Origin: Actinomycetota bacterium | GTDB taxonomy: Bacteria; Actinomycetota; AC-67 | Assembly (NCBI GenBank): GCA_036397035.1 | Contig: DASWJS010000014.1 | Coordinates: 36,014-100,013 of the forward strand | DNA length: 64,000 nucleotides | Reading direction: 5' to 3' | The notes under the pieces: model-generated | Seen by the model: the letters and a program-made list of their open reading frames with translations, nothing else | Databases searched by the model: none | Told to the model about the DNA's origin: nothing | Position numbers and translations under genes: made by a program | Shown here: in pieces, positions 1-64,000 of the stretch | Layout: every line of letters begins with the position of its first letter | How positions within the stretch are numbered: position 1 is the stretch's first letter

Positions 1-736
1 AGGTGTCGGGCGCCCAGAAGTGGAACGGGACCGCGGAGACCTTGAACGCGAAGCCGGCGACGATCAGCAAGATGCTCGCCGTGACGAGCGGCGCGTCGCC
101 CTGGGCGCGCAGCGCCTCGGCGATCGCGCTGAGGTTGGTCGACCCGGTGACGCCGTAGATCAGCGACATGCCGAAGAGCATCACGGCCGAGGACAGCACG
201 CCGAACAGGAAGAACTTCACCGCGGCTTCGTTCGAGCGGTCGTCGGCCTTCTTGAAGCCGGCCATCACGAACCCGGGGATGCTCACCAGCTCCAGCGCCA
301 CGAACAGCGCCAGCATGTCGCGCGCGCTTGCCATCGCGACCATGCCCAGCAGACTCGACAGCAGCAGGAAGTAGAACTCGCCCTGGATGCGCTCGGCTCG
401 TTCGGCGAGGTAGGTGACTGAGATCAGGATCGTCAGGCCGCCGACCGCGAGGAACAGGAACTTGAACAGCATCGCGTAGCCGTCGAGGACGAACATGCCG
501 CCGAAGGTCTCGCGCCCGCCGGCGGGCCGGTCCCCCACCAGCGTCGCCAGCGCGATCGCCGCGGCCCCGATTCCCAGCGCCGAGACCACCGCGTTGAGCG
601 GCTTCGCGCGCGAGGGAAGGAACAGGTCGACGACGAGCACGACGACCGCCGCGACGGTCAGCGCGATCTCCGGCGCGATCGCGTGAAGGTCGACGTTCAG
701 CAGCGCGTCGGTGGAGACCTGGGCGAGGACGCTCAT
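1..736 (-). CDS. nuoN: NADH-quinone oxidoreductase subunit N (5' part; gene runs off window start)
   Basis: Hand translation of the minus strand from ATG at 736-734 gives MSVLAQVSTDALLNVDLHAIAPEIALTVAAVVVLVVDLFLP...AGFAFKVSAVPFHFWAPDT. Polytopic membrane protein with the NuoN/ND2-type PFHFW-PD motif. Starts 1 nt after the nuoM stop. Not in the ORF track because it has no in-window stop. Confidence 0.75.
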   Translation of the reverse strand, partial: MSVLAQVSTDALLNVDLHAIAPEIALTVAAVVVLVVDLFLPSRAKPLNAVVSALGIGAAAIALATLVGDRPAGGRETFGGMFVLDGYAMLFKFLFLAVGGLTILISVTYLAERAERIQGEFYFLLLSSLLGMVAMASARDMLALFVALELVSIPGFVMAGFKKADDRSNEAAVKFFLFGVLSSAVMLFGMSLIYGVTGSTNLSAIAEALRAQGDAPLVTASILLIVAGFAFKVSAVPFHFWAPDT

Positions 737-737
737 C

Positions 738-2264
738 TCAGAACAAGCTCGCGAGGGCCGTCACGGCGTCGTTGGTCATGTCCAGCACCGCTCGCGGGAA
801 GACGCCGAGCGCGACGATGCCAACGAGCAGCGGCGCCCACGCGACCCACTCCATCGTCCGCACGTCGTCGATCGAGGCGTCGGCCGCCCACTTCTCGCGC
901 AACTGGCCGAGCCCGAGCCGCCGAATCAGCCAGAGCATGTAGCCCGCGGTCAGGATCGTGCCGACGCCGCCGAGCACCATGTACGAGCGGTAGAGCCCCT
1001 GGTGGAGCCCGTCGGCCGGGCGGAAGGCGGCGAGCAGCGCCAGCACCTCGCCCCAGAAGCCCGCCAGGCCGGGCAGGCCGAGCGAAGCGATCCCGGCGAA
1101 GACGAACACCGCTCCCATCCGCGGGATCTTCGTCAGCAGCCCCGGCCCGATGTCGTCGATGACGCGCGTGTGGTAGCGCTCGTACATCGACCCCGCGAGG
1201 AAGAACAGCATCCCGGTAATGAGGCCGTGGGCCACCATGCCGAAGACGGCCGCGTTGATCCCGACGTCGGTCAGCGTCGATATGCCGAGCATCACGAAGC
1301 CCATGTGACCCACCGAGGAGAACGCGATCAGCCGCTTGATGTCCTTCTGCGCCAGGCAGCACAGCGCGCCGTACAAGATCGAGATCACCGCCAGCGCGCC
1401 GATGTAGGGGGCCCACGTGCGCGCCGCGTCGGGCAGCAGGGGCAGCGCGATGCGGATGAAGGCGTAGGTCCCCATCTTCAGCAGGACGCCGGCAAGCAGG
1501 ACCGAGCCGACCGTCGGCGCGTCGCCGTGCGCGTCGGGGAGCCACGTGTGGAACGGCCACATCGGCACCTTGATCGCGAAGCCGAGGAACAGGCCCAGGA
1601 ACACCAGGTGCTGGAACCCGACCCCGCCGAAGGTCTGGCCCTGCAGCAGGATCATGTCGAAGGTGTGGTTGCCGTCGGGCCCGACCGAGCGGAAGTACAT
1701 CGCCAGAAAGCCCAGCAGCATGAACACCGACCCGAACAGCGTGTAGAGGAAGAACTTGATCGCGGAGTATTCCTTCCGCTCGCTCCCCCAGATGGAGATG
1801 ATGAAGTACATCGGGACGAGCACCATCTCCCAGAAGACGAAGAACAGCACCAGATCCAGCGAGGTGAACGTGCCGGCCATGCCGGTCTCCAGCAGCAGGA
1901 CCAGCGCGAAGAAGCCCTTGAGGCGCCCTTCGGGCTTCGGGGGAACGCGCAACGTGTAGAGCACGCACAGGAAGGTCAGTAGCGCCGTCAGGACGACCAG
2001 CGGCAGCGAGATGCCGTCGATGCCCATGTGGTAGCGGGCGAAGATCGTCTCGATCCAGCTCGTGTCGACCTCGAACTGGAACGCGCCCGTGCGATCGAAG
2101 TCGAACCGCGCGAGCGCGACCAGCGAGAACACGAAGGCCGCGCCGGACGCGACCACCGCGAGCGCCTTCATCGCGACCTCGTTGCCGCGCGGCACCAGCG
2201 CGATCAGCACGCCTCCCACCAGCGGCGTGAACACCACCAGCGAGAGCAACCAGTCGTCGAACAT
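738..2264 (-). CDS. nuoM: NADH-quinone oxidoreductase subunit M
   Basis: 508-aa polytopic protein with ND4/NuoM hallmarks (WLPDAH..APT, MYERYHTRVIDDIGPGL). Lies between nuoL and nuoN. Confidence 0.85.
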   Translation of the reverse strand: MFDDWLLSLVVFTPLVGGVLIALVPRGNEVAMKALAVVASGAAFVFSLVALARFDFDRTGAFQFEVDTSWIETIFARYHMGIDGISLPLVVLTALLTFLCVLYTLRVPPKPEGRLKGFFALVLLLETGMAGTFTSLDLVLFFVFWEMVLVPMYFIISIWGSERKEYSAIKFFLYTLFGSVFMLLGFLAMYFRSVGPDGNHTFDMILLQGQTFGGVGFQHLVFLGLFLGFAIKVPMWPFHTWLPDAHGDAPTVGSVLLAGVLLKMGTYAFIRIALPLLPDAARTWAPYIGALAVISILYGALCCLAQKDIKRLIAFSSVGHMGFVMLGISTLTDVGINAAVFGMVAHGLITGMLFFLAGSMYERYHTRVIDDIGPGLLTKIPRMGAVFVFAGIASLGLPGLAGFWGEVLALLAAFRPADGLHQGLYRSYMVLGGVGTILTAGYMLWLIRRLGLGQLREKWAADASIDDVRTMEWVAWAPLLVGIVALGVFPRAVLDMTNDAVTALASLF

Positions 2265-2273
2265 GCTTTCCCC

Positions 2274-4310
2274 CTACGCGAATCGAATGAAGAGCAGCGC
2301 CAAGACCGCGGTGCCGCCGAACAGCACGGCCGCGTATCGCTGGACATTGCCCGATTGGACGTACCGGAGCAGGCCGCTGGACGTGCGCGCGCCGATGCCC
2401 ACGCCGTTCACCGCTCCGTCGATGACCTTCTGATCGACGACCGAATAGAGCCCGCGCGCGAACCAGGTCGCGGTCGCCGCGGCGCCGTTGACCGCGCCGT
2501 CGAACACGTTCTGGTTGAGCCAGTACATCGCGCCCGAGACCGTGTCCCGGACCGGCAGCACGATCGCGCGCATGTAGAACTCGTCCAGGTAGTACTTGTT
2601 GACGAGCAGCGTGTGGAACCAGCCGAGCCTCGTGACCGGATCGACCGCAGGCGCGGGCGCGTAGAGCCGGCGCCCGAACCAGATCCCGCCGACCGCGACC
2701 GCCAGCGACACGACGATCAGCACGATGTCGGCGCCCGGCACCTCGGTGACGCCCCCGACGGCGGCCCATGCGCCGAACCCGCTCTGGTTGCCCGGCAGCC
2801 CCGCGAAGCCGGCGACCGCGCCCAGGATCGCGAGCACCGTCAGCGGGATCGTCATGGTCTTGGGCGATTCGTGCGGGTGACCGTGCCCGCGGTACTCGCC
2901 CTCGAAGGTCAGGTGGAAGGCGCGCGACATGTAGAACGCGGTCAGGAACGCCGTGAGGATCCCCGAGCCGTACACGATGTAGCCGACGACGTCGGTGCCC
3001 GGCGAGTGCGCCGCGGTGCCCGCGCCCACGTGGAACGCCTCGGTCAGGATCTCGTCCTTCGACCAGAAGCCGGCCAGCGGGAAGATGCCGGCGAGCGCGA
3101 GCGACCCCACGCCGAACGTCCAGTAGGTGGTCGGCATGAACCTTCGCAGGCCCCCCATGTCGCTCATGTTGTTCGAGTGCACCGCATGGATGACCGATCC
3201 GGCTCCCAGGAACAGCAGCGCCTTGAACCACGCGTGCGTGAACAGGTGGAAGATCCCCGCGTTGCCCGCGCCGACCCCGAGCGCCGCCGACATGTACGCG
3301 AGCTGGCTGATCGTCGAATACGCGAGCACCTTCTTGATGTCGTCCTGGACCATCGCCAGCAGCGCCGCCATCAGCATCGTGAACGCGCCGATCAGCGCGA
3401 CGACGTTCAGCGCCGCCTCCGATCCCTCGAAGATCGGGAACGCGCGCGCGACCAGGAAGATCCCGGCGGTCACCATCGTCGCCGCGTGGATGAGCGCGCT
3501 GACCGGCGTCGGGCCCGCCATCGCGTCGGGCAGCCAGACGTGGAGCGGGAACTGCGCGCTCTTACCGATCGCGCCGCCGAACAGCAGGATCGCGCCCGCG
3601 GTCAGCGTCACCGTCCCGATCTCGCCGCCCTCGACCAGGTGCAGGATCTCGCCGATGTTGAACGTGCCGGCCGCGGCGAAGATCACGAAGATGCCGATGA
3701 GGAACGGGATGTCGCCGGTCTTGGTGACCACGAACGCCTTGATGGCCGCGTTGGCGTTCTCGCGCTCTTCCCAGTAGTGCCCGATCAGCAGGTACGAGCA
3801 GACACCGACCAGCTCCCAGCCGATCAAGAGCTGCAGCAGGTTGTTGCTGATCACCAGCAACAGCATCGAGCCGGTGAACAGGTTGAGCGCGGTGAAGTAC
3901 CACGTGAAGCGCGGCTCGCCCTTCATGTACCCGCTCGAATAGAGCTGCACCATCGCCGAGACGCCCGTCACGACCACGAACATCACCGCGGTCAGCCCGT
4001 TGACGAGCATCCCCAGCTCCAGGCTGAGCCCGCCGCCGAACGGGAACCAGTCCAGCGCGCGCTCGACCGTGGGCCCGCCGCCGCCGACGTAGTCGGCCAG
4101 CACCCACAGCGCGAGCACGAGGTCGGCGAGCATGAGCGTGATGCCGATCTCCGCGCCGCCTTTCGGCAGCCGCTTGCCGAACCACCAGATCAGCAGCAGC
4201 GACACGAACGGGATGGCCGGGATCAGCCAGGCGTGCTCGGTCGCCCAGTTGCCCGCGCCGGCGGCCAGCTCCAAGGCCGCCTCTTCCGCGGCGAGCAGCG
4301 CGCCTACCAC
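2274..4310 (-). CDS. nuoL: NADH-quinone oxidoreductase subunit L
   Basis: C-terminal ~650 aa of the 955-aa ORF is a typical NuoL/ND5 (WLPDAMAGPTPVSALIHAATMVTAG, long C-terminal amphipathic region). Probable GTG start at 4310 overlapping the nuoK stop; a TTG at about 4268 is an alternative. Confidence 0.8.
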   Translation of the reverse strand: MVGALLAAEEAALELAAGAGNWATEHAWLIPAIPFVSLLLIWWFGKRLPKGGAEIGITLMLADLVLALWVLADYVGGGGPTVERALDWFPFGGGLSLELGMLVNGLTAVMFVVVTGVSAMVQLYSSGYMKGEPRFTWYFTALNLFTGSMLLLVISNNLLQLLIGWELVGVCSYLLIGHYWEERENANAAIKAFVVTKTGDIPFLIGIFVIFAAAGTFNIGEILHLVEGGEIGTVTLTAGAILLFGGAIGKSAQFPLHVWLPDAMAGPTPVSALIHAATMVTAGIFLVARAFPIFEGSEAALNVVALIGAFTMLMAALLAMVQDDIKKVLAYSTISQLAYMSAALGVGAGNAGIFHLFTHAWFKALLFLGAGSVIHAVHSNNMSDMGGLRRFMPTTYWTFGVGSLALAGIFPLAGFWSKDEILTEAFHVGAGTAAHSPGTDVVGYIVYGSGILTAFLTAFYMSRAFHLTFEGEYRGHGHPHESPKTMTIPLTVLAILGAVAGFAGLPGNQSGFGAWAAVGGVTEVPGADIVLIVVSLAVAVGGIWFGRRLYAPAPAVDPVTRLGWFHTLLVNKYYLDEFYMRAIVLPVRDTVSGAMYWLNQNVFDGAVNGAAATATWFARGLYSVVDQKVIDGAVNGVGIGARTSSGLLRYVQSGNVQRYAAVLFGGTAVLALLFIRFA

Positions 4311-4609
4311 TTCAGCAGATCCACTTCGTCGACGTTGATGCTCTTGCGGTTGCGGAAGATCAGCAGCACGATCGCGAGCCCGACGCCGACCTCGGCGGCG
4401 GCGATCGTGATGACGAACAGGCTGAAGATCTGCCCGATGGCGACCTGGTCCTGGAGGTAGGCGTTGAACGCGACGAGGTTGATGTTGACCGAGTTGAGCA
4501 TCAGCTCGATCGACATCAGGACAAGGACCGCGTTCTTGCGCGCCAGCACACCGTAGACCCCGACGCTGAACAGGAACGCGCCGAGGGTGAGGATCCACGC
4601 GAGGCTCAT
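4304..4609 (-). CDS. nuoK: NADH-quinone oxidoreductase subunit K
   Basis: 101-aa protein with 3 TM helices and the NuoK signature (LMLNSVNINLVAF...AAEVGVGLAIVL). Confidence 0.9.
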   Translation of the reverse strand: MSLAWILTLGAFLFSVGVYGVLARKNAVLVLMSIELMLNSVNINLVAFNAYLQDQVAIGQIFSLFVITIAAAEVGVGLAIVLLIFRNRKSINVDEVDLLKW

Positions 4610-4612
4610 CGT

Positions 4613-5104
4613 CTAATCCCTCTTCGCCAGGACGATCGCGCCCACCAGGGCCGCGAGCAGCAGGACGGACACCAGCTCGAAGGGAAGGATGTAGCGCTCG
4701 AACAGCGACTGGCCGATGTCGTTGGTGCGAACGACCTGGTCGAGCGGGATCTTCTCGTCGCCGAAGGCGTCCCAGATCAGGTAGGTGAAGACCCCGAAGA
4801 TCGCGCCGGACGCCAGCAGCGCGATCCCCCGCTGCTGGTTGTCCAGCGTCGTCCGCCCGATCGGCGCCGCGGTCAGCATGAGCCCGAATAGCAGCAGGAC
4901 GATGATCGCGCCGACGTAGATCAGGATCTGCGTCCAGCCGACGAACTCGGCCCCCATGATCAGGAACAGCACGCCGATGCCGGCGAGCGCCACGACCAGG
5001 TACAGCGCGGCTCGCACGACGTTCTTGCTGACGACGACGGCCACCGCGGCGAGCGCGGTCAGCAGCGAGAAGCCGAGCGCGACGATCGCGGGCCAGGACG
5101 TCAT
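4613..5104 (-). CDS. nuoJ: NADH-quinone oxidoreductase subunit J
   Basis: 163-aa C-terminal part of the 379-aa ORF ([21 protein letters not shown]...). ATG at 5104-5102 overlaps the nuoI stop (ATGA). The upstream part of the track ORF is frame artefact. Confidence 0.85.
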
Positions 5105-5682
5105 TCGGCACCGCCCCCGTAGTCCTTGGCCTGCGCGGCAAGCTCCTTCGGATCCTCCGCGCCGTCGTCCAGCGCCGGGGGCGGCGGGACGAGCTTCATC
5201 CACTCGCCGAGCGTCGGCATCTCGTGGGTCAGCTCGGTGATGTCGTCGGTCGAGTACTCGAAGTGCGGCGACCAGAACAGCGCGTCGAACGGGCAGACCT
5301 CGACGCAGATCCCGCAGTACATGCACAGCGCGTAGTCGATCGCGAAGCGGTCGAGCATGTTCCGCGTCCGCGCGCGAGCGCCCGGCGTCTTCGGCGGCAC
5401 CTTCTCCTTGTGGGAGTCGATGTAGATGCACCAGTCGGGGCACTCGCGCGAGCACAGCATGCAGACCGTGCAGTTCTCTTCCTTCAGCGCGATGATCCCG
5501 CGTGTGCGCGGCGGCAGGTCCGGCTTCACGTGCGGGTACTGCTGCGTCGTCGCGGGCGTGAGCATCGTGCGCAGCGTGACGCTCAGCCCCTTGGCGAGGC
5601 CGTAGACGGCGCCGATCCCCTTCTTCGAGGCGATCGTGCGCTCCAGGGCGCGCAGCTTCTCGAGGCGCTCGGCGCTGATCAT
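5101..5682 (-). CDS. nuoI: NADH-quinone oxidoreductase subunit I (2x[4Fe-4S])
   Basis: Two ferredoxin motifs ([12 protein letters not shown] and [12 protein letters not shown]). Has a ~45-aa acidic/Pro-rich C-terminal extension. Confidence 0.9.
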
Positions 5683-6690
5683 CTAGAAGGCCACCTTGAA
5701 GATCATCGTGAGCAGGATGTTCACCAAAGCGATCGGGATCAGGTACTTCCACGCCATCTTCTGGAGCTGGTCCTCGCGCAGGCGCGGGTAGGTCGCGCGC
5801 AGCCAGATGATGAAGAAGGCGAGCAGACCGACCTTGCCGAGCGTCCAGATCGGCGCCGGGATGAACGGGATCAGCAGCCCGTGCCAGCCGCCGAGGTAGA
5901 GCACCGTCGCCACCGCCGACAGCGCGACGATCCCCGCGTACTCGGCCAGCAGGAACATCGCGAAGCGCACGCCGGTGTACTCGGTCATGTGACCGAAAAT
6001 GATCTCGGAGTCCGCGATCGGCATGTCGAAGGGAGGGCGCGACAGCTCGGCGAGGCTCGCCAGCAAGAAGAGCGCGAAGCCGGCGAACTGCGGGATGACG
6101 AACCAGTAGCTGTCCTGCGCCTCGACGATCCCGACGAGTGAGATCGTGCCCGCCTGCATCGCGACGGCGCTCGCGGCGAGCACCAGCGGCAGCTCGTATG
6201 CGATGAGCTGCGCGGCGCCGCGGATCGCGCCGATGAGCGCGAACTTGTTGGCGCTCGACCAGCCCGCCATCAGCATGCCGATGACGCCGATCGCGCTGAT
6301 CGCCAGCACGAAGAACAGCCCGAGGTCGAAGTTCTCGCCCCAGATGCCGTTGGCGGGGTTGTCTCCGGGTCCGGGCCCGAAGGGCAGCACCAAGAACACC
6401 AGGATCGTGGGAACCAAGGCCACGATGGGTGCGACGGAGAAGACCTTGCGGTCGGCCGCCGCCGGGATGATGTCCTCCTTCTGGATGAACTTCACGCCGT
6501 CGGCGATGAGCTGCGCCCAGCCGTGAAACTTGCCGGCCTCCATCGGCCCGAGCCGCGACTGCATGTGCGCGAGCCCCTTGTGCTCGGCATAGCCCACGAC
6601 CATCGGCGCGGTCAGGAAGACGAGCAGCACCGCGACCACCTTGAAGACGAGCACGATCCAGGGGTTGGCGAACAGCTCGTTGAAGATCAC
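5683..6690 (-). CDS. nuoH: NADH-quinone oxidoreductase subunit H
   Basis: 335-aa polytopic protein with NuoH/ND1 motifs (MQSRLGPMEAG, AGWSSANKFALIGAIRGAAQLIAYE). Only a 22-nt gap to nuoD, with no room for nuoEFG. Confidence 0.9.
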   Translation of the reverse strand: MIFNELFANPWIVLVFKVVAVLLVFLTAPMVVGYAEHKGLAHMQSRLGPMEAGKFHGWAQLIADGVKFIQKEDIIPAAADRKVFSVAPIVALVPTILVFLVLPFGPGPGDNPANGIWGENFDLGLFFVLAISAIGVIGMLMAGWSSANKFALIGAIRGAAQLIAYELPLVLAASAVAMQAGTISLVGIVEAQDSYWFVIPQFAGFALFLLASLAELSRPPFDMPIADSEIIFGHMTEYTGVRFAMFLLAEYAGIVALSAVATVLYLGGWHGLLIPFIPAPIWTLGKVGLLAFFIIWLRATYPRLREDQLQKMAWKYLIPIALVNILLTMIFKVAF

Positions 6691-6712
6691 CGGCGCGCCC
6701 CCCTGCTCGTCC

Positions 6713-7906
6713 TCATCGATCGACGTCCCCGACGACGAAGAACACGCTGCCGAGCACCGCGATCAGGTCCGGCAGCAGGATCCCCTCCAGCAGGTACGGG
6801 ATCATCGAGACGTTGTGGAAGGACGGCGTGCGCATCTTGAGCCGCCACGGCTCCTTCTCACCACGCGAGACGAGGTAGTAACCCAGCTCGCCCAGCGAGT
6901 TCTCGACGCGCGTGTAGGTCCAGCCCTCCGGCGGCTGGATGTACTTCGGCATCTTGCCCGGCAGGATCGCGCCGGCCGGCATCTTGTCGTGCACCTGCTC
7001 GATGATCTTCAGCGACTCCTCGATGCGGCGGTACAGCACGACGAAGCGGTCGTAGCAATCGCCGTTCTCGCCAACCGGCACGTCGAAGTCGACCTCGTCG
7101 TATTTCAGGTAGGGCTCGGTCTTGCGGGCGTCCTCGGCCACCCCGGATGCCTGCAGGATCGGGCCGCTGACGCCGTAAGACTTGGCGACCTCGCCGGGCA
7201 GCACGCCGATGCCGACCGTGCGCTTGCGAAAGATCTCGTTGCCGAGCAGCAACCCGTCGTAGTCCAGCAGCCGGTGCCGGATCTTGCGGACCAGCGCGGC
7301 CGAGTGCTTCAGGAACCCCGCCGGCAGGTCCTCCTTCAGCCCGCCGACGCGGTTGTAGGTGAAGTGCATGCGCGCGCCGGTCGCGGCCTCCAGCAGGTTC
7401 TGGATGTCCTCGCGTTCGCGGAACGCCAGGAACATCGGCGTCATCGCGCCCAGCTCCAGCCCGAAGGAGCCGAGGAACATCAGGTGGTTCAGCACGCGGT
7501 TCCACTCGGCCATCAGCATCCGGATCCACTGCGCGCGCTCCGGCACCTCCATCTCCATCAGCTTCTCGACCGCCAGCACGACGCCAAGCTCGTTACCGAA
7601 GGCGCTCAGCCAGTCGTGGCGGTTGGACAGCGCGATGATCTGCCGGTAGTCGCGCACCTCCGAGAGCTTGTCGAAGGCGCGGTGCATGTAGCCGATGACC
7701 GGCGTGGCCGTGGCGATGCGCTCGCCGTCGAGCGTGAGCACGACGCGAAGCACGCCGTGGGTCGAGGGGTGCTGCGGCCCGATCGACAGCGTCATCTCTT
7801 GCGTGGCGAACTCCGCCTCGGCGCCGGCGATCACGACCTGGACGCCCTCGCCGGGGCCGCCGGGGATCGTTCCCGCCTGCCGCAGCTCGGTGGGCCCCGC
7901 CATCAT
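6713..7906 (-). CDS. nuoD: NADH-quinone oxidoreductase subunit D (49 kDa)
   Basis: 398 aa from MMAGPTEL.. with [18 protein letters not shown] and C-terminal RTPSFHNV motifs. ATG at 7906 is adjacent to the nuoC stop. The upstream 132 codons of the track ORF are frame artefact. Confidence 0.85.
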   Translation of the reverse strand: MMAGPTELRQAGTIPGGPGEGVQVVIAGAEAEFATQEMTLSIGPQHPSTHGVLRVVLTLDGERIATATPVIGYMHRAFDKLSEVRDYRQIIALSNRHDWLSAFGNELGVVLAVEKLMEMEVPERAQWIRMLMAEWNRVLNHLMFLGSFGLELGAMTPMFLAFREREDIQNLLEAATGARMHFTYNRVGGLKEDLPAGFLKHSAALVRKIRHRLLDYDGLLLGNEIFRKRTVGIGVLPGEVAKSYGVSGPILQASGVAEDARKTEPYLKYDEVDFDVPVGENGDCYDRFVVLYRRIEESLKIIEQVHDKMPAGAILPGKMPKYIQPPEGWTYTRVENSLGELGYYLVSRGEKEPWRLKMRTPSFHNVSMIPYLLEGILLPDLIAVLGSVFFVVGDVDR

Positions 7907-8406
7907 TGTGACGGTGACACCTCCTCCGGCTCCTTCTCGCCCGGCCACTCCTTGGCCTCGCGCGTCATCAGCTTGAAGTCCTTGCGCAGCGGATGGCCCT
8001 CGAACTCGACCGGCAGCAGCAGCTTCACCAGGTTCGGGTGCCCGGCGAAGTCGATGCCGAACAGCTCGTTCGTCTCGCGCTCGCACCAGTTGGCGCCGAG
8101 CCACACCTCCGACAGCGTCGGCAGCGACGGGTTCTCGCGCCCGAGCACCGTCTTGACGTTGACGTGGTGCTGGCGGCGGACCGAGTAGACGTGGAGCACG
8201 ACCTCGAAGCCCTCGGCCTCCAGGTCGACCGCGGTCAGGAACGTGCAGAAGTCGAAGTGGCAGTGCCCGCAGTCGCGCAGGTGCGTCGCGACTTCGACCC
8301 ACCGGGCGGGCGCTACCCAGACCGAGACCTCGCCGTGCGCGACCTCGCTGCGCTCGACGGCGCCGGTGGCGTCCGTGAGGTGCTGGACGATCTCGTCGGG
8401 GCTCAT
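7903..8406 (-). CDS. nuoC: NADH-quinone oxidoreductase subunit C (30 kDa)
   Basis: 167 aa from [10 protein letters not shown].. containing ERETNELFGIDFAGHPNL. ATG overlaps the nuoB stop. Confidence 0.85.
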   Translation of the reverse strand: MSPDEIVQHLTDATGAVERSEVAHGEVSVWVAPARWVEVATHLRDCGHCHFDFCTFLTAVDLEAEGFEVVLHVYSVRRQHHVNVKTVLGRENPSLPTLSEVWLGANWCERETNELFGIDFAGHPNLVKLLLPVEFEGHPLRKDFKLMTREAKEWPGEKEPEEVSPSQ

Positions 8407-8951
8407 CACTCGTCGCGGATCGCGGTCTGGTGGATGGGTCCGCCGCCGACCACGATCGGCTCGGTCGCGCGACGCCGCGCGAAGTGGTCCTTCAAGCTCT
8501 CCTGGCCGATGCGCTCCTGCAGCTTGAGGATCCCTTCGAGCAGCGCCTCGGGCCGCGGCGGGCACCCCGGCACGTAGACGTCGACCGGCACGATCTGGTC
8601 CACGCCCTTGGTCACCGAGTAGGAGTCCCAGAAGGGCCCGCCGCAGTTCGAGCACGACCCGAAGGAGATCACGTACTTCGGCTCGGGGATCTGCTCGTAG
8701 ACGCGCTTGAGCGCGGGCGCCATCTTGTCAGTCAGCGTCCCGGCGACGACGAGCATGTCGGCCTGGCGCGGCCCGTGCGCGACCGGGATCACGCCCAGGC
8801 GGATGAAGTCGTGCCGGCTGGTGGAGGCGGCGATCAGCTCGATCGCGCAGCACGCGAGCCCGAAGTTCATCACCCAGAGGCTGTACTTGCGGCCCCAGTT
8901 GAGGATGAACTTGGCGGGCTTCGGGAAGTTGACTTGCTCGACGAGCCCCAT
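8406..8951 (-). CDS. nuoB: NADH-quinone oxidoreductase subunit B (20 kDa, N2 cluster)
   Basis: 181 aa with [19 protein letters not shown] and VPGCPP cysteine motifs. Confidence 0.9.
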
Positions 8952-8972
8952 CAGTCGGTCACACCCACTCCC

Positions 8973-9344
8973 TCACACCCACTCCAGGACCTTCTTCTTC
9001 CATGCGTAGAGCAGGCCGACAGCCAGGATGACCACGAACACGATCATCTCCACCAGGACCAGCCCCGCGTTGGGGAACCGCTCGAAGATCGTGGCGAAGG
9101 GGAAGAGGAACACCGCCTCGACGTCGAAGATCACGAACAGGAAGGCGTAGATGTAGTAGCGGATCTGGGTCTGGCTCCAGCCCTCGCCGACGGGGTCCAC
9201 GCCGCACTCGTAGGTCGTGTACTTCTCGGGCCGGGCGAAGGTCGGCCGCATGATCCGGTTGACCAGAAACCCGACGGCGACAAAGCCCGCGCCGGCCACC
9301 GCGAGCACGCCCAGAGTCCCGTATTGCCAGAAGTAATCCGTCAC
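8973..9344 (-). CDS. nuoA: NADH-quinone oxidoreductase subunit A
   Basis: 123 aa from GTG at 9344 (VTDYFWQYGTLGVLAV...YECGVDP...YIYAFLFVIFDVEAVFLFP). A GGAG Shine-Dalgarno lies 6 nt upstream. The N-terminal 32 codons of the track ORF are probably not translated. Confidence 0.8.
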   Translation of the reverse strand: MTDYFWQYGTLGVLAVAGAGFVAVGFLVNRIMRPTFARPEKYTTYECGVDPVGEGWSQTQIRYYIYAFLFVIFDVEAVFLFPFATIFERFPNAGLVLVEMIVFVVILAVGLLYAWKKKVLEWV

Positions 9345-9466
9345 CTGAACTCCCCGTTCGCGCGCTCGTGCTCGCACCCTTGTGAAGGCGCTCACGAGCG
9401 GCGCGCGGCGCATCGTATCGCAGCCACTCCGACCACCCAAAACGGTGGGAAGCTAGGTGGCGTCGG

Positions 9467-9694
9467 TCAGAGCAACTCGATGAACTCCTGCCTGCTTATC
9501 CCTGCGACACGCAGAATCCCGTGAAGCGTGCCGGTCTTGAGATCGCGGTTGTGCATGGGGACGGACACGGCTTTCTTCAGCGCGGGGTGCACCATGATGT
9601 GGTGGGAACCGCGAACCCGATCCAGGCGCCAGCCCTTCTTCTCCAGCACCCGGACGAGTTCCCTCGGCTTGACCGCCGGCAGCTTCGCGCTCAC
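9467..9694 (-). CDS. hicA: HicA-family toxin (mRNA interferase, YcfA-like)
   Basis: PRELVRVLEKKGWRLDRVRGSHHIM...VPMHNRDLKTGTLHGILRVAGI fits the HicA fold and motif. Probable GTG at 9694 overlapping the hicB stop (GTGA). Confidence 0.7.
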   Translation of the reverse strand: MSAKLPAVKPRELVRVLEKKGWRLDRVRGSHHIMVHPALKKAVSVPMHNRDLKTGTLHGILRVAGISRQEFIELL

Positions 9695-9918
9695 GAAGCG
9701 CGAATCACGACTCGATCCCGCTCGCTCGCGGGCGGGTCCCACCCCTGCCCGCGCATGGCATCGAGGTATCCCTCGATAGCCTCTTTCGCCATCGCCAGAG
9801 CGTCGTCACGACTCTCCCCCTCCGTGACCACATCCGGCAACTCAGGGACGAGAACGGTGAACCCACCCTCGTCTTGGGGAACGAGGATGACCTCGTACTC
9901 GCGCTCCCTAGCCATCAC
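9691..9918 (-). CDS. hicB: HicB-family antitoxin
   Basis: 75-aa acidic protein (EYEVILVPQDEGGFTVLVPELPDVVTEGESRDDALAMAKEAIEGYL) of the UPF0150/HicB-like type. Overlaps hicA. Confidence 0.65.
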   Translation of the reverse strand: MMAREREYEVILVPQDEGGFTVLVPELPDVVTEGESRDDALAMAKEAIEGYLDAMRGQGWDPPASERDRVVIRAS

Positions 9919-9982
9919 TCGATACCTCCTTCTCAGTCATTAGAGTCCGCCATCCGATTGGCTGCTCATCCTTGAGTCGTCC

Positions 9983-10016
9983 GCCCAACAGCCCGTTGCA
10001 CGCGCAAGTTAGACCG
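9983..10016. repeat. intergenic repeat element copy 1 (attC-like: GCCCAAC ... TTGCACGCGCAAGTTAGAC)
   Basis: 20/22-nt identity with 10604-10625. On the gene strand it reads GTCTAAC(TAA stop)-TTGCGCGTGCAAC-GGGCT-GTTGGGC. It lies between the DUF2442 stop and the hicB start. Confidence 0.4.
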
Positions 10017-10260
10017 CACTCGTGGCGCTCGCCCGCTCGTGGAGTGCCTCCGGAGCGATATCAGCGCCATTCGGCCACGTGATCGTGCCTGCTTCCACGA
10101 AGAATCGCTTGAAGAACTCGGGAGATCGCAGCGGTTCGAACATCGGTCCTGAGAGCCAGTCCTCGAAGTCCACGATCGAGTCCAAACCATCGTTGAACAC
10201 AACCCTGATCCGGAATCCGTCCACGTATTCAGCCGCGGTCACGAGCGGGAGCGGTTCCAT
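10009..10260 (-). CDS. DUF2442-family small protein
   Basis: 83 aa ending ..WPNGADIAPEALHE, typical of DUF2442. Immediately downstream of the DUF4160 gene, which is the usual pairing. Confidence 0.55.
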   Translation of the reverse strand: MEPLPLVTAAEYVDGFRIRVVFNDGLDSIVDFEDWLSGPMFEPLRSPEFFKRFFVEAGTITWPNGADIAPEALHERASATSAV

Positions 10261-10269
10261 GGGAGCATT

Positions 10270-10530
10270 CTACTGGAGCGGCTCGATCCGTTCGAGGCGT
10301 TCCCCGCCTCGCGCCCGATCCCAATCGGCGGCCAGTTCCACAGCGTGCGCCCGCGCCCACTCCTCGATGAGTCTCTTGGCGGTCCGAGACCGGAGCTGGC
10401 CAGCCAGCGGCGTTCCGTCGAAGGTGAAGGTCGCCTGTTCGCCCTGATGCTCCGCATGAAAATGGGGTGGAGCGTGGTCTCGGTAATACATGCGGATCAC
10501 GATTCCGAAGAACGTCGAGATGACGGGCAT
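10270..10530 (-). CDS. DUF4160-family small protein
   Basis: 86 aa with MPVISTFFGIVIRMYYRDHAPPHFHAEHQGEQATFTFDGTPL, the DUF4160 signature. Forms a putative TA-like pair with DUF2442. Confidence 0.55.
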   Translation of the reverse strand: MPVISTFFGIVIRMYYRDHAPPHFHAEHQGEQATFTFDGTPLAGQLRSRTAKRLIEEWARAHAVELAADWDRARGGERLERIEPLQ

Positions 10531-10558
10531 GCGGCGATCGTATCTCGCCGCAGGGACG

Positions 10559-10627
10559 GCCTAACGACCCGGCGCGTCAGCGGCCGGATGCCGCAGGCGG
10601 ACGGCCCCTTGCACGCGCGAGTTAGCT
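10559..10627. repeat. intergenic repeat element copy 2 (attC-like, ~69 bp)
   Basis: On the gene strand it reads AGCTAAC(TAA stop)-TCGCGCGTGCAAGGGGCC, then an imperfect hairpin GGCCG..CGGCC, then GTTAGGC. It lies between the Cys-rich gene stop and the DUF4160 start. Confidence 0.4.
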
Positions 10628-10993
10628 GGCAATCTCCGTGCTGATCGCATCGGGTTCCAGGATAAGGGCATGGGGCATCCAGCAGTCCGATTTCTCTGTG
10701 CCCACTGCGTGTCCTTTCCGGCAGAGGACGTTGGGACCGTCCAACCCGTCGAGACCACAGCACCCGTTCAGTCGGGAGGGGTCGTCCGTGCGTCGGATGT
10801 TCCTCGCATCGTGAAGATTCATGATTACTTTGCCCTCGGTTCCCGTGAAGAACGAGCCGTCCGAGAGAACGTAGCGTCCTTCGGGTACATGGGGTGCGTT
10901 ATCTGCATCGGATAGAGCGGTGAGATCGGCAAGCTCTTCGAGATGGCTCGAGAGCTCCGTCTTGCACAGCTGGCAACGAAACATGTGGCTCAT
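10622..10993 (-). CDS. hypothetical Cys/His-rich (probable Zn-binding) protein
   Basis: 123 aa with CQLC..(68)..GCCGLDGLDGPNVLCRKGH..DCWMPH. I do not recognise the family. The TAA stop is embedded in a repeated intergenic element. Confidence 0.4.
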   Translation of the reverse strand: MSHMFRCQLCKTELSSHLEELADLTALSDADNAPHVPEGRYVLSDGSFFTGTEGKVIMNLHDARNIRRTDDPSRLNGCCGLDGLDGPNVLCRKGHAVGTEKSDCWMPHALILEPDAISTEIAS

Positions 10994-11309
10994 CCGATGT
11001 TAGCCGGGTTAACTCCTTCTTGAAAAGACCGGGTTAACACCCGTCTGAGCAGATAACACCTAGTCGACGCGGGTCGAGGAGTCAGCTTGCCATGATTGAC
11101 TTGCAAGAACCCTCGCGCGAAGCCCTTTGGACATTTGTCCAGAGCGAGCTATGCGCTCGCGCCCAGCGGTTCGAGCGGGCGGGCGGGGATCGCCGGGAGC
11201 GGGGACTCGGTGGGCCCCTCGAACGGCGCGCCAGCGACGTGAGAGGGAGGACCGCAGTGAGCGAACTCGGTGACGCGGTCACGCGTCGCCGAGTTCGGGA
11301 ACGGGTCCC

Positions 11310-11332
11310 CGCGGAGGCGAGCCACGCCCGCC
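11310..11332. repeat. 23-bp perfect direct repeat, copy A (CGCGGAGGCGAGCCACGCCCGCC)
   Basis: Identical 23-mer at 14241-14263. Lies ~45 nt 3' of the 408-aa gene in a 380-bp noncoding stretch. Confidence 0.7.
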
Positions 11333-11375
11333 TGCGGACCCTCAGAGGAGAGGCAACCCGGCAGGCTCGCGCAGG

Positions 11376-12602
11376 TCAGGACTCTACGACGACGTCGATC
11401 CGGCTCGCGCGCAAAGGCAGGAAGCCAAGGAACGCGTACGTGCGCCGGATGGCGATCACCGTGGTGTCGTACCGATCTGCGAGCGCGCGCGCGGCGGCGG
11501 CCGGGCTCTTGCCCCGCGCGAGCGCCGGTCCGTCCTCGATCCCGATCAACTCGACTGTGGCGGTGACCGTGGCCTCGATGCGGCCGCGCCGCAGGACGGG
11601 CTCCTCCGGCCGAAGCGACCCCTCGACGATCGCATGCGCCTCAGGCAGCAGCGGCTCGAGCTGCTCGAGCGCCCGGTCTTCGAGCGCGCGAACGCTGAAG
11701 GCCGCCGCTCGCGCGTTGACGCGGGCCGTGACCGACGGCGTCGAGCACGAGTAGCAGTCGACCGCGTTCCATGCCTGCCCGTCCCGGATCGTGACCTCGC
11801 GATCGAGCATGATCGTGCCGTCGAACCCCTTGCGCGCGGCCGCGCGCTCGGTCCGGTCCCGGATCGCCGTCGTCGCCGCCTCGCGCGCGGCACGGCGAGC
11901 GGCTTCGACGTCGGGCACGCGAACCAGCGGTACGCCCGCGTCGCGTCCGCCCGTGATCGACTTCAGGTTCGCCGTGTACACGTTCACGCCGTCGAGCTGC
12001 TTGACCTCGGTGTACTCGACGTAGTGCTCGCCGGCGTGATTCGCGTCGTCGCCCGCCTCCAGCGCGACGATCGGAACCTCGAGCGAGCGCAGATGGCACT
12101 CCTCGGCGACGATGAAGAGCAGGAAGATGGGGAAGCCGCACCGCTCGCGCGTCGGCGAGATGCGCGCCGCCGCGGTGGTTCGGTACAGGACGTCGCCCGC
12201 CTCCAAGCACCGCCGATCGTTGTTCTTCGCATGCTTCGCGCACGACCCGACGATTGTCCCGGCCGGCACCAGGCTCGACGGCGCCTCCTGCTTCCGCTCC
12301 GAACACCCCCCGAACGGCTGGTTGCACGTGCGCGGACAACAGAAGAAGATCACCGACCCCTCCGCCCGAGCCGCCGTCGAGCGCCCCGTCGGCTCGACGG
12401 GGCGGGTCACGCTCGACGCCGCGGTCACCTCCGCCGCCGGCACCGACACGCGCGTCTGCACCTGCGCGGGAGCCGCCAGCACGACCGTCGCCCGCGGCGC
12501 GAGCGCGAACATCCCCGCCAGCGTCAGCACCACCGTGATGGCAGCCGCAAGCCAAAGAATCCGCGACTTCGTCCCCGTCCGAGCGTCCGAGTTCTCTGGC
12601 AT
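11376..12602 (-). CDS. hypothetical membrane-anchored Cys-rich protein
   Basis: 408 aa with an N-terminal TM/signal anchor (ILWLAAAITVVLTLAGMFALA) and a Cys-rich region. Overlapping ORFs in other frames look like Arg/His/Asp-rich frame artefacts. Function unknown; gene model uncertain. Confidence 0.35.
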   Translation of the reverse strand: MPENSDARTGTKSRILWLAAAITVVLTLAGMFALAPRATVVLAAPAQVQTRVSVPAAEVTAASSVTRPVEPTGRSTAARAEGSVIFFCCPRTCNQPFGGCSERKQEAPSSLVPAGTIVGSCAKHAKNNDRRCLEAGDVLYRTTAAARISPTRERCGFPIFLLFIVAEECHLRSLEVPIVALEAGDDANHAGEHYVEYTEVKQLDGVNVYTANLKSITGGRDAGVPLVRVPDVEAARRAAREAATTAIRDRTERAAARKGFDGTIMLDREVTIRDGQAWNAVDCYSCSTPSVTARVNARAAAFSVRALEDRALEQLEPLLPEAHAIVEGSLRPEEPVLRRGRIEATVTATVELIGIEDGPALARGKSPAAAARALADRYDTTVIAIRRTYAFLGFLPLRASRIDVVVES

Positions 12603-12676
12603 CGAGCCGTTACCCGGCGCGCTGTGTGCGGTTGAAGCGGACCGAGATAGACAACGAGCGCAACGGTGCGTTCAAG

Positions 12677-12910
12677 CTACCGCGCCTCGTCGAGTGGCCT
12701 GACGGCGATCACATCGCGTTCTTCGACTGGACGCACGTCATCGATCCTCAGAGTCAGCACGGCCTGCGTTCTTCCCGATCCCGTCACGAACTCGACCTCC
12801 AAGCCGTCGGGTTCGTAACGCTCGACCACAGTGCCAAGGTCACCACGACGGAGCCCGTGCTCCGGGACGTCTCGAGCAAGGACAACGGTCTGAAGCAGTT
12901 CATATCTCAT
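12677..12910 (-). CDS. DUF4926-family small protein
   Basis: 77 aa (MRYELLQTVVLARDVPEHGLRRGDLGTVVERYEPDGLEVEFV..) matching the DUF4926 pattern. 4-nt overlap with the upstream DUF6883 gene. Confidence 0.5.
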   Translation of the reverse strand: MRYELLQTVVLARDVPEHGLRRGDLGTVVERYEPDGLEVEFVTGSGRTQAVLTLRIDDVRPVEERDVIAVRPLDEAR

Positions 12911-13245
12911 GGCCTCGCTCCTGGGAACGCCGTCACGAACCTCGGGGCATCCTCACCCGTAAGGATAATCCAGACCGACACGACCTGAGCCTCCTTTCCG
13001 CCAGGCCCGCGCAACGGTCCGCTAACGGTGTATTTCCGGCCAAACGCCGTCTCTTCCATTGAAGCGATTCCCTCGACAGCGTGCATCCTGAGATCAGCGA
13101 GCAAGGTTCCCCACGCCTCGGGCGTATAGCCGAGAGCTGCGAAGAACTTCGCCTTGAACTGCCCAACTGGATGCGACGAAGACAGAAGGTAATCGCGTAC
13201 CTTGCGAGGCTCAACGACGGCCTCGTTGGCACCTTCGAACGACAT
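12907..13245 (-). CDS. DUF6883-family protein
   Basis: 112 aa with DYLLSSSHPVGQFKAKFFAALGYTPEAW, a DUF6883-like region. This family is commonly paired with DUF4926. Confidence 0.5.
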   Translation of the reverse strand: MSFEGANEAVVEPRKVRDYLLSSSHPVGQFKAKFFAALGYTPEAWGTLLADLRMHAVEGIASMEETAFGRKYTVSGPLRGPGGKEAQVVSVWIILTGEDAPRFVTAFPGARP

Positions 13246-13472
13246 CGCGCGACTCTACAGCGCCGCAGGGACACAACAGACCGACGGATCGGTTCACAGC
13301 ACGTGTCGACAGCGAGGACCAATCACGAGGTGGCTGTTTGGCCGCTTGCGCGCTTCGGTCGGTCGGCGTTCAACCGATCGTGCTCGTCACTACCCACTCC
13401 TTCTCTTCCAACATCTTTGGGACCTCCGTCAACGCGCGGCTGAGCGACGCTTCAATCCCCCCACGCTCAAAG

Positions 13473-13700
13473 CTAGCGAGCGTTTGAGGGCGGGTCACCG
13501 TCGTCCATGTTCTTGCGTACTGGGTTCCAGTAGAGGACGTTTAGCGTGGCGAGCGCGGCGAAGGCAAGCGCCTCCCACTGACGCGTGACGAAGAACCCGA
13601 TCACTCCGAACACCGCAAAGACCGAGCCGAGCACGACCTGCCACGTAGCGTGCCTTCCGACGCGCCGGCGGACCTTTTCGTCCCTCGGTTCCCTGAACAT
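13473..13700 (-). CDS. hypothetical small membrane protein (2 TM)
   Basis: 75 aa with a basic N-terminus and two hydrophobic helices. No recognisable family. Confidence 0.35.
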   Translation of the reverse strand: MFREPRDEKVRRRVGRHATWQVVLGSVFAVFGVIGFFVTRQWEALAFAALATLNVLYWNPVRKNMDDGDPPSNAR

Positions 13701-13806
13701 CAGCCGCTCGTTCCAATCCGCGGTCGCACGGCGTGCTCGCGTGAGCTATCCGTCACCGGAGAACATGCCCACGAGCGGTCGGAGCCCCTCGGGCTGCCTC
13801 ATCGAG

Positions 13807-13953
13807 CTATCGCGCAACGTGGCGCACCTCACCAAGCACTTGCCCGTTGGTCTCGCCGCGGAGCTTGAGGGGCATCAGGATCTGCGTGCCTGCATTTCCC
13901 GGTGCCCTGAAAGCCATCGGTGCGGTTGGGTGCTCGTCAAGCAGTACGCGCAC
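13807..13953 (-). pseudogene. DUF5615-like (Mut7-C/PIN-like) remnant, truncated
   Basis: GTG overlapping the DUF433 stop gives VRVLLDEHPTAP..., the start of the usual DUF5615 partner of DUF433. It stops after about 48 codons (full length is ~110 aa), and the downstream frames are broken. Confidence 0.3.
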
Positions 13954-14165
13954 GCGGAACTGCGCCCTCCAGGGCATCGAGAGCCTCGTTGACCTGCTCA
14001 CGAGTCACGGACGGAAACTGCTTCAGGAACTCCTCGACGCTGTAATCGTCTTCGAGATAGTCGATCAGGTTCCGAAGCGGCACCCGCGTGCCGACGAACA
14101 CCGGAGTCCCGCCGAGGATCTCCGGGTCAGAGTGCACGACCGAACTCAGATCACCCACGCCGTGA
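13937..14165 (-). CDS. DUF433-family protein (antitoxin-like)
   Basis: C-terminal ~75 aa of the track ORF (SDPEILGGTPVFVGTRVPLRNLIDYLEDDYSVEEFLKQFPSVTREQVNEALDAL) is a typical DUF433. Start codon is ambiguous (GTG or TTG around 14150-14190). Confidence 0.55.
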
Positions 14166-14240
14166 TCATACCGCCTCGAGTCGCCCTGCCTACCGCATTC
14201 GCCAGCGTCAGAGCGTATTCCCGCGAGGATCGTCGCAACA

Positions 14241-14263
14241 CGCGGAGGCGAGCCACGCCCGCC
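14241..14263. repeat. 23-bp perfect direct repeat, copy B
   Basis: Identical to 11310-11332. Lies immediately 3' of the GT2 gene stop (14272) at the right-hand edge of the small-gene island. Confidence 0.7.
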
Positions 14264-14271
14264 CGCATGGC

Positions 14272-15126
14272 TCAGATGATGGGCGGACGGCCCGCGCGGG
14301 TCATGCGGGCGACGGTGCTCCAGCGGATGGGTTTGCGCTCGCCCGCCGGCTCGCGAAAGCCGGCGCCGAAGCCGGCGAGGAGCGCGCGCGCGTCGGCGAG
14401 GGAGCGGGCTCGGGCGAGCGTGAGGACCATCCAGACCGCCACGTAGATCGGCGCGAGGAGCCACGGCAGGCGGCGGCGGGCGAGGAAGACGCGGTTCCGA
14501 GCAGTCGTGCGATGGAACCAGGCGTGGCGCTCGGCCGGCTCGGACGGGTGCGCCACCGCGAGGTCGCCCGCGTAGCGAACGGCATAGCCCGCGTCGAGCG
14601 CTCGCCAGGCGAGGTCGGTGCCCTCGTGGCCGAAGTAGAACTCCTCGGGATATCCGCCGACCTCGGCGAACACCGAGGCCCGGATGGCGCACGCGCCTTC
14701 CAGGAACGTCGTCGCATCGCTCGACCGGCGCGGGTCCCCCGCGCGCAGTCGGGGAACGTGACGGCGCTGGCCCGGCCGACCGCTCGGGTCGTCGATGCGA
14801 AACGAGACGATGCCGAGGCGCGGCTCGGCATCGAACCGGGACAGCGCCCGCGCGACGAGGTCGCGATCGGGATAGGACGTGTCGTCGTCCAGGAAGAACA
14901 GGACGTCGGCGCGAACGGCCTCGACGGCTCGGTTGCGCGCCGCGGCCGGGCCGACGTTCTCCGGTAGCGCGAGCACCCGCACGCCCGCGCCTACCGCCGG
15001 CGGCTCGCACCCGTTGCAGACGAGCCAGACCTCGGGCGAGCCCTCTTGCGCGAGCGCCGAATCCAGCGCGCGCGCGACCTCGGCGGGCCGGGACCCAGCC
15101 GTCAGGACGATGCAGGCCGCGTTCAC
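14272..15126 (-). CDS. glycosyltransferase family 2
   Basis: 284 aa from GTG at 15126 (GTGA overlap with the upstream stop). GT-A motifs: CIVLTAGSRP..., FFLDDDTSY (DxD), GGYPEEFYFGHEGTDLAWR. Confidence 0.75.
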   Translation of the reverse strand: MNAACIVLTAGSRPAEVARALDSALAQEGSPEVWLVCNGCEPPAVGAGVRVLALPENVGPAAARNRAVEAVRADVLFFLDDDTSYPDRDLVARALSRFDAEPRLGIVSFRIDDPSGRPGQRRHVPRLRAGDPRRSSDATTFLEGACAIRASVFAEVGGYPEEFYFGHEGTDLAWRALDAGYAVRYAGDLAVAHPSEPAERHAWFHRTTARNRVFLARRRLPWLLAPIYVAVWMVLTLARARSLADARALLAGFGAGFREPAGERKPIRWSTVARMTRAGRPPII

Positions 15127-15896
15127 CGCAGGCGCTTCGAGGCGAGGATCATCACGAAGTGACCGCCCGCGATCAGCGCCGTCAGGAAGAAGTAGAAGGC
15201 GACGAGGGGCAGGGTCACGTCCACGTGCCACCACATCGCGTCGAACACGCGCAGCACGCCGACGATCAGGGAGGCTTCGATCGCGCCGGTCAGTCGATAG
15301 AGGGGGAGCATCCGCGCGAGCCGCCGCGCCGCGCCCAGCCCACCCGAAGGAACCGACACGGCCTCCTCGTCGGCCGCGACCGGCAGGCCCGCCTTCGCGC
15401 GCGCGACGTGCACGAGGTCGGTCTCGACCTTGCCGACGAAGTGGAACAACGCCGCGCCCATGCCCAGCCCGATCCACGACGGGCTCCACACGCGCGCCGC
15501 GTAGATGCCGAGCGCCGCGAAGAACGACCCCTCGACGAGGTAGTGGCCGAGCCGGTCGATGAAGATGCCCGTCGCGCCGGTCGTCTGACGCCAGCGCGCG
15601 ACTTCGCCGTCGGAGCAATCCAGCAGCAAGTAGAGCTGGATCAGGGCCATGCCCTCGATCGGCGCGGTGGGGCCTTGCAGCGCGAACAGCAGCGCGCCGC
15701 ACACGCCGACGACGGCCATCGCGAAGGTGATGACGTTCGCGCTGAGGCCCGTGCGCACGAGCAGCCACGTGACGTAGATGCTCACGCGCCGGCCGTAGAG
15801 GCGGCCGGCCCAGTGCTCGCCGGAGTAGCGCGCGATCAGCCCGGGGGGCTGGCAGACGGCGCGCAGCTCAGCGATCGAAGGATTCGAGGAAGGCAT
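15123..15896 (-). CDS. CDP-alcohol phosphatidyltransferase family protein
   Basis: 257-aa polytopic protein with the family motif D-x2-DG-x2-AR-x8-G-x3-G-x3-D-x3-D (DCSDGEVARWRQTTGATGIFIDRLGHYLVE). Confidence 0.8.
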   Translation of the reverse strand: MPSSNPSIAELRAVCQPPGLIARYSGEHWAGRLYGRRVSIYVTWLLVRTGLSANVITFAMAVVGVCGALLFALQGPTAPIEGMALIQLYLLLDCSDGEVARWRQTTGATGIFIDRLGHYLVEGSFFAALGIYAARVWSPSWIGLGMGAALFHFVGKVETDLVHVARAKAGLPVAADEEAVSVPSGGLGAARRLARMLPLYRLTGAIEASLIVGVLRVFDAMWWHVDVTLPLVAFYFFLTALIAGGHFVMILASKRLR

Positions 15897-16923
15897 CCAC
15901 TCGGCTCCGCACCTCGTCGTGGCCGAGGCCGAGGTGCTCCAGGATCGTGTAGCGGTCTGGCCGGGTCTCGGGCGCCTTGACCACCGCGGAGGTGAAGTCG
16001 TCGGCGCCTAGGCCGAGGTCGCCCGGCAGCCGCGGCACGCCGTAGCGGCGCAGGCACGCGTCGAGGTCCGCGATGCCGGGGTCCGCTCGCAGGAAGCTCG
16101 CGAAGAGCGCCCCGACGGCCACTTGCTCGCCGTGCAGCCCGGTCCCGGGGAACAGCGCGTCGATCGCGTGGGAGATCTCGTGGCACGCGCCGCTGCACGG
16201 CCGGCTGCTGCCGGCGATTCCCATCGACAGGCCGCTCAGGATCAGTGCCTCGGCGAGCGCGGTCAGGAACGTCTCGGAGTCGATCGCGTCGGTCCGGCGC
16301 ACGACCGCCGCCGAAGCCGAGCGCGCGAGCGACACCGCGAGCCCGTCGATCGGCTCGCGCCGCTCGCGCGCGGCAAGCTCCCAGTCGGCGACGGCCGACA
16401 GGTTGGACACCGCGTCGCCGATGCCCGATCGCGTGTGCCGCTCGGGGCTGCGCGTGACGTAGTCCAGGTCCACGACGACCGCGATCGGAAGCTGCACGCC
16501 GTAGGAGCCCTTGCGGTCGCCGGTGCGAAGGACGGCGACCGGCGAGGCGAGCCCGTCGTGCGTGAGCGTCGTGGCGACCGAGACGAACGGCAACCCGACG
16601 GCGCTCGCCGCGTACTTGCCGACGTCGAGCGTGCCGCCGCCGCCGATGCCGACGACCGCGTCGTAGAACGAGCCGCGGAGCTGCTCGGCGAGGCGATGCG
16701 CCGACTCCATGCTGCCGCCTTCGACGGTGATCAGCTCGGCGCTCGGCAGGCTGCCCGCGAGGTGCGCGGCGATCTGCTCGCCCATGCCTTCGCCGACCGC
16801 GATCGCGACGCTGCCGCCCGCGGAGATGCGCCCGTCGGCCAGCAGCCGCGCGAGCCCTTCCACCGCGCCGCGCCGGATGTCCACCGCGATCGGAGCCGGG
16901 ATCGTGCGCGCGAGCAGCGGCAT
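15868..16923 (-). CDS. egsA: glycerol-1-phosphate dehydrogenase [NAD(P)+]-like (G1PDH/EgsA/AraM family, DHQS-like fold)
   Basis: 351 aa. GIGGGGTLDVGKYAASAVGLPFVSVATTLTHDGLASPVAVL matches the G1PDH signature (GGG..DV.KYAA...PFISVPT.ASHDGIASP). Metal-ligand His residues are present near the C-terminus (CHEISHAID, GLHGEQV). Confidence 0.7.
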   Translation of the reverse strand: MPLLARTIPAPIAVDIRRGAVEGLARLLADGRISAGGSVAIAVGEGMGEQIAAHLAGSLPSAELITVEGGSMESAHRLAEQLRGSFYDAVVGIGGGGTLDVGKYAASAVGLPFVSVATTLTHDGLASPVAVLRTGDRKGSYGVQLPIAVVVDLDYVTRSPERHTRSGIGDAVSNLSAVADWELAARERREPIDGLAVSLARSASAAVVRRTDAIDSETFLTALAEALILSGLSMGIAGSSRPCSGACHEISHAIDALFPGTGLHGEQVAVGALFASFLRADPGIADLDACLRRYGVPRLPGDLGLGADDFTSAVVKAPETRPDRYTILEHLGLGHDEVRSRVDAFLESFDR

Positions 16924-17687
16924 CAGCGCGCCTCCCGCGCCGGGGCCGGCGCGGGCGCGATGCCCAGCGTGCGCGCGCGCTCCAAGTCGGCCGGCGTGTC
17001 TACCTCCACCCAGTCGAGCCCTCCCACCGACACGGTACGCACTTCTCCTCCCGCGTCTGCGTAGGCCTGGAACCCGTCCTCGTAGTACAGGGACGGGTCG
17101 GCCCGCCAGGTCCGCTCGAGCGCCTCCGCCAGGTCCGCAGCCGCGGACGGCTCGATCAAGGTGACGCCGATGTACTCGCCGTGCGCGCGGGCGGGCTCCA
17201 TCTCCTTCGTGATGCGCGCGAGCCGCCCGTCCTCCAGCACGACCTTCATCTCCTCCTCGGCCAGCACCTTGACGTCGTCGAGCGCGATCAGCACGCCGGG
17301 CCCGCGCGCGGCGAGCATCCGCTGCTCGACCGCGACCGGATGGACGGTGTCGCCGTTGACGACCATCGCGCCGCGCGCGAAGTGCTCGCGCGCGAGCCAG
17401 AGCGAGTAGGCGTTGTTCCAGTCGAGCGCGCGGTCGTTCGCGACGAGGCCGAGCCGTACGCCGTGCGCGGCCTCCAGGTCGCTCACGCGCCGCTCGATCG
17501 CCTCCGCCGCGTAGCCGACGACGACGAAGACCTCCTCGATCCCCGCGGCGCGAAGGTTCGACAGCGCGACGTCCAGGATCGTCCAGCCGCCACCGATCGG
17601 CGCGAGCGCCTTCGGGATGTCCGCGGTCAGCGGGCGCAGGCGCTTGCCCTCACCGGCCGCGAGCACGATCCCGGCCAGGTCGCTCAC
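16923..17687 (-). CDS. nucleotidyltransferase (NTP_transferase family; putative polyol-phosphate cytidylyltransferase)
   Basis: 254 aa from GTG at 17687 (GTGA overlap with the upstream stop). N-terminus GIVLAAGEGKRLRPLTADIPKAL is the sugar/polyol-phosphate nucleotidyltransferase G-x-G-x-R motif. Size and fold resemble IPCT/MobA-like enzymes. Confidence 0.7.
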   Translation of the reverse strand: MSDLAGIVLAAGEGKRLRPLTADIPKALAPIGGGWTILDVALSNLRAAGIEEVFVVVGYAAEAIERRVSDLEAAHGVRLGLVANDRALDWNNAYSLWLAREHFARGAMVVNGDTVHPVAVEQRMLAARGPGVLIALDDVKVLAEEEMKVVLEDGRLARITKEMEPARAHGEYIGVTLIEPSAAADLAEALERTWRADPSLYYEDGFQAYADAGGEVRTVSVGGLDWVEVDTPADLERARTLGIAPAPAPAREAR

Positions 17688-18517
17688 ACGCCCTCCGCCG
17701 GCCGGCTCTTCAGGATCCGCTTGACCAAACGCCGGGTCGCGCGAGAGGCGAGGAAGAGCTTCGCCACGATCGCGATCTCGAACGCCAGCAGCAGCGCCGC
17801 GGCGGCGAGCGTGACGACGGCCACCTGCCCGGTGGCGGGACCCAGGATGAACACGAACATCTGGAACTCGATGCCGCTGAACAGGTGCGAGCGGATGCGC
17901 CGGCGCCCCAGCGCGTTGCGAACCCGCGACAGCAACGGGAAGCGGCGGGCGACCGCGCGCTGTATGCGGTCCTCCTCGCCGCGTTCGGCCCCGATCCCGC
18001 CGGCTTTGAGGCCGGCCTCGCGTCGCGCGTCGCGCACCTGTTTGCGGAGCCGCGCCTGCAACGACTCGATCTTCAGCGCGTCCACGTACCGCAGCATGTC
18101 CAGGAAGATGACGAGCATCCCGAGGTACAGGTACCGCTCGTCGCCGGCGAGCCGGAACCGTCCGCCCATCAATGCGAGCGTGACCGCGAGCACGCGGATG
18201 CGATCGAAGACGTAGTCGAGCCACTCGCCGAAGTACGACCCCGTTCCCGCCAGGCGCGCGACCTTGCCGTCGACGCAATCCATCGTGAAGCTCGCGTGAT
18301 AGAGCAGCGCCCCCACGATCAGCGCGGTCGCCGAACCGCTCCAGAAGAACCACGCGGACGCGAGGCCCAAGGCGAGCGAGGCGGCTGAGATCTGGTTCGG
18401 CGTGAGCCTGGTGTAGTTCACCGCGACCAGGCTGAGGCGGACGGCGACCGGGTCCACCAGGATCACGGTCCACCACGAGTCGCGGGGCTTGATCGCACGC
18501 GTGCGCGCGTCGGCCAT
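17684..18517 (-). CDS. CDP-alcohol phosphatidyltransferase family protein (second copy)
   Basis: 277-aa membrane protein with DCVDGKVARLAGTGSYFGEWLDYVFDRIRVL (D-x2-DG-x2-AR...G...D-x3-D). Confidence 0.75.
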   Translation of the reverse strand: MADARTRAIKPRDSWWTVILVDPVAVRLSLVAVNYTRLTPNQISAASLALGLASAWFFWSGSATALIVGALLYHASFTMDCVDGKVARLAGTGSYFGEWLDYVFDRIRVLAVTLALMGGRFRLAGDERYLYLGMLVIFLDMLRYVDALKIESLQARLRKQVRDARREAGLKAGGIGAERGEEDRIQRAVARRFPLLSRVRNALGRRRIRSHLFSGIEFQMFVFILGPATGQVAVVTLAAAALLLAFEIAIVAKLFLASRATRRLVKRILKSRPAEGV

Positions 18518-18546
18518 CGTGTAGTGCGCGCGCGAGCGCGTCGTGC

Positions 18547-19359
18547 TCACTCCTCGTCCTCTGCCTCGTCCTGGAAGGCGGTGTAGAGCGGAAGGACCTC
18601 CTCGGTCGGACCGTCGGCTCGGACGACGCCGTTCTGCAGCCAGATCGTCCGCTCGCAGTAACGCGTCAGGTCGCTCTCGCGGTGCGACACCAGCACCAGC
18701 GTGCGTCCCTCCTTGGAGAGCTTGTCCTCCATCACTTTCACCGACTTGCGCTTGAAGCGCCGGTCGCCGACGGCGAACACTTCGTCGAGCAGCATCACGT
18801 CCGACTCCACCTGCGCCACGATGCTGAACCCGAGCCGCCCCTTCATGCCCGACGAGAAGTGCTTGAGCGGCATGTCCATGAACCCCTTCAAGCCGGAGAA
18901 GCGCACGATCTTGCGAAAGCGCGCGTCGATCTCCTTCTCGGTCAGGCCCATGATCATCCCCGACAGGTAGACGTTCTCGCGCGCGGTGAGATCGCCCGAG
19001 AAGCCGGCGCCGAGCTCGATCAGCGGCGCGACGCCGCCGTGTACGAGGACCTCGCCCTCGTCCGGGTAGAGCACGCCGGCGATCAGCTTCAGCAGCGTGC
19101 TCTTGCCGGACCCGTTCGAGCCGATCAGCCCGACCGACTCGCCCTTGCGGATCGTGAAGGTGACGTTGCGCAGGGCCCAGAACCGGTCGGCCTTCTGGAA
19201 CCCCCGGATGAAGTGGTCGCGGATGCGCGTCTTCCGGCGGCGGTTGACGTGGAACCAGATGCCGACGTCCCGGCATTCGATGATGGGCGGCGCGTCGGAC
19301 GGCGGCGCGTCGGGACGCCAGTCCTTCGTCACGGTTCCCGTCTGCTCGGCGTCGCTCAT
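18547..19359 (-). CDS. ABC transporter ATP-binding protein (TagH/Wzt-like exporter ATPase)
   Basis: 270 aa from MSDAEQT... with Walker A GSNGSGKST, ABC signature FSSGMKGRLGFS and Walker B VMLLDEVFAVGD. Overlaps the permease stop. Confidence 0.85.
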   Translation of the reverse strand: MSDAEQTGTVTKDWRPDAPPSDAPPIIECRDVGIWFHVNRRRKTRIRDHFIRGFQKADRFWALRNVTFTIRKGESVGLIGSNGSGKSTLLKLIAGVLYPDEGEVLVHGGVAPLIELGAGFSGDLTARENVYLSGMIMGLTEKEIDARFRKIVRFSGLKGFMDMPLKHFSSGMKGRLGFSIVAQVESDVMLLDEVFAVGDRRFKRKSVKVMEDKLSKEGRTLVLVSHRESDLTRYCERTIWLQNGVVRADGPTEEVLPLYTAFQDEAEDEE

Positions 19360-20264
19360 ATCTCTTTCAACACCCGCGGTTCGAGCCTGGTGAACAGCAG
19401 GTACCCGATCACCAGGATAAGCGCGCACCCGATCGCCGAATAGCCGACCGTCAGCCACGAGTCGAACTGACTCACCGTCGCGACGGCGCCGCCGCCGCGC
19501 GGGCGCATCGTCCATCCCGACCACGCGCTGCGGTGCAGCGTGAGGATTCCCGTCATCGGGTTGAGCCGGTAGAGCGTCTGCGCGAGCGAGGACGCGCGCT
19601 CGTCCACCAGGATCAGCGGGTAGAGCACCGGCGAGAGGTAGAACCACGCGCGAAGCACCGGACGCGAGACGCGCTCGAGATCGCGCAGCAACGTGTTCGC
19701 CGCGCTGAGCCCGAGCGACAGGCCGGTCAGCAGCATCAACTGCAGCACGATCGCCAGCGGCAGGTAGAACATGTACAGCGAGGGCCGCAGCCCGAAGGCG
19801 AATGCGACCGGCACCAGCACCGAGATCGTGATGAGGAACTCGATGCCCTTCGTGAGCACGAGCTGCATCGGGTAGATCTCGCGCGGGAGGTCGCCGATCT
19901 TGCTGATGAGCTTGGAGTTTCCGCGAAGCGTGCGCATCGAGCCGGTGAAGCTGGCGCTCATCCATTGCCAGGCGAGGATGCCCGACAGGATGTAGGGCGG
20001 GAACGGCTGCACGCGGCCGAGCCGTCCGATCAGGCCGAAGACCAGCCAGTACACGCCCGTCATCAGCAGCGGCTCCAGGACCGACCAGAAGTAGCCGAGC
20101 GTGGAGCCCTCGTACTTCACCGACAGGTCGGTTCGGATCATCCGTTGCAGGACGGCTCGGCGCTTGCGGATGCGCTGGATGCGGGTGCCGAGCGTCAGGG
20201 AGGTGGTCACGACGGCACATGATATCGGCGGTGTCGCCGAACCCGAACTTGCCCGTTCGGGCAC
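19356..20264 (-). CDS. ABC-2 type transporter permease (TagG/Wzm-like)
   Basis: 302 aa with 6 predicted TM helices and an N-terminal R/K-rich segment (RIQRIRKRRAVLQRMIRTDLSVKYEGSTLGYFW), typical of polysaccharide/teichoic-acid ABC-2 permeases. Confidence 0.8.
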   Translation of the reverse strand: MPERASSGSATPPISCAVVTTSLTLGTRIQRIRKRRAVLQRMIRTDLSVKYEGSTLGYFWSVLEPLLMTGVYWLVFGLIGRLGRVQPFPPYILSGILAWQWMSASFTGSMRTLRGNSKLISKIGDLPREIYPMQLVLTKGIEFLITISVLVPVAFAFGLRPSLYMFYLPLAIVLQLMLLTGLSLGLSAANTLLRDLERVSRPVLRAWFYLSPVLYPLILVDERASSLAQTLYRLNPMTGILTLHRSAWSGWTMRPRGGGAVATVSQFDSWLTVGYSAIGCALILVIGYLLFTRLEPRVLKEI

Positions 20265-20286
20265 GCCCTGCGCGCCGGGAGCGCGT

Positions 20287-21258
20287 TCATCGCGTCGCGC
20301 GGGCGCGCCCGAACAGGAATCCCGCGCCCCAACCGACGTGCATGACGGGCAGCACGACGGGCAGCAGGAACGCCGCCGGCGCGCGGCGTGCGAGCGCGAG
20401 GCCCGTCGCGCTCAGCAGGAGCACGCCCGCGTAGACGACCGGCAAGGCGAGCGCCGCGCCGCGAAGGGGCGTGAACGCCAGGCCGGCCGAGGCGACCAGG
20501 CCGAGCACGAGCGCGACCGGCGCGGCCTGGCGCGGCCGCAGCGCGCGCCAGCTCTTGCGGAACGTCCGTCGCTTCCACGCGCCCGACCCCCAGTACTGAC
20601 GCCAGAGCGCGCCGAGGGAGGCGCGCGGCCGGTAGGTCACGCGCAAGTCGGGGTGGAAGTAGACGCGGCCGCCGCTGGCCCGGATGCGGTAGTTCAGCTC
20701 CGAGTCCTGGTTGCGCAGCAGGCGCTCGTCGAAGTAACCGACGCGTTCGAGCGCCGCTCGCCGGAACGTCCCGAGGAAGACGGTGTCCACCTCGCCGGGC
20801 GGCCCGCCCGTGCGGAAGCGCGCGTCCCCGACGCCGATCTTGATGCTCATGCCGAGCGCGATCGCGCGCTGCATCGTCGTGGCGCCCTCCGCGGCCTGGA
20901 TGCCGCCCACGTTGTCGGCGCCCGTTTCCATCAGCAGCTCGACCGCGCGGCGGACGTAGCCCTCGGGGAAGCGGACGTGGCCGTCGCACCGCACGATCAC
21001 CTCGCCGGTCGAGCGGCGGATCGCGGCGTTCAGGCCCGAGGGCGTGTGACCGGACGGATTCTCGACGATCGCCACGCGCGGGTCCGCCGCCGCGATGCGC
21101 TCGAGCATCGCGCGCGAGCCGTCGGCGGACGCGCCCTCGGCTGCGATTACCTCGAACGGTCGCGGATAGTCCTGCGCGAGGATGGACCCGAGCGACTCCT
21201 CCAGGGTCGCCTCCTCGTTGCGGACCGGCATCACGATGGACAGCGTCGGCCAGTCCAT
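20287..21258 (-). CDS. glycosyltransferase family 2 with C-terminal TM anchor (polyprenyl-phosphate glycosyltransferase-like)
   Basis: 323 aa from MDWPTLSIVMPVRNEEATL... (GT-A N-terminus, DxD region, C-terminal hydrophobic helices). The N-terminal part of the track ORF is frame artefact. Confidence 0.8.
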   Translation of the reverse strand: MDWPTLSIVMPVRNEEATLEESLGSILAQDYPRPFEVIAAEGASADGSRAMLERIAAADPRVAIVENPSGHTPSGLNAAIRRSTGEVIVRCDGHVRFPEGYVRRAVELLMETGADNVGGIQAAEGATTMQRAIALGMSIKIGVGDARFRTGGPPGEVDTVFLGTFRRAALERVGYFDERLLRNQDSELNYRIRASGGRVYFHPDLRVTYRPRASLGALWRQYWGSGAWKRRTFRKSWRALRPRQAAPVALVLGLVASAGLAFTPLRGAALALPVVYAGVLLLSATGLALARRAPAAFLLPVVLPVMHVGWGAGFLFGRARATR

Positions 21259-22226
21259 CAACCGGTCCGCTCCCCGACGAATCCGGCGAGCGAGCGCAGC
21301 TTGTCGCGAGCAGGGTCCGGCGCAAGCCCGTCCAGCGCCTCCGTCGCGCGGGCCTGCCAGCGCTCGATCTCGATGCGCGCGCGCTCGACCGAGCCGTTCT
21401 CGCGCAGGATCGACAGCGCGCGATCGACCTCGCCCGCGTCGAGCGCGGCGCGCAACTCCCCGGCACCCGGGACCGAGCCCGCGAAGGTCTCCAGCACCGG
21501 AAGCGTGTAGACACCCTCGCGCAGGTCCGTTCCCGGCACCTTGCCGGTGTCGTCCACCGTGCCCGCGACGTCCAGCACGTCGTCGGCAAGCTGGAAGGCG
21601 ACGCCCACCGCCTCGCCGTAGGCGGTAAGGCGTTCCACGGTCTGGTCGTCCGCGCCGGCGACCCACGCGCCGAGGTGGCACGAGCTGGCGAGCAGCGACG
21701 CGGTCTTGCGCTTGACGACGTCCAGGTACGTCTCGATGCTCGGCGTCGCCGATCCGGCCCCGGCCGTCTCGATGATCTCGCCCTCGCACAGGTCGCCGAT
21801 CGTGTTCGCGAGCCGGATGCAGACGTAGGGTCCCAGCTCGGCCGCGAGGGCCGAAGCCCGCGCGAGCAGGAAGTCCCCGGTCAGCACGGCGACGTGGTTG
21901 TCGTAGCGCGCGTTCACCGTTTCCACGCCGCGGCGCACCGTCGTCTCGTCGATGACGTCGTCGTGGTAGAGCGTGGCCAGGTGGGTCAGCTCGATCGCGG
22001 CGGCGCAGCGCACGAGGTCTCCGTGGTCGCCGTCGCCGAACCGTCCCGCGAGCATGGTCAGGATCGGGCGGAGCCGCTTGCCCCCCGCGTCGATGAGGTG
22101 CACCGACGCCTGCGAGACGAGCGGATGGTCCGAGGCGACGGTCGACCGCATCAGAGCGTCGACGTCGTCCAACGACGCCCGCAGGCCCTCGTCCACGATC
22201 GACGGATCGAGCAACGACATCGGCAC
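21258..22226 (-). CDS. polyprenyl diphosphate synthase (trans-isoprenyl diphosphate synthase family)
   Basis: 322 aa with first and second Asp-rich motifs (LYHDDVIDET and FQLADDVLDV). Starts 5 nt after the nuoN stop. Confidence 0.85.
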   Translation of the reverse strand: MPMSLLDPSIVDEGLRASLDDVDALMRSTVASDHPLVSQASVHLIDAGGKRLRPILTMLAGRFGDGDHGDLVRCAAAIELTHLATLYHDDVIDETTVRRGVETVNARYDNHVAVLTGDFLLARASALAAELGPYVCIRLANTIGDLCEGEIIETAGAGSATPSIETYLDVVKRKTASLLASSCHLGAWVAGADDQTVERLTAYGEAVGVAFQLADDVLDVAGTVDDTGKVPGTDLREGVYTLPVLETFAGSVPGAGELRAALDAGEVDRALSILRENGSVERARIEIERWQARATEALDGLAPDPARDKLRSLAGFVGERTG

Positions 22227-22230
22227 GACG

Positions 22231-23693
22231 CTACCCCGTGAAGACGGCCGCCGTGCGCGCGAGGTCCATCAGCGCCTGCGGGTAGACCCCGAGCGCGAGT
22301 GTCGCCAGACCGGTCACGGCCAGCGCGACGCCGGCGGGCATCCCGACCGTCACCGGCTCCATCGAGGGCTCGGGCTCCTGCATCCACATCGCCACGATCA
22401 GGCGCAAGTAGAAGAACGCGGCGATGACGCTCGCGGCGACGCCGGCGAGGACGAGCCAGGTCTCCCCCGCCTCCACCGCGGCCTTGAACACGAAGAACTT
22501 GGCCATGAACCCGGCCGTCGGCGGCAGCCCGGCCATCGAGACAAGGAACAGCGTCATCGCGCCGGCGACGACGGGCGAGCCGCGCCCGAGCCCCGCCCAC
22601 GCGCCGACGTCGAGCCGCTCGCTCCCGCGCGCGAACGTCGCGGCGACGAGCGCGAAGGCGCCGATCGTCATCAGCGCGTAGACGAGGAGATAGAACAGCG
22701 AGCCGGCGAGCCCCTGTCGGTCCGCGGCCACGACGCCGATCAGCACGAAGCCCGCGTGGGCGATCGAGGAGTAGGCGAGCAGCCGCTTCACGTCCGTCTG
22801 CACGATCGCGACGACCGACCCGAGCAGCATCGTCACGATCGCGATCAGCCACAGGGCCGGCCGCCAGTCGAATTGCAGCGAGCCGAACGAGACGAGGAAC
22901 ACGCGCAGCAGCGCCGCGAACGCGGCCGCCTTGGTCGCCGCCGCCATGAACCCGGTCACCGTCGTCGGCGCTCCCTGGTAGACATCCGGCGTCCACATGT
23001 GGAACGGCACCGCGCCGACCTTGAACGCGAAGCCGACCGCGACCAGGGCCACGGCCGGCCAGAGCAGGTCCAGGTCGGCCGTCCCGCCGGCGACGGCGTC
23101 GGCGATCGCGCTGATGCTCGTCTCGCCGGTCGCCCCGTAGGCGAGCGCGATGCCGTAGAGCAGGATCGCGCTGGAGAACGCGCCGAGCAGGAAGTACTTC
23201 ATCGAGGCTTCCTGCGCGCCGCCGTCGGCTCGCGCCAGCCCGACCAGCACGTAGAGCGACAGCGAGAGCACCTCGAGCGCGATGAAGAGCAGGATCAGGT
23301 TCGCGGCCGAGGCCAGCAGCACCATGCCGGCGGTCGCGAGCAGCAGCAGCGGATAGAACTCGAAGCGGTGAATGCGCCGGGCGCTCAGGTAGTCGAAGGA
23401 CGCCAGGACCGTCAGGCCGGCCGCGAGCAGCAGCACGAGGTTGGTGAACAGCGCCACGCCGTCCACCGCCACCATCCCCTGCATGCCGACGATCTCGCGG
23501 TCGGCGCGCGCGAGGTCGAACGTGAGGAACCCGGCGCCGCCGAGCGCCGCCAGCGTCAGGATCGCGAAGCGCTCGCGCCGGATGCGTCGCGCGAACGCTC
23601 CCCACAGCAGGGTCAGCGCCGCCGCGCCCGCGAGCACGAGCACCGGACCGATGCTGCGCCAGACGATCTCCGGGGTGGCCTGGATGGGCACGC

Positions 23694-23697
<4 letters not shown>
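22231..23697 (-). CDS. nuoN: NADH-quinone oxidoreductase subunit N
   Basis: 488 aa from MSVPIQATPE... (FKVGAVPFHMWTPDVYQGAPT). ATG overlaps the nuoM stop (ATGA). The upstream part of the 926-aa track ORF is frame artefact. Confidence 0.9.
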
Positions 23698-27169
<3,472 letters not shown>

Positions 27170-27173
<4 letters not shown>

Positions 27174-27510
27174 CCCTTCAGCGCGCTCACGTCGTCAACG
27201 GACGCAGCGTCGACCGCCGTCGCGCCGGCGGGGACGCGGCCTTTCCGGCGGAAGATAGCGACGATGATGCCGAGCCCCACCACGACCTCCGCCGCGGCGA
27301 CGACCATCACGAAGAAGGCGAGCACCTGGCCGTCCAGCCCGCCGTGGATCTTCGCGAAGGTCACCAGGGTGAGGTTGACCGCGTTCAGCATCAGCTCGAT
27401 GCCCATGAAGATCCGCAGCGCGTTCTTGCGCAGCAGGACCGCCGCGGTTCCCGTCGCGAACAGGATCGCCGCGAGGCCGAGGAAGTGCGAGGGCTGGACC
27501 TGGAAGAAGC

Positions 27511-27514
<4 letters not shown>
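27170..27514 (-). CDS. nuoK: NADH-quinone oxidoreductase subunit K
   Basis: 114 aa with 3 TM helices ([16 protein letters not shown]...[15 protein letters not shown]). Confidence 0.85.
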
Positions 27515-28059
<545 letters not shown>

Positions 28060-28077
28060 GCTCCCCCCTTTCGCTTC

Positions 28078-28629
28078 TCAGTCGTTGCGAGCCGCCGCCT
28101 CGGCCGACGTCAGCGGCGGCGTGACCTGCGGTCCGCCGTAGTAGCTCAGACCGCGCGCCCGCACGTCCTCGTCGGTGTGCGGCAGCGCCGTCACGTCCGC
28201 CGGCAGCGGCGCGAGCAGCATCTCCTTGACGTAGACGAGGTCCTCGCGCGAGGCCTCCGACAGCTCGTACTCCGTGCTCATCGTCAGCGCCCGCGTCGGG
28301 CAGGCCTCGATGCAGAGTCCGCAGAAGATACAGCGCGCGTAGGAGATCTGATAGTCGATCGCGTAGCGCTCGCCCGGCGAGTAGCGGGCGTCCGGCGCGT
28401 TGTCGGCGCCCTGGACGAAGATCGCATCCGCGGGACAGGCCCAGGCGCACAGCTCACACCCGATGCACTTCTCAAGCCCGTCCTCGTACCGGTTCAGGAC
28501 GTGGCGGCCGTGGTAGCGCGGCGACGGGTCCTTGCGCTGCTCGGGATACTGCGCGGTGACCGGACGCCGAAGCATGTGGCGAGCCGTCACGGCGAGCCCC
28601 TTCGCGATCTCCAGCAGCGCCACGCTCAT
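28078..28629 (-). CDS. nuoI: NADH-quinone oxidoreductase subunit I
   Basis: 183 aa from [11 protein letters not shown].. with [12 protein letters not shown] and [16 protein letters not shown] overlap with the nuoH stop. Confidence 0.85.
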
Positions 28630-29798
28630 CCCCTCCGCAGCGGGTTCAGGACCCGCGGGTCGAGCGTGCCGAAGCGGCGGCGCGTGATCACCGTCATCCA
28701 GCCCAGGAACGCGACGCCGAAGGCGATCGCGGTCGCGGCGCCGAGCGTCGCGCGGTCCACCTCCTGCGGCAGCACGACGAGCGCCGAGGTGACCATCATC
28801 CACGCGAGCGAGAACGGCAGCAGCACCTTCCAGCCGAAGCGCATCAGCTTGTCGTAGCGGATGCGCGGGAGCGTCGCGCGCACCCACATGAACACGAAGA
28901 TCATCGCGCCGAGCTTGCCCAGGAACCACACGACCGGCCACAGCGGCCGCAGGAACGGCAGGACGGGGCCGCGCCATCCGCCCAGGAACAGCGTCGTGAC
29001 GATGGCGGACGTCGCGATCACGTGCAGGTACTCGGCGAGGAAGAACATGGCGAACTTGATGCCGGAGTACTCGGTGTGGAAGCCGGCGACCAGCTCGGTC
29101 TCGGCTTCCGGCAGGTCGAAGGGCGCACGGTTCGTCTCGGCGAGCCCGGCGACGAAGAAGATGACGAACGCCGGCAACTGCGACAGGACGAACCAGTGCG
29201 GGACGATCCCGCCGTAGGCGCCCGCTTGCGCATCGACGATCCCGCGCGTGGACAGCGTGCCGGCCTGGATCACGACCGCGACCACCGCCAGGCCCATCGC
29301 CAGCTCGTAGGAGATCATCTGCGCGCTCGACCGCACCCCGCCGAGCAGCGGGTAGACGCTGCCGCTCGACCAGCCGGCGAGGACGACGCCGTAGACCATC
29401 AGGCTGCCCATCGCCAGAAAGAACAAGATGCCGACGTTCAGGTCGGCGAGCTGGAGTCGGATCACGCGCTCGCCGATCGTCCAGGTGTCGCCGAAGGGCA
29501 CGACGGCGAACGAGGCGAACGCGGGGACGAGAGCCGCTAGCGGCGCGATGAAGTACACGCCGCGCTCGGCCGCGAGCGGGTTGATGTCCTCCTTGAAGAA
29601 CAGCTTCACGCCGTCGGCGAGCGCCTGGAGCATGCCCATCGGGCCCACGCGGTTCGGGCCGATGCGCTGCTGCATGATCGCGACGACGCGACGCTCGGCC
29701 CAGATGGTGAACATCACGCTGACGAGCAGGAAGCCGAACACCACGACGACCTTGATGGCGGCGATCAGGATCTCCCAGCCGTCGAAGGGTTGCGTCAT
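28626..29798 (-). CDS. nuoH: NADH-quinone oxidoreductase subunit H
   Basis: 390 aa from MTQPFDGW... ([39 protein letters not shown]). ATG at 29798 overlaps the nuoG stop. Confidence 0.9.
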
Positions 29799-32114
29799 GC
29801 GCCGCTCTCCGGCTCGATCTCGACGACCGGGAACGGGTCGTCGAGCGACAGTAGCGCGCGCACGTCCATGCCCGCCTGGTTCGACGGGACGAGCACGCAG
29901 CCGTCCGCGATCCCCTCGTCGACGACGGCGGGCCCGGCCACCGCGCCCAGGCGCGCGCGCGCGCGGATCCGCGCTCCGTCCGACACGCCGCGCGCGCGCG
30001 CCGACGCCGGACTGAGGCCGATCCGAGGCCCGGGCGCGGTGTGCGCCAGCAGGTCCGACCCGGCCATGAGCGTGCCCTGGTCGATCAGGTCGTCCACGAC
30101 CACCAAGCGCGTGTCCTTGCCCGGGGCGCCCGCCGCCCACGGGTCCAGCGCGACCGCGGGCCCGCGCTCGGCGCGCAGCGCCGCCATCTCGCGCGCCAGC
30201 GTTCGCTCGTCCGGGAAGCCGCGCCCGAACGCTTCGGCGACGTGGCGCAGGATCGTGGCGGTCGTGTCGGCGAGACCGGGCGGCGGGATCGAGCCGCGCA
30301 GGCTCGCGCGCGTTCCCTCCCACGTCGTCACCGTCCCGTCCCGCTCGAACGAGGAGGCCGCCGGCAGGACCACGTCGGCCATCCGCGAGGAAGCGGTGAG
30401 GAACATGTCCAGCGCGACGACGAACCCGGCGCCGTCGATCGCGCGCGAGCCGAGCGACGCGTCCGGCACGGCGGTCACCGGGTCGGCGCCTGCCAGGAAG
30501 AGCACCTCCGGCGACGCGGCCGCCATCGATCGCAGACCGCCGCCGGCGCCGGACGGGAGCGGCCCCCACACGGCCTCGGCGGCGGCCACAGCGGCGGCCA
30601 CAGCGTCCGCCCGGACGCCGCCGGGCAGCAGCGCCGGGTGCAGGCCCGCTTCGATCGCGCCGCGGACGCCGGAGGCGCGCGGGATCCAGCCGAACCGCCC
30701 CTGAAGCTCAATCGCCAGGTTCCACGCGGCCGTCAACGCGCCGGGGGAAGCGGCAAGCCGCTCGCCGGTGAGCACGACCGCCGCGCCGGCCGCGCCGGAC
30801 AGCTCGGCCGCGAGCGCGGACAGCACCGCCGCCTCGCCGCCGGGCGCGCAGGGCAGCCAGGCGCCGGCGAGCCGCGTTCGCCGCGGACCGACCTCGATGA
30901 TGTGCGTGCCGCGTTCGCGGGCGGCCTTCCGCGCCCGCAGGTAGACGATCGGCGCGTCCTGGTGCAGGTCGATGCCCGCCACGATGATCGCGCGCGCGGC
31001 GTCGACGTCCGCGTAGGTCGCCGTCTCGGTCCGAGGGAGCGCTGCGAGGACGGGGGTCTCCTCCTCGCTCGGCGCAGGCCGGAGCGTGTCGACCTCGTTC
31101 GTCCCGAGCACCGTGCGCGCGAAGCGCGACAGCGCGAACGCGTCCTCGTCCGCCAGGTGCCGTCCGGCGAGCACGGCGGTGCGTCCCCCGTTGCCGTTCG
31201 CGGCGCGCAAGCGCTCCGCGATCGCGTCGAGCGCCTCCGTCCAGCTCACCGCGACGAAGTCGTCGCCCTTGCGAACGAGCGGCTCGGTCACGCGATCCGC
31301 GTGAGCCACGAACCCGGTCCCCCAGCGGCCCTTGTCGCAGATCCACGCGTCGTTCACCGCGCGATCCTCGCGCGCCAGCACCCGGACCAGCTCGCCCCGC
31401 CGCGTCTGCACGTCGATCGCGCAGCCGCTCGCGCAGCGCGTGCAGGTGCTCGACGTCGTGACCACGTCGAAGGGCCGCGCGCGGAAGCGATAGTCGGTCG
31501 CGGTCAGCGCGCCGACCGGGCAGATCTGCACGACGTTGCCGCTGAAGATGCTCTCGTAGGGCTCGTCTTCGCTGATCGAGACCTGCTCCAGCGCGCCGCG
31601 CTCGAACAGCTCGATGAACGGGTCGCCGGAGATCTGGTCGGCGAACCGCGTGCAGCGCGCGCACAGCACGCAGCGCTCGCGGTCGAGCTTGATCTGCTCG
31701 GAGATCGGAATCGGCTTGGTGAACCGGCGCTTGGCGTCCACGTAGCGCGAGCCGCCCGGGCCGTACGCGAGCGCTTGGTCCTGCAGCGGGCACTCGCCGC
31801 CCTTGTCGCACATCGGGCAGTCGAGCGGGTGGTTGATCAGCAGCAGCTCCAGCACGCCGCGCTGTCCGTCCTGCGCGATCTCGCTCGTCGCCTGGGTCTT
31901 GACCACCATGCCCTCGGTGCACGTCGTCGTGCAGGACGTGAGCGGCTTGCGCTGGCCCTCGACCTCGACCAGGCACTGCCGGCACGCGCCGAGCGGGTCG
32001 AGCATCGGGTGGTCGCAGAAGCGCGGCACGTAGATGCCGAGCCGCTCGGCCGCTCGTATGACGAGCGTCCCCTCGGGGACCGTGATCTCGCGCCCGTCGA
32101 TCGTGAGCGTGACC

Positions 32115-32125
<11 letters not shown>
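29795..32125 (-). CDS. nuoG: NADH-quinone oxidoreductase subunit G (75 kDa)
   Basis: 776 aa. N-terminal 2Fe-2S and 4Fe-4S Cys motifs ([42 protein letters not shown]) followed by a molybdopterin-like domain. Confidence 0.9.
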
Positions 32126-33391
<1,266 letters not shown>

Positions 33392-33395
<4 letters not shown>

Positions 33396-33993
33396 CGCTC
33401 GTCCCCTTCCACGGCGCCGGCCATCTCGCGGTTGATCGCGCCGAAGTCCAGCGGCGCCGACCCGCGCGCGGCCGGGGGCGGATCCCCGCCCGCCGCCAGG
33501 ACCTCGACGAGCGCGACCGCGTCGTCCACGCTCATCCGCTCGTAGTTGTCGTAGTTGACGCTGAAAACCGGCGCGGCGTCGCACGCACAGAGGCACTCGA
33601 CCTCCTCGACGCTCACGACGTCGCCGTCCAGCCCGCGAACGCGCTCGAACAAGTCGCCGCCGCCGGCCAGGGCGCACGACGGCTGCGTACACACGCTGAC
33701 GAGCCACCGCCCCTGCTTGGTCCGCTTGAACATCGTGTAGAAGGTCGCGACCGCCTGCACCTCCGCGCGCGTCAGTCCGAGCAGCGCGGCGATCGCGTCC
33801 ATCGCCTGCACCGAGACGAACCCGTGCTCGCCCTGGGCCAGGTAGAGCAACGGCAGCAGCGCGCTGCGCGCCCGGCCCTCGGGGTATCGCCCGACGATCG
33901 CGCGCGCGCGCTGGTGGAACGCCTCGGACAGCGGCGCGACCTCATCGGCGGCGTGCGGGCCGCGGCGCTCGGTGTCGAACACGCCGGCGCTCA
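33392..33993 (-). CDS. nuoE: NADH-quinone oxidoreductase subunit E (24 kDa)
   Basis: ~200 aa from GTG overlapping the nuoD stop. Thioredoxin-like 2Fe-2S motifs (CTQPSCALAGG ... ECLCACDAAP). The N-terminal part of the 494-aa track ORF is artefact. Confidence 0.8.
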
Positions 33994-35271
33994 CCGGTCG
34001 ACGCCTCCCATCACCGGGTCGAGGCTCGCGACGGTGGCGATGACGTCGGCGAGCAGCCCGCCGCGCACCATCACCGGCATCGCCTGGAGGTTCACGAAGC
34101 TCGGGTCGCGCGTGTGCACGCGCCACGGCTTGTTCGTCCCCGTCGACACGACGTGGTAGCCCAGCTCGCCCCGCGGGGACTCGACGGGCACGTACACCTC
34201 GCCGGCGGGCACCTTGAACCCCTCGGTGACGAGCTTGAAGTGGTGGATGAGCGCCTCCATCGACTCGCCCATGATCGTGCGGATGTAGCCGGGGTCGTTG
34301 CCGAGGCCGTCGTGCCCGAGCGTGAGCCGCGCCGGCCAGGCGATCTTCGGGTCGTCCACCATGACCGGGCCGCCCGGCAGCCCGTTCGCGACCTGCTCGA
34401 CGATCTTCAGCGACTCGCGCATCTCGGCGATGCGCACGCGGTAGCGCGCGAGGCAGTCGGCCGCGTCGTCGGTCGGCACGTCGAAGTCGTACTGCTCGTA
34501 GCCGCAATACGGCGCCTGCTTGCGCAAGTCGTGCGGCACGCCCGCCGCGCGCAGCAGCGGTCCCGTCACGCCCAAGCCGAGCGCCGTCGACGCGTCCAGG
34601 ATCCCGATGCCCCGGTTGCGCTCGATCCAGGTCGGGTTGTCGGTGAGCAGCGTCTCGTACTCGTCGAGGCGCGCGGGGAACAGCTCGACGAACTCCTTGA
34701 TCTTCTCGATGCTGCCGTCGGGCAGGTCCGTCGACAGGCCGCCGGGCCGGACGTAGGCGTGGTTCATCCGCAAGCCGGTGACGTGCTCGAAGATGTCCAG
34801 GATCAGCTCGCGCTCGCGGAAGCCGTAGAGCATCACGCTGAGCGCGCCCAGCTCCATCCCGCTCGTCGCCAGCCACACCAGGTGCGAGGAGATCCGGTTC
34901 AGCTCGCCGAGCATCACCCGGATCGCCTGCGCGCGCGCCGGCGCCTCGATCCCGAGCAGCCGCTCGACCGCGAGGCAGTAGCCCAGCTCGTTGTGGAACG
35001 GCGCGAGGTAGTCCATGCGCGTGACGAAGGTGACCCCCTGCGTCCAGTTTCGGACCTCGGCGTTCTTCTCAATCCCGGTGTGCAGGTAGCCGACGACCGA
35101 ATGCGCGTTCACGACCGTCTCGCCGTCCAGCTCGAGGACGAGCCGCAGCACCCCGTGTGTGGAGGGGTGCTGCGGCCCCATGTTCACGATCAGCGTGTCG
35201 TCGTCGGTGCGCGCGTGGAGCGTCTCCCAGTCGCGCCCGCCGAGGAAGACCTCGTTCTCGGCGACGCTCAC
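33991..35271 (-). CDS. nuoD: NADH-quinone oxidoreductase subunit D
   Basis: ~426 aa from GTG at 35271 (GTGA overlap with the nuoC stop). [29 protein letters not shown]. Confidence 0.9.
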
Positions 35272-35822
35272 GAGAGCCTCCCCGGGTAGCCCGAGGTCGT
35301 GGAGGGCTGGCCGCGCCGGTCCGGCGGCGGCACGAACGCGCCGCGATAGGCGACGTCGGTCCCGCCGAGCGGGTAGTCCTTGCGCTGCGGATGGCCGTCC
35401 CACTCGTCGGGCATGAAGATGCGCCGAAGGTCCGGGTGGCCGTCGAAGCGGATCCCGAAGAAGTCGAACATCTCGCGTTCGAGCGCGTCGGCGCCCGCCC
35501 ACACGCCGGTCAGCGACGGGCAATGCTCGTCGCCCTGCGGGATGAAGACGCGGACGCGGACGCGCGCCGGGTGGCGCACCGACGCCAGGACCGCGGCGCA
35601 CAGGAAGCGGCGCTCCGGCGGCTCCACGCCCAGGTAGTCCACCGCGCTCCAGTCGGCGAGCAGCTCGAAGGGCCCCTCGTCCCGCAGATAGGCAACGACG
35701 TCGCGCAGGCCGGTGCGCGCGACCTCGATCGAGGTCTCGCCGAACGCCTCCTCGGGCTCGGAGACGACTTCGGGAAAACGTTCACGAACTCCGGCGAGGA
35801 CGTCCAGCAGCGCGGCCGGCAT
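35268..35822 (-). CDS. nuoC: NADH-quinone oxidoreductase subunit C
   Basis: 184 aa with [21 protein letters not shown]. Confidence 0.85.
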
Positions 35823-35825
35823 GGG

Positions 35826-36305
<480 letters not shown>

Positions 36306-36743
36306 CTACGCCCCGATCCTTTCGGCCGCGCGCGCCTGGGCCATCAAACGGTCGCTGACCGCGCGGCGAGCCGACGGCGCTTCCTCTTCCCAGTCGAACG
36401 CCCCGCCGCGCCAGAGGTAGACGTAGGCCACGAGCAGCAGCGCGACGAACACGCCCATCTCCACCAGGCCGAACAGGCGCAGCTCGCGCAGGATCACGGC
36501 GAACGGATAGAAGAAGATCACCTCGACGTCGAAGATGATGAACAGCATCGCGACCAGGTAGAACTTGATCGGGAAGCGCTCCCGCGGGAGCCGCTCGGGC
36601 ACGATCCCGCACTCGTAGGGCTCCAGCTTGGTGGGGTTGGGGTTGTGCGGTCCGACCTTGGAGGCGACCCAGATCGAGGCCGCCCCGAACAACGTGGACA
36701 GCCCCAGCAACAACGCGATCGGCAAGTAGTCCGACAGAGCCAA
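36306..36743 (-). CDS. nuoA: NADH-quinone oxidoreductase subunit A
   Basis: 145 aa (YECGIVPERLPRERFPIKFYLVAMLFIIFDVEVIFFYPFAV) with a ~25-aa C-terminal extension. Confidence 0.85.
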   Translation of the reverse strand: MALSDYLPIALLLGLSTLFGAASIWVASKVGPHNPNPTKLEPYECGIVPERLPRERFPIKFYLVAMLFIIFDVEVIFFYPFAVILRELRLFGLVEMGVFVALLLVAYVYLWRGGAFDWEEEAPSARRAVSDRLMAQARAAERIGA

Positions 36744-36839
36744 CGCACCCTCCAGCGGGACGGCGGAACCTCACGATAGGGAGCGCGAACAAGCCTTTGC
36801 AAACCGCGCGCGCGACGGAGCCTTGTGCGCTCGTGACGG

Positions 36840-37496
36840 CTACAGGACAAACGTTCCCAGCCGCAGCGCGGCGCCCGCCACCGCGCCCCCGAGGGAGGAA
36901 TCGTCCAGCGCCCTGATGGCGTCTGGATCGGGCGGCAGCGCGGGTTCCGCGCGCTCCCAGAGCGCGACGCAGCGCCCGGGCCCCCACGCGGAGGACTGGT
37001 AGGCAAGTCCCGCGAGCTTCGGGTGCGCACGGTAGATCGCGCGAGCCCAATCTCGGGCCCTCGCCCGAGGGCCGGTGGAGATGGCCCGATTCCCCCCGGC
37101 CCGCGTGATCCAGCCGCCGTCCAGGTCGAGCACCGTGACGGCGGCGGCGAGGGTGAACACGGTCATCACCGGCCGGTCCCTCCGCGTCTCGATCGGGCCG
37201 ATCCCTCCGCCGTCGTCCTGGAAGCACTCGGCCAGCGCCGTGACGAACGCCTCAGAGCCGAGTGTGACGTATGCGATCCGTCGTCGCGGGTGGTCACGGC
37301 GCGGGTAGGTGTGGTGATCGAAGCGGCTCTTGGTGGGCCCGACCGAGCGGAACGCGTTCCACGCGGACGGGTGGGGACCCGCGAGCGGATGGACGCGGAC
37401 CAGGCGCGTCCCTCGCCGGAGCGTGATCACCTCGTCGGCGGCTGGAACCGTCGCCCTGATCCTCGCCAGTGGAGGCTTCGGAAGCCCCTGGCTCAC
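36840..37496 (-). CDS. RES-domain toxin (RES-Xre TA system)
   Basis: 218 aa with conserved RES-family Arg/Glu/Ser-containing blocks (GTRLVRVHPL..., RFDHH, YVTLGSEAFVTALAE, AYQSSAWGPGRCVALWE). ATG overlaps the stop of the upstream Xre/DUF2384 gene. Confidence 0.65.
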   Translation of the reverse strand: MSQGLPKPPLARIRATVPAADEVITLRRGTRLVRVHPLAGPHPSAWNAFRSVGPTKSRFDHHTYPRRDHPRRRIAYVTLGSEAFVTALAECFQDDGGGIGPIETRRDRPVMTVFTLAAAVTVLDLDGGWITRAGGNRAISTGPRARARDWARAIYRAHPKLAGLAYQSSAWGPGRCVALWERAEPALPPDPDAIRALDDSSLGGAVAGAALRLGTFVL

Positions 37497-38143
37497 AGGT
37501 CTTCGGCAAGCTCCGCGGCGCGATCCGGCCGACCGCCGGTTGCCAACCAGTCGGCGGGACTCACCGGCTCCTCCTCCACGGCCAGGTCAACGTTCGGCGT
37601 CGTAAACCAGTGATCGACAACGAGCGGGTGCACGTCCTTGGCCATGCGGGCGAACACGACCTTCAGCCCGGGGAGGGGCTTGCCCCCGCGGAACTGCCAC
37701 CGAGGAAAACAACGGCCCTTCGGGCCCTCGAACGCGTAGAGACTTCTTTCGGAGAGCCGCTGGCTGATGCGACTCGGGTCGACCCCCCCGAGCTTCCGGG
37801 CGACCGCGGCGTCGCCCACGATGCTGGAAGCAACGAGATCGGCGAACCGAACGCTCGCACGCGCCTTCGCACGCGGGAGCGCGGATTCGTCATCGAGCGG
37901 CGCGCCGACGGTCGCCCACACGGCTCGCTCATGAGCGGGAAGCGTCCCGGCCGACTCCGCGGCTTCCAGCTCCTCGGCCGCCGCTTCCAGCGCGATCGCG
38001 ACTCGTTCGGCCGCAACGGTATCGCGCTGGGCGATGCCCGCAATACGCTCGAACGCCGCCGCTGCCCGCTTCCGGGTACCCGCGCGAGACACGTCTGCAA
38101 GGAGCGAGGCGGTTGCATCATGTACGCTAATCTCCTGAGTCAT
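37493..38143 (-). CDS. Xre/MbcA-like antitoxin (DUF2384) of RES-Xre pair
   Basis: 216-aa acidic protein immediately upstream of and overlapping the RES gene. The C-terminal region resembles the DUF2384 RES-neutralising domain. Confidence 0.55.
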   Translation of the reverse strand: MTQEISVHDATASLLADVSRAGTRKRAAAAFERIAGIAQRDTVAAERVAIALEAAAEELEAAESAGTLPAHERAVWATVGAPLDDESALPRAKARASVRFADLVASSIVGDAAVARKLGGVDPSRISQRLSERSLYAFEGPKGRCFPRWQFRGGKPLPGLKVVFARMAKDVHPLVVDHWFTTPNVDLAVEEEPVSPADWLATGGRPDRAAELAEDL

Positions 38144-38186
38144 GATGAGAACAGCGTAGCACGGCCGTCCGTCGAGGCCAAGAGAC

Positions 38187-40313
38187 CTACTTCGTCGTCC
38201 AGGGGACCCAGGTCTGGTCGGCGAAGGAGTCGATGTCGCTCTGAAGCAGGCCCACGCCGGACAGGGTGTAGAGGGAGTCGCCGATCACGACTGCGCGCTC
38301 GATCTGGGGCGAGCCGTCGTAGAAGTACTCCGGTCCCTCCGGTCCGCCGAAGGGGTCGGGCCGTTCGAGCGGGTGCTCGATCGATCCGGCCCGCGCGATG
38401 GCGTCGGTCTGCACCCGAAGCCCGACCGCGCCCTGGTAGGACCCGGCGCCGTTCCACGCGCTCAACGGGAAGACCGCGAGACGCTTGGCCTCCCACCACA
38501 GGAAGGCGAGCGGGTTGTTCTGGACCTCGGTGTAGGAGTTGGCCGCAAGCTCCAGCGTCGCGATCCGCCGGGGATCGGAGGGGTCGGTCACGTCGAACAG
38601 GGACGCCTGGACGCCGAGCGACTGACCCTCCTTCGTCGCGTTCTGGCCGACGCCGAGCAGCAGGCCGTCGCCGACCGGGTGCAGGTAGGAGGAGAAGCCT
38701 GGGATCTTCAGCTCGCCGGCGACGCGCGGGTCGGCCGGGTCGGACAGGTCCACGACGTAGAGCGGATCGACCTGCCGGAAGGTGACGACGTAGCCGAGGT
38801 CGCCGATGAACCGGACCGCCTGGACCTGCTCGCCCTTGCCGAGCCCGCCGACGCGCCCGATGCGCTCCAGCAGCGGGCCCTGCTGGCCGAGGACCTCGAC
38901 CCTGGTGACGGAGTCGCCGGTCCACTGGCCGAGCGTCGTCACGACACGCAGGTTGCCTTCGTGCTCGGACATCGACCACTGGTTCAGGAGCACGCCGTTG
39001 ACCTCGCCGCTCGCGACGTAGCGCGCCCGCTCCGGATCGGTGATGTCGAAGCGGTGGATCTGGGTCGTGATCTCGGGCGCCTCGTCCTGCGCGCCATCCC
39101 GCAGCACGACCTGGTCCTGCCAGTTGGTGGAGGTCACGTACAGGCTCGTCGGCGAGGCGTAGACGATCTCGCCGGTGCCGACGACGGTTTCGGTGTTGCG
39201 GGGCTTCGGGTCGGCGGGATCGACGGTCATGACGGTCACCATCTCGACGCCGGAGAACTCCGCCGGATGGCGAACCGTCCCGCACGGCGCAAGCGAGCGG
39301 CCCTCGTCGGCCGGCTCGCCGGCGGCGTCGGTCACGGCGTACCGAGGCAGCCACTGCTCGAGCGTCGAGGTCTTGATGGCCTCGCGGTTCTTCTGCTCGG
39401 CCTCCTTGACGGCGCGCTCGGTACCGTCCGTCGGGAACACCGGCTCGATCGCCGGCCCGGCCGTGCGGATGACCACCCGCACGATGTCGCCCACCATGCG
39501 CGCGGACACGTACGAGCCCTCGACCCACAGGGTCTTCACGATGCTCATCGAGCCCGGATCGCTCACGTCGATCACGTGGAGCGCGGTTCGGTCCCGCCAC
39601 TGCTCGATCGGAGCGTCCGAGACGGGGTCGTCCGCGGATCCCCCGCTCCCGGTGGAGCCCGTGCCGCCCCCCGCTTCCTCGTCGGGGACGGCGACCGACT
39701 CGGCGATGCCCACCCGAGGGCCTCCGCCGTAGGCGATCCCGTACGAGTTCGGGGCGATCACGATCAGGCGGTCGCCGCTCAGCAGCATCTGCGTCGCGTA
39801 GGTCTCCTCGAGCTTGAGCGAACCGGCGATCGCGGGCTTCTCGCCGCTCACGTCGACGGCGAACACGGTGTCGCCGCGGACCGCGAAGATCGCCTGCCCG
39901 TCGGTCTTGATCAAGTCGGGTTCGTCGACCCCCGCCTCCTGGACGTTGGTGATCGAGAAGTCGACGCCGCCCGTGCCGCCCTCGCCGGGGGCGGGAGCGG
40001 CTTGCGGCGCGCCGAGCGCGTCCTCCGCGGCGGCCGCGACGGCGCGCACCATGACGCCCCCGTAGAGCAATCCGTAGGCCCCGACCCGCGACGAGGCTTC
40101 GTCGCGCAGGTAGGTGAGAAGCTCGCCGCAATCGTCGAACGAGCGAAGCGCCACGGCCTGGGCCTCGGGTTGGTTCTGCGGGTCGAATCGGTCGTCGACG
40201 GGTGTGGGAACCGGAGGGGTGATCGTCCCGGTCGGCGAGGTGGCCACGGTGTAGGAGACCGCTACGGTCGCCACCGCGACCAAAAGGATCCCGATTCGCC
40301 CGCCTCTGTTCAT
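38187..40313 (-). CDS. secreted beta-propeller domain protein (PF09826-like)
   Basis: 708 aa with an N-terminal signal/TM (MNRGGRIGILLVAVATVAVS) and repeated ~45-aa units with DxSDP / LYV.D.SDP motifs, typical of beta-propeller repeat proteins. Confidence 0.55.
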   Translation of the reverse strand: MNRGGRIGILLVAVATVAVSYTVATSPTGTITPPVPTPVDDRFDPQNQPEAQAVALRSFDDCGELLTYLRDEASSRVGAYGLLYGGVMVRAVAAAAEDALGAPQAAPAPGEGGTGGVDFSITNVQEAGVDEPDLIKTDGQAIFAVRGDTVFAVDVSGEKPAIAGSLKLEETYATQMLLSGDRLIVIAPNSYGIAYGGGPRVGIAESVAVPDEEAGGGTGSTGSGGSADDPVSDAPIEQWRDRTALHVIDVSDPGSMSIVKTLWVEGSYVSARMVGDIVRVVIRTAGPAIEPVFPTDGTERAVKEAEQKNREAIKTSTLEQWLPRYAVTDAAGEPADEGRSLAPCGTVRHPAEFSGVEMVTVMTVDPADPKPRNTETVVGTGEIVYASPTSLYVTSTNWQDQVVLRDGAQDEAPEITTQIHRFDITDPERARYVASGEVNGVLLNQWSMSEHEGNLRVVTTLGQWTGDSVTRVEVLGQQGPLLERIGRVGGLGKGEQVQAVRFIGDLGYVVTFRQVDPLYVVDLSDPADPRVAGELKIPGFSSYLHPVGDGLLLGVGQNATKEGQSLGVQASLFDVTDPSDPRRIATLELAANSYTEVQNNPLAFLWWEAKRLAVFPLSAWNGAGSYQGAVGLRVQTDAIARAGSIEHPLERPDPFGGPEGPEYFYDGSPQIERAVVIGDSLYTLSGVGLLQSDIDSFADQTWVPWTTK

Positions 40314-40380
40314 GGTCGTCCTCCCGATGATCGCGTCGCTTGGGCTTGGACGCGCGCTGTCGCGATCGAGTTCCCCGTCC

Positions 40381-41631
40381 CTATTGTCCGGCGATCACGT
40401 TCAGAGCCGGCGCAGCCTTGACCAGCGCGTTGATCAAGCGATCGGAGGCGTCTCCGCCCCGCGGCTCGGTCAGGTTGGCCAGCACCTTGAACGCGAAGCG
40501 CATCAGCCATTCGCGCTTCATGCCGTGCTGCGTGAGGAAGCCCATCACGCGCGCGCTGCCGATCAGGCGCACGAAGGTCCGGCCGAGGACGTAGTAGCCC
40601 TCGTACTCCTCGCGCAGGCGCTCCGGATACGCGCGCAAGGCGCGAGGGTCGCCGGTGGCGACCGCGAGATCCCCGATCTCGGCCGCGAACTCCCCCGTCT
40701 CCATCGCATACGCGATCCCCTCGCCGTTGAACGGGTTGACGGCGCCGGCCGCGTCGCCCACCAGCATCAGGCCCGGCCGGGCGAGCGGCATCCGGTTGAA
40801 CGCCATCGGGAGCGACCCGCCCTTGATCTTGCCCACCTGGTTCTCCGGCGTGAATCCCCACTCGGGCGGCAGCGCCGCCGCCCAGTCGCGAAGCAGCTTC
40901 TTGTAATCGACGCTCTGAAAATGGGCGCTGGTGTTCAGCAAGCCGAGCCCGACGTTCACCGTGCCGTCCGGCACGGGGAAGATCCAGCCGTAGCCGGGCA
41001 GCAGGTCCTCGCCGCGCCACAGCTCGAGGTAGGACTCCAAGAAGTCGTCGCTCGATCGCGGGCTGGCGAAGTACGTGCGCACGGCGACGCCCATCGGGCG
41101 GCGCTCGATCCGCTCGATGCCGAGCGGCACGCCGAAGCGGTTGGCGACGCCGTCGCACGCGATCGTCACCGCAGACTCGACGTCCGCGCGGTCCCCGTTC
41201 TGCCCGACGGTCACGCCGGTCACGACGCCGGCGGCGTCGACGAGCGGGCCGGTCACCTCGGTCTCCTCCCACACCGTCGCGCCCGCCTTGCGCGCGGCGT
41301 CGAGCAACAGCGCGTCGAAGTCGAGCCGCGTCTGGACGAGCGCGTAGCCGGGCCAGGCGTTCAGCTCCGGCCACGGCAGCTCCAGCGTGTGGCCGCCGCC
41401 GACGATGCGTAGTCCCTTCGCCCGCGCCCAGCCGGGTCCCTCGGTGTCGATCCCCATGCGGAGCAGCGCCGCCACCGCCCGCGGCGTCAGCCCGTCCCCG
41501 CACACCTTCTCGCGCGGGAAGCGCGCCTTGTCCACGACGAGCACGCTGCGACCGGCGCGCGCGAGGTGGTACGCGGTCGTCGCCCCCGCGGGACCTCCGC
41601 CGACGACGATCGCATCGAACCGCTGGGGCAC
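40381..41631 (-). CDS. geranylgeranyl reductase family FAD-dependent oxidoreductase (MenJ/ChlP-like)
   Basis: Rossmann FAD motif DAIVVGGGPAGATTAYHLARAG and C-terminal GDAAG motif. Probable GTG at 41631, preceded by AGGAGG with 6-nt spacing. Using the track's ATG at 41769 would overlap the divergent sulfotransferase start. Confidence 0.7.
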   Translation of the reverse strand: MPQRFDAIVVGGGPAGATTAYHLARAGRSVLVVDKARFPREKVCGDGLTPRAVAALLRMGIDTEGPGWARAKGLRIVGGGHTLELPWPELNAWPGYALVQTRLDFDALLLDAARKAGATVWEETEVTGPLVDAAGVVTGVTVGQNGDRADVESAVTIACDGVANRFGVPLGIERIERRPMGVAVRTYFASPRSSDDFLESYLELWRGEDLLPGYGWIFPVPDGTVNVGLGLLNTSAHFQSVDYKKLLRDWAAALPPEWGFTPENQVGKIKGGSLPMAFNRMPLARPGLMLVGDAAGAVNPFNGEGIAYAMETGEFAAEIGDLAVATGDPRALRAYPERLREEYEGYYVLGRTFVRLIGSARVMGFLTQHGMKREWLMRFAFKVLANLTEPRGGDASDRLINALVKAAPALNVIAGQ

Positions 41632-41760
41632 CGACGACCTCCGTTCACGCGTGCGTTCCTGGATGAGCGTAAGCGCGGCCCCGAGCAGGAGCAACGCGAC
41701 GGCTGGACACCGTGGACGCGCCGATGCTCGCCACCTGTCGCGCCGATAGGCTCGGGAGCC

Positions 41761-42777
41761 ATGGGCCAACGAGATGAGCCGCCGCGCGCGTTCCCGTTCT
41801 TCATCGGGTGCCAGCGTTCGGGAACGACGTTACTGCGCGTGATCTTTGACCATCACCCGCTGCTCGCCGTCACTCGCGAGTCGTACTTCATCCCGTGGCT
41901 TGCGGCGCGCGCGGGGCGCTACGAGCGCGCGGGCGGCTTCGACGAGCGCGTGTTCGTCGGCGACCTCGCCCGCAACCGGCACGTCGATCGCTGGGGCCTT
42001 CCGATCGACCGCGTCGAGCGCTCGTTCGCAGACCGCCCTGCCGCGTCGCTGGCGGACGCGATCCGGCGGCTGTACGAACTGAAGGCGGCGCGCCGCGGCA
42101 AGGAGCGCTACGGCGACAAGACGCCCGAGTACGCGCTGCACGTGCCGCTGCTCGCTCGGATGTTCCCCGAGTCGCGCTTCGTGCACGTGATTCGCGACGG
42201 GCGCGACGTCGCGCTGTCCCTCACCAGCGTGCCGTGGGGACCGGCGCGGGTGGGGCAAGCGGCGCTGTTCTGGCGGGCGCGCGTCGAAGCGGCGCGCGCG
42301 GCCGGGGCGGCACTCGGCAAGGAACGCTACTTCGAGTACCACCACGAGCAGCTTGCGCGCGAGCCGGATCCGATCGTGGCCGACATCTGCGCGTTCATCG
42401 ACCTGCCGTTCGATGCCGCGATGCTCCGCTACCACGAGACCGCAACGCCGCGGGCGAAGGAACAGGGGCGGCATCTCGCGGAGCCGCCCACGCCCGGACT
42501 CCGCGACTGGCGCGCGCAGATGCCCGTCGCCGGCCAGCGTCTGTTCGAGATCCTCGCCGGCGACCTGCTGGCCGAGCTCGGGTACGACACGGCGACCGAC
42601 ACGGCGACGCTCGGCGCCGCCGGGGAGCGCGCGGCCCGGCGGACGGCCACGCGCGAGCGGATGCGTCACGCGGCGCGTACGTCCGCAGCCGCGCGCGCCG
42701 CGTGGAACGTGGCTGCGCGCACACCCCTCGGCGCGCGCGGCAGCGTGCGCCCCTCGACCGGGACGCCGCGTTCATGA
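41761..42777 (+). CDS. sulfotransferase family protein (Stf0/Sulfotransfer_3-like), paralog 1
   Basis: 338 aa from MGQRDEPPRAFPFFIGCQRSGTTLL (5'-PSB P-loop-like motif), with HVIRDGRDVALSL (3'-PB region). Confidence 0.75.
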   Translation: MGQRDEPPRAFPFFIGCQRSGTTLLRVIFDHHPLLAVTRESYFIPWLAARAGRYERAGGFDERVFVGDLARNRHVDRWGLPIDRVERSFADRPAASLADAIRRLYELKAARRGKERYGDKTPEYALHVPLLARMFPESRFVHVIRDGRDVALSLTSVPWGPARVGQAALFWRARVEAARAAGAALGKERYFEYHHEQLAREPDPIVADICAFIDLPFDAAMLRYHETATPRAKEQGRHLAEPPTPGLRDWRAQMPVAGQRLFEILAGDLLAELGYDTATDTATLGAAGERAARRTATRERMRHAARTSAAARAAWNVAARTPLGARGSVRPSTGTPRS

Positions 42778-44669
42778 CGCCGGAGGTGTCGCCGTTCATC
42801 GTCGGCTGCCACCGATCGGGAACGACCCTCCTGCGGCTGATGCTCTCGGCGCACCCCGCGATCGCGATCCCGGAGGAGTCTCACTTCATCCCCTGGTTCT
42901 TGAGCCGTCGCCGACGGTACGAGCGACCCGCCGGCTTCTCGCGCGAACGATTCATCACGGACCTGTTGAGCCACCCGCGGTTCCGCGCGTGGGACCTTCC
43001 GGGGCAACTGGTTCGTCGAGCGCTCGGCGACGAGACCGACGCGCTCGACCTCATCGACGCGCTGCGGCTGACCTACGCCGCGTACGCCGGGCATCACGGG
43101 AAGGAGGTCGCGGGAGACAAGACTCCTCCGTACGTCACGATGATCCAGGCCCTCGCGGCCACGTTCCCCGGGGCGCGCTTCATCCACCCCATCCGTGACG
43201 GTCGCAACGTGACGCTGTCGCTGCTGGACATGCCCTGGGGGCCGCGCACGGTCGCGACGGCGGCGGTGTTTTGGAACGAACGCGTCCGGGCGGGGCGGAC
43301 CGCGGGCGAGACGCTGGGCCCGGAGCGCTACCTGGAGTACCGGCATGAAGACCTGATCGCCGACCCCGAGGCGACGTTGCGGCGCATCTGCGCGTTCATC
43401 GACCGTCCGTTCGACCCGGCGATGCTCGGCTGGCACGAGGGTCGCGCTCCCACCACGGATCCGACCTTCCAGCACCTCGACCGGCCGCTCACCGGGGGTC
43501 TCCGCGATTTCCGCGCGCAGATGGCTCCCCACGACCTGATGCTGTGCGAGGCGATCGCCCGCGACTCGCTGCGAGCGCTGGGCTACGAGCCGGTGACCGA
43601 ACCCGACGAGAGCGCGCGCGCGGCGGCCGCGATTGCGCTCGCCGCACGCGGCCGCGAGATCGCCGGCGCTGGAGGCGATCTGCGGCACCCGCGCGAGCGG
43701 CAGTCCGCTCGAGGCGGCCCTCGCTTCCCGCCGCGGCGTGCGAGCCGCGAGCCTCCGCCGTTCGTCTTCTTCACCGGCTGCCAGCGATCGGGCACGACCC
43801 TGCTGCGCGCGATCTTCGACGCCAACTCGCAGCTCGCGATCTCGCCGGAGTCGCACTTCATCCCCGACCTCGCGGCGAACCGGGCGCGCTACGAGGGCGA
43901 CGGCTCCTTCGACGTCGCCACTTTCCTGGCCGACCTGCGCGCGCATCCGCGCTTCCATGACTGGACTCGCCGCATCACCGCACGCGACCTCAAGCAATTG
44001 TTCAAGCGACGGCCGCCTGCCGACCTGCCCGACGCCATCCGGTGGATGTATCGGCTGATGGCCTGGCGTCTCGGAAAGACCAGGTATGCGGACAAGACGC
44101 CGCGGTACGCGGGCTCCATCCCGCTTCTCGCCGACCTGTTTCCCGAGTCACGGTTCGTGCACATCATTCGCGACGGGCGGAACGTGGCGCTCTCGGTCAT
44201 GGAGGCGCCGTTCGGTCCGACGGAGCTGGATCGTGCCGCGCTGTATTGGCGCGCGCGCGTCTCTGCCGCGCGGAGCGCCGGGCGTGCGCTGGGTGCCGGC
44301 CGCTACTTCGAATTCCGTTACGAGACGCTGCTGGATGATCCGGAAGCGGTCGCACGGGCCATCTGCACGTTCATCGACGTACCGTTCGAGGAACGGATGC
44401 TCTCGTTCCACGAGCGCCGGCGCGAACCGAGGAGCGCCCACATGGCGAACCTCAACAAGCCGATCACGAAGGGCCTCCGCGACTGGCGCACGCGCCTGGA
44501 TGGCGACGATGTAGCGCTGTTCGAGGCGCTCGCCGGCGATCTGCTCGACGACCTGGGCTACGAGCGCGGCATCGACGCGTTCGCAATCCCGGGCCGCGTG
44601 CGGCTCCGCGCAGTTCGCGCGCGGGTGCGCGACCGCATTTCAAGGAACCCCGTCAGCCGACTCGTCTAG
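42774..44669 (+). CDS. tandem sulfotransferase domains (paralogs 2 and 3) in one 631-codon frame
   Basis: ATG at 42774 overlaps the paralog-1 stop (ATGA). First domain has FIVGCHRSGTTLL..IRDGRNVTLSL. Second domain has FVFFTGCQRSGTTLL..IIRDGRNVALSV. There is no stop codon between them. The first 290 codons of the 924-aa track ORF are alternate-frame artefact. Confidence 0.6.
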   Translation: MTPEVSPFIVGCHRSGTTLLRLMLSAHPAIAIPEESHFIPWFLSRRRRYERPAGFSRERFITDLLSHPRFRAWDLPGQLVRRALGDETDALDLIDALRLTYAAYAGHHGKEVAGDKTPPYVTMIQALAATFPGARFIHPIRDGRNVTLSLLDMPWGPRTVATAAVFWNERVRAGRTAGETLGPERYLEYRHEDLIADPEATLRRICAFIDRPFDPAMLGWHEGRAPTTDPTFQHLDRPLTGGLRDFRAQMAPHDLMLCEAIARDSLRALGYEPVTEPDESARAAAAIALAARGREIAGAGGDLRHPRERQSARGGPRFPPRRASREPPPFVFFTGCQRSGTTLLRAIFDANSQLAISPESHFIPDLAANRARYEGDGSFDVATFLADLRAHPRFHDWTRRITARDLKQLFKRRPPADLPDAIRWMYRLMAWRLGKTRYADKTPRYAGSIPLLADLFPESRFVHIIRDGRNVALSVMEAPFGPTELDRAALYWRARVSAARSAGRALGAGRYFEFRYETLLDDPEAVARAICTFIDVPFEERMLSFHERRREPRSAHMANLNKPITKGLRDWRTRLDGDDVALFEALAGDLLDDLGYERGIDAFAIPGRVRLRAVRARVRDRISRNPVSRLV

Positions 44670-44675
44670 GACGCC

Positions 44676-46403
44676 TCAAGCGATCGCGCCTGCGATAAAG
44701 CCTTCGTGTTCGAGGTGCAGGAGCACCTTCTGCGCCGCCTGCTCGGCCGTCAGTTCCGTCGTGTCGATCACGACTTCGGCGTCGGCCGGCTCCTCGTAGG
44801 GGTCGGAGATCCCGGTGAACTCCTTGATGATGCCGGCGCGCGCCTTGGCGTAGAGGCCCTTGCGGTCGCGCTGCTCGCACACCTCGACCGGCGTCGCGAC
44901 GTGAACCAGGATGAACCCGCCGCCCTCCTCTTCGACCGCGCCGCGCACGTCCTTGCGCACGGCGTCGTAGGGAGCGATGGGGGCGCAGATGGCGATGCCG
45001 CCCGCCTTGGCGATCTCGCTGGCGACGTAGCCGATGCGGCGGATGTTGATGTCGCGGTGCTCCTTGGAGAAGCCCAGCTCGCTCGACAGGTTCTTGCGCA
45101 CGAGGTCCCCGTCGAGCAGCGTCACCGTCCGCCCGCCCATCTCGAGCAGCTTCACGAGCAACACGTTCGCGATCGTCGACTTGCCCGAGCCCGACAGCCC
45201 GGTGAAGAACACGGTGAAGCCGCGCTTGTGGCGCGGCGGCTCGCTCGCCCGCAGCTCCTTGACGACTTCGGGGAAGGAGAACCAATCGGGGATCTCGCGC
45301 CCGTCGGCCAGGCGCGCACGCAGTTCCGTGCCCGAGATGTTGAGCGTCTTCTGCCCCTCGGCCACCTCGTCGACGGGGATGTAGCGGTCCTCGTCGGGCA
45401 GGTAGACCATCAACTGGAAGGGCACCATCGTCACGCCCAGCTCCTGCTCGTGCTCGCGCAGCAGCTCTTGCGCGTCGTAGGGACCGTAGAACGGCGTCCC
45501 GGACGAGTCGCTGCCGGGCCCGGCGTGGTCACGGCCGACGATCAGGTGCGTGCACCCGTGGTTCTTGCGGATGATCGCGTGCCAGATCGCCTCGCGCGGA
45601 CCGCCCATGCGCATCGCGAGCGGCAACAGCGACAGCTTGACCGTCTGCGCGGGGTACCGATCCAGGATCGCGCGGTAGCACCGCACGCGCGTGTAGTGAT
45701 CGACGTCGCCGGGCTTGGTCATGCCGACGACCGGATGGATGAGCAGGTTCGCCTCCAAGTCCTTCGCGGCGCGCAGCGTCAGCTCGTAGTGGGCGCGGTG
45801 CATCGGGTTGCGCGTCTGGAAGGCGACGACGGTCGTCCAGCCGGACCGCGCGAACTCCTCCCGCAGGTGCGCGGGCGTCAGCCGGAGGTCGTGGTAGTCG
45901 TAGTGCGACGGCGGCGCGAGCCCTTCCAGCGTGCCTCCGACGTAGACGGGGTTCGAGCGCCGCTGGAGGTAGGCGACGGCCGGGTGCTCGGGATTGTCGG
46001 TCCCGTAGACCTGCACGGCCTCGTCGGTGCGATCGGGCGTCCAGACGTCGGTCACGGTGAGCGCCGCGAGCATCACGCCCTCGGCGTCGCGCAGCGCGAT
46101 CGAGCCGCCGGGCGCGATCCCGGACGCGAACTCCTCGGTCACGTCCAGCGTGACCGGGATCGGCCAGAGCGTGCCGTCGTCCAGGCGCATCTTCTGGCAC
46201 ACGCCGGTGTAGTCGGCCTGGCCCATGAACCCGGTCAGCGGCGAGAACGCGCCGTTCAGGATCATCTCGAGGTCGCAGAGCTGCCGATCGGTCAGGTCCC
46301 AGGACGGCCAGTCGCGCGAGGCCTCCTGGATCTCGGCCGCGCGCTCGGGTCCGGCGAAGCGGTCGATCAGCGTGCCTCCGTGGGGGGCGATGAGGTTGTC
46401 CAT
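44676..46403 (-). CDS. sat/cysC: bifunctional sulfate adenylyltransferase / adenylylsulfate kinase (PAPS synthase)
   Basis: 575 aa. N-terminal ATP-sulfurylase motifs (QTRNPMHRAHYEL, GRDHAGPG) and a C-terminal APS kinase P-loop (FFTGLSGSGKSTIA). Confidence 0.85.
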   Translation of the reverse strand: MDNLIAPHGGTLIDRFAGPERAAEIQEASRDWPSWDLTDRQLCDLEMILNGAFSPLTGFMGQADYTGVCQKMRLDDGTLWPIPVTLDVTEEFASGIAPGGSIALRDAEGVMLAALTVTDVWTPDRTDEAVQVYGTDNPEHPAVAYLQRRSNPVYVGGTLEGLAPPSHYDYHDLRLTPAHLREEFARSGWTTVVAFQTRNPMHRAHYELTLRAAKDLEANLLIHPVVGMTKPGDVDHYTRVRCYRAILDRYPAQTVKLSLLPLAMRMGGPREAIWHAIIRKNHGCTHLIVGRDHAGPGSDSSGTPFYGPYDAQELLREHEQELGVTMVPFQLMVYLPDEDRYIPVDEVAEGQKTLNISGTELRARLADGREIPDWFSFPEVVKELRASEPPRHKRGFTVFFTGLSGSGKSTIANVLLVKLLEMGGRTVTLLDGDLVRKNLSSELGFSKEHRDINIRRIGYVASEIAKAGGIAICAPIAPYDAVRKDVRGAVEEEGGGFILVHVATPVEVCEQRDRKGLYAKARAGIIKEFTGISDPYEEPADAEVVIDTTELTAEQAAQKVLLHLEHEGFIAGAIA

Positions 46404-46443
46404 TGCGTGGCGTCCTTTCGTAGCGCGGCGGCCGGCGAAACCG

Positions 46444-48228
46444 TCAGGGCCGAAGCGGCCAGCCGAGCGGGATCAAGATGGTTGCGCCGATGAGCATAAC
46501 GACCGTCAGGACGCCGCCCAACCTGACGAAGTCGCCCCATCGATAGCCGCCCATGCCGTAGACCATCGTGTTGGTCTGGTAGCCGATCGGCGTGACGAAG
46601 TCGACCGAGGCGGCGACGGTCACCGCGACGGCGAGCGGGCGCACGTCGATCCCGGTGCCGGCCGCCGTGGCCAGCGCGATCGGGAACATCAGCACGGCTG
46701 CGGCGTTGTTCGTCACCGTCGAGGTGAGCGCCATCGTCGCCACGAGCAGCCCGATCAGCACGCCCGTGTCCCCGAACGGGCTGAACGCGTCGACGATCCC
46801 CTCGGCGAACGTCGCCGCGAGCCCCGTGGACGCCAGCGCCGAGCCGATTCCGAACGAGGCGCCGATCGCGACGACCACCTCCAGGTCGACCGCGTCGCGC
46901 GCCTGCGTGCGCGTGATCACCCGGAGCGCGACGAGCGACAGCGCCGCGACGAGCGCGGCCGTGAGGATGTCCAGCAGCTCGGTCCCGGCCGCGATCAGCA
47001 TGAGGCCCATGACGACCGCCACGATGCGCGCCTTCCCTTTGCGCAACGGCGGTCCTTCGCCGAGCGATCCCACGACGAGGAAGTCGTGATGGTCGCGCCA
47101 GCGCCGGCCCCACCCGCCGTCGGCCACGAGGATCAAGACGTCGCCGGCATGGATCGTCACCTCGCCGAGCTTGCCGGGGATCTGTTCGCCCGCGCGATGG
47201 ATCGCCACGACCGCGGCTCCGTACCGCGCGCGGAACCCTGCCTCCTTCAACGTCGATCCGGCGACCGGCGACGCCGCCGAGACGACGATCTCGTAGAAGC
47301 GGTTGCCGTGGTCGGCCTGGAAGTCGGCGAAGTGGTGGCCTTCCGCCGGGCTCAGCCCGGGCGTTCGCTGCAAGTCCAAGATCCGGTCCACGTTTCCCGC
47401 GAACACCAGGCGGTCGCCGCCGCGTAGCACGTTCTCGGGCTGCACCGGCGCGCGCTGGATGCCGTCCCGGTCGATCGCGACCAGGAACACGCCCTGGAGG
47501 CTTCGCAGTCCGGCGTCGGCCACCGACTTCCCCTCTAGCGCTCCGCCCGCGTCGACTTGCATCTCGACGGTGAACTCGCGCGCGCGCGTGGAGAGCTGCT
47601 CGCCCGGCGCCCGGCGCAACGGCAGCACGACCGGAGCCATCAGGGCGATGATCGGCAGGGCGACGACGGCGAGCGGCAGCCCGACCCTGGTGATCTCGAA
47701 CAGTCCCAGCGGCTCGATTCCCTCCTCGCGCATCAGCCCGGCGACCACGAGGTTGGTCGAGGTGCCGATCAGGGTGAGGATCCCGCCGAAGAGCGCGGCG
47801 AACGAGATCGGCATCAGGAACCGGCTCACCGGGCGGCCGGCGCGGCGGGCCCACGCGGCGACGGCCGGCGCCATGACGCCGACCACCGGCGTGTTGTTCA
47901 TGAACGCCGACAGCACCGTCGTCGGGATCAAGACGCGCGCGAGCGCGACGCGGTCGCTGCGCTGCGTGCCGCCGCCCAGCATGCGCGAGACGATGTACTC
48001 CACCGCGCCGGTCCGCTCGACCGCGCGCGCGATGACGTACAGCGCGGCGACGGTCAGCGGCGCGGGGTTTGAGAAGCCGGCAAAGGCTTCCTCCGGTTCG
48101 AGCACGCCGGTCACGAGCAGGACCGTGAGCCCGCCCAAGAGCGCGTGCGGAAGCGGCGCCCGCTCGGTCGCCACCGTCCCGATCACCAGTGCGACCACCG
48201 CCAGCGTCAGCCAGGCTTCCCAGCTCAT
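46444..48228 (-). CDS. SLC13/DASS-family anion permease with two central TrkA-C domains (putative sulfate transporter)
   Basis: ~595 aa from MSWEAWLTLAVV... Two permease halves with SAFMNNTPVV / TSTVTNNAAAVLM hairpin motifs, separated by two TrkA-C-like soluble domains. Confidence 0.7.
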   Translation of the reverse strand: MSWEAWLTLAVVALVIGTVATERAPLPHALLGGLTVLLVTGVLEPEEAFAGFSNPAPLTVAALYVIARAVERTGAVEYIVSRMLGGGTQRSDRVALARVLIPTTVLSAFMNNTPVVGVMAPAVAAWARRAGRPVSRFLMPISFAALFGGILTLIGTSTNLVVAGLMREEGIEPLGLFEITRVGLPLAVVALPIIALMAPVVLPLRRAPGEQLSTRAREFTVEMQVDAGGALEGKSVADAGLRSLQGVFLVAIDRDGIQRAPVQPENVLRGGDRLVFAGNVDRILDLQRTPGLSPAEGHHFADFQADHGNRFYEIVVSAASPVAGSTLKEAGFRARYGAAVVAIHRAGEQIPGKLGEVTIHAGDVLILVADGGWGRRWRDHHDFLVVGSLGEGPPLRKGKARIVAVVMGLMLIAAGTELLDILTAALVAALSLVALRVITRTQARDAVDLEVVVAIGASFGIGSALASTGLAATFAEGIVDAFSPFGDTGVLIGLLVATMALTSTVTNNAAAVLMFPIALATAAGTGIDVRPLAVAVTVAASVDFVTPIGYQTNTMVYGMGGYRWGDFVRLGGVLTVVMLIGATILIPLGWPLRP

Positions 48229-48235
48229 CGCGCTC

Positions 48236-49261
48236 TCACCGGAAGGCCGGCAGGACCTCGGACGCGAACGCGTCGATGGCCGCGGCAACCGCGTCGCGGG
48301 GCATGCCCGGCAGCCCGAGTCCCGCGCTGAAGAAGACCTCCGAGAAGCCCAGCCCTTCCACGTCCTCGGCCATGCGTTCGAGCCGCGCGACGATGTCTTT
48401 CGGGGAGCCGACGAGCGTGCTCGCCCTGATCTGCTCCTCGAACGGCGCCACCGCGTCGCGCGCGCCGGACACGTCGCGCTCCCCCTGCGCCCAGAGCATG
48501 TACGAGCCGCGCACGTGCATCACGCCGTCGCGGATCGAGGCCCACCCCTCGTCGGCGTCCCGTCCGATGCCGACCGGCACGAACGTGCCGAAGCGAAACG
48601 GCCCCGTCGCGCCCGCGCGCGCGCGCGCCGCGACGACCGCCTCCGCGCGCTCGGCCACGCCGTCGACGCCGTGCGTCGACGGCGGGAAGTAACCGTCGCC
48701 GTAGCGCGCCGCACGATCGAGCGCCGCGTCGACCGTGCCCCCGAGCCACAGGCGAGGCGTGCGCGCCGGCTTCGGCATCACGGCCACGTCCCGGTAGTCG
48801 TAGAACTCGCCGCCGAACGTGAACCGCTCCTGCGTCCAGGCCGCGCGCAGCACCTGCGCGAACTCCGCCAGCCGCCGTCCGCGCCCCTTCGACGGCGCCT
48901 GGAACATCCGGTACTCCTCGGGCGCCCACCCCAAGCCGAGCCCGAGGTTCAGGCGCCCGCCGCTGATGTTGTCCACGACCGCCGCGTCCTCGGCCACGCG
49001 CAGCGGGTCGTGGAAGGGCGCCAGCAACACCGCGCTCCCCAGCTCGATGCGCCTCGTGCGCGCCGCGAACGCGGCGAGCATCGGGAGCACCGACGGGTTG
49101 TAGCCGTCCGTCGCCGCGTGGTGTTCGGCGAGCCACACCGAATCGAACCCGGCTTCGTCGGCGCGCGCGACGAGGTCGAGCGTGTCGGCGTACAGCGCCG
49201 CGTGGTCGCGGTCGTCCCACGGTGGGATTTGCAGCGTGAACTGGCCGAGCCCGAGCTTCAT
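48236..49261 (-). CDS. LLM-class flavin-dependent oxidoreductase (luciferase-like monooxygenase family)
   Basis: 341 aa with TIM-barrel LLM motifs (FDSVWLAEHH, GGRLNLGLGLGW). Confidence 0.7.
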   Translation of the reverse strand: MKLGLGQFTLQIPPWDDRDHAALYADTLDLVARADEAGFDSVWLAEHHAATDGYNPSVLPMLAAFAARTRRIELGSAVLLAPFHDPLRVAEDAAVVDNISGGRLNLGLGLGWAPEEYRMFQAPSKGRGRRLAEFAQVLRAAWTQERFTFGGEFYDYRDVAVMPKPARTPRLWLGGTVDAALDRAARYGDGYFPPSTHGVDGVAERAEAVVAARARAGATGPFRFGTFVPVGIGRDADEGWASIRDGVMHVRGSYMLWAQGERDVSGARDAVAPFEEQIRASTLVGSPKDIVARLERMAEDVEGLGFSEVFFSAGLGLPGMPRDAVAAAIDAFASEVLPAFR

Positions 49262-49274
49262 CGACCGGCGTCGT

Positions 49275-50231
49275 TCATCGCTGGTAGCTGTGCAGCCCCG
49301 CGATCCAGAGGTTCACCGCGAAGTAGGTGAAGAGCACGCTGACGAACCCGGCGACGGAGATGACCGCGGCGCGCGTGCCGCGCCAGCCGGCCGTCGCCCG
49401 CGCGTGCAGGTAGCCGGCGTAGATCACCCAGGTGACGAAGGCGAACGTCTCCTTCGGGTCCCAGCCCCAGTACCGGCCCCAGGCCTCGTGGGCCCAGATC
49501 GCGCCGGCGATGACCGCGAACGTCCAGACGGGAAACGCGATCTGGATCGTGCGAAAGGCGAGCGTGTCGAAGCGCGCGGCGCTCGGGATGCGCGACATCG
49601 CGCGGCGCTCGGCGAGGGCGGGCTCCTCGTTGTCGAAGTCGACGGGGAGTCCTTCGCGACGCTCCGCGGGCGCCTCCGGCTCGGTCCCGACGTAGGCGGC
49701 GCCGACGGTGCTCCCGGTAAACGCGGGCGAGCGGCGCTCGATCCGCGACTTGACCAGAGACAGCACCGTGAAGATGAACGACAGGCCGAACAGCGTCGAG
49801 GCGACGATCGCGGCGAGCACGTGGACCCGCAGCCACCACGACTGCAACGCGGGGACGAGCGGACCGGCCGGCGCGTACACGCCGCGCGCGCCGGCCAGGG
49901 CGAGCACCGCCGCCCCCATCGCGAAGCCGCCGAGCTGGCGCAGCCCGAGCCGCCGGTCGAGGACGAGCAGGTACACCGCGACGAGCAGCAGCCCGATCAT
50001 GTTGGAGTACTCGAACATGTTGCCCCACGGCACCCGCCCGACCGACAGCGCCCGCGTCGCGATCGAGGTCGCATGGACGAGGAGCCCGCCCCACGCGATC
50101 ACCGTGGCCGCCGCCCCGATCCGCGCGCCGCGGTACAGCGCGGCGAAGAAGGCGCCCATCGCCACGGCGTAGACGGCCATGGCCACCCAGAACAGCGTGT
50201 CGGAGAGTTGCGCCAGTTGTGCGTCAACCAT
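49275..50231 (-). CDS. ccsB: cytochrome c-type biogenesis protein CcsB/ResC (haem handling)
   Basis: Polytopic protein with a Trp-rich WWD-type motif (WGRYWGWDPKETFAFVTW) and conserved His residues. Probable start MVDAQLAQL. Confidence 0.8.
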   Translation of the reverse strand: MVDAQLAQLSDTLFWVAMAVYAVAMGAFFAALYRGARIGAAATVIAWGGLLVHATSIATRALSVGRVPWGNMFEYSNMIGLLLVAVYLLVLDRRLGLRQLGGFAMGAAVLALAGARGVYAPAGPLVPALQSWWLRVHVLAAIVASTLFGLSFIFTVLSLVKSRIERRSPAFTGSTVGAAYVGTEPEAPAERREGLPVDFDNEEPALAERRAMSRIPSAARFDTLAFRTIQIAFPVWTFAVIAGAIWAHEAWGRYWGWDPKETFAFVTWVIYAGYLHARATAGWRGTRAAVISVAGFVSVLFTYFAVNLWIAGLHSYQR

Positions 50232-51786
50232 CGGGTCCTCCGATCTGAGCGCCGATTCTCCGCCCGTCCGGCGCGGAGTCGGCACTCATTCGGGCGTGGA
50301 GATCGCGGTCGAGGTCCCGCACCAGCTCCGTGAACTCCTCCTCGAACGCGGCCTTGCGCTGCGCCGCGTTGCCGGCGATCTCGACGCGCGCGGCGTCGCC
50401 GTGCAGCGTCGCGCGCACCCAGACGCGCCGGCGCGAACTATACAGCGCGGGAATCAGGCCGACCAACAGCAGAATCGCGGCGACGAGCAAGACCGGCGCG
50501 CCGGGGTTCGACGCGACGTGGAACACCGCGTACTGCTTGAGCCCGGTGAACGAGACCTCGATGCCGTCGCCCAGGCCCTCTGTCCGGCCGAGGCGCAGCG
50601 CGCCGACCGCGCCGGGCGCCAGCTCGCGCGGGTCGAGCGCATACACCGACTGCGGCTCCTCCAGGCGCAAGTCCCCGAGGTATTGCTGGTAGACGACGAG
50701 CGGGTTCTCCGGCCGGGGGCCGCCGTTGACCGGCGTGCCGTCGTCGCCGAGCACGGCGTCGGGAACGAAGAACATCTCCAGGCCCATCTCCAGCGGCTCG
50801 GCGCCCGGCGTCTTCACCACGCCGCGCCACGAACCGTCGTCGGACAGGAAGACCGTCGGCCCGTCGTAGAGCACCGCGCCGTTCTGCCTCACCCTGATCT
50901 CCGGCGCCCAGCCCCAGGACAGCAAGTACAGCCGCACGCCGTCGTAGGTCAGCGGCGAGTTCACGTACACGTCGTACGGGCGCACGAAGGTCCCCTCCTG
51001 ATCGAGGATGCTCGTGCGAGCGACGAACGTGCTCGGGACGCCGTTGGGGTACCAATCGACGTCGAACGCTTCGAGCGTCACGCCGAACCCCTTGTGGCCG
51101 GGGAAGAACCGGCCTGCGCTGAGCGAGTCGTACTCGATGCGGGTGTCGCGGAAGGTCTCGCCTTCGATCACGGCGACCTGACCGCTGTGCCCGAACAGCT
51201 TGCCGGCCGCCATGCCGATCAGCAGCGCGAGCAGCGCCGTGTGGAAGACCAGGCTCCCGCCCTCGCGCCAGTGCCCCTTCTCCGCCGCGACCGTGCCGTC
51301 CTCGCGCGCGAGCCGGAAGCGGCGGTCGCGCAACAACCGCTCGGCGCCATGGAGCGCCGCTTCGGGCGCGAGCGCCATCTCCCCCGTCCGGTAGTGCGGC
51401 TGGACCTCCAGCGCCGCGGCCGCCCTCGGCCGTGCGCGAACCGCGCGGAAGAACGCGCGGTAGCGCGGCAGGAGACACCCGACCAGGCTCACCAGGAGCA
51501 GCACGGAGATGGCCATGAACCACCACGACCCGTACACGTCGAGCAGCCCGAAGAACTCCGCGATACGCGCCCACGAACGGTGGTCCTCGACCCACGCGTT
51601 CGCCGTCAGGGGCGAGACCGGACGCTGCGGGAAGAACGCGCCGACGGCGGCGCCCGCCGCCAGGATCAGCAACAGGATGATCGCCGTGCGCATCCGGCGC
51701 AGGGTCCGCCAGGCGGCGCTGAGCACCGCGACGGGAGGTGGCTGCTGCCGGCTCATCGTGGGGAAGCGCCTTGGCGCTGGGGACAA
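50224..51786 (-). CDS. resB: cytochrome c biogenesis protein ResB/Ccs1
   Basis: 520 aa with N-terminal TM helices, a large extracytoplasmic domain and a C-terminal TM. Sits upstream of ccsB in the canonical ResB-ResC order. Confidence 0.75.
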   Translation of the reverse strand: MSPAPRRFPTMSRQQPPPVAVLSAAWRTLRRMRTAIILLLILAAGAAVGAFFPQRPVSPLTANAWVEDHRSWARIAEFFGLLDVYGSWWFMAISVLLLVSLVGCLLPRYRAFFRAVRARPRAAAALEVQPHYRTGEMALAPEAALHGAERLLRDRRFRLAREDGTVAAEKGHWREGGSLVFHTALLALLIGMAAGKLFGHSGQVAVIEGETFRDTRIEYDSLSAGRFFPGHKGFGVTLEAFDVDWYPNGVPSTFVARTSILDQEGTFVRPYDVYVNSPLTYDGVRLYLLSWGWAPEIRVRQNGAVLYDGPTVFLSDDGSWRGVVKTPGAEPLEMGLEMFFVPDAVLGDDGTPVNGGPRPENPLVVYQQYLGDLRLEEPQSVYALDPRELAPGAVGALRLGRTEGLGDGIEVSFTGLKQYAVFHVASNPGAPVLLVAAILLLVGLIPALYSSRRRVWVRATLHGDAARVEIAGNAAQRKAAFEEEFTELVRDLDRDLHARMSADSAPDGRRIGAQIGGPDG

Positions 51787-51832
51787 AGGGTACGGCCCCC
51801 AACCGGCGAGCGCGACACGGGGCCGGGGCGGC

Positions 51833-52705
51833 CTACACGGGCGGGATGAACAGGCTGTTCAGCCACGACTGGACCGGGCCCATGACCCGCGCCCACTGGT
51901 CGGTGACGAGCAGCACGCCGATCGCGATCATGAACACGCCGCCGACGGCCTGGATGAGCCGCGTGCGCCTGCGCAGCCACGCCGCCGCCTGCAGCGCTCG
52001 CTTGGTCCCGATCCCGGCCAGCAGGAACCAGATGCCGAAGCCGAGCGAGAAGAAGAACGTGAGCAGCGCGCCCTTCAGGACCGTTCCCTCCACGACGCCG
52101 AGCGTGAGGATGATGCCGAGCCCCGGTCCCACGCACGGCACCCAGCCCATCCCGAAGGCGAGCCCCAGCGGGAACGCGCCGGCGAGCCCCGGACGCACGC
52201 GCTCCATGAAGGGACGTCGCTCGACCTCGAGGAAGCGCAGGAACGGGGGGGCGAAGAACGCCAGGCCCATCAGGATCACGATCACGCCCGCGATGCGAAA
52301 GAGCAGCGACAGGTTCTCGTTCAACGCGCCGCCGATGCCGCTGGCGACCGCGCCGAGCGCGGTGAAGATCACGGCGAACCCGAGCACGAACAGCCCCGTC
52401 CCGGCCAGGACGCGGTGGCGCGAACGCTCCGAGGCCAGTTCCTCGCCGCTGATGCCCGAGACGAACGTCAGGTACCCGGGGAGCAGCGGCAGCACGCACG
52501 GCGAGAAGAAGCTCACCATGCCCACGACGAACGCGACCACGAACCCGGTCGGACCGAGCAGCGCCCCCTGGATCTGCTCGTCCGGCAGCGCCCAGGCGAC
52601 GACCGCGATGAACGCGGCGACGCCGGCCGCGACGCCGGCCACCCAGGCCGGCACGAGCCACCAGCGCGCTCGCGCCGCGGTTCGCGGCGTCTCCACCTGC
52701 GTCAC
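51833..52705 (-). CDS. ccdA: cytochrome c biogenesis thiol-disulfide transporter CcdA (DsbD core)
   Basis: 290 aa with 6 TM helices and two conserved Cys-containing helices (FFSPCVLPLLP and GWVPCVGP). Confidence 0.8.
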   Translation of the reverse strand: MTQVETPRTAARARWWLVPAWVAGVAAGVAAFIAVVAWALPDEQIQGALLGPTGFVVAFVVGMVSFFSPCVLPLLPGYLTFVSGISGEELASERSRHRVLAGTGLFVLGFAVIFTALGAVASGIGGALNENLSLLFRIAGVIVILMGLAFFAPPFLRFLEVERRPFMERVRPGLAGAFPLGLAFGMGWVPCVGPGLGIILTLGVVEGTVLKGALLTFFFSLGFGIWFLLAGIGTKRALQAAAWLRRRTRLIQAVGGVFMIAIGVLLVTDQWARVMGPVQSWLNSLFIPPV

Positions 52706-53250
52706 GCCAGCTCCGCGTCAAGGATCCGGGCCATGTCGTCCTCATCTTGCAACGCGCCGATCACGTATGCCGCGATGCGGCCCTCGGCGTCGATCACGTA
52801 GGTCGCCGGCATGAACCGCACACCGAAGGCGAAGGCGAGCGCGGAGTCGGGGTCGTAGATCGACGGGTAGGTCACGTCGAACTCGTCAAGGAACGCAAGC
52901 GCCGCCGCGCGCTGGTCCCTGCGCGTGTCGATGCCGACGAACCGCACGCCACGCGACTCGTACCGCCGCCACAGCGCCTCGAGCCGCGGCTGCTCCTCGC
53001 GGCAGGGCCCGCACCACGACCCCCAGAAGTTGACGACGGCGACAACGCCGTCCAGCTCGCCGGGCTCCACCCGCGGCGGTCCCTCGGTGAGCCGCTCGCC
53101 CTCGACGACCGGCGCCGCCGTGCGCTCGGCGACCGGGACGGCCACCACGTTGCCCGGGCCGGCGGCGACCTGGATGCCCCCCCCGCCCCCGCCCGGCGCG
53201 CACGAAACGGCGAGCAAGACGACGGCGACGACGGCGCGCGCGAGGAGCAT
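52702..53250 (-). CDS. resA: thioredoxin-like thiol:disulfide oxidoreductase ResA/TlpA
   Basis: 182 aa from MLLARAVV (signal anchor) with WCGPC active site. Start/stop overlap with ccdA. Confidence 0.8.
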   Translation of the reverse strand: MLLARAVVAVVLLAVSCAPGGGGGGIQVAAGPGNVVAVPVAERTAAPVVEGERLTEGPPRVEPGELDGVVAVVNFWGSWCGPCREEQPRLEALWRRYESRGVRFVGIDTRRDQRAAALAFLDEFDVTYPSIYDPDSALAFAFGVRFMPATYVIDAEGRIAAYVIGALQDEDDMARILDAELA

Positions 53251-53319
53251 CGCACCGACTGTAGCGCCGCGGGCGAGCCGCCGGAGCGCGCCCCCGGAAC
53301 GGTGTGTCAGGATGACGGC

Positions 53320-53868
53320 GTGCGCGCGCTCGCCGTTGTCGTCGCATTCGCCGTCGCCGGGACGGCGTGCTCGCCCAACCCGCCGGAGGCGTTGCCGCCG
53401 TGCACGGCGGACTCGCTGATCAGCCTGGGTCAGAAGATCCCGGACTGCTCGTTCGAAGGAATCGGCGGGCGGCCGGATGTGCGGCTCTCGGCCTACGCGG
53501 GAAGGCCGCTCGTGCTCAACTTCTGGGCGTCCTGGTGCGCCGCGTGCATCAAGGAGATGCCCGATATCGACGCCGTCGCGACGGAGCTCGAGGGAAGGGT
53601 CGCCTTCGTCGGCATGAACATGCTCAGCGTGCAGGGCGAGACGCGCGTCGCGGCGGAGCGGTTCGCCGATCGCACCGGCGTCGCCTACGACCTCGCGTTC
53701 GACGAGGAAGGGCGGCTGTACGCGCATTTCGGGAACGTGCTGCGACCGCTGCTGCCGACGACCGTGTTCGTCGACGCCGAGCAGCGGGTGGCACGCTACA
53801 AGTTCGGCGAGTTCGCCTCCGCCGCGGAGGTGCGCGCGGCCGTCGAGGACGCCTTCGGCGTCCGGTAG
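53320..53868 (+). CDS. TlpA-like thioredoxin-fold lipoprotein (second paralog)
   Basis: 182 aa from GTG at 53320 (AGGA 8 nt upstream). Signal with AVAGTAC lipobox-like end and WCAAC active site. Divergent from resA across a ~70-bp intergenic region. Confidence 0.65.
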   Translation: MRALAVVVAFAVAGTACSPNPPEALPPCTADSLISLGQKIPDCSFEGIGGRPDVRLSAYAGRPLVLNFWASWCAACIKEMPDIDAVATELEGRVAFVGMNMLSVQGETRVAAERFADRTGVAYDLAFDEEGRLYAHFGNVLRPLLPTTVFVDAEQRVARYKFGEFASAAEVRAAVEDAFGVR

Positions 53869-53956
53869 CGCACGAGTTCACGTTCCCCGTTTTGCACGGT
53901 GGCGACCGGCGGTCGATAATCGGATGAGGCAGGCAGGCCTTTGTTTTGGGACTGCC

Positions 53957-53974
53957 TTGTGAACAAGATCACAA
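53957..53974. promoter_or_regulatory. perfect CRP/GlxR-type palindrome TTGTGA-N6-TCACAA
   Basis: Sequence ttgtgaACAAGAtcacaa is a perfect 6-6-6 inverted repeat matching the CRP-family consensus TGTGA-N6-TCACA. A TATAAT hexamer lies at 54022-54027, about 85 nt before the GTG of the first gene of the Rieske/cytochrome b operon. Confidence 0.5.
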
Positions 53975-54058
53975 GCCCGGAGGGGCACCCGGTGCTTGAT
54001 ATGGCTTCGACAGGGCACACGTATAATCGCCCGCGTTGGAGGGGGAGGCCGCAGGTTC

Positions 54059-54466
54059 GTGAACTTCACGATCGATCCGCTCAGCCCGGCTCTGCTCATC
54101 GTTTCCGAGGCCATCTACCTCGGAATCGCGGGCGCGATGCTGGTCGGAAGCATGAAGATCAAGAACGAGTGGGTGAAGGCATCGGTCGCCGGGCTCGGGA
54201 TCTCGATCATCGGCTGGCACCTCCTGGCGATCCTGCCGAGCTGGTGGCTCTACTTCGCCGAGGGCGAGCTGGGCATGGGCGGCCAGGGGTGCGTGAAGCT
54301 CGACCTCTCGTGCTTGAAGCAGACCGTGAAGGACAGCGTGGTCGTGGTCGAGAACGCGGTCGTGCTGGGCCTGTTCGTCGTGGCGTTCGTCATCTACCAG
54401 AAGAAGAACCCGCGGCAGCTCGCATCCGGCGAGACCAAGCCCGAAGCCACGGGAGGCTACAAGTGA
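54059..54466 (+). CDS. hypothetical small membrane protein (first gene of qcr-like operon)
   Basis: 135 aa from GTG at 54059 (GGAGG 10 nt upstream) with 3-4 predicted TM helices. No family recognised. Confidence 0.45.
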   Translation: MNFTIDPLSPALLIVSEAIYLGIAGAMLVGSMKIKNEWVKASVAGLGISIIGWHLLAILPSWWLYFAEGELGMGGQGCVKLDLSCLKQTVKDSVVVVENAVVLGLFVVAFVIYQKKNPRQLASGETKPEATGGYK

Positions 54467-54491
54467 CGCGGCCGAAGGCGGGCGGTGAGCG

Positions 54492-54839
54492 ATGAGCGCC
54501 ATCAGCAACAAGCCGCAGTTTTACGACGAGTACGACCTCAAGATCGTCGATCCGAACTGGCTCCAGCAGCGCGTCAAGCCGAAGCGGCACATCGGCCTGG
54601 AAGCGGACCTGTGCATCCTGTGCCGCGCGTGCGAGGACGTCTGCCCGTGGGACTGCATCTACATGCTCTCCGGTGAGATCGTCGCCGACGCGGACAGCGC
54701 GGCGATCCGCGACCAGTCGGGGAACGCCGCGGCCGTGTTCGTCATCGACGACACCGAGTGCACGCGGTGCGGCATCTGCGTGGACCGGTGTCCGTCGGAC
54801 GCGCTGTTCTACATGACCGTCGGGGACCGAGCGAAGTAA
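54492..54839 (+). CDS. 2[4Fe-4S] dicluster ferredoxin
   Basis: 115 aa with two C-x2-C-x2-C-x3-CP motifs ([12 protein letters not shown] and [12 protein letters not shown]). Confidence 0.8.
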
Positions 54840-54850
54840 GGCGGGGGGAC

Positions 54851-55636
54851 GTGGCCAAGGACCAGAAACCACTCGTAACCGAGCGCCTGGAGCTTCTGAA
54901 GGAGAAGACCCAGGACTCGCAGGTGTGGAAGTCGATCTTCCGGCCCGGTTCGTACCTGCGCAAGGGCTACCGCGACACGTCGCGCGACCGCGCGCTGGCC
55001 ACGATGAACAACGTGCTCTACCACCTGCACCCGGTGAAGGTGAAGCGGCACGGGCTGAAGCTCACCTACACGTTCTGCCTGGGCGGCCTGTCGTTCTTCC
55101 TGTTCACGATCCTGACCATCACCGGCATCTACTTGATGTTCTACTACCGGCCGGCCGTGGACCTGCAGTCCGCCGCGGTCTACGCCGACATGCAGGACCT
55201 GTCCCAGGCGATCACGTTCGGGCAGCTCGTTCGCAACATGCACCGCTGGGCGGCGCACCTGATGGTGTTCACGGTGTTCCTGCACATGGCGCGCGTCTTC
55301 TACCACGGCGCCTACAAGCCCCCGCGGGAGTTCAACTGGGTGATCGGCGTGAACCTGCTGCAGATCACGCTGCTGCTTTCCTTCACCGGCTACCTGCTGC
55401 CGTGGGACCAGCTCGCGATCTGGGCCGTCACGGTCGGGACGAACATGATGGGCTACACGCCGGTGTTCGGTCGCCAGGTGAAGTTCGTGCTCGTGGGCGG
55501 CTTGGAGGTGGGGCCGCCGACGCTCATCCGCTGGTACGTGCTCCACGTCCTTGCGCTGCCGTTCATCGCCGTGCTGCTGATGGCCGTCCACTTCTGGCGC
55601 ATCCGCAAGGACGGCGGGATCAGCGGTCCGCTGTAA
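54851..55636 (+). CDS. petB/qcrB: cytochrome b6-type (N-terminal cytochrome b domain, split cytochrome b)
   Basis: 261 aa from GTG at 54851 (GGGGGG Shine-Dalgarno). 4 TM helices with bis-His pairs ([23 protein letters not shown] and [16 protein letters not shown]) and a PWDQ motif. Stops after helix D, like b6. Confidence 0.8.
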
Positions 55637-55645
55637 GAGGAAGCC

Positions 55646-56488
55646 ATGGCCGACGAAGAGATAGGGATAGTCCAGGAGGTCTTCGACAAGGCCCTCGCCG
55701 AGGGCAAGTCGGAGCGGGAAGCGCGCGCGCTCGCGAAGTCGGCATGGGTGCGCAAGACCCGCGGCAAGGCCGGCCCCGGCGAGAAGAAGGCGGCCGCGGC
55801 GGAAGCGGCGGCGCCTGAAGCCGCTCCCGCGGAAACGGCGCCGGCCGGAGCGGCACCCGCGGCGGCGAGCGGGGCGCCCACGGCAACCGCCGTCCAGGAA
55901 CGTCTGACGCCCGAGCAGCGCGCGGCGCGGGTCGCCGCGGCCACGGGACGGACCGCAACCACCAACGGCGGCGGGGGGCGCGGCACCGGCGCGGGCGAGA
56001 CCCACCGGCTGCTCGCGGTCGTCCCGCCCGAGGGCATCCAGCGCACGGTCAAGCGGCAGGACGACAAGGTCAACGTCTGGCCGCACCTGCTGGCGGCCGA
56101 GCTGCTCTCGCTGCTCGTGTGCATGGTGTTCCTGCTGGTCTTCTCCACCTTCAAGGACGCGCCCTTCCGCGAGCTGGCGAACCCGAGCCTCACGCCGAAC
56201 CCGTCCAAGGCGCCGTGGTACTTCCTGGGGTTGCAGGAGCTGCTCCGCTACTTCCACCCGATGGTCGCCGGCGTGACCATCCCCGGGCTCGGGCTGTTCG
56301 CGCTCATGGCGCTGCCCTACGCGGACAAGAACCCGAGCATGAAGCCCGAGCGACGCAAGCTCGCGGTCATCATCTTCACGATCTTCATGATGTTCTGGTG
56401 CGTGCTGGTCATCCTCGGCGTGCTGTTCCGTGGACCCGGCTACAACTTCATCTGGCCCTGGAACTCCGGCGTGTTCTTCGATCTATAG
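55646..56488 (+). CDS. petD/qcrC: cytochrome b C-terminal domain (subunit IV-like) with long Ala/Pro-rich N-terminal extension
   Basis: 280 aa. C-terminal 3 TM helices carry the PEWY-region equivalent (NPSKAPWYFLGLQELLRY). The first ~140 aa are low-complexity Ala/Pro/Glu-rich. Confidence 0.7.
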   Translation: MADEEIGIVQEVFDKALAEGKSEREARALAKSAWVRKTRGKAGPGEKKAAAAEAAAPEAAPAETAPAGAAPAAASGAPTATAVQERLTPEQRAARVAAATGRTATTNGGGGRGTGAGETHRLLAVVPPEGIQRTVKRQDDKVNVWPHLLAAELLSLLVCMVFLLVFSTFKDAPFRELANPSLTPNPSKAPWYFLGLQELLRYFHPMVAGVTIPGLGLFALMALPYADKNPSMKPERRKLAVIIFTIFMMFWCVLVILGVLFRGPGYNFIWPWNSGVFFDL

Positions 56489-56491
56489 GGA

Positions 56492-57235
56492 ATGGTGAGG
56501 ACGATGCTGGCGGTAAGCACCACGACGTGGGTCCTGATAGGAATCTTCGTTCCCTTCATCCTTGCCGGCCTCGGGCTCGCGGCGATCAACGTCGCCTCGA
56601 TCGTCCGTCCGCGGCACGCGGGCGAGTCGGGACCGCCCCAGCCCCTGATCGGCCCGCCGTCGCAGATGACGCGGCGCGGCTTCTTCCGCAAGGTCATGGG
56701 CGCGGGCTTCGGGCTCGCGGCGCTGGAGGGCTTCGGGCTGGGAAGCCTGGCGTTCCTGTGGCCCGACCTGTCCGGCGGCTTCGGCGGGGAGATCACCCTC
56801 GGGACCTCGGCCGCGGACATCAAGTCGGAGATCCGCGCGACGAAGAAGCCCTTCTACTACGCGCCGGGCCGGTTCTACCTGGTCGAGTACGACGCGGCGA
56901 GCAACGACGGCACGTACGAAGAGGGCCTGATCGCCGAGGGGCTGATGGCGCTGTACCAGCGCTGCGTGCACCTCGGCTGCCGGGTCCCGTTCTGCGAGGC
57001 GTCCCAGTGGTTCGAGTGCCCGTGCCACGGCTCGAAGTACAACCGCGCGGGGGAGTACCGGCTGGGTCCCGCGCCGCGCGGGCTCGACCGCTTCCCCATC
57101 GCCTCCGAGGACGGGCGGCTCGTGGTGAACACCGGGATCATCATCACCGGGCCGGTTCGGGGCACGAACACGACCGGGCAGCAGCCCGAGGGGCCGTTCT
57201 GCGTGGACCCGGCGATCATCGCGGAAGAGGCCTGA
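56492..57235 (+). CDS. qcrA/petC: Rieske [2Fe-2S] iron-sulfur subunit (Tat signal)
   Basis: 247 aa with a twin-arginine motif ([20 protein letters not shown]) and Rieske boxes (CVHLGCRV and CPCHGSKY). Confidence 0.85.
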
Positions 57236-57239
57236 CGGG

Positions 57240-58166
57240 ATGCTCAGGGGGGACGTGTTGATTCCACTCGCTGTCGACCAGCGCGTGACGACCGCGCTCG
57301 TCGTCGCGGGCGGCATCGCCCTGTTCGTGCTGCTGCTGGTCATGTCGGCCTCGGGCGAGCTGCGCGGCCGGCGCACGGCGAAAGTTCCGCCGTCTATGCG
57401 CCCCGGGCCCTCCGACGAGGCGCTCGAGAAGCGCGTCATCACCAACTATCTGGCCTGGGGCGGCGCGGCGACGATGCTCATGGCCCTGTGGCTGCCCGCG
57501 TACTGGCTCCGCGAGCCGACGCGGCTCGCCGACGCGGAGAGCCGTTTCGTCGAGCGCGAAGTGACCGAAGGCGCGCACCTCTACGAGGAGTTCCAGTGCG
57601 TCACCTGCCACGGCAAGGCCGGCAGCGGCGGGGTACAGCCGCTCGTGATCAACGGCGTGTCGCGCAACATGGCCGAGCCGCCGCTGCGCTACATCTACTC
57701 GCGGTACACCGCTTCCGGGCGGACCGAGGAAGAGATCACGCAGCTCATCTACGACGCGATCAACCGGGGACGGCCGGGCACGCCGATGCCGACGTGGTCG
57801 CTCGCCTTCGGCGGGCCGCTCAACTCGGCGCAGATCGACAACCTGGTCGTGTACCTGCAGGACATCCAGGAGGACTTCCCCGCGGCCGACCCCGACGCGA
57901 AGGGCAGAGAGCTGTTCGAGGCGAACTGCGCCATCTGTCACAACGGGCTCGACGACGAGGGCAAGGCGACGATCACAGGCGCGGGCGGCGTGGGTCCGAA
58001 CCTCACGGTGGCGTTCGAGCGGCTGAGCCGCGCGGAGGTTGAGGCGGTCATCCGCAAGGGGCGCCTGAACACCAACCGGCCCTCGATGCCCTCGTGGGAA
58101 GCGCTCGGCGACGACGCGATCGAGGCCCTGGTCCGCTTCATCCAGAGCATTCAGAGGAGTTCGTGA
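57240..58166 (+). CDS. qcrC: dihaem cytochrome c subunit
   Basis: 308 aa with an N-terminal TM anchor and two CxxCH motifs (CVTCHG and CAICHN). Confidence 0.8.
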   Translation: MLRGDVLIPLAVDQRVTTALVVAGGIALFVLLLVMSASGELRGRRTAKVPPSMRPGPSDEALEKRVITNYLAWGGAATMLMALWLPAYWLREPTRLADAESRFVEREVTEGAHLYEEFQCVTCHGKAGSGGVQPLVINGVSRNMAEPPLRYIYSRYTASGRTEEEITQLIYDAINRGRPGTPMPTWSLAFGGPLNSAQIDNLVVYLQDIQEDFPAADPDAKGRELFEANCAICHNGLDDEGKATITGAGGVGPNLTVAFERLSRAEVEAVIRKGRLNTNRPSMPSWEALGDDAIEALVRFIQSIQRSS

Positions 58167-58954
58167 TGACCGCCTTCGCCGAACTGGTCCCGCTCGCCTG
58201 CGACGGCTGCTTCAAGGGTTACCCGGCCGTCATCTCGCTCGTCATCATCGTGCTCGCCTTGATCGGCGGCATCTACATGCTCCTGGCGTCGAACTTCGGC
58301 GCGCGCCAGGGCTACCTGATCACGATGGTGTCGCTGTCGGCGCTCATGCTGATCATGTCGCTGATCTGGCTTCTCGGCGCGCCCGGCACGACGCCGGCGA
58401 CCGGCCCGCGCGGTCGCGAGCCCGCCTGGGTCCCCTTCCTGCCCGATAGCGACCAAGCGGCCGGCTTCGCGGCCGAGCTCGACGCCTTCCCGGCGGGGTG
58501 GGACGCGCCCGGAACGATCTATCCCGGCATGATCGACTCGACCGGCGAGGTCCAGACCGTCCGCACCGCGATCAGGGCGGCGATGGCGAACCTGCACACC
58601 GTCAACGAGCTGGACGCCGTCGAGCCGGCGGACTGGGAGTTCAGGCTGCCGGGCGCGCCGGCCGTGAGCGACGCCGACCGCGAGAAGCCGGTCGCGGAGG
58701 CTCGCTACGTCCAGACCGGCAACACGTTGCTGTTCGGCGTGACCATCCCCGCCACCGACAAGCACGGCGAGGTCACCGTCTTCGCCTACCGCGACAAGGG
58801 GCTGGTCTTCCTCTACGCGCTCTACTTCTTCCTCGTCAGCCTGATCGGCTTCGTCGTGCACCTGTGGCTGCTCGCACGGTTCGAGAAGAAGCAGAAGGCG
58901 CGCGACGCCCAGATGGAGAGCCGCACCCAGGTCCAGGCGCCCGCGCCGGTCTGA
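58166..58954 (+). CDS. hypothetical membrane protein (last gene of qcr-like operon)
   Basis: 262 aa from ATG at 58166 overlapping the cytochrome c stop (GTGATGA). 3 TM helices (two N-terminal, one C-terminal) around a soluble middle domain. Confidence 0.5.
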   Translation: MTAFAELVPLACDGCFKGYPAVISLVIIVLALIGGIYMLLASNFGARQGYLITMVSLSALMLIMSLIWLLGAPGTTPATGPRGREPAWVPFLPDSDQAAGFAAELDAFPAGWDAPGTIYPGMIDSTGEVQTVRTAIRAAMANLHTVNELDAVEPADWEFRLPGAPAVSDADREKPVAEARYVQTGNTLLFGVTIPATDKHGEVTVFAYRDKGLVFLYALYFFLVSLIGFVVHLWLLARFEKKQKARDAQMESRTQVQAPAPV

Positions 58955-58963
58955 GCCCGCGCC

Positions 58964-59578
58964 TCACGCCGGCGCGTGCTGTCTGATCCACTCGTGCATG
59001 GCGATGCCGCTCGCCACGCCCGCGTTGATCGATCGCGTCGAGCCGAACTGGCGAATCGAAAGAACCAGGTCGCACGCGGCCGCGGCGGCCTCGCTCAGCC
59101 CCGGGCCCTCCTGGCCGAACAGGAACACGCACGCGCGCGGAAGGCTCGTCCGGTCGATCGCCGCCGACCCGGGCAGGTTGTCGACGCCGAGCACGGGCAG
59201 GCCGGCCCGCCGAGCCCATTCGACGAAAGCGTCGATCGTGTCGTGGTGCTCGACGTGCTGGTAGCGGTCGGTGACCATCGCGCCGCGCCGGTTCCACTTC
59301 CTGCGCCCGACCACGTGTACGGCGCTCGCGAGGAACGCGTTGGCGTTGCGCACGACCGTGCCGATGTTGAGGTCGTGCTTCCAGTTCTCGATCGCGACGT
59401 GAAAGGGATGCCGGCGCTCGTCGAGATCGGCGACGATCACCTCGGTGCGCCAGTAGCGATAGCCGTCGACGACGTTGCGCGCGTCGCCGCGGGCGAGCAG
59501 ATCGGGGTCGAGCCGCTCGTCCTCGGGCCACGGACGCGGGTGCGGCCCGACCCCGACCTCCCGCTCGCCGGTCACGGC
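58964..59578 (-). CDS. SpoU/TrmH-family RNA 2'-O-methyltransferase
   Basis: C-terminal ~200 aa of the track ORF (SPOUT fold). Probable GTG start overlapping the hemL stop. The rest of the 432-aa track ORF is artefact. Confidence 0.6.
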   Translation of the reverse strand, partial: AVTGEREVGVGPHPRPWPEDERLDPDLLARGDARNVVDGYRYWRTEVIVADLDERRHPFHVAIENWKHDLNIGTVVRNANAFLASAVHVVGRRKWNRRGAMVTDRYQHVEHHDTIDAFVEWARRAGLPVLGVDNLPGSAAIDRTSLPRACVFLFGQEGPGLSEAAAAACDLVLSIRQFGSTRSINAGVASGIAMHEWIRQHAPA

Positions 59579-60852
59579 CCCGCTGCCGCGCGCATCGCCG
59601 GCTCGATCGCATCGGCGGTTCGCGCGACGTCGTCGTCGCCGTGCGCGGCCGACAGGAACCACGCCTCGAAGGCGCTCGGCGGGAGCAGAACGCCGCGATC
59701 GAGCATCGCGTGGAAGAACCGCGCGAACGCCTCTGCGTCCTGGGCGCGCGCGCCGGCCGCGTCCGTCACCGGTCCCGCGGTGAAGAAGGCCGAGAAGAGC
59801 GAGCCCTCGCGGTTCACGCGCAGCGCGACGCCCGCGCGCGCGGCCGAGTCCTCGAGGGCCCGGCACAGCGTCCGCGCGCGCTCCTCCATCGCTTCCCACG
59901 GCGGGCTCGCCGAGAGCGCGTCGAGCACGGCGAGCCCCGCCGCGACCGCGACCGGGTTCCCGCTCAGCGTCCCCGCCTGATAGACCGGCCCGTCCGGCGC
60001 CAGGAGCTCCATGATCGAGGCTCGCCCGCCGACGGCGGCCAGCGGCAGTCCGCCGCCCACGACCTTCCCGAGGCACGTCAGGTCGGGCATCACGCCGAAT
60101 CGTTCTTGCGCGCCGCCGCGCCCGAGCCGGAAGCCGGTGATCACCTCGTCGAAGACCAGGAGCGTGCGGTGCTCGTCGCAGAGCGAACGCAGGCCCGCGA
60201 GGAAGCCATGAGCGGGCGGCACGACGCCCATGTTCGCCGCGGCCGGCTCGATGATCACGCACGCGACCTCGTAGGCGGCGAGGACCGTTCCCACGGCCTC
60301 GAGGTCGTTGTAGGGAAGCACGAACGTGTCGCGGGCGCTCCCCTCCGTCACGCCCGGCGAGCCGCCGATGCCCAGCGTCGCCACGCCCGAGCCCGCGCCC
60401 GCGAGCATCGCGTCGGCGTGCCCGTGGTAGCAGCCGTCGAAGCGCACGAGCGCCGCGCGTCCGGTCGCCGCCCGCGCCAGTCGCACGGCGGTCATCGCCG
60501 CTTCCGTCCCGCTGCTCACCAGGCGCACGCGCTCCAGCGAGGGCACCGCGCCGATCAGACGCTCGGCCAGCAGCAGCTCCGCCTCGTGTGGCGCGCCGAA
60601 GGTCGTCCCGCGGCGCGCGGCGGCCTCGACGGCGCGCACGACCGACGGCGCCGCGTGACCCAGGATGATCGCGCCCCAGGACATCACGTAGTCGATCAGC
60701 TCGGCGCCGTCGGCGTCGGTCACGCGCGAGCCCGACGCCGAGGCGATCCAGCGCGGCGTGCCGCCCACGGCGCGGTAGGCGCGCACCGGCGAGTTGACGC
60801 CGCCGGGCATCACGTCGCGCGCGCGCTTGAACAGCTCGTCCGACCGGCTCAT
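59572..60852 (-). CDS. hemL: glutamate-1-semialdehyde 2,1-aminomutase
   Basis: 427 aa from MSRSDELFKRARDVMPGGVNSPVRAY..., with the PLP-lysine region VFDEVITGFRLG...TCLGKVVGGG. Confidence 0.85.
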   Translation of the reverse strand: MSRSDELFKRARDVMPGGVNSPVRAYRAVGGTPRWIASASGSRVTDADGAELIDYVMSWGAIILGHAAPSVVRAVEAAARRGTTFGAPHEAELLLAERLIGAVPSLERVRLVSSGTEAAMTAVRLARAATGRAALVRFDGCYHGHADAMLAGAGSGVATLGIGGSPGVTEGSARDTFVLPYNDLEAVGTVLAAYEVACVIIEPAAANMGVVPPAHGFLAGLRSLCDEHRTLLVFDEVITGFRLGRGGAQERFGVMPDLTCLGKVVGGGLPLAAVGGRASIMELLAPDGPVYQAGTLSGNPVAVAAGLAVLDALSASPPWEAMEERARTLCRALEDSAARAGVALRVNREGSLFSAFFTAGPVTDAAGARAQDAEAFARFFHAMLDRGVLLPPSAFEAWFLSAAHGDDDVARTADAIEPAMRAAAGP

Positions 60853-60952
60853 CGGTCTCCAGCCTACGCGCGGAGGGGCTCGGCCAAGGCCTCGGGCCGG
60901 CGGCGTCTCAGCCCGGCCGTCCACGACTGTGGCGCCTCGCCCGGGTGGTGCC

Positions 60953-61942
60953 TCAGCCCGCGCGCAGCGCTTCCGCCGCCTCGCGGGCGAAGTAGGTCAG
61001 GACGATCCCGGCGCCCGCCCGCTTGATCGCGGTGAGGGACTCCAGCATCACGCTCCGCTCGTCGATCCAGCCGTTCGCCGCCGCGGCCTTCACCATCGCG
61101 TACTCGCCGCTCACCTGGTAGGCGGCGACCGGAACCTCGACCGCTTCGGCGACGGCTCGCACCACGTCGAGCGCGCTTCCCGCCGGTTTCACCATGACGA
61201 CGTCGGCTCCTTCGCCGGCGTCGAGCTGCGCCTCGCGCACGGCCTCGACCGCGTTCGCGACGTCCATCTGGTAGGAGGCGCGATCGCCGAACTGCGGGGC
61301 GCACTCGGCGGCGTCGCGGAACGGTCCGTAGAGCGCGCTGGCGAACTTCGCCGCGTAGGCCATGACCGCCGTCCGCTCGAAGCCCGCCTCGTCGAGCGCC
61401 GCGCGGATCTCCCCGACCTGGCCGTCCATCATCCCGCTCGGCGCGACCATGTGCGCGCCGGCGCGCGCCTGCGCGACCGCGATCGCGGCGTAGCGTTCGA
61501 GCGTCGCGTCGTTGTCCACGCGACCTTCCGCGTCGAGCACGCCGCAGTGTCCGTGATCGGTGTACTCGTCAAGGCAAAGGTCCGCGATGAGGACGACGTC
61601 GTCGCCGACCTCGGCCCGCGCCTCGCGCAGCGCGCGCTGCACGATCCCGTCCTCGGCGTCCGCTTGCGACCCGGCGGCGTCCTTGCGATCGGGAATGCCG
61701 AACAGGACCACGCCGGGGATCCCGGCCCCGGCCGCGGCCGCCAGCTCCTTGCGCAGCGAGTCGAGCGTGTGCTGCACCTGGCCGGGCATGGACGAGATCG
61801 GATGCGGCTCGGCGATGCCCTCCTTCACGAACAGCGGCAGCACGAGGTCGTCGATGCCGAGCGCCGTCTCGCGCGCGAGGCGTCGCATCGCCTCGGTCGC
61901 GCGAAGCCGCCGGGGCCTGGACGCGGGGAAGGAAGCCATCAT
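60953..61942 (-). CDS. hemB: delta-aminolevulinic acid dehydratase (porphobilinogen synthase)
   Basis: 329 aa from MMASFPASRPRRLR.. with active-site lysines (GADVVMVKP) and the Cys-rich metal site region (DLCLDEYTDHGHCG). Confidence 0.85.
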   Translation of the reverse strand: MMASFPASRPRRLRATEAMRRLARETALGIDDLVLPLFVKEGIAEPHPISSMPGQVQHTLDSLRKELAAAAGAGIPGVVLFGIPDRKDAAGSQADAEDGIVQRALREARAEVGDDVVLIADLCLDEYTDHGHCGVLDAEGRVDNDATLERYAAIAVAQARAGAHMVAPSGMMDGQVGEIRAALDEAGFERTAVMAYAAKFASALYGPFRDAAECAPQFGDRASYQMDVANAVEAVREAQLDAGEGADVVMVKPAGSALDVVRAVAEAVEVPVAAYQVSGEYAMVKAAAANGWIDERSVMLESLTAIKRAGAGIVLTYFAREAAEALRAG

Positions 61943-61950
61943 CGCCCAGC

Positions 61951-63483
61951 CTATCGGCGCCGGGCCGGGCGCGGCCCCACGAGGCCGACCACCGCGGCCG
62001 CGAGCGCGGGGATCGTGTGCGGGTCCGCGACCGCGTGTACCCGCAAGCCCGCCGCACGCGCGGCGCGCGCCGTCTCCGGCCCGATGCAGGCGATCTTCGA
62101 GCCGCGCCCCGGCTTCCCGCGCAGCGCGGCCATGAACGCGCGCACCGTGCCGCTGGAGGCGAACGTCAGCACGTCGATCTCGCCCGCCTGCACCGCGCGG
62201 CGCACCGCGGCCGGCATCGATCGAGCGCCGCGAATCCGGTAGGCGCTCGCGCGCGCGACGGTCCAGCCCTTCGCGCGCAACGCGTCGTCGAGCGCGCGCG
62301 GCGCTCCCGTCACGCGGACGAGGATCGCTCGGCCGGGTCCCTTCGGGAACGCGGCCGCGAGCGCCGCGGTCGTGAAGCTGGGCGGCACGAGGTCGGCCTT
62401 GACCCCGCACCGGGCAAGCTCCGACGCAGTGCCCGGTCCGACGGCCGCCACTCGCGCGCCCGCGAGCGAGCGCGCGTCGAGGCCTGCGGCCGCGAGCCGG
62501 CGCCAGAACGACCGCACGCCGTTGGCGCTGGTGAAGACCGCCCAGTCCGCCCGGCCGCCCGCGACGGCGACGATCCCCCGGTCGAGCGACGACCACGAAG
62601 CCGGCGCAAGCACCTCCAGCGCCGGCGCTTCCACGACCTCCGCGCCGAGCTCCAGGAGCGTTCCCGACAGCTCGGAGGCCTGCTCGCGGGACCGAGTCAC
62701 CAGCACCCGCCGCCCGGACAGAGGCCGGGTGTCCCAGCCCCCGATCACCGCCCGGAGGCCGGCGACGCGACCCACGACGATGACGGCGGGCGAGCGCAAT
62801 CCCGCGCGCGCGGCTCGATGCGCGATCGCCGACAGCGGGCCGGTCACCGTGCGCTGAGTCGGCAGCGTCGCGTCCTGCACGACCGCAACGGGCCGCGCGC
62901 GCGGCACGCCCGCGGCCATCAGCGAGGCGGCGACGTCGGTCAGCCGTTCGAGGCCCATCAGCACGACTGCGGTGTCCGCGGCCGCGATCGCGTCCCAATC
63001 GACCTCGCCGCGCGCGCCCGTGGCCGTCGCGACGACGACCGAAGACGCAAGCCCGCGATGCGTCACCGGGATCCCGGCCGCCGCGGGACCGGCGAATGCC
63101 GACGACACGCCGGGCACGACTTCGAACGGGATCCCGGCCCGCGCGAGCGCCTCGGCCTCCTCGCCGCCGCGCCCGAACACGAACGGGTCGCCGCCCTTGA
63201 GGCGCACGACCGTCCTGCCGGCGCGCGCGTGACGAATCAGCGCTCGCGCGATCGCGGCTTGCGCGCGGGCCGGCGCTCCCGGGCGCTTGCCGGCGTCGAT
63301 CACGAGCGCATCGGGACGAGCGGCCGCCAGGATCGATCCCGGGACCAGCCGGTCGTGGACGACGACGTCGGCGGCTCGAAGGAGCGCGTGTCCGCGAACG
63401 GTGATGAGCCCGCGGTCCCCCGGGCCCGCCCCCACCAGCGCGACCGACCCGGCCGCCGCCCCGCGCGCGCGACGGGTGTCCAT
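61951..63483 (-). CDS. cobA-hemD: uroporphyrinogen-III C-methyltransferase / uroporphyrinogen-III synthase fusion
   Basis: ~510 aa from MDTRRARG... The N-terminal SUMT domain has [18 protein letters not shown] and [18 protein letters not shown]. The C-terminal half is HemD-like. The N-terminal 106 codons of the track ORF are probably not translated. Confidence 0.8.
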
Positions 63484-63491
63484 GCCCGCGC

Positions 63492-64000
63492 TCACGCCTT
63501 GATCTCGGCGATGATCTCCTCGGCTCCCAGGGCGCGAAACCGCTCGGCAAGCTCGAGGCCGACCTTTTCCGGGTCGTCGCCCTCGATCTGGTCGCGCAGG
63601 ATCCGCTTGCCGTCCAGCGAGCCGATCAGCCCGCGCAGACGGATGCGCTCGCCGTCGGCCTCCGCGAGCGCGCCGAGCGGCAGCGAGCAGTCGCCGCCGA
63701 GCGCGACGCTGAACGATCGCTCGGCCTCGAACGCGGCGCGCGAGTCTGGGTCCTCCAGCTCGGCGAGCGCCGGCCGGAGCAGCTTGTCGCTCGCGCGGCA
63801 CTCGACCGCGAGCGCTCCCTGACCCGGCGCCGGCAGCATCACGTTGATCGGCAGGATCTCGCTGACGCGGTCGTCCTTGCCCAGCCTGCGCAGCCCCGCG
63901 AGCGCCACGACGATCGCGTGGACCTCCCCCGCCGAGAGCCGCCGCAGGCGCGTGTCGACGTTCCCGCGCAGCGGGGTGGGAACCAGCCCGCGCTCCAGCG
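63492..64000 (-). CDS. hemC: porphobilinogen deaminase (3' part; gene continues beyond window end)
   Basis: C-terminal region ..LPAPGQGALAVECRASD...ERSFSVALGGDCSLPLGALA.. is typical of HemC. The N-terminus lies outside the window. Confidence 0.75.
   Translation of the reverse strand, partial: LERGLVPTPLRGNVDTRLRRLSAGEVHAIVVALAGLRRLGKDDRVSEILPINVMLPAPGQGALAVECRASDKLLRPALAELEDPDSRAAFEAERSFSVALGGDCSLPLGALAEADGERIRLRGLIGSLDGKRILRDQIEGDDPEKVGLELAERFRALGAEEIIAEIKA

Follow-up and report, generated by a model that had tools for sequence, protein, structure and literature searches.

Two complex I operons in one window

The window, that is the whole 64,000-nucleotide stretch of DNA analysed here, carries two sets of complex I genes on its minus strand. 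GC3 frame analysis combined with Pfam and NCBIfam searches identified the genes nuoA-B-C-D-H-I-J-K-L-M-N, in this order, at 2-9344 (suffix 2 below) and a full canonical nuoA-N operon with nuoEFG at 22231-36743.

8973-9344, minus strand: nuoA2 (123 aa), first gene of the operon; PF00507, E=5e-33; best NCBIfam model NF005839
8406-8951, minus strand: nuoB2 (181 aa), carrier of cluster N2; PF01058; NF005012, 221 bits, above cut-off
7903-8406, minus strand: nuoC2 (167 aa); PF00329, E=1e-39; 36% identical to the canonical NuoC
6713-7903, minus strand: nuoD2 (396 aa), short-type NuoD; PF00346; best PDB match T. thermophilus Nqo4, 343 bits
6691-6712, minus strand: nuoD2-nuoH2 spacer (22 nt), the site of nuoEFG in canonical operons; read directly
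5683-6690, minus strand: nuoH2 (335 aa); PF00146, E=5e-104; NF004741, 328 bits, above cut-off
5101-5682, minus strand: nuoI2 (193 aa), two [4Fe-4S] clusters; TIGR01971, 88.8 bits, below the cut-off of 113
4613-5104, minus strand: nuoJ2 (163 aa); PF00499, E=6e-37
4304-4609, minus strand: nuoK2 (101 aa); PF00420; NF004322, 131.7 bits, above cut-off
2274-4310, minus strand: nuoL2 (678 aa); NF005141, 637 bits, above cut-off; PF00361 and PF00662
738-2264, minus strand: nuoM2 (508 aa); TIGR01972, 572 bits, above cut-off
2-736, minus strand: nuoN2, N-terminal 245 of 499 codons, running off the left window edge; PF00361
22231-36743, minus strand: canonical nuoA-N, the comparator; nuoE 33392-33982, nuoF 32115-33395, nuoG 29795-32125

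The 11 reading frames of the second set are open, with Pfam E-values of 1e-27 to 1e-104 and GC3 values of 0.87-0.96. Adjacent genes overlap, as do the nuoI2 stop and the nuoJ2 start (ATGA), or lie 1-21 nt apart (22 nt between nuoD2 and nuoH2), and therefore form a single tightly packed operon. Neither nuoE, nuoF nor nuoG was found within 2-9344, and the cluster contains no further ORF with a coding GC3 signal. In the canonical operon the three corresponding products were recognised by 2Fe-2S_thioredx (NuoE), Complex1_51K and NADH_4Fe-4S (NuoF), and Fer2_4 and Molybdopterin (NuoG). Pairwise identity between the two sets ranges from 32 to 56%, being lowest for NuoI (32%) and NuoC (36%), which indicates that the second operon is old; the best NCBIfam equivalogs also differ between the sets, as with NF005839, which is not the equivalog of the canonical NuoA. 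The gene calls and domain searches thus confirm what an earlier note on this DNA had described, namely that a canonical nuoA-N and a paralogous 11-gene set without nuoEFG share a strand. The nuoN2 of the latter is cut by the window edge. The complete nuoN2 (499 aa) is present on the same contig in the locus L004 (14947-16446), identical over the shared part, and nuoA2 is likewise called there at 123 aa.

Exactly 22 nt separate the nuoD2 stop codon (TGA, 6715-6713) from the nuoH2 GTG start (6690). This spacer, GGACGAGCAGGGGGGCGCGCCG, is purine-rich, resembles a ribosome binding site and is too short for any gene, so that the absence of nuoEFG without pseudogene decay, as the earlier note had put it, is borne out by a clean junction that leaves no room for these genes. 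The same note had named as a possible objection an artefact deleting about 4.5 kb. The window does derive from a metagenome assembly, and loss of nuoEFG from a second canonical operon would produce such a junction; however, the nuoD-nuoH adjacency recurs in L001, L002, L003, L004 and L006, from different samples and assemblies, on identical junctions in several contigs and in relatives that are 66-87% identical at the protein level. Furthermore, NuoD2 and NuoH2, whose genes border the junction, share only 40-43% identity with their canonical copies, making repeat collapse impossible. The probability of an assembly artefact is accordingly negligible.

The residues needed for electron transfer and pumping were then read from the translations. 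NuoI2 contains two CxxCxxCxxxCP motifs (71-82 and 120-131), and the cysteines of NuoB2, including PGCPP and the tandem Cys, align with the N2 ligands of solved complex I. NuoL2, antiporter-like and of the long type, has a lateral-helix region at its C-terminus and carries the motifs WELVG, GKSAQFPLHVWLPDAM and HAWFKALLF, and NuoM2 carries FWEMV, AIKVPMWPFHTWLPDAH, LLKMG and YER. The conserved TM5 Glu and TM7/TM12 Lys were read in NuoL2 and NuoM2, NuoN2 being covered by family match and length only. As judged from these translations, NuoI2 (two clusters) and NuoB2 (N2) keep an intact Fe-S chain, and the antiporter-like subunits keep their charged residues. Ten genes of the second set gave dN/dS values of 0.10-0.57 against two relatives, GC3 of 0.95 compressing dS, and are under purifying selection. 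Taken together, the junction shared by five assemblies, the intact cofactor motifs and the dN/dS values argue that the second operon is real and functional.

The quinone site of NuoD2 and the NRHDW clade

NuoD2 retains His38 of the quinone site and carries His in place of Met85 and Trp in place of the quinone ligand Tyr87 ('NRHDWL'), whereas Asp401 is replaced by Phe ('VFFVVGDVDR'). NuoH2, aligned to T. thermophilus Nqo8, retains Glu35 and shows Arg36 changed to His and Arg50 to Glu. NuoD2 also lacks a segment of about 40 aa that the canonical NuoD carries.

The phylogeny that the earlier note had proposed was built for NuoD. In the neighbour-joining tree, NuoD2 falls within a monophyletic clade (35 of the 150 50%-cluster representatives) marked by the NRHDW pattern, with His85, Trp87 and a hydrophobic residue replacing Asp401; its nearest relatives are actinobacterial proteins of the NuoD2 type. 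By contrast, relatives in the representative set that fall outside the clade retain Tyr87 and Asp401. The clade is large and actinobacterial: all 117 NuoD2 profile hits show the NRHDW pattern, including those from Kitasatospora, Embleya, Yinghuangia, Cryptosporangium and Angustibacter, and named Streptomycetaceae isolates are among them. Since the pattern is invariant across so large a clade, it reflects selection rather than drift.

According to the summary given in PMC4758237, canonical complex I with Tyr87 mutated to Trp is left with a minor part of its decyl-quinone activity, so that normal quinone reduction by NuoD2 should not be assumed. Tyr87, Met85 and Asp401 also coincide with inhibitor-resistance sites (PMC4758237). 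The remodelled pocket is therefore predicted to change quinone handling and inhibitor sensitivity relative to the canonical enzyme.

A more far-reaching proposal, which we advance tentatively and consider improbable when all its parts are taken jointly, is that the NRHDW clade is a distinct actinobacterial complex I lineage with its own quinone chemistry, a tethered donor capture and the ancestral unsplit operon. Its markers may be His85/Trp87, the missing Asp401 and the NuoH changes Arg36His and Arg50Glu. The chemistry might differ from that of every complex I studied, for instance in using another proton donor, and the enzyme might by nature resist inhibitors of the piericidin or rotenone type, or might mainly run in reverse. 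The capture device may be the Ala/Pro linker and basic C-terminal module that most relatives carry on NuoI2.

The NuoI2 tail and the electron donor

The N-terminal region of NuoI2 is 16 aa longer than that of the canonical NuoI, the NuoI2 proteins as a family having an N-terminal extension and a tail of their own. The earlier note had described an acidic/Pro-rich tail that the canonical NuoI lacks. The acidic/Pro-rich stretch is present (net charge -5), but the canonical protein is not the tailless one: 72 aa follow its second Cys motif, compared to 62 in NuoI2. Among the 120 closest relatives of NuoI2, at least 95 possess an Ala/Pro linker followed by a basic C-terminal module, both lost in the window's copy, and the tail seen here thus reads as the stump of the family-typical one, from which linker and module were deleted in this lineage. 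Since ferredoxins are themselves acidic, an acidic stump is ill suited to docking them, and the use of the tail as an argument for donor docking is accordingly weak. It should be noted that the basic module would be a plausible catcher of an acidic donor and that it is missing in this genome.

We consider that 2-9344 probably encodes an autonomous complex I-type enzyme of 11 subunits and represents the actinobacterial nuo2 system in its unsplit state, ferredoxin being the likely donor. Membership in the 11-subunit class without its own N-module for NADH, claimed in the earlier note, is supported by the nuoEFG-less operon, and partial nuo operons have been taken to use other donors (PMC4453560). 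The electrons would be delivered to NuoI2 by a soluble carrier of low potential rather than by NADH via a dedicated N-module, reduced ferredoxin being the most likely candidate by analogy with cyanobacterial NDH-1 and the proposal made for Firmicutes. They would pass N6a, N6b and N2 to menaquinone in the remodelled pocket (His38 kept, His85 and Trp87 for Met and Tyr, no Asp401, Arg36His and Arg50Glu in NuoH), and the redox energy would drive proton pumping via NuoH/A/J/K and NuoN/M/L. The operon is flanked by HicAB and cell-envelope genes upstream and by an M48 peptidase gene downstream; no donor or adaptor gene was linked to it in these flanks or in those of relatives, and the sequences contain no feature pointing specifically to ferredoxin.

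The one nuoEFG set nearby lies 13 kb away on the same strand, so the second enzyme could borrow it. The 11 subunits would then be an alternative Q/P-module chassis docking the neighbouring operon's NuoEFG, that is a further NADH:menaquinone oxidoreductase whose quinone pocket differs and which might, for example, be insensitive to piericidin- or rotenone-type inhibitors, as the position of the Tyr87, Met85 and Asp401 changes on inhibitor-resistance sites would fit (PMC4758237). Spero et al. consider such an arrangement, one nuoEFG with two copies of the rest (PMC4453560), and in L003 a polyprenyl synthase gene alone stands between nuoL-M-N and nuoA2. However, conservation between the paralogues is lowest for NuoI and NuoC, NuoI2 belongs to a family with an N-terminal extension and tail of its own, and 11-subunit enzymes of other phyla function without NuoEFG (PMC3144371, PMC11238625); we regard sharing of the N-module as unlikely, if worth keeping in mind. 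Lower still do we rate an F420H2:menaquinone oxidoreductase fed via an unlinked FpoF/FqoF-like subunit. F420 is widespread in Actinomycetota, and a luciferase-like oxidoreductase, encoded at 48236-49261, may depend on F420. The Fpo/Fqo chassis can use F420H2, yet FpoF-containing complexes are confined to Euryarchaeota (PMC3144371), no FpoF-like gene lies in or adjoins the operon of the window, L002, L004 or L006, and the Fpo NCBIfam models score far below their cut-offs (FpoD 326 versus 600).

That this lineage has lost the linker and basic module of NuoI2, and that the catalytic Tyr is replaced, could also be taken as signs of a duplicate that is decaying or silent and serves no function at present. 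Against this stand the open frames with their coding GC3, the retention of all Fe-S ligands and pump residues, dN/dS below 1 for every gene, the invariance of the Trp/His/no-Asp pattern across the clade and the transcription of the Streptomyces nuo2 operon (PMC3765725), all of which render decay very improbable.

Relation to known systems

The autonomous 11-subunit enzyme that we favour is of a kind already known, since Streptomyces and many other bacteria carry such enzymes. The earlier note had implied novelty, but both the N-module-less complex I and its coexistence with nuoA-N are published (PMC3144371, PMC3765725, PMC8388888). The note had also likened the enzyme to Fpo and NDH-1, which holds as a functional analogy and not as family membership, the NCBIfam Fpo and Ndh models scoring far below cut-off.

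With archaeal Fpo/Fqo, whose acceptor is methanophenazine, the enzyme shares a homologous core, and FpoD is also of the short NuoD type, aligning in a single stretch. By contrast, the Fpo 'exception' models reach about half of their cut-offs or less, except FpoK (113 versus 145), and the gene scan of the window and flanks yielded neither FpoF nor FpoO. Cyanobacterial and plastid NDH-1 has the same chassis of 11 core subunits without NuoEFG, and its ferredoxin entry at NdhI provides the functional analogy. NDH-1 differs in being a ferredoxin:plastoquinone oxidoreductase, and thus in its quinone, and in its NdhH, which carries the segment of about 40 aa absent from NuoD2 and aligns in two stretches; the NdhH (333 versus 583), ndhI (59 versus 302) and NdhA-type models remained below cut-off, and no accessory gene of the NdhS/V/O or NdhL-NdhS/V type was linked to the operon. 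A group 4 [NiFe] hydrogenase (Ech/Mbh/Hyc) was considered and rejected: NuoD2 has no NiFe-ligand cysteines, neither in its N-terminal stretch nor in the C-terminal VFFVVGDVDR, and the membrane arm is that of a full complex I. The canonical complex I of the same genome shares the eleven subunit families, the strand and the neighbourhood, and differs in its NuoEFG, in a NuoD with Tyr87, Asp401 and the extra segment, and in the 32-56% identity of the paralogues.

The 11-subunit enzyme of Desulfitobacterium, for which ferredoxin has been proposed as the donor (PMC11238625), is similar in gene order, missing N-module, short-type NuoD and occurrence in a menaquinone organism. For NuoD2 and NuoA2 the best NCBIfam models, NF008974 (366 aa) and NF005839, nevertheless do not reach their equivalog cut-offs (442 versus 522 for NuoD), and the D. 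hafniense enzyme is rotenone-sensitive whereas the Trp87 pocket of NuoD2 may not be.

In actinobacteria, where 11-subunit complex I is known to occur (PMC3144371), Streptomyces possesses nuoA-N plus nuoA2, B2, D2 and H2-N2, expressed as an operon (PMC3765725, PMC8388888). This system belongs to the same phylum, likewise stands alongside a canonical 14-gene operon and lacks nuoEFG. Its NuoD is of the NRHDW type as judged from the Streptomycetaceae hits in Kitasatospora, Embleya and Yinghuangia, Streptomyces itself being compared by literature description. In the Streptomyces set as described in the literature, nuoD2 is an orphan standing apart from the nuoA2, B2, H2-N2 operon, whereas here nuoC2 and nuoD2 lie inside an operon of 11 contiguous genes. 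The nuoD2 gene is inside the operon in the window, L001-L004 and L006, and an orphan beside fol/ftsH genes in the MAG L007, the Dermatophilaceae MAG L008 and Cryptosporangium arvum (L009). Detachment of nuoD2 is a difference in gene arrangement and not in protein family; were the tentative reading of the NRHDW clade true, the unsplit 11-gene operon would show the nuo2 system of Streptomyces in its ancestral state.

The 11-gene operon and its canonical neighbour

The high G+C content of the window (65-76%) produces long spurious ORFs on both strands, and coding frames were chosen by a GC3-based frame analysis in which one frame is kept per region. This analysis yielded 11 closely packed minus-strand genes running from position 9344 to the left edge of the window, which Pfam and NCBIfam models identified as NuoA, B, C, D, H, I, J, K, L, M and N (called here nuo2, with the suffix 2 for each gene). 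The nuoD2 stop codon is separated from the GTG start of nuoH2 by 22 nt, and at the remaining junctions the genes overlap or are no more than 21 nt apart. The nuoN2 gene is interrupted by the window edge and has 499 codons in L004 (ENA ERZ27256807, 83.7 kb), the public contig that carries the contig of the window, the shared stretch being identical at the ends that were compared. The operon is incomplete in the window but not in the genome. The reading given in the earlier note, of two complex I operons on one strand, the second without nuoEFG and with nuoD and nuoH 22 nt apart, was borne out by the GC3 frames, the domain models and the junction itself; the strand is the minus strand for both. 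A scan for promoters and terminators upstream of nuoA2 found no sites.

Features of the window and of related contigs
22231-36743, minus: canonical operon nuoA-N including NuoE, NuoF and NuoG (Pfam and NCBIfam)
L004 16527-17396, just past the left edge of the window: M48 peptidase gene
L002 18212-19087: M48 peptidase gene
L006 16738-17703: M48 peptidase gene
P0002-P0120, L006 10001-10876 and L002 about 11351-12230: NuoI2 relatives examined for the linker and module described below

The earlier note had considered that an assembly artefact might account for the absence of the N-module (NuoE/F/G). This was ruled out by the nuoD2-nuoH2 adjacency, which recurs in five assemblies of independent origin (L001, L002, L003, L004 and L006), with protein identities to the window of 66-87% in the relatives carrying this junction. 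The tandem-Cys ligands of N2 are retained in NuoB2 and the two CxxCxxCxxxCP motifs in NuoI2. NuoL2 and NuoM2 have the Glu and Lys signatures of antiporter-like subunits, and NuoL2, NuoM2, NuoH2, NuoK2 and NuoB2 pass the curated NCBIfam cut-offs. A scan of genome contigs returned three close relatives. Comparison with two relatives gave dN/dS values of 0.10-0.57 across all ten complete nuo2 genes, values that are overestimated because the extreme GC3 compresses dS. Judged from these comparisons, the nuo2 cluster is under purifying selection.

The two operons share 32-56% identity between paralogues (NuoI 32%, NuoA 36%, NuoC 36%, NuoB 56%) and their best NCBIfam equivalogs differ. These two observations rule out a recent duplication and show that two complex I lineages were anciently paired, rather than recently duplicated and then trimmed by deletion. 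In L003, nuoL-M-N is followed by a polyprenyl synthase gene and then by nuoA2-B2-C2-D2-H2-I2, so that the polyprenyl synthase gene alone occupies the interval between nuoN and nuoA2 (4123-5259). In the window, about 11.9 kb (9345-21257) lie between the polyprenyl synthase gene and nuoA2. Given the arrangement in L003, this stretch looks like later insertions. It holds toxin-antitoxin pairs (HicA/HicB, DUF4160/DUF2442), unknown ORFs with a G+C content of 0.65-0.66, and teichoic-acid-like envelope glycopolymer genes (GT2, two CDP-alcohol phosphatidyltransferases, Fe-ADH, a nucleotidyltransferase and an ABC-2 exporter).

Other neighbours deserve mention. Located 50-80 nt 3' of nuoN2, a gene for an M48 (HtpX-like) peptidase is kept in three lineages at 66-75% identity and may be transcribed together with the nuo2 operon. 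The region 5' of the canonical nuoA (40381-46403) encodes a geranylgeranyl-reductase-like flavoprotein, two sulfotransferases (one double-domain) and a fused ATP-sulfurylase/APS-kinase, that is, a PAPS-making, sulfate-transferring set beside respiratory and prenyl genes, which is suggestive of sulfomenaquinone synthesis as in mycobacteria. A 686-aa protein encoded between this reductase-like gene and the canonical nuoA (38187-40247, minus) has a match to Beta_propel (PF09826, E=1e-135).

The quinone site of NuoD2

NuoD2 was searched against 1.84 billion 50%-cluster representatives and the best 150 matches were compared. An invariant NRHDW motif was present in 35 of these 150 sequences, the remainder having DRxDY, the canonical form. 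By T. thermophilus numbering, Met85 is changed to His and Tyr87 to Trp, His38 is kept, and Asp401 is replaced by a hydrophobic residue in every full-length NRHDW member; NuoH2 carries Arg36 to His and Arg50 to Glu changes. In a neighbour-joining tree, built without bootstrap, the NRHDW proteins formed one clade whose named members are Actinomycetes, and NuoD1, the canonical paralogue, was placed far off among canonical sequences. A search with a profile of the clade retrieved NRHDW together with a FFVVGD(I/V)DK-type C-terminus in all 117 of the 117 top matches, which include isolates of Kitasatospora, Embleya, Yinghuangia, Cryptosporangium and Angustibacter. Cultivable carriers, for example Kitasatospora, Embleya and Cryptosporangium, make the questions raised by nuo2 testable.

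Introduction of Trp87 into canonical enzymes severely reduces decyl-quinone activity and makes them resistant to inhibitors (summarised in PMC4758237). The strict conservation of Trp87 and His85 across a large clade indicates that the pocket is a selected alternative and not the product of decay. The same substitutions were described by Degli Esposti in 'piericidin-producing Streptomyces' and interpreted as self-resistance (PMC4758237); their clade-wide distribution suggests that the sequences in question may have been those of the NuoD2 paralogue. The Tyr87 to Trp and Met85 to His changes and the loss of Asp401 are NuoD2-wide in many Actinomycetes, which bears on this self-resistance reading (PMC4758237).

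A segment of about 40 aa of NuoD1 and of T. thermophilus Nqo4 is absent from NuoD2. Bacillus-type NuoD and FpoD models likewise have no such segment and align to NuoD2 in a single stretch. The segment was dropped as a marker of N-module docking, NdhH of NDH-1 still having it without an N-module.

NuoI2 and the electron donor

The earlier note had ascribed to NuoI2 an acidic, Pro-rich tail that the canonical NuoI lacks and had linked such tails to donor docking. The stretch exists ([12 protein letters not shown]...) and is also conserved in relatives, but the canonical NuoI is not tail-less, with 72 residues past the second cluster motif versus 62 in NuoI2, the extra length of which comes mainly from a 16-residue longer N-terminal region. 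Most NuoI2 homologues are 275-310 aa long, against 193 aa in the window. Of the 120 nearest homologues, at least 95 continue past the acidic stretch with a long, low-complexity linker of Ala and Pro, followed at the C-terminus by a conserved basic module of about 40 aa (consensus PPQIDQETYxRxIAAGKSEREARALAKKAWILKRRK), for which no Pfam family and no PDB match were found. The window NuoI2 ends before the linker, linker and module both being cleanly absent (5101-5104), with the stop codon of nuoI2 and the start of nuoJ2 overlapping. A 90%-identical relative retains the module. Since the identical 193-aa NuoI2 occurs on four contigs, the loss is a genuine lineage-specific deletion. The Lys-rich tail of FpoI in ferredoxin docking would offer an analogy, for which no support was found in the papers searched. 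The unannotated basic module, present in most relatives, is a concrete handle for the study of donor docking.

The nuo2 operon encodes complete, conserved Q- and P-modules and no N-module. A soluble carrier would deliver electrons to NuoI2, from which they would pass via three Fe-S clusters to menaquinone in the remodelled pocket, a flow that would drive proton translocation. Our best guess for the donor is ferredoxin, by analogy with NDH-1, which it feeds, and with the Firmicutes 11-subunit enzyme, for which it has been proposed (PMC11238625). The main rival is that the complex shares NuoEFG of the adjacent canonical operon (PMC4453560), which is made less likely by the poor conservation of NuoI and NuoC. 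A hydrogenase identity was ruled out by the absence of the NiFe cysteines, and an Fpo identity by the absence of FpoF among the genes scanned in the window and flanks and by sub-threshold Fpo models. No universal partner of the 11-subunit complex I has come to light in the field (PMC3144371), and the donor of the bacterial enzyme is a long-standing question (PMC3144371, PMC11238625).

Pfam scans of about 30 other genes of the window and of the L004 and L006 flanks revealed no linked donor gene. The sole small 2x[4Fe-4S] protein found is part of an unusual cytochrome bc-type operon.

Order of the cytochrome bc-type operon (54059-58166, plus)
unknown 135-aa protein
54492-54839: 2x[4Fe-4S] ferredoxin-like protein
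54851-55636, plus: split cytochrome b, b6-like part
55637-56488, plus: split cytochrome b, subunit IV-like C-terminal part
Rieske protein
dihaem cytochrome c

This operon differs from the usual actinobacterial layout, qcrCAB with an unsplit cytochrome b.

Arrangement of nuoD2 in Actinomycetes

In Streptomyces, nuoD2 is separate from the operon nuoA2-B2-H2...N2 (PMC3765725, PMC8388888), whereas in the window it lies inside the operon. A literature search for 'SCO3392' returned no matches. An orphan NRHDW-type nuoD was found near fol and ftsH genes in three lineages: a MAG (L007), a Dermatophilaceae MAG (L008) and Cryptosporangium arvum (L009). Its neighbours are folE/folP/folB/folK/ftsH (L008 8624-11143; L009 8728-11146; L007 10001-11179), and in two unrelated genomes, those of the Dermatophilaceae MAG and C. 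arvum, it divergently adjoins a cytochrome P450 gene. Compared with these orphan genes and the published Streptomyces layout, the window thus carries the actinobacterial nuo2 system in its unsplit form. A compact 11-gene nuo2 beside a canonical operon in a deep-branching lineage helps to reconstruct the origin of the split Streptomyces layout.

Published work already describes complex I without an N-module in Actinobacteria, as well as its occurrence beside nuoA-N in Streptomyces. To these known systems the present locus makes modest additions: the contiguous 11-gene layout, the clade-wide substitutions at the quinone site, and the NuoI2 module of relatives, lost here.

Follow-up and report, generated by a model that had tools for sequence, protein, structure and literature searches.

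Toxin-antitoxin cassettes are known in chromosomal integrons (PMC4889954). In Actinobacteria, complete integrons were not found and CALINs are few (PMC9024848). Several families of toxin-antitoxin proteins have been described: dhiTA of Dickeya dadantii, for which toxicity and neutralisation were shown by experiment (PMC8198452); the DUF433/COG2442 family, validated as the VapB10 antitoxin of COG2442/PIN VapBC10 (PMC3834315); and DUF6883, a BECR RNase with DUF4926 as its partner, which is a computational assignment (bioRxiv 10.64898/2026.08.28.747851).

The window analysed here, a 64-kb stretch of DNA, contains an islet of genes, all on the minus strand, between nuoA and the GT2 gene of a cell-envelope operon. 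We consider it a likely case of composite accessory DNA, ~4.8 kb long and acquired horizontally, made up of an integron cassette part and a 2.9-kb block in at least two steps. It would be ordinary accessory DNA, though integron cassettes are rare in the phylum Actinomycetota.

Borders, composition and relatives of the islet

8973-9344, nuoA, the neighbour on the nuoA side
9445-14271, minus strand, the whole inserted islet (~4.83 kb), from the GT2 stop codon to the conserved nuoA hairpin and promoter
11262-11297, no strand assigned, 16-bp inverted repeat from a repeat search, 94% complementary with a 4-nt loop, in the 382-nt spacer
14272-15126, the GT2 gene, last gene of the cell-envelope operon

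The borders were set by alignment with two related metagenome contigs, L016 and L023, and the right edge is good to ~25 nt. Between the GT2 stop and the nuoA start there are 132 nt in L016 and 126 nt in L023, which answers the question raised by the sequence-only reading of whether nuoA lies directly beside the GT2 gene elsewhere. The nuoA-side hairpin (CCCACC-GTTTT-GGGTGG) and a -10-like TACGAT align with both contigs, and L023 keeps the entire envelope operon in the same gene order. Islet proteins are encoded in none of 80 related loci and were not found in three related MAGs, in keeping with the earlier view of an accessory island rather than core genome.

The suspected difference in composition is also clear: GC3 is 0.75 in the islet genes and 0.95 in the flanks (Mann-Whitney p = 9e-6). 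The small islet genes range from 0.67 to 0.84 and the 19 flanking genes from 0.895 to 0.97, and among the islet genes only the 408-aa gene is host-like (0.90). TAA or TAG stops end 5 of the 11 islet reading frames. Coding density is ~77%, and the gaps earlier estimated at ~380 and ~230 bp measure 382 nt (10994-11375) and 227 nt (13246-13472). The inverted repeat in the larger gap may be a terminator or operator.

From the GC3 contrast, the short GT2-nuoA spacing in L016 and L023 and the absence from the 80 loci, the region 9445-14271 is best read as a ~4.8-kb insertion. That it is instead an ancestral core region, deleted in the relatives examined, is scarcely credible: although the empty-site relatives are distant (62-63% identity in GT2, 79-86% in NuoA), the flanks have a far higher GC3, islet genes often end in TAA or TAG, homologs of islet genes are present in unrelated phyla as well as in cassette arrays, and more distant outgroups likewise lack the islet. 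This distance means that the timing and number of insertion events stay inferred. The assemblies with the islet are all 100% identical in sequence and so may stem from one population.

Among related loci, insertions recur at the polyprenyl-synthase/nuoA junction. L090 and L092 carry an RHH+PIN VapBC pair there that is unrelated to the islet, and L055, L063, L070 and L085 have other small inserts at the same junction upstream of nuoA.

Integron cassettes next to nuoA

9467-9694, minus strand, HicA toxin, 75 aa, predicted mRNA interferase (Pfam HicA_toxin, E 3e-20, profile 2-58 of 58)
9691-9915, minus strand, HicB antitoxin, 74 aa (Pfam HicB_lk_antitox, E 5e-8)
9983-10014, minus strand, truncated attC relic ending the DUF4160/DUF2442 unit (R'' GTCTAAC, 5' stem half, R' GTTGGGC)
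10009-10260, minus strand, DUF2442 protein, 83 aa, DhiA-like antitoxin (Pfam DUF2442, E 2e-14)
10270-10530, minus strand, DUF4160 protein, 86 aa, DhiT-like toxin (Pfam DUF4160, E 3e-16)
10559-10627, minus strand, complete 69-nt integron attC (R'' AGCTAAC ... R' GTTAGGC), overlapping the TAA stop of the Cys/His gene
10622-10993, minus strand, cassette gene of a Cys/His-rich protein, 123 aa, no Pfam family
11030-11043, minus strand, R'-like GTTAACC (11038-11032), probable 5' boundary of the Cys/His cassette

The complete attC scores 63.3 bits (E 1.2e-13) with model R2, which was trained solely on six attC sites of a foreign array, L100, with the islet site unseen; the runner-up in the window reaches 16.9 bits (E 0.079). 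The alignment contains compensatory changes in 8 of the 14 stem pairs. The L100 array follows the textbook chain rule at 5/5 junctions, R' of one attC and R'' of the following one being perfect reverse complements, and a second model, R1, recovers six attCs in an unseen array (L102). The window holds no other complete attC of the same family, and model scans returned no full attC of that family upstream of the Cys/His cassette. The R'-like box found there, a GTTAACC that occurs again 25 nt downstream, corresponds to GGGTC-GTTAACT directly upstream of the L100 homolog of the Cys/His gene. The 123-aa protein itself has a beta-tent (Yippee/Mis18/CULT/MsrB-like) fold.

The DUF4160/DUF2442 unit has the toxin first, as in dhiTA (PMC8198452), with TACGAT 6 nt ahead of the DUF4160 ATG. 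The matches to NCBIfam toxin DhiT (E 7e-13) and antitoxin DhiA (E 2e-7) both fall under the equivalog cut-offs. This pair thus has an experimentally tested relative, contrary to the earlier statement that it and DUF6883/DUF4926 had no experimentally established function; for the latter pair the statement is dated as well, since a recent computational assignment makes it a BECR RNase toxin and its immunity protein. One of the shared intergenic repeats already suspected is a 25-nt repeat (22/25 identical) that spans the TAA stops of the DUF2442 and Cys/His genes and aligns with the 5' half of the complete attC (Smith-Waterman 35 vs 16.5 +/- 2.5 for shuffles). The middle ~37 nt of the DUF2442-side copy are deleted; its covariance-model score is just 9 bits, and it would not be called alone. 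Its R'' and the preceding R' (GTTAGGC), read as reverse complements, differ at 1 nt.

hicB and hicA share a 4-nt GTGA overlap. HicA has a GSHH motif, seen in its sequence, and a GC3 of 0.84, and HicB consists of the N-terminal HicB-like domain only, with a Shine-Dalgarno-like GAAGGAGG upstream of its gene. A covariance model scan recognised no attC at this unit.

Judged from these sites, the nuoA-proximal 1.9 kb is best explained as deriving from integron gene cassettes. The suggestion of a cassette array therefore holds for the nuoA-proximal third, with one complete and one truncated attC.

It is improbable that the array is a still-active CALIN whose units are excised and reshuffled by an integron integrase that another part of the genome or a visiting element encodes, as part of a working actinobacterial integron system. 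The complete attC is well folded, the R'/R'' chain to the next unit is kept but for 1 nt, the genes all point the same way, as in a cassette array, and the window is a fraction of a larger genome. However, one attC only is intact and the second lacks its centre, further attCs of the family are missing from the window, and no IntI-like ORF was found in its 64 kb with an IntI1 sequence as the probe. The array is also set in the tail of a host operon instead of next to an attI/intI platform, and the survey of Actinobacteria cited above did not find complete integrons (PMC9024848). With no integrase nearby, the array is probably a fossil.

Slightly less probable still is a plain toxin-antitoxin hotspot, in which the modules arrived singly by illegitimate or homologous recombination at a permissive intergenic site upstream of nuoA and the attC is the baggage of one gene. 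The varied inserts at the junction agree with this, as do the lack of attC in HicBA and in the GT2-proximal block and the promoter-like motifs that the modules have of their own. Against it, the DUF4160/DUF2442 unit has R' at one end and a truncated copy of the same attC at the other, with an R'' that matches the preceding R' but for 1 nt, an arrangement that integron-type insertion produces. The sequences upstream of DUF6883 and DUF4160 also resemble each other, down to a GTTRRRY-like box.

The GT2-proximal block

11310-11378, minus strand, right arm of a ~65-nt direct repeat, a displaced, decayed GT2 3' end plus 26 nt downstream
11376-12602, minus strand, 408-aa protein, membrane anchor at the N-terminus followed by domains like baseplate-J/gp47, no Pfam family
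12677-12910, minus strand, DUF4926 protein, 77 aa, putative immunity protein or antitoxin (Pfam DUF4926, E 4e-20)
12907-13245, minus strand, DUF6883/BECR-Tox3, 112 aa, predicted RNase toxin (Pfam DUF6883, E 2e-30, profile 5-109 of 110)
13473-13700, minus strand, ORF of a 75-aa miniprotein with two hydrophobic segments, GC3 0.82
13807-13953, minus strand, internally deleted PIN_10/DUF5615 toxin remnant, 49 aa, aligning with an intact partner (L096:1000-1323)
13937-14158, minus strand, DUF433 (COG2442) antitoxin-type protein, 73 aa (Pfam DUF433, E 7e-18)
14165-14192, minus strand, sigma-70-like promoter match (TAGGCA, 16 nt, TATGAT), stopping 6 nt short of the DUF433 start codon
14241-14303, minus strand, left arm of the ~65-nt direct repeat, made up of the final 29 nt of GT2, the stop codon and 31 nt downstream

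The second shared repeat is the ~65-nt direct repeat, which brackets the 2.9-kb block, with its right arm just past the stop of the 408-aa gene. It scores 53 by Smith-Waterman vs 22 +/- 3 for shuffles, and its 26-nt core has 1 mismatch between the arms; a 23-nt query from this core finds, with no mismatch, only these two arms in the window (chance expectation 0.01). The decayed GT2 copy lies between both blocks, and the event that brought the 2.9-kb block would therefore have come second. The nesting of direct repeats and the mixed composition suggest that insertion took place more than once, in line with the accretion already proposed. A covariance model scan recognised no attC anywhere in the block.

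Pfam searches placed HicB/HicA, DUF4160/DUF2442, DUF6883/DUF4926 and DUF433 on the minus strand where the sequence-only reading had put them. The two start/stop overlaps are also real: that of the DUF6883 and DUF4926 genes is 4 nt, like that of hicB and hicA. TAGAGT lies 6 nt ahead of the DUF6883 ATG, and a 12-mer, GTCCCTGCGGCG, upstream of this gene is identical, at the same offset, at the DUF4160 gene. For the 75-aa miniprotein there is no Pfam family, and a match to 8xMP is weak (E 0.06).

The DUF433 start was revised: position 14158 is the more likely one, as it gives 73 aa as in homologs. The promoter-like match ahead of it is the only one in 9200-14400 (0.2 expected). In L096, a DUF433 protein 88% identical to that of the islet adjoins an intact PIN_10/DUF5615 protein of 107 aa (Pfam PIN_10 E 2e-8, DUF5615 E 1e-6). 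The DUF5615 remnant reported as truncated is real, but the gene (13953-13807, 49 aa) has been shortened by an internal deletion that stays in frame, with the first 8 and last 7 residues of such a partner retained and ~58 lost; a Pfam scan did not detect the remnant. The DUF433 antitoxin is thus, from its sequence context, seemingly an orphan with no working toxin, in a fourth module that has decayed.

The 408-aa protein, membrane-anchored and baseplate-J-like, is an orphan. Its baseplate-wedge fold, the frequent fusion of DUF6883 to phage MuF proteins and the direct repeats including a target-gene 3' end, typical of integrase-mediated insertion, would suit what is left of a phage or integrative element that had entered the GT2 3' end, with the ~65-nt repeat as attL/attR, the baseplate-J-like gene and the phage-associated BECR toxin as its surviving genes, and the integrase and other genes deleted. 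We think this very unlikely: there is no integrase and no other phage gene, and the 408-aa gene is host-like in GC3 and encodes an N-terminal membrane anchor. Its family is tiny, with none seen in phage contexts, and its relatives occur in ordinary chromosomal settings, in L105 between AMP-binding and ferritin-like genes and in L101 adjoining a radC-like gene (a reading by eye).

Proposed origin and comparison with known systems

In the composite reading that we prefer, the host is an uncultured soil Actinomycetota lineage, and insertion would have taken place just past the GT2 stop codon, upstream of the intact nuoA promoter. The first step may have brought the nuoA-proximal ~1.9 kb from an integron cassette pool as three units: the beta-tent Cys/His cassette with its complete attC, the DhiTA-like cassette with an attC now missing its middle, and HicBA missing its attC. 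In a second step, the 2.9-kb block (DUF433 and the deleted PIN, the two-TM miniprotein, BECR-Tox3/DUF4926 and the baseplate-J-like membrane protein) would have recombined at the GT2 3' end, duplicating ~65 nt.

Three toxin-antitoxin modules look intact: HicBA, the DhiTA-like pair and BECR-Tox3/DUF4926. By what is known of these families, HicA (an mRNA-cleaving RNase), the DhiT-like toxin and the BECR-Tox3 RNase would each be checked by a partner encoded next to it. Each module apparently has its own promoter, TANNNT 6 nt before the start codon, a spacing that suggests leaderless mRNAs. On loss of islet DNA or expression, the stable toxin would be expected from family knowledge to outlive its antidote; such addiction would keep the islet in the population, and it may also abort phage infection.

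The islet resembles small genomic islets at synteny breakpoints, known as flexible genomic islands, in its absence from relatives, its deviant composition, its place at a junction where neighbour genes vary by lineage and the direct repeats at its internal border. It differs from them in being very small, in having no tRNA target, integrase or transposase, and in carrying selfish two-gene modules rather than adaptive operons.

Compared with CALINs and sedentary integrons such as the Vibrio superintegron, it has the same small same-strand genes with attC after the gene, attC sites with R''/R' boxes, a bulged stem and a variable loop, an R' complementary to the R'' of the next unit, toxin-antitoxin pairs travelling as cassettes, and no adjacent intI. 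Unlike them, it has one complete and one truncated attC with the rest absent, it resides in an actinomycetotal host, and its array sits in a host operon tail and is broken by a non-cassette block.

Its modules share domain pairs and tight or overlapping spacing with the type II systems HicAB, DhiTA and VapBC10 (DUF433/PIN) and with BECR-Tox3/DUF4926. The gene order is also shared, toxin first in DhiTA and BECR-Tox3 and antitoxin first in DUF433/PIN, and the toxin domains are full length in 3 of the 4 islet modules. Differences are a short HicB that lacks a DNA-binding domain, matches to DhiT and DhiA well under equivalog cut-offs, and the internally deleted PIN toxin.

The cassette-borne Cys/His protein, finally, departs from known beta-tent proteins in its bacterial cassette setting, in having no Pfam match and in an invariant motif of its own (NGCCGLDGxDGxN...TEKSDCW). 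With Yippee/Mis18, cereblon CULT, MsrB and the RIG-I C-terminal domain it shares a CxxC pair and further Cys residues placed for a zinc site.

Gene content of the islet

The DNA between nuoA and the GT2 glycosyltransferase gene is an acquired, composite islet of addiction modules, and the part nearest nuoA appears to be the decayed remains of an integron cassette array. Every domain named in the sequence-only reading was recovered by ORF listing and Pfam searches, on the minus strand and between the two flanking genes, and the two long spacers described there measure 382 and 227 nt.

Genes of the islet and its flanks (window coordinates; E-values from Pfam)
8973-9344: nuoA, flank gene at one side of the islet
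9467-9694, minus: HicA toxin gene (HicA_toxin, E 3e-20)
9691-9915, minus: HicB antitoxin gene (HicB_lk_antitox, E 5e-8; 4-nt overlap with hicA)
10009-10260, minus: DUF2442 gene (E 2e-14; 9-nt spacer from DUF4160)
10270-10530, minus: DUF4160 gene, first and in the toxin position (E 3e-16)
10622-10993, minus: Cys/His-rich protein, 123 aa
11376-12602, minus: 408-aa protein with an N-terminal hydrophobic helix
12677-12910, minus: DUF4926 gene (E 4e-20; 4-nt overlap with DUF6883)
12907-13245, minus: DUF6883 gene (E 2e-30)
13473-13700, minus: 75-aa protein with two hydrophobic segments
13807-13953, minus: 49-aa PIN_10/DUF5615 remnant ORF, from alignment with a 107-aa ORF of a soil contig (L096)
13937-14158, minus: DUF433 gene (E 7e-18; 73 aa from the GTG start used by homologs)
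14272-15126: GT2 glycosyltransferase gene, flank gene at the other side

The public gene calls for this contig (L001) omit the Cys/His gene and have an antisense 120-aa ORF (window 12626-12988, plus strand) in place of DUF6883/DUF4926. These calls are an annotation error and would hide two modules: the minus-strand reading of DUF6883/DUF4926 is correct because its Pfam E-values are 1e-20 to 1e-30.

Three of the pairs are predicted toxin-antitoxin modules: HicBA, DUF4160/DUF2442 and DUF6883/DUF4926. HicA and HicB domains are encoded side by side, as in HicAB systems, with HicA covering the full Pfam profile and retaining the GSHH motif. DUF4160 is followed directly by DUF2442, the same toxin-first order as in dhiTA; in Dickeya dadantii, growth arrest by the DUF4160 protein of dhiTA is relieved by the DUF2442 protein, and the toxin/antitoxin complex represses the promoter (PMC8198452). 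The window pair falls below the NCBIfam equivalog cut-offs (49.1 bits vs 100 for DhiT, 31.4 vs 200 for DhiA) and is of the same superfamily as DhiTA, not an equivalog. The DUF6883 domain and the DUF4926 gene that follows it are arranged as in the pair described in a recent preprint, in which DUF6883 is assigned a BECR ribonuclease fold (BECR-Tox3), with DUF4926 as its conserved downstream partner (bioRxiv 10.64898/2026.08.28.747851); the window DUF6883 protein is a predicted BECR-Tox3 RNase and putative toxin. Across the islet, NCBIfam gave names solely to the DhiT/DhiA-like pair, and PADLOC returned no known defence system, its sole match being a weak HicA-like one (E 1.6e-4).

In VapBC10, a validated system, the antitoxin is a DUF433/COG2442 protein (PMC3834315). 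In the islet DUF433 is intact but has no intact PIN-like toxin partner. The truncated DUF5615 reported earlier at this position is undetected by Pfam, even at E 10, and was recognised instead through the intact partner of a close DUF433 homolog: in L096, an 88%-identical DUF433 is followed by an overlapping 107-aa ORF that scores above the Pfam thresholds for both PIN_10 and DUF5615. The remnant has the first 8 residues (VRVLLDEH) and last 7 (GEVRHVA) in common with this ORF, and about 58 residues between them are missing. Comparison with the L096 partner shows that the truncation is real and is an in-frame internal deletion, which takes out the PIN catalytic core and makes DUF433 an orphan antitoxin.

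The islet also draws attention to two uncharacterised families, a cassette-borne beta-tent protein found across phyla and a very rare membrane-anchored, baseplate-J-like protein. The former is the Cys/His protein, which has 69 homologs in diverse phyla, no Pfam entry, an invariant NGCCGLDGxDGxN...TEKSDCW motif and an N-terminal CxxC. Its fold is predicted to be a beta-tent (Yippee/CULT/MsrB-like), and it is a putative zinc protein. The latter, the 408-aa protein, has baseplate-J/gp47-like domains and is a near-orphan with 9 matches among 1.84 billion representatives, and two members of its family match Pfam Baseplate_J. Its relatives lie in ordinary chromosomal settings and not in phage context. 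Because of these settings, and of its host-like codon usage, it is unlikely to be a prophage relic.

Acquisition at the GT2-nuoA junction

Mean GC3 is 0.754 for the ten island genes vs 0.947 (range 0.895-0.970) for 19 flanking genes (Mann-Whitney p = 9e-6). The 408-aa gene, with a GC3 of 0.90, is the only island gene that looks native. TAA and TAG are common stop codons among the island genes, and the flanking nuoA and GT2 genes stop at TGA.

Sequence identity among all public copies of the island is 100%. In three related MAGs (NuoD 77-87% identical), a methyltransferase, UDP-glucose dehydrogenase or polyprenyl synthase gene lies directly upstream of nuoA, and a metagenome scan with NuoA as the query returned 80 loci, none of which encodes island proteins. 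Two empty-site relatives have nuoA directly adjacent to GT2. In L023 the whole envelope operon is syntenic, from polyprenyl synthase through GT2, with 126 nt between the end of GT2 and nuoA; the L016 spacer measures 132 nt. The proposal that this is an acquired addiction-module island and not core genome is thus borne out by a composite islet that is absent from relatives and deviant in GC3. The hairpin and -10-like box upstream of nuoA in L016 and L023 align with the window sequence just past hicA, and therefore the right edge of the insert lies near 9445 and the nuoA promoter region is intact.

Farther afield, polyprenyl synthase abuts nuoA in about 35 more distant loci. Two distant relatives carry a RHH+PIN VapBC pair on the same strand at this junction (L090:4263-4909 and L092:8093-8739), and in other relatives it holds a GNAT gene, a LiaF-like gene or HTH genes. 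The polyprenyl-synthase/nuoA junction is a recurrent insertion hotspot, because several loci carry different small inserts there. The approximately 7-kb envelope operon beside the islet (14272-21258, minus strand) encodes a GT2, an ABC transporter, CDP-alcohol transferases, a nucleotidyltransferase, an Fe-ADH-like protein and another GT2. It too looks like an insertion, probably an older one, since polyprenyl synthase is directly upstream of nuoA in most related loci (L006, L033, L036 and others). Upstream of polyprenyl synthase lies a second Proton_antipo_M (NuoN/Mrp-like) gene (about 22300-23800, minus strand), which points to a further nuo- or mrp-type cluster ending right before the region.

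Two apparent breakpoints were considered and rejected. L002, a 1-kb contig from another sample (its positions 1-79 against window 9162-9240), is 99.8% identical up to 9161 in nuoA and then diverges. Strain-level recombination was considered, but the break coincides with 41 nt that show >90% conservation in every nuoA locus; a chimeric join or assembly is therefore more likely, and L002 was not used as evidence. A Logan contig break at 11202-11219, in the 382-nt spacer, was not taken as a polymorphism: other such breaks fall inside core genes.

Integron cassettes in the nuoA-proximal block

Two unrelated genes, DUF2442 and the Cys/His gene, each have their TAA stop codon within a copy of a 25-nt repeat. 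The closest Cys/His homolog (80% identical) is found in the foreign array L100, among successive small genes on one strand, and a 61-72-nt element follows each of them. At 5/5 internal junctions the 3' box (GTTRRRY-like) of one element is the exact reverse complement of the next 5' box, and such R'/R'' complementarity at junctions is a signature of integron attC x attC recombination. The elements have a common bulged stem with compensatory changes in 8/14 pairs. Scored with a covariance model trained on no sites but the six of L100, the window contains one complete site:

10559-10627, minus: complete attC of R''-L''...L'-R' architecture, downstream of the Cys/His gene (63.3 bits, E 1.2e-13)

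This model gave no other noteworthy match in the 64 kb; the second-best, 41822-41886 (minus strand; 16.6-16.9 bits, E about 0.06-0.08), was rejected and is probably due to chance. A companion model returned 0 sites across the 590 kb of related loci on which it was not trained, and six sites, one per gene, in array L102, which was absent from the training set and also encodes a Cys/His homolog. Cys/His homologs occur in L100, L011, L102 and L013-L015, repeatedly as an integron cassette; the neighbours differ in every context, and no conserved partner gene was found among them. It follows from the L100-trained model, the L102 cross-validation and these array contexts that the Cys/His gene and its attC are an integron cassette. 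An R'-like GTTAACC upstream of the gene is the counterpart of the L100 cassette boundary.

The DUF4160/DUF2442 unit starts directly after the R' box (GTTAGGC) of the complete attC. It ends in GTCTAAC, a 5' stem half and a GTTGGGC box, with about 37 nt missing from the middle, and this end (9983-10014) appears to be a truncated attC that retains R'', the 5' stem half and R' and has a weak covariance score of 9 bits. The reverse complement of R' GTTAGGC, GCCTAAC, matches the next R'', GTCTAAC, at 6/7 positions, in keeping with the complementarity seen at the L100 junctions. The cassette array suggested earlier therefore probably holds for the nuoA-proximal part of the islet, with one complete and one apparently truncated attC. 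IntegronFinder 2 sets the CALIN threshold at ≥2 clustered attC sites, and with its second site at 9 bits the block is a candidate CALIN. For HicBA, no attC was found between the end of hicA and the host hairpin.

Seven intergenic regions folded as single-stranded DNA were no better than shuffles (z -0.8 to +0.2), so folding energy neither supports nor excludes attC or terminator roles, and the covariance models are decisive instead. The strict attC pattern RYYYAAC...GTTRRRY matched the L011 family only; the R'' boxes of the real sites depart from it at position 2, so that these were missed. L011:1-3100, an array in a Deltaproteobacteria MAG, encodes a Cys/His homolog among 64-nt attC-like sites of a different family, with a group II intron reverse transcriptase nearby, an arrangement also seen with attC-targeting introns. 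Just upstream of the window Cys/His gene, GTTAACCCGG occurs twice, 25 nt apart (11016-11043, minus strand), which could reflect either a doubled R' box or an operator.

The array does not sit beside an intI/attI/Pc platform, its neighbours being the nuo and envelope operons, and no IntI-like ORF was found in the 64 kb (best tblastn E 1.3, with an approximate IntI1 sequence as the query). Surveys of Actinobacteria have not found complete integrons and report few cassette clusters (PMC9024848, PMC4889954). It is conceivable, though we think it improbable, that integron cassettes do circulate among soil Actinomycetota and that the islet is a captured chromosomal cassette array. If so, an integrase not yet seen in this lineage, or one working across phyla, would bring toxin-antitoxin cassettes and a beta-tent zinc-protein cassette of wide distribution into operon tails, and the toxin-antitoxin cassettes would lock the array in place while its attC sites decay.

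The GT2-proximal block and comparison with known elements

The final 29 nt of GT2, together with the stop codon and the 31 nt beyond it (14303-14241), have a second copy at 11378-11310, directly after the stop of the 408-aa gene; this copy is decayed and carries a 5-nt insertion. The repeat core is 26 nt with one mismatch, and a 23-nt query from it matches just these two sites in the window. Bracketed by the repeat are 2.93 kb with DUF433 and its remnant partner, the miniprotein, DUF6883/DUF4926 and the 408-aa gene. The most economical account is that this block was inserted at the 3' end of GT2, through one crossover or through site-specific recombination, which would have regenerated the end of the GT2 gene and pushed the old copy away. 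Since the displaced copy now borders the cassette block, the cassette block would have been there first.

The start codons of DUF433, DUF4160 and DUF6883 are each preceded, at a distance of exactly 6 nt, by a -10-like TANNNT, that of DUF433 belonging to the sole sigma-70-like match of the region. Leaderless transcripts are common in Actinobacteria, and this spacing would fit them. An identical 12-mer, GTCCCTGCGGCG, occurs at the same offset upstream of DUF4160 (10531-10557, minus strand) and DUF6883 (13246-13275, minus strand), followed in both by TANNNT, 6 nt and ATG; a GTTRRRY-like box is also common to the two flanks. GTCCCTGCGGCG could belong to a promoter, an operator or a cassette 5' end that the two units have in common, and the likeness of the flanks hints weakly that the DUF6883 unit is also from the cassette pool. 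A candidate attC at 13279-13311, the exact upstream border of this unit, was rejected (8 bits, not significant).

The islet is a clean, dated example of accretion: relatives show the empty site, and an internal duplication gives the order of two of the insertions. Selfish modules have here accumulated at the end of an essential operon and left the promoter that follows undisturbed. It bears on the failure of integrons to establish in Actinomycetota and on the survival of cassettes as fossils held by toxin-antitoxin modules. Absence from relatives and deviant composition are as in genomic islands; a tRNA target and an integrase or transposase are not seen, with no tRNA gene within the window and no recombinase domain among the island proteins (Pfam). 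Toxin-antitoxin gene clusters are common, and the islet as such is ordinary and of known kinds; a bona fide attC with a decayed sibling in Actinomycetota is a rare sighting.

Follow-up and report, generated by a model that had tools for sequence, protein, structure and literature searches.

The two 22-nt repeats that lie at the 3' ends of two small genes in the window (the whole stretch of 64,000 nucleotides analyzed here) are very probably attC sites, one intact and one internally deleted, and the cassettes that they bound would be stranded, away from any integrase, beside the nuo operon. As the original prediction had stated, the repeats themselves agree at 20 of 22 positions: GCCCGTTGCACGCGCAAGTTAG occupies 9991-10012 and GCCCCTTGCACGCGCGAGTTAG occupies 10604-10625. 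When up to three mismatches are allowed, the window contains no other match to the core, with an expectation by chance of 0 (100 shuffles). Both overlap a TAA stop codon when read on the minus strand, which is the gene strand: the DUF2442 gene ends in GTC TAA C and the 123-aa gene ends in AGC TAA C. The stop codon is therefore embedded in the conserved core, as had been claimed, and TAA was indeed found to be rare in the window, being the stop of 2 of 73 long ORFs with high GC3. In gene orientation, the element around the first repeat (copy 1, 9983-10014) reads GTCTAAC-[18 nt]-GTTGGGC and that around the second (copy 2, 10559-10627) reads AGCTAAC-[55 nt]-GTTAGGC, the two sites being 613 bp apart. 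A weaker third copy had been proposed at 13341-13358, but it scored at background with both covariance models and with the half-site weight matrices described below and was dropped.

Two public collections, one of genomes and one of metagenomes, were scanned with the core query CCNTTGCACGCGCNAGTTAG. This gave 10 loci, namely, three MAG contigs (two from Actinomycetota and one from Fimbriimonadaceae) and seven soil-metagenome contigs, and 9 of the 10 share the layout of copy 2, that is, CTAACTCGCGCGTGCAACGG, a GC-rich hairpin of variable sequence and length, and CCGCTGACGCGCnGGGTCGTTA. One contig from the metagenome scan (L007) showed the core without the rest, on the opposite strand and at 12 bits, and was set aside as a chance match or a degenerate copy. 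A scan of viral contigs with the 5' arm returned a single match, located in a phage tape-measure gene and matching neither model, which we attribute to chance. Covariance models were built from eight copies (R1) and from 47 copies that all lie outside the window (R2), and the two models together identified 47 further copies of the element. Within each array the copies lie on one strand, at a spacing of 320 to 1340 bp, and the units between them contain one or two co-oriented ORFs. The first ORF starts about 1 to 100 nt past the preceding GTT, commonly 10 to 35 nt, and the ORF of the unit ends within the nTAAC of the next copy in 11 of about 43 units and 10 to 42 nt ahead of the next copy in the others. 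Arrays of three to six sites, all in the same orientation, were found at L004, L005, L006, L009, L010, L011, L015, L021, and L025. Copies confined to one strand and separated by short ORF units reproduce the anatomy of an integron cassette array.

Alignment of the copies gave the consensus nnGCsGy-nTAAC-TC-GCGssT-G-CA-A-CGG-A-[14-55 nt]-CCG-c/a-TG-AssCGC-ARRGTC-GTTAr-rCnGAC, in which the CGG and CCG stems are separated by 14 to 55 nt and the total length from R'' to R' is 61 to 102 nt. The end triplets are practically fixed (AAC in 46 of 46 copies, GTT in 45 of 46), while the outer four bases are loosely conserved; an unpaired G stands between GCGssT and CA in 44 of 47 copies, and an unpaired A follows in 41 of 47. 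Over the 23 proposed pairs, 91.8% of the cells in the alignment of the 47 non-window copies are standard pairs, and 15 of the 23 pairs show compensatory changes, for example from GCGCGT/ACGCGC to GCGGCT/AGCCGC. Neither the pairing nor the covariation value was matched in 500 shuffles, and moving the 3' partners one to three columns out of register lowered the paired fraction to 25 to 35%. In the 11-pair helix, 96.1% of the cells are paired and 7 pairs show compensatory change; an earlier alignment of 34 copies gave a matching picture. Wobble counts on the gene strand (37 G.T versus 24 A.C) do not indicate the folding strand. These parts correspond to the R''/R' boxes, the L''/L' boxes with their extra base, the unpaired spacer, and the variable terminal structure of attC.

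Copy 2 is a complete member of this cassette-bounding family. R1 scored it at 86.3 bits, and R2 aligned over its full length (positions 1 to 83 of 83) at 10554-10634(-) with 70.9 bits (E = 1.3e-15), while the two half-site matrices gave 21.1 and 35.1, compared to shuffle maxima of 13.0 and 14.5. The original prediction had proposed to look for conserved extrahelical bases, and the two of the family, the unpaired G and the unpaired A, are present in it (Table 1). The imperfect hairpin that had been noticed between its ends exists as well, although it represents the variable terminal structure of the attC. The single-sequence folding energy of copy 2 was no better than that of shuffled sequences (z = -0.28 and +0.71), a measure that is uninformative in this GC-rich DNA; because of this, the evidence for structure is the comparison across copies and not the folding energy. 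Rfam gave no match at the gathering score in the window and none of relevance at E ≤ 1 in 9300-14400. By analogy with the R' box of known sites, the crossover point G|TT would fall between 10565 and 10564. R2 found nothing above noise in the window other than this site and copy 1, and the half-site matrices found two 5' arms and one 3' arm only.

Table 1. Features of the two sites, their cassettes, and the surrounding island (window coordinates)
Feature	Position	Strand	Remarks
Accessory island, ~4.8 kb	9450-14271	- (all genes)	Flanked by the glycosyltransferase stop (14272) and by the hairpin upstream of nuoA
DUF433 gene	13937-14137	-	Island gene
75-aa ORF, DUF6883/DUF4926, 408-aa ORF	Between DUF433 and the 123-aa gene	-	408-aa ORF without family
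123-aa cassette ORF	10622-10993	-	No Pfam/NCBIfam match; its own attC is the intact site
Intact attC (copy 2)	10559-10627	-	69 nt from R'' to R'; R1, R2, half-site matrices
R'' AGCTAAC	10621-10627	-	Intact attC; holds TAA stop of the 123-aa gene
5' spacer TC	10619-10620	-	Intact attC
L'' GCGCGT-G-CA-A-GGG, of which GCGCGT	10613-10618	-	Intact attC
Bulged G	10612	-	Intact attC
CA	10610-10611	-	Intact attC
Unpaired A	10609	-	Intact attC
GGG	10606-10608	-	Intact attC
Variable centre	10584-10605	-	Intact attC
L' CCG-C-TG-ACGCGC	10572-10583	-	Intact attC
3' spacer CGGGTC	10566-10571	-	Intact attC
R' GTTAGGC	10559-10565	-	Intact attC
Two-gene cassette, 576 bp	9989-10564	-	DUF4160 (10270-10530) and DUF2442 (10009-10260)
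Internally deleted attC (copy 1)	9983-10014	-	32 nt; R'', L'', and R' kept
R'' GTCTAAC	10008-10014	-	Deleted attC; holds TAA stop of the DUF2442 gene
L'' arm TTGCGCGTGCAACGG, then GCT		-	Deleted attC; after R''
R' GTTGGGC	9983-9989	-	Deleted attC; after GCT
hicBA segment	9450-9988	-	hicB (9691-9918) and hicA (9467-9742); Pfam PF15919 and PF07927

Copy 1 is a truncated member of the attC family, a deletion derivative. It reads GTCTAAC-TT-GCGCGTGCAACGG-GCT-GTTGGGC, from which the variable centre and the entire L' arm are absent. Its 5' half-site has the highest score in the window (25.6) and no 3' half-site was detected in it; R1 gave 18.8 bits and R2 gave 17.5 bits at 9978-10021(-), with E values of 0.036 to 0.042, and the R2 alignment covers only the ends and the flanks, 17 nt replacing 56 model positions. 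The attC-type ends ascribed to this copy are real, but it is not a short complete attC. The stretch GGGCTGTT in copy 1 resembles the family consensus for the 3' spacer and R', GGGTCGTT, and the join CAACGG|GCTGTT suggests that some 40 nt of the hairpin were deleted, beginning where L'' ends and reaching into the 3' spacer. By analogy with known sites, the truncated element would be unable to form the second integrase-binding (L) box, so that the DUF4160/DUF2442 and hicBA units would now be fused and frozen together.

Four arrays of the family lie next to an integron integrase gene. The 5' end of L015 encodes the C-terminal 268 residues of an integrase, followed on the contig by six copies of the element. 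This integrase is 52.6% identical to IntI1 over residues 120 to 332 (E = 1.7e-63), integron-specific insertion included; the IntI1 query matches NCBIfam NF011946 over its full length (799 bits), and thousands of plasmids carry an intI1 that is 100% identical to it. The annotation of MAGs from Actinomycetota, Armatimonadota, Acidobacteria, and Planctomycetota gives the name integron integrase to proteins homologous to the one on L015. In the other three cases, intI is followed by six copies (L021, GCA_040905475.1, Actinomycetota), by one copy and then the contig end (L023, GCA_050693875.1, Actinomycetota), or by three copies (L025, GCA_031458615.1, Armatimonadota), the phyla being those of MAG binning. 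All four arrays are directly downstream of intI and co-oriented with it. On TIGR02249 the four integrases score 336 to 448 bits, for a cut-off of 265, and they are 69 to 75% identical to each other and about 50% identical to IntI1. The repeats of the window hence are members of a family of structured elements that bound cassettes and that, at other loci, are found in physical linkage with integron integrases. The window itself contains neither intI nor a remnant of it, nothing below E 0.3 being found by tblastn with IntI1 and the four soil IntIs, in agreement with the original prediction. The attC reading that it had advanced is supported, on the grounds of the end triplets, the bulged L-box stem, the variable centre, the arrays, the adjoining TIGR02249 integrases, and one recurring cassette.

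That cassette is the one encoding the 123-aa protein, whose family comprises 69 homologues, most of them on short metagenome contigs. The closest homologue (80% amino acid identity) is encoded by the sixth cassette of integron L015, which has its own attC, and the 123-aa gene together with its attC is 84% identical to that cassette over 416 nt, ungapped. The homology begins at the third codon and stops 6 nt short of R', and both flanks are unrelated, with DUF4160 as the downstream neighbor in the window and another ORF in L015. In this single instance, the limits of similarity thus point to a cassette that moved as a unit, with breakpoints at the G|TT of R'. On its upstream side, the 123-aa cassette has no recognizable partner site; the sequence GGGTGTTAACCCGG upstream of the ORF was considered as an attC 3' end and dropped, a terminator-like hairpin followed by a T-run being the better fit. 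Among the other cassette genes of the window, only DUF433 has a homologue in the arrays that were fetched (L005).

The DUF4160/DUF2442 cassette (Pfam PF13711 and PF10387) runs from the G|TT of the intact attC to the R' of the deleted one, and its ORF begins 34 nt past the boundary. The hicBA segment opens with TTGGGCGGAC, a cassette start typical of the family. Since the 3' flank of copy 1, GTTGGGCGGAC, is an R' plus cassette start also found in L004 and L011, the 5' end of the hicBA segment suggests that it, too, came as a cassette, although neither the covariance models nor the half-site matrices found an attC 3' of hicA. R2 and the half-site matrices likewise found no further attC remnant after the 408-aa gene or around the DUF4926/DUF6883, 75-aa, and DUF433 genes.

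With decreasing coordinate, the island consists of DUF433, the 75-aa gene, DUF6883/DUF4926, the 408-aa gene, the 123-aa gene with its attC, DUF4160/DUF2442 with the deleted attC, and hicBA, and on its 3' side it is followed by nuoA and the rest of the nuo operon. The adjacent glycosyltransferase is 100% identical to a protein from an Actinomycetota MAG and has named homologues from Actinomycetes. Two metagenome contigs, L029 and L031, encode a glycosyltransferase with 63 to 66% amino acid identity to that of the window and keep the eight-gene glycosyltransferase/ABC/CDP-alcohol cluster, with nuoA only 123 nt (L029) or 199 nt (L031) onward. The hairpin upstream of nuoA and its inverted repeat are kept in the window and on both contigs, and in the window the start of this conserved upstream region is at most about 17 nt away from the stop of hicA. 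The empty spacer of L029 and L031, where no attC was found, indicates that a segment of about 4.8 kb, at roughly 9450-14271, was inserted. In 9 of the 10 island genes GC3 is 0.67-0.82, below the genome norm, the exception being the 408-aa gene (0.90). The cumulative GC skew drops steadily along the plus strand, so that the gene strand, which is the top strand of the attC, is G-rich. The recombinogenic strand of attC in chromosomal integrons is the bottom strand, and it might lie here on the leading-strand template, the quiet orientation.

The original prediction had kept two alternatives, an operator specific to the family and a repeat left by serial insertions, and neither is needed given the evidence for attC. 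In the operator reading, the core would be bound by a transcription factor or an antitoxin autoregulating the toxin-antitoxin operons downstream, and indeed each window copy is 70 to 90 nt upstream of a small operon (hicBA and DUF4160/DUF2442) and a short imperfect palindrome, TTGCGCGTGCAA, lies inside the core. However, in the arrays the element follows glyoxalase, UDG, SnoaL, and methyltransferase genes and many genes of unknown function and precedes genes that are equally unrelated, the conserved unit is a hairpin of 60 to 100 nt with compensatory changes and not a short duplex site, and no sigma-70-like promoter was detected in 9300-11500. We regard an operator as the least credible of all the readings. 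Hardly more credible is the proposal that the window copies are the leftovers, as target-site or end repeats, of serial insertions by another mobile element. They do lie within an inserted island of 4.8 kb with atypical codon composition, but no transposase or other recombinase was found among the island genes, and the copies belong to a structured family of 48 copies whose other members are sited in integrons.

The remaining possibility, which we consider very unlikely, is a repetitive extragenic palindrome, a terminator, or an mRNA-stabilizing 3' hairpin that spread in a manner unrelated to integrons. A GC-rich hairpin right past the stop codons, repeated many times per locus, is what such an element would look like, but the stem is not followed by a T-run, and no Rfam family matched. 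Furthermore, the invariance of the end triplets and the conservation of a bulged base, the fact that four arrays begin beside integron integrases, and the transfer of a gene-plus-hairpin unit between arrays, with breakpoints at R', all speak against it.

Taking the repeats as attC sites, the established integron model would apply as follows. The single-stranded element would fold into a bulged hairpin, in which R'' (nnnTAAC) would pair with R' (GTTAnnn) and L'' (GCGssT-G-CA) with L' (TG-AssCGC). The integron integrase would bind the R and L boxes and cut G|TT in R', and the cut attC would be joined to attI or to another attC, resulting in insertion or excision of a cassette. The intact site, which would close the 123-aa cassette and open the DUF4160/DUF2442 cassette, could on this model still fold and be cut if IntI were provided in trans, while at copy 1 the loss of the centre and of the L' arm would have brought about the fusion of the two flanking units. 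The locus would otherwise be inert, unless another part of the genome supplies IntI.

With no integrase gene in the 64 kb of the window, the locus would fall among the attC clusters lacking an integrase (CALIN). A very small CALIN is the most fitting description, or a SALIN (a single attC) if the 32-nt remnant, which a standard pipeline would probably leave uncounted, is not included. Most likely, it is the fossil of a cassette capture into the spacer between the glycosyltransferase gene and nuoA, and it could have arisen by off-platform insertion or by decay of a former array, the junctions fitting no single choice. We attribute a cassette origin to those units of the island that have an attC, the window containing only one complete site. 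The attC of the window represent a GC-rich family in circulation among Actinomycetota and Armatimonadota of soil, as judged from MAG binning of the hosts. It is conceivable, although we hold this broader scenario only tentatively and think it rather doubtful as a whole, that this family and the clade of co-oriented IntIs with 69 to 75% mutual identity form an active soil integron system of the two phyla, from which the window cassettes were captured off-platform into the spacer next to the nuo operon, where the hairpin deletion later fixed them.

Surveys of complete genomes reported no complete integron and few CALINs in Actinobacteria (PMC4889954, PMC9024848), and a 2026 permafrost study noted that integrons are all but absent from Actinomycetota (PMC13323075). 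The type of element is already well known, the integrases concerned are already labeled as such in the NCBI annotation of the MAGs, and no new mechanism is implied; it is the host phylum that is mildly notable. Through this attC family, complete integrons on contigs assigned by binning to Actinomycetota and Armatimonadota are connected with an actinobacterial chromosome. Should that assignment be correct, gene flow through integrons extends to Actinomycetota in soil, and the models R1 and R2, together with the consensus, would constitute a specific probe for more such sites. For annotation, the 4.8-kb island of toxin-antitoxin genes and genes of unknown function can be read as captured cassettes, with attC seen at two sites only.

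CALINs and SALINs are clusters of attC, or single attC, without an integron integrase (Cury 2016, PMC4889954; Neron 2022, PMC9024848), a CALIN being called by IntegronFinder 2 from at least two attC sites no more than 4 kb apart with no intI nearby. As in these elements, the attC cassettes of the window are chromosomal, lack both a neighboring intI and a flanking transposase, and form a very small cluster. The difference is that one of the two sites is truncated, which by a strict count leaves a single functional attC and hence a SALIN. Cassettes have been demonstrated to insert into genomes off-platform (Loot et al., bioRxiv 10.1101/2022.09.11.507474), which is accepted as one origin of such elements; the junctions of the window show no clean product of attC x attG recombination, and the nuoA-proximal end has no attC.

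In a reciprocal comparison, we ran R2 over 39 kb from three class 1 integron plasmid regions. The top four matches were the attC of dfrA1, that of the adjacent cassette ending at the 3'-conserved segment, and those of aac(6')-IIc and aac(6')-Ib4, with scores of 20.2, 19.9, 14.4, and 12.5 bits (E 0.005-0.4), all on the cassette strand and with TAAC/GTTA aligned; canonical class 1 sites thus score low with this model (12 to 20 bits). In both groups TAAC closes R'' and GTTA opens R', a stop codon can be accommodated in R'', an extra L-box base is found on the R''/L'' arm, and the centre is variable. The loosely conserved outer four bases are also common to the window family and known attC sites. 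The attC of dfrA1, TTAAC-AAGT-GGCA-G-CA-A-CGGA...TCCG-C-TG-TGCC-AGGC-GTTAAG (plasmid NZ_CP032189.1, L033 4674-4780), contains the same run of bulged G, CA, A, CGG ... CCG, C, TG, with 8 nt from AAC to the bulge in both. From TG to GTT, however, the 3' arm measures 12 nt in the window family versus 8 nt in dfrA1, and the 3' spacer plus L stem is 3 to 4 nt longer than in class 1 attC, which leaves an unpaired spacer of 2 x 6 nt in the family, compared to about 5 x 6 nt in class 1. The window family is also much GC-richer, and its flanks are conserved past R'' and R' (GCsGy...rCnGAC). The bulged base on the gene strand is G in the family and in dfrA1 but C in aac(6')-Ib4, indicating that its identity varies among accepted attC sites.

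Sedentary chromosomal integrons, such as those with the Vibrio VCRs or the Xanthomonadales-type attCs, likewise contain arrays whose attC resemble each other beyond the generic consensus and cassettes that encode mostly unknown proteins and toxin-antitoxin pairs. Unlike these homogeneous families, that of the window spans MAGs binned to two phyla, Actinomycetota and Armatimonadota. Published attC sites were reported to cluster by environment and not by phylogeny (Ghaly et al. 2021, PMC8352920), in line with a family that is common to two phyla, and the 11 taxon-specific attC models of that study cover neither Actinomycetota nor Armatimonadota. The integrases associated with the window family, about 50% identical to IntI1, also differ from the latter in being encoded in the same orientation as their arrays. 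In the inverted-IntI sub-clade of soil and freshwater, intI and the cassettes are located on one strand, just as in L015, L021, L023, and L025, and by this orientation the four integrases may belong to that sub-clade.

The 123-aa protein encoded by the cassette at window 10622-10993 belongs to a small family with 69 detectable homologues (P0001-P0069), for which no domain is annotated. The family has several conserved cysteines, namely, in a CQLC motif close to the N terminus, in CCG and in C...C, a pattern that hints at a metal-binding fold. In a Deltaproteobacteria MAG (L016), a 58%-identical homologue adjoins an RNase T gene and lies outside any array. The same contig carries two weak attC-like matches (1251-1323 and 1684-1759; 22 to 23 bits), which adjoin a group II intron reverse transcriptase and are about 5 kb away from this homologue (L016 6539-6925).

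Immediately upstream of the 123-aa ORF, the sequence GTTAACCCGG occurs in two copies 25 nt apart (window 11004-11043, minus strand). The first copy supplies both the loop and the 3' arm of a hairpin, CGGGTGTTAACCCG, that resembles a terminator and precedes a T-run; the second resembles the 5' end of the cassette carrying the homologue in the integrase-bearing contig L015 (GTTAACTGGAC). In the interval of about 380 nt that separates the 408-aa gene from the 123-aa cassette (window 10994-11375), the gene strand has no convincing ORF, and neither an attC nor an attI-like or intI remnant was detected.

The product of the 408-aa ORF itself (window 11376-12602), which lies inside the island, has an N-terminal hydrophobic segment and no match in Pfam or NCBIfam. 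Its GC3 of 0.90 is typical of the genome, unlike that of the neighboring island genes, and the island thus looks mosaic. The island also encodes a DUF433 protein (window 13937-14161) with 64% identity to a DUF433 protein encoded at 566-793 of L005, a contig with an attC array of the same family. There, the DUF433 gene sits in an attC-bounded cassette together with a 107-aa partner gene. Since only a 56-aa overlapping ORF was reported in the window, by one gene caller, the partner gene may be truncated there.

The three elements found upstream of nuoA (see the table) are all kept in two relatives with about 65% protein identity, the syntenic, island-free contigs L029 (8885-8975) and L031 (7270-7378). 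The hairpin, the GATAnnAT box and the inverted repeat are candidates for a terminator, promoter and regulator site of the nuo operon. A second BLAST hit of L001, at window 35862-36247, has 72% DNA identity to the nuoB region of this operon and points to another complex I-like gene set within the window.

Elements upstream of nuoA and integron integrase genes of related loci
Feature	Location	Strand	Context
Hairpin CCCACC-GTTT-TGGGTGG	window 9433-9449	minus	upstream of nuoA
Inverted repeat CTCGTGAGnnnnTTCACAAG	window 9379-9398	minus	upstream of nuoA
GATAnnAT box	within window 9379-9449	minus	upstream of nuoA
Integron integrase gene	L015 1-807	array strand	
Integron integrase gene	L021 10001-10984	array strand	
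Integron integrase gene	L023 10001-10888	array strand	
Integron integrase gene	L025 10001-11086	array strand	

An Actinomycetota MAG contig, L006, harbors a six-site array between fragments of IS481-like and IS3-like transposase genes (1258-1629 and 7430-7750). No intI was found within 8 kb of this array, which is a CALIN that IS elements may have relocated or cut. Integrase gene and cassette array are co-oriented in all four loci linked to the attC family of the window, an "inverted" arrangement: in class 1 integrons the integrase is divergent from the array, whereas in L015, L021, L023 and L025 both lie on the same strand.

Follow-up and report, generated by a model that had tools for sequence, protein, structure and literature searches.

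The island between the GT2 gene and nuoA

The window analysed here is a 64,000-nt stretch of DNA from an uncultured actinobacterium, in which a conserved glycopolymer gene cluster, ending in a gene for a GT2 glycosyltransferase, and the nuo operon are separated by ~4.8 kb. In three relatives (L005, L010 and L012) nuoA follows directly after the GT2 gene with a gap of 108-199 nt, and as these relatives carry empty GT2-nuoA sites the island is an insertion, in kind an ordinary accessory islet. What remains of the native intergenic DNA contains a small hairpin (9433-9449), followed by GCTGCGATACGAT and motifs of the TGTGAG..TTCAC type. The window contains no tRNA genes.

Within the island a 23-bp sequence, CGCGGAGGCGAGCCACGCCCGCC, is found on either side of a 2.9-kb block (copies A and B, Table 1), with all of the genes between the two copies on the minus strand. 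The first gene of the block in the direction of reading is a DUF433 antitoxin-like gene, ahead of which lies a promoter-like site (14192-14165), it is followed by the remnant of a DUF5615 gene, a 75-aa peptide, the DUF6883 and DUF4926 genes and a gene for a 408-aa protein. The closest homologues of the DUF433 protein (from L015-L018) are at 88% in amino acids and share DNA with it across the coding region only (82% identity, window 14142-13923), therefore the edge of the module is not defined by them. The toxin-antitoxin modules appear to have promoters of their own.

The composition of the block is mixed, with GC3 of 0.67-0.82 in the toxin-antitoxin-type genes against 0.90 in the 408-aa gene; by this measure the former look foreign and the latter looks host-like. 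The family of the 408-aa protein is rare, with 9 cluster representatives, and the protein has no significant match in Pfam, PHROG, NCBIfam or among PDB folds, its AlphaFold2 model is beta-rich with a pLDDT of 78. It was considered as a hidden recombinase, a role rejected on the grounds of its N-terminal transmembrane helix, its beta-rich model and the lack of a fold or family match. By eye only, the consensus of the family has a putative baseplate-J-like motif (PGxxGN...TGGxDA).

Table 1. Features of the island and its surroundings (window coordinates).
Feature	Position	Strand	Remarks
Native GT2-nuoA intergenic remainder	9344..9449	-	conserved with relatives
Whole island, ~4.8 kb	9450..14271	-	missing from three relatives
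R2 copy 2	9988..10012	-	CTAACTTGCGCGTGCAACGGGCTGT; overlaps TAA stop codon of DUF2442
R2 copy 1	10601..10625	-	CTAACTCGCGCGTGCAAGGGGCCGT; overlaps TAA stop codon of 123-aa gene
Structured palindromic element, ~170 nt	11165..11340	-	closing stem formed by A and A', two hairpins enclosed
Copy A'	11178..11194	+	inverted, degenerate version of the 17-nt core, GGCGGGCGGGGATCGCC
Near-perfect 36-nt palindrome	11262..11297	.	stem 9 + 6 bp, 4-nt loop; within the structured element
Copy A	11310..11332	-	43 nt past 408-aa gene stop codon; 5' arm of the structured element
Block between copies	11333..14240	-	2.9 kb, toxin-antitoxin-type genes and 408-aa gene
408-aa protein gene	11376..12602	-	predicted N-terminal transmembrane helix; GC3 0.90, host-like
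DUF4926 gene	12677..12910	-	4-nt overlap with DUF6883
DUF6883 gene	12907..13245	-	
75-aa predicted membrane peptide	13473..13700	-	no family match
DUF5615 remnant	13807..13950	-	N and C termini retained; ~60 codons lost relative to the intact L015 gene
DUF433 antitoxin-like gene	13937..14158	-	73 aa from GTG 14158, or 66 aa from GTG 14137
Copy B	14241..14263	-	reads GGCGGGCGTGGCTCGCCTCCGCG in gene direction; begins 8 nt past GT2 stop codon
GT2 glycosyltransferase	14272..15126	-	final gene of conserved glycopolymer cluster; host gene, GC3 0.89

The repeats and the palindromic element

The 23-mer is present exactly twice in the window, in direct orientation and with 23/23 identity, and there are still just two sites when up to 3 mismatches are allowed; two matches were obtained in 0/100 shuffles. 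It is the sole exact repeat of at least 19 nt that is not explained by paralogous nuo genes, the remaining ones all pairing one of the two nuo operons with its paralogue; matches due to chance reach ~18 nt at most. The rough expectation for repeats of at least 23 nt within 64 kb is ~0.001-0.01. The repeat is confirmed as direct, non-random and located at module boundaries of an inserted island. A first-pass annotation of this DNA had reported the perfect repeat, had regarded chance as negligible and had listed the genes between the copies, with copy B 3' of GT2 and copy A 3' of the 408-aa gene; all of this holds, the DUF5615 gene of its list being internally deleted. The further weak similarity that it saw downstream on the plus strand (..GC..CTCAG) is also present.

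Similarity between the copies stops sharply at their inner ends (anchored test, p > 0.9). On the gene side it dwindles via CTGAG into a stretch that resembles the 3' end of GT2, with marginal significance (anchored 45-nt test, p = 0.016); free local alignment of these flanks was rejected as support, being not significant (p = 0.12). A sharp inner edge with a fading gene side is the pattern that attL/attR-type junctions show. If the gene-side similarity is what is left of a longer, decayed duplication, the perfect 23 nt would then require selection or a separate explanation.

A 7-3-7 hairpin (GGCGGGC GTG GCTCGCC) is seen within the 23-mer in folds. No pairing partner is found for copy B. Copy A has one in the inverted copy A', 115 nt away, which matches it at 15/17 positions (18/20 with copy B), and the two close a structured element with an RNA minimum free energy of -101.9 kcal/mol (z = -5.4; z = -3.5 for the DNA fold). 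That A keeps A' and the enclosed hairpins and B is partnerless is expected if A and its downstream flank are the original site. The presence of an inverted partial copy in a large palindromic structure also keeps alive an explanation of the REP/REPIN or MITE type. As for a role as terminator, hairpins are present at both copies without a T-run or U-tract, and a terminator scan called neither site; actinobacterial terminators are often without U-tracts. Rfam searches over 9000-15000 (E <= 1) gave no match except a chance miRNA one.

A second pair of repeats, R2, brackets the DUF4160/DUF2442 module and is the top-scoring of 114,960 ORF-end pairs. As it is independent of the 23-mer and also anchored at stop codons, it suggests that module-by-module accretion with junction repeats recurs in the island. 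R2, the A/A' element and the mixed composition of the block had all been missed by the first-pass annotation.

Copies, variants and recombinases beyond the locus

In 73 kb of the genome there are no further copies of the 23-mer with up to 5 substitutions, or of its 17-nt core with up to 2 mismatches. In ~50 kb from relatives, again with up to 5 substitutions, there is one site with 5 mismatches (L010 3937-3959), which lies inside an NTP_transferase ORF and is taken as chance. Genome and metagenome collections contain the 23-mer at the studied locus and in two unrelated coding sequences and nowhere else, these being a MeaB-like gene of Pyrinomonadaceae (L001; 29 nt shared with copy B) and an ArnT-like gene (L007), both read in the frame AEASHAR. 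Neither was accepted as a true copy, a codon-like GC-rich string of this sort being taken as a chance match; the extra 6 nt of copy B that are matched in L001 are slightly odd. The JGI metagenome containing the strain has no other exact copies, viral contigs have none, and plasmid and phage records have no match to the whole 3.15-kb block.

Recombinase domains, whether of integrases, transposases or other types, are absent from the block, from the Pfam annotation covering 1.4-22.6 kb, from the principal ORFs in the rest of the window and from the 9 kb beyond it, and no RAYT-type gene was seen in the 73 kb. Assemblies from four sources contain the locus, namely NCBI TPA (VGB83_03165 and neighbouring locus tags, with proteins HEX9774563.1 and HEX9774568.1), ENA (ERZ27256807), Logan and JGI (Ga0256864). 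The contigs from ENA, Logan and JGI match the window at 100% identity, and both copies are spanned by the ENA and Logan contigs only. Variant contigs without the block, sought via exact GT2, 408-aa, DUF433 and 123-aa proteins, gave identical contigs or no record only, and no excised or empty form of 11333-14240 is found among the four sets of assemblies.

The DNA of the empty sites has no significant similarity to the context of the 23-mer in the three relatives, none of which is a close strain, and as these sites are not alignable with the 23-mer no single-copy attB is demonstrated. Candidate homology in the spacers of the relatives (GGCGnnCGTG; CGCCTCCGC in L010) is plausible by eye and was rejected as not significant. 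In L010 a different GC-rich palindromic stretch occupies the same position after GT2.

Origin of the repeat

It is most likely that the repeat marks the recombination site of the block, which would make it a feature of an already known kind, an ordinary insertion scar. Rather more tentatively, and somewhat short of what we would call probable, the 23-mer may be a duplication at a recombination junction, made by a single-crossover or target-duplication insertion in one arm of a terminator-like element that was originally located after GT2. We infer the crossover and the order of events as follows. Ancestrally, a GC-rich palindromic and terminator-like element of ~170 nt would have stood behind the GT2 stop codon, with the 23-mer as its 5' arm. 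Through a single, Campbell-type crossover in this arm, or through an insertion with duplication of the arm, the 2.9-kb composite block may have entered, bringing in the decaying DUF433/DUF5615 pair, the 75-aa peptide, DUF6883/DUF4926 and the 408-aa gene as cargo. Copy B would have stayed beside GT2, and copy A together with the intact palindromic element would have been shifted 2.9 kb downstream. The enzyme would not be a local one; the candidates are a site-specific recombinase supplied in trans and RecA working on very short identity. For RecA recombination 23 bp is at the extreme lower limit (the minimal efficient processing segment of E. coli). Recombination at the repeat would give a deletion junction of ...catcatctgagccatgcg-23-mer-gggacccgttcccgaac and a circle junction of ...ctgagggtccgca-23-mer-tgttgcgacgatcc.

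A perfect short direct repeat bracketing accessory DNA is shared with attL/attR elements, integrase-less genomic islets and cryptic integrated elements. With all of these there is the further likeness of an insertion right past the 3' end of a conserved gene, an empty island site in relatives and asymmetric flanks. The locus differs from them in that there is no integrase in 73 kb, no tRNA target and no demonstrable single-copy attB, whilst the block is only 2.9 kb in size and compositionally mixed and assemblies show no excised form. The mixed composition, the lack of a local recombinase and the lack of a demonstrable attB and of an excised form in the assemblies also count against a junction duplication, as does the inverted copy A', which a simple att model would not lead one to expect. 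The first-pass annotation had read the pair as att sites or as serial insertion at a regenerated att site, a reading with which the insertion island, the module boundaries and the asymmetric flanks agree, but the absence of a recombinase from 73 kb and of a demonstrable attB does not. The serial part fits by half, as no third direct copy of the 23-mer lies at the far end of the supposedly older part of the island (9450-11309). Likewise, of the single-copy empty site that it looked for in relatives, the absence of the whole island from three of them bears out one part, but their spacers cannot be aligned with the 23-mer; and strains lacking 11333-14240, which it had also proposed to look for, were not found. 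In 73 kb, the relatives and the public collections, the 23-mer did not turn out to be the dispersed REP-like repeat that the annotation had named as refuting its reading.

The main rival, which is unlikely and still deserves weight, is that B, A and A' belong to a low-copy host family, REP/REPIN-like or of terminator hairpins, that marks gene ends and not insertion junctions. In that case GT2 would be followed by a singlet (B) and the 408-aa gene by an inverted doublet (A/A'). Such a family would account for a short imperfect palindrome that is extragenic and 3' of genes, with a hairpin of its own, for a doublet that closes a long hairpin in REPIN fashion, and for direct copies no more than 45 nt past the stops of two genes with host-like codons (GC3 0.89 and 0.90); it is also in keeping with the absence of a recombinase and with the palindrome that L010 has at the same place. 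However, 73 kb with dozens of intergenic regions has no more copies at the mismatch limits given above, exact copies are absent elsewhere, including from the metagenome holding the strain, and the three that were found all lie within 3.1 kb. Identity of 23/23, loop and non-palindromic tail included, with a sharp boundary is unusual for independent members of such a family, and weak gene-side similarity is not expected of REP copies. Unlike doublets mobilised by RAYT, the A/A' pair encloses hairpins in its 115-nt spacer and lacks a GTAG-type head, nor was a RAYT-type gene seen, whilst for terminators the U-tract signature is present at neither site.

It is improbable that a non-autonomous passenger transposon resembling mobile insertion cassettes or MITEs spans 11175-14266 with B and A' as its terminal inverted repeats, or that A..A' alone is a ~160-nt MITE with B as a solo end. 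The complementarity of A' to B and to A is what such an element would have, and as in these cassettes an inverted repeat pair surrounds passenger genes with no transposase inside. A target-site duplication, however, is found at neither B..A' nor A..A', the flanks of which (gagccat / tcgaacc and ggtcc / tcgaa) share nothing, other copies and a cognate insertion sequence are absent from 73 kb, and such an element leaves its internal direct copy, A, unexplained.

How small toxin-antitoxin modules enter chromosomes without a mobility gene is poorly understood, and clean empty sites in relatives together with two junction-type repeat pairs make this locus a tidy case for the gain and loss of modules through short repeats. 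As the 23-mer pair and R2 each start at or after the stop codon upstream of a module, it could be that modules were added one by one. That toxin-antitoxin and cargo modules accrete singly at gene 3' ends, with the stop-proximal sequence copied each time by an integrase-less or undescribed trans-acting mechanism, is a long shot; if true, Actinomycetota would have a way of capturing cassettes that is distinct from that of integrons.

A reading of the island as a CALIN, an integron-like array of cassettes lacking an integrase, with the repeats as parts of attC sites, is very improbable. Its genes are all co-oriented, its toxin-antitoxin-type cassettes are small and its repeats start at stop codons, with R2 starting in an RYYYAAC-like manner (GTCTAAC / AGCTAAC) over TAA stop codons and a GTTAGGC 56 nt downstream of the first R2 copy. 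The 23-mer, however, lacks the AAC/GTT core, there is no canonical attC structure, as the candidate 70-nt R2 site folds no better than shuffles (z = +0.8) with its R''/R' pairing outside the minimum-energy fold and the second candidate site would be just 32 nt long, IntI is absent from the window and the modules appear to be self-promoted.

A chance match of two GC-rich intergenic stretches is scarcely credible, for whilst the 23-mer resembles a common high-GC codon run (GCG GAG GCG AGC CAC GCC CGC) and has arisen in that frame in the two unrelated coding sequences of very large databases, its length is beyond the observed chance matches, no shuffle gave two matches, and the two copies share one 4.8-kb island and one orientation, each just past a stop codon, with the third, inverted copy close beside A.

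A perfect direct repeat within an island between GT2 and nuoA

The 23-mer CGCGGAGGCGAGCCACGCCCGCC, which holds a 7-3-7 hairpin (GGCGGGC GTG GCTCGCC), occurs once behind the GT2 gene (copy B) and once 43 nt past the stop codon of a gene for a 408-aa protein (copy A). The window contains no third match with up to three mismatches and no extra copy at up to five substitutions, and two matches were seen in none of 100 dinucleotide shuffles. In an exact-repeat census of the window all other repeats of at least 19 nt lie between the two paralogous nuo operons, with chance exact matches topping out at ~18 nt at 70% GC. Taken together the shuffles, mismatch searches and census mean that the repeat is real and that paralogy does not explain it, a chance match being unlikely; the perfect direct repeat reported by the first-pass annotation therefore holds. 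The longest exact repeats of the window, up to 28 nt, are common to both nuo operons, and its remaining content is made up of these operons and of cytochrome, haem and sulfate-assimilation genes.

Positions of features in the window
Feature	Position	Strand	Remarks
nuo operon	1-9343		without NuoE/F/G-type genes; nuoA starts at 9343
Second repeat, CTAACTyGCGCGTGCAAsGGGCyGT	10601-10625 and 9988-10012	minus	direct, on TAA stop codons
Structured element, ~170 nt	11165-11340	minus	3' of 408-aa gene; predicted fold very stable and well defined
A'	11178-11194		inverted, degenerate partner of copy A
Copy A	11310-11332	plus	23-mer
408-aa membrane-anchored protein (predicted)	11376-12602	minus	predicted N-terminal transmembrane helix
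DUF5615 remnant	13807-13950	minus	both termini kept; ~60 codons missing against intact homologue (L015, 1004-1325)
Copy B	14241-14263	plus	23-mer; starts 8 nt past GT2 stop codon
GT2	15126..14272	minus
Conserved cluster	15123-20400		directly upstream of nuoA in all relatives (also in L005, L010)
Second nuo operon	22000-36770		complete, with 51-kDa and 75-kDa subunits

Every gene at the locus is on the minus strand. In gene direction copy B is followed by DUF433, an internally deleted DUF5615, a 75-aa peptide, DUF6883/DUF4926 and the 408-aa gene, and copy A by a 123-aa gene, DUF4160/DUF2442, HicB/HicA and nuoA. The source is an uncultured Actinomycetota MAG. Contigs from ENA, Logan and JGI match the window at this locus with 100% identity; both copies lie on those from ENA and Logan, and copy B alone on that from JGI. 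The JGI contig (Ga0256864_1010368) begins at window position 14315, which leaves 75 nt to the inner edge of copy B; a branch of the assembly graph at the repeat could account for such a start, as could low coverage alone.

Three relatives, with GT2 proteins of 63-66% identity, have the glycopolymer cluster in full together with the nuo operon, and in all three the gap between GT2 and nuoA is only 108-199 nt. Window positions 9344-9449 retain the nuoA-proximal spacer hairpin and promoter-like motifs of the relatives, thus ~4.8 kb (roughly 9450-14271) is extra in the window and this island is an insertion. No significant similarity was found between the relatives' GT2-nuoA spacers and the contexts of the 23-mer, so an origin of the 23-mer in the ancestral host cannot be read from them. 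The conserved cluster encodes a polyprenyl synthase, two GT2, an ABC-2 exporter, two CDP-alcohol phosphatidyltransferase-like proteins, a nucleotidyltransferase and an Fe-ADH_2 (glycerol-1-phosphate dehydrogenase-like) protein. In one relative (L010, 7180-7270) the GT2 stop codon is directly followed by ~75 nt of additional GC-rich palindromic sequence, where the window has the island, and the site just 3' of GT2 seems to be variable within the clade.

Flanks and structure of the two copies

Identity breaks off sharply at the inner edge of each copy, which in gene direction is the downstream one (anchored test p > 0.9). Towards the gene both have CTGAG 7-8 nt off, which in copy B includes the GT2 stop codon. 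Farther out, the stretch before copy A weakly resembles the final ~37 nt of GT2 (p = 0.016 in the anchored 45-nt test), and free local alignment of the gene-side flanks gives p = 0.12.

Copy A also has an inverted and degenerate partner, A', that was missed at first and matches copy A at 15/17 positions and copy B at 18/20. Together A and A' close a structure of ~170 nt, inside which lie a palindrome of 36 nt that is near-perfect and one further hairpin. The fold predicted for RNA reaches -101.9 kcal/mol (z = -5.4), with minimum-energy and centroid structures near-identical, and that modelled for DNA has z = -3.5. The element has no match in Rfam and may be a terminator or 3'-UTR RNA, or else MITE-like. 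GC content from the 408-aa stop codon through A' is 75%. Copy B lacks a partner of this kind (fold z = +0.6); local pairing with the flank at the GT2 stop codon is possible, yet it is no better than in shuffles.

Genes of the island and a second repeat

GC3 is host-like in GT2 (0.89) and in the 408-aa gene (0.90), and 0.67-0.82 in the toxin-antitoxin-type genes, thus the block between the copies is mixed in composition. Judged from their sequences, DUF433 and DUF5615 are a putative toxin-antitoxin pair in decay, with the antitoxin retained. The 408-aa family is rare, with 9 cluster representatives among 1.84 billion at ~30% identity, and the surroundings of its homologues are unrelated: a radC-like neighbour in one locus (L004), AMP-binding and ferritin-like genes on either side in another (L013). 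The protein matches no Pfam, PHROG or NCBIfam family and no PDB fold, and there is no indication that it is a recombinase. By eye, the family consensus seems to have a PGxxGN...TGGxDA motif reminiscent of baseplate-J proteins.

The second repeat overlaps the TAA stops of the 123-aa gene and DUF2442 and brackets the DUF4160/DUF2442 module. Anchored on the stop codons it matches at 18/21 positions, which puts this pair first among the window's 114,960 ORF-end pairs.

Origin of the repeat pair

The reading that we tentatively favour is a junction duplication. GT2 would originally have had the palindromic element directly behind it, and the 2.9-kb block would have recombined into the 5' arm of this element, leaving copy B beside GT2 and moving copy A, with its structure intact, downstream. 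This is suggested by the abrupt inner boundaries and asymmetric flank similarity, by a structure that is intact at copy A only, by the uniqueness of the motif and by the reappearance of a junction repeat one module further on, at DUF4160/DUF2442. Against it stand the block's mixed composition and the lack of a recombinase, a variant and a demonstrable attB. The insertion scar (attL/attR-like) proposed by the first-pass annotation is partly supported. Its serial insertion at a regenerated att site fits only in half, as the island's older half lacks a direct copy at the distal end. Recombinase and transposase domains were looked for in the block, the annotated 1.4-22.6 kb, the flank outside the window and, by Pfam scan, the main ORFs that remained; none turned up, and look-ups with exact proteins found no contigs with another arrangement. 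A short direct repeat edging an accessory block in an integrase-less islet is a kind of feature already known, and its significance is modest.

The main rival, which appears doubtful, is that the copies belong to a low-copy REP/REPIN-like or terminator-hairpin family behind host-type genes. There is no further copy in the window or in the 9.3 kb beyond its left end, and the sole match at up to five substitutions in ~50 kb of relatives (L010, 3937-3959) has 5 mismatches, lies inside an NTP_transferase ORF and is taken as chance. Searches of viral contigs, plasmids and phages with the 23-mer or the block gave no match. The genome-wide dispersed REP-like repeat that was named at the outset as speaking against an insertion is thus not indicated by the searches of the window and its 9.3-kb extension, the relatives and public collections. 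A transposon cassette is unlikely, as is an integron-like origin; folding gives no support to an attC-like reading of the second repeat.

Scanning 185,579 species genomes for exact copies gave one match. It comes from a Pyrinomonadaceae MAG, lies within a MeaB-like coding sequence and agrees with copy B over 29 nt (L001, 7058-7086). A scan of JGI metagenomes gave copy B of the same strain and one match in an unrelated ArnT-like coding sequence (L007, 352-376). Both foreign matches share the reading frame AEASHAR, and the 23-mer resembles a string of common high-GC codons; they are probably chance, with the 6 extra nt in the MeaB-like gene mildly surprising.
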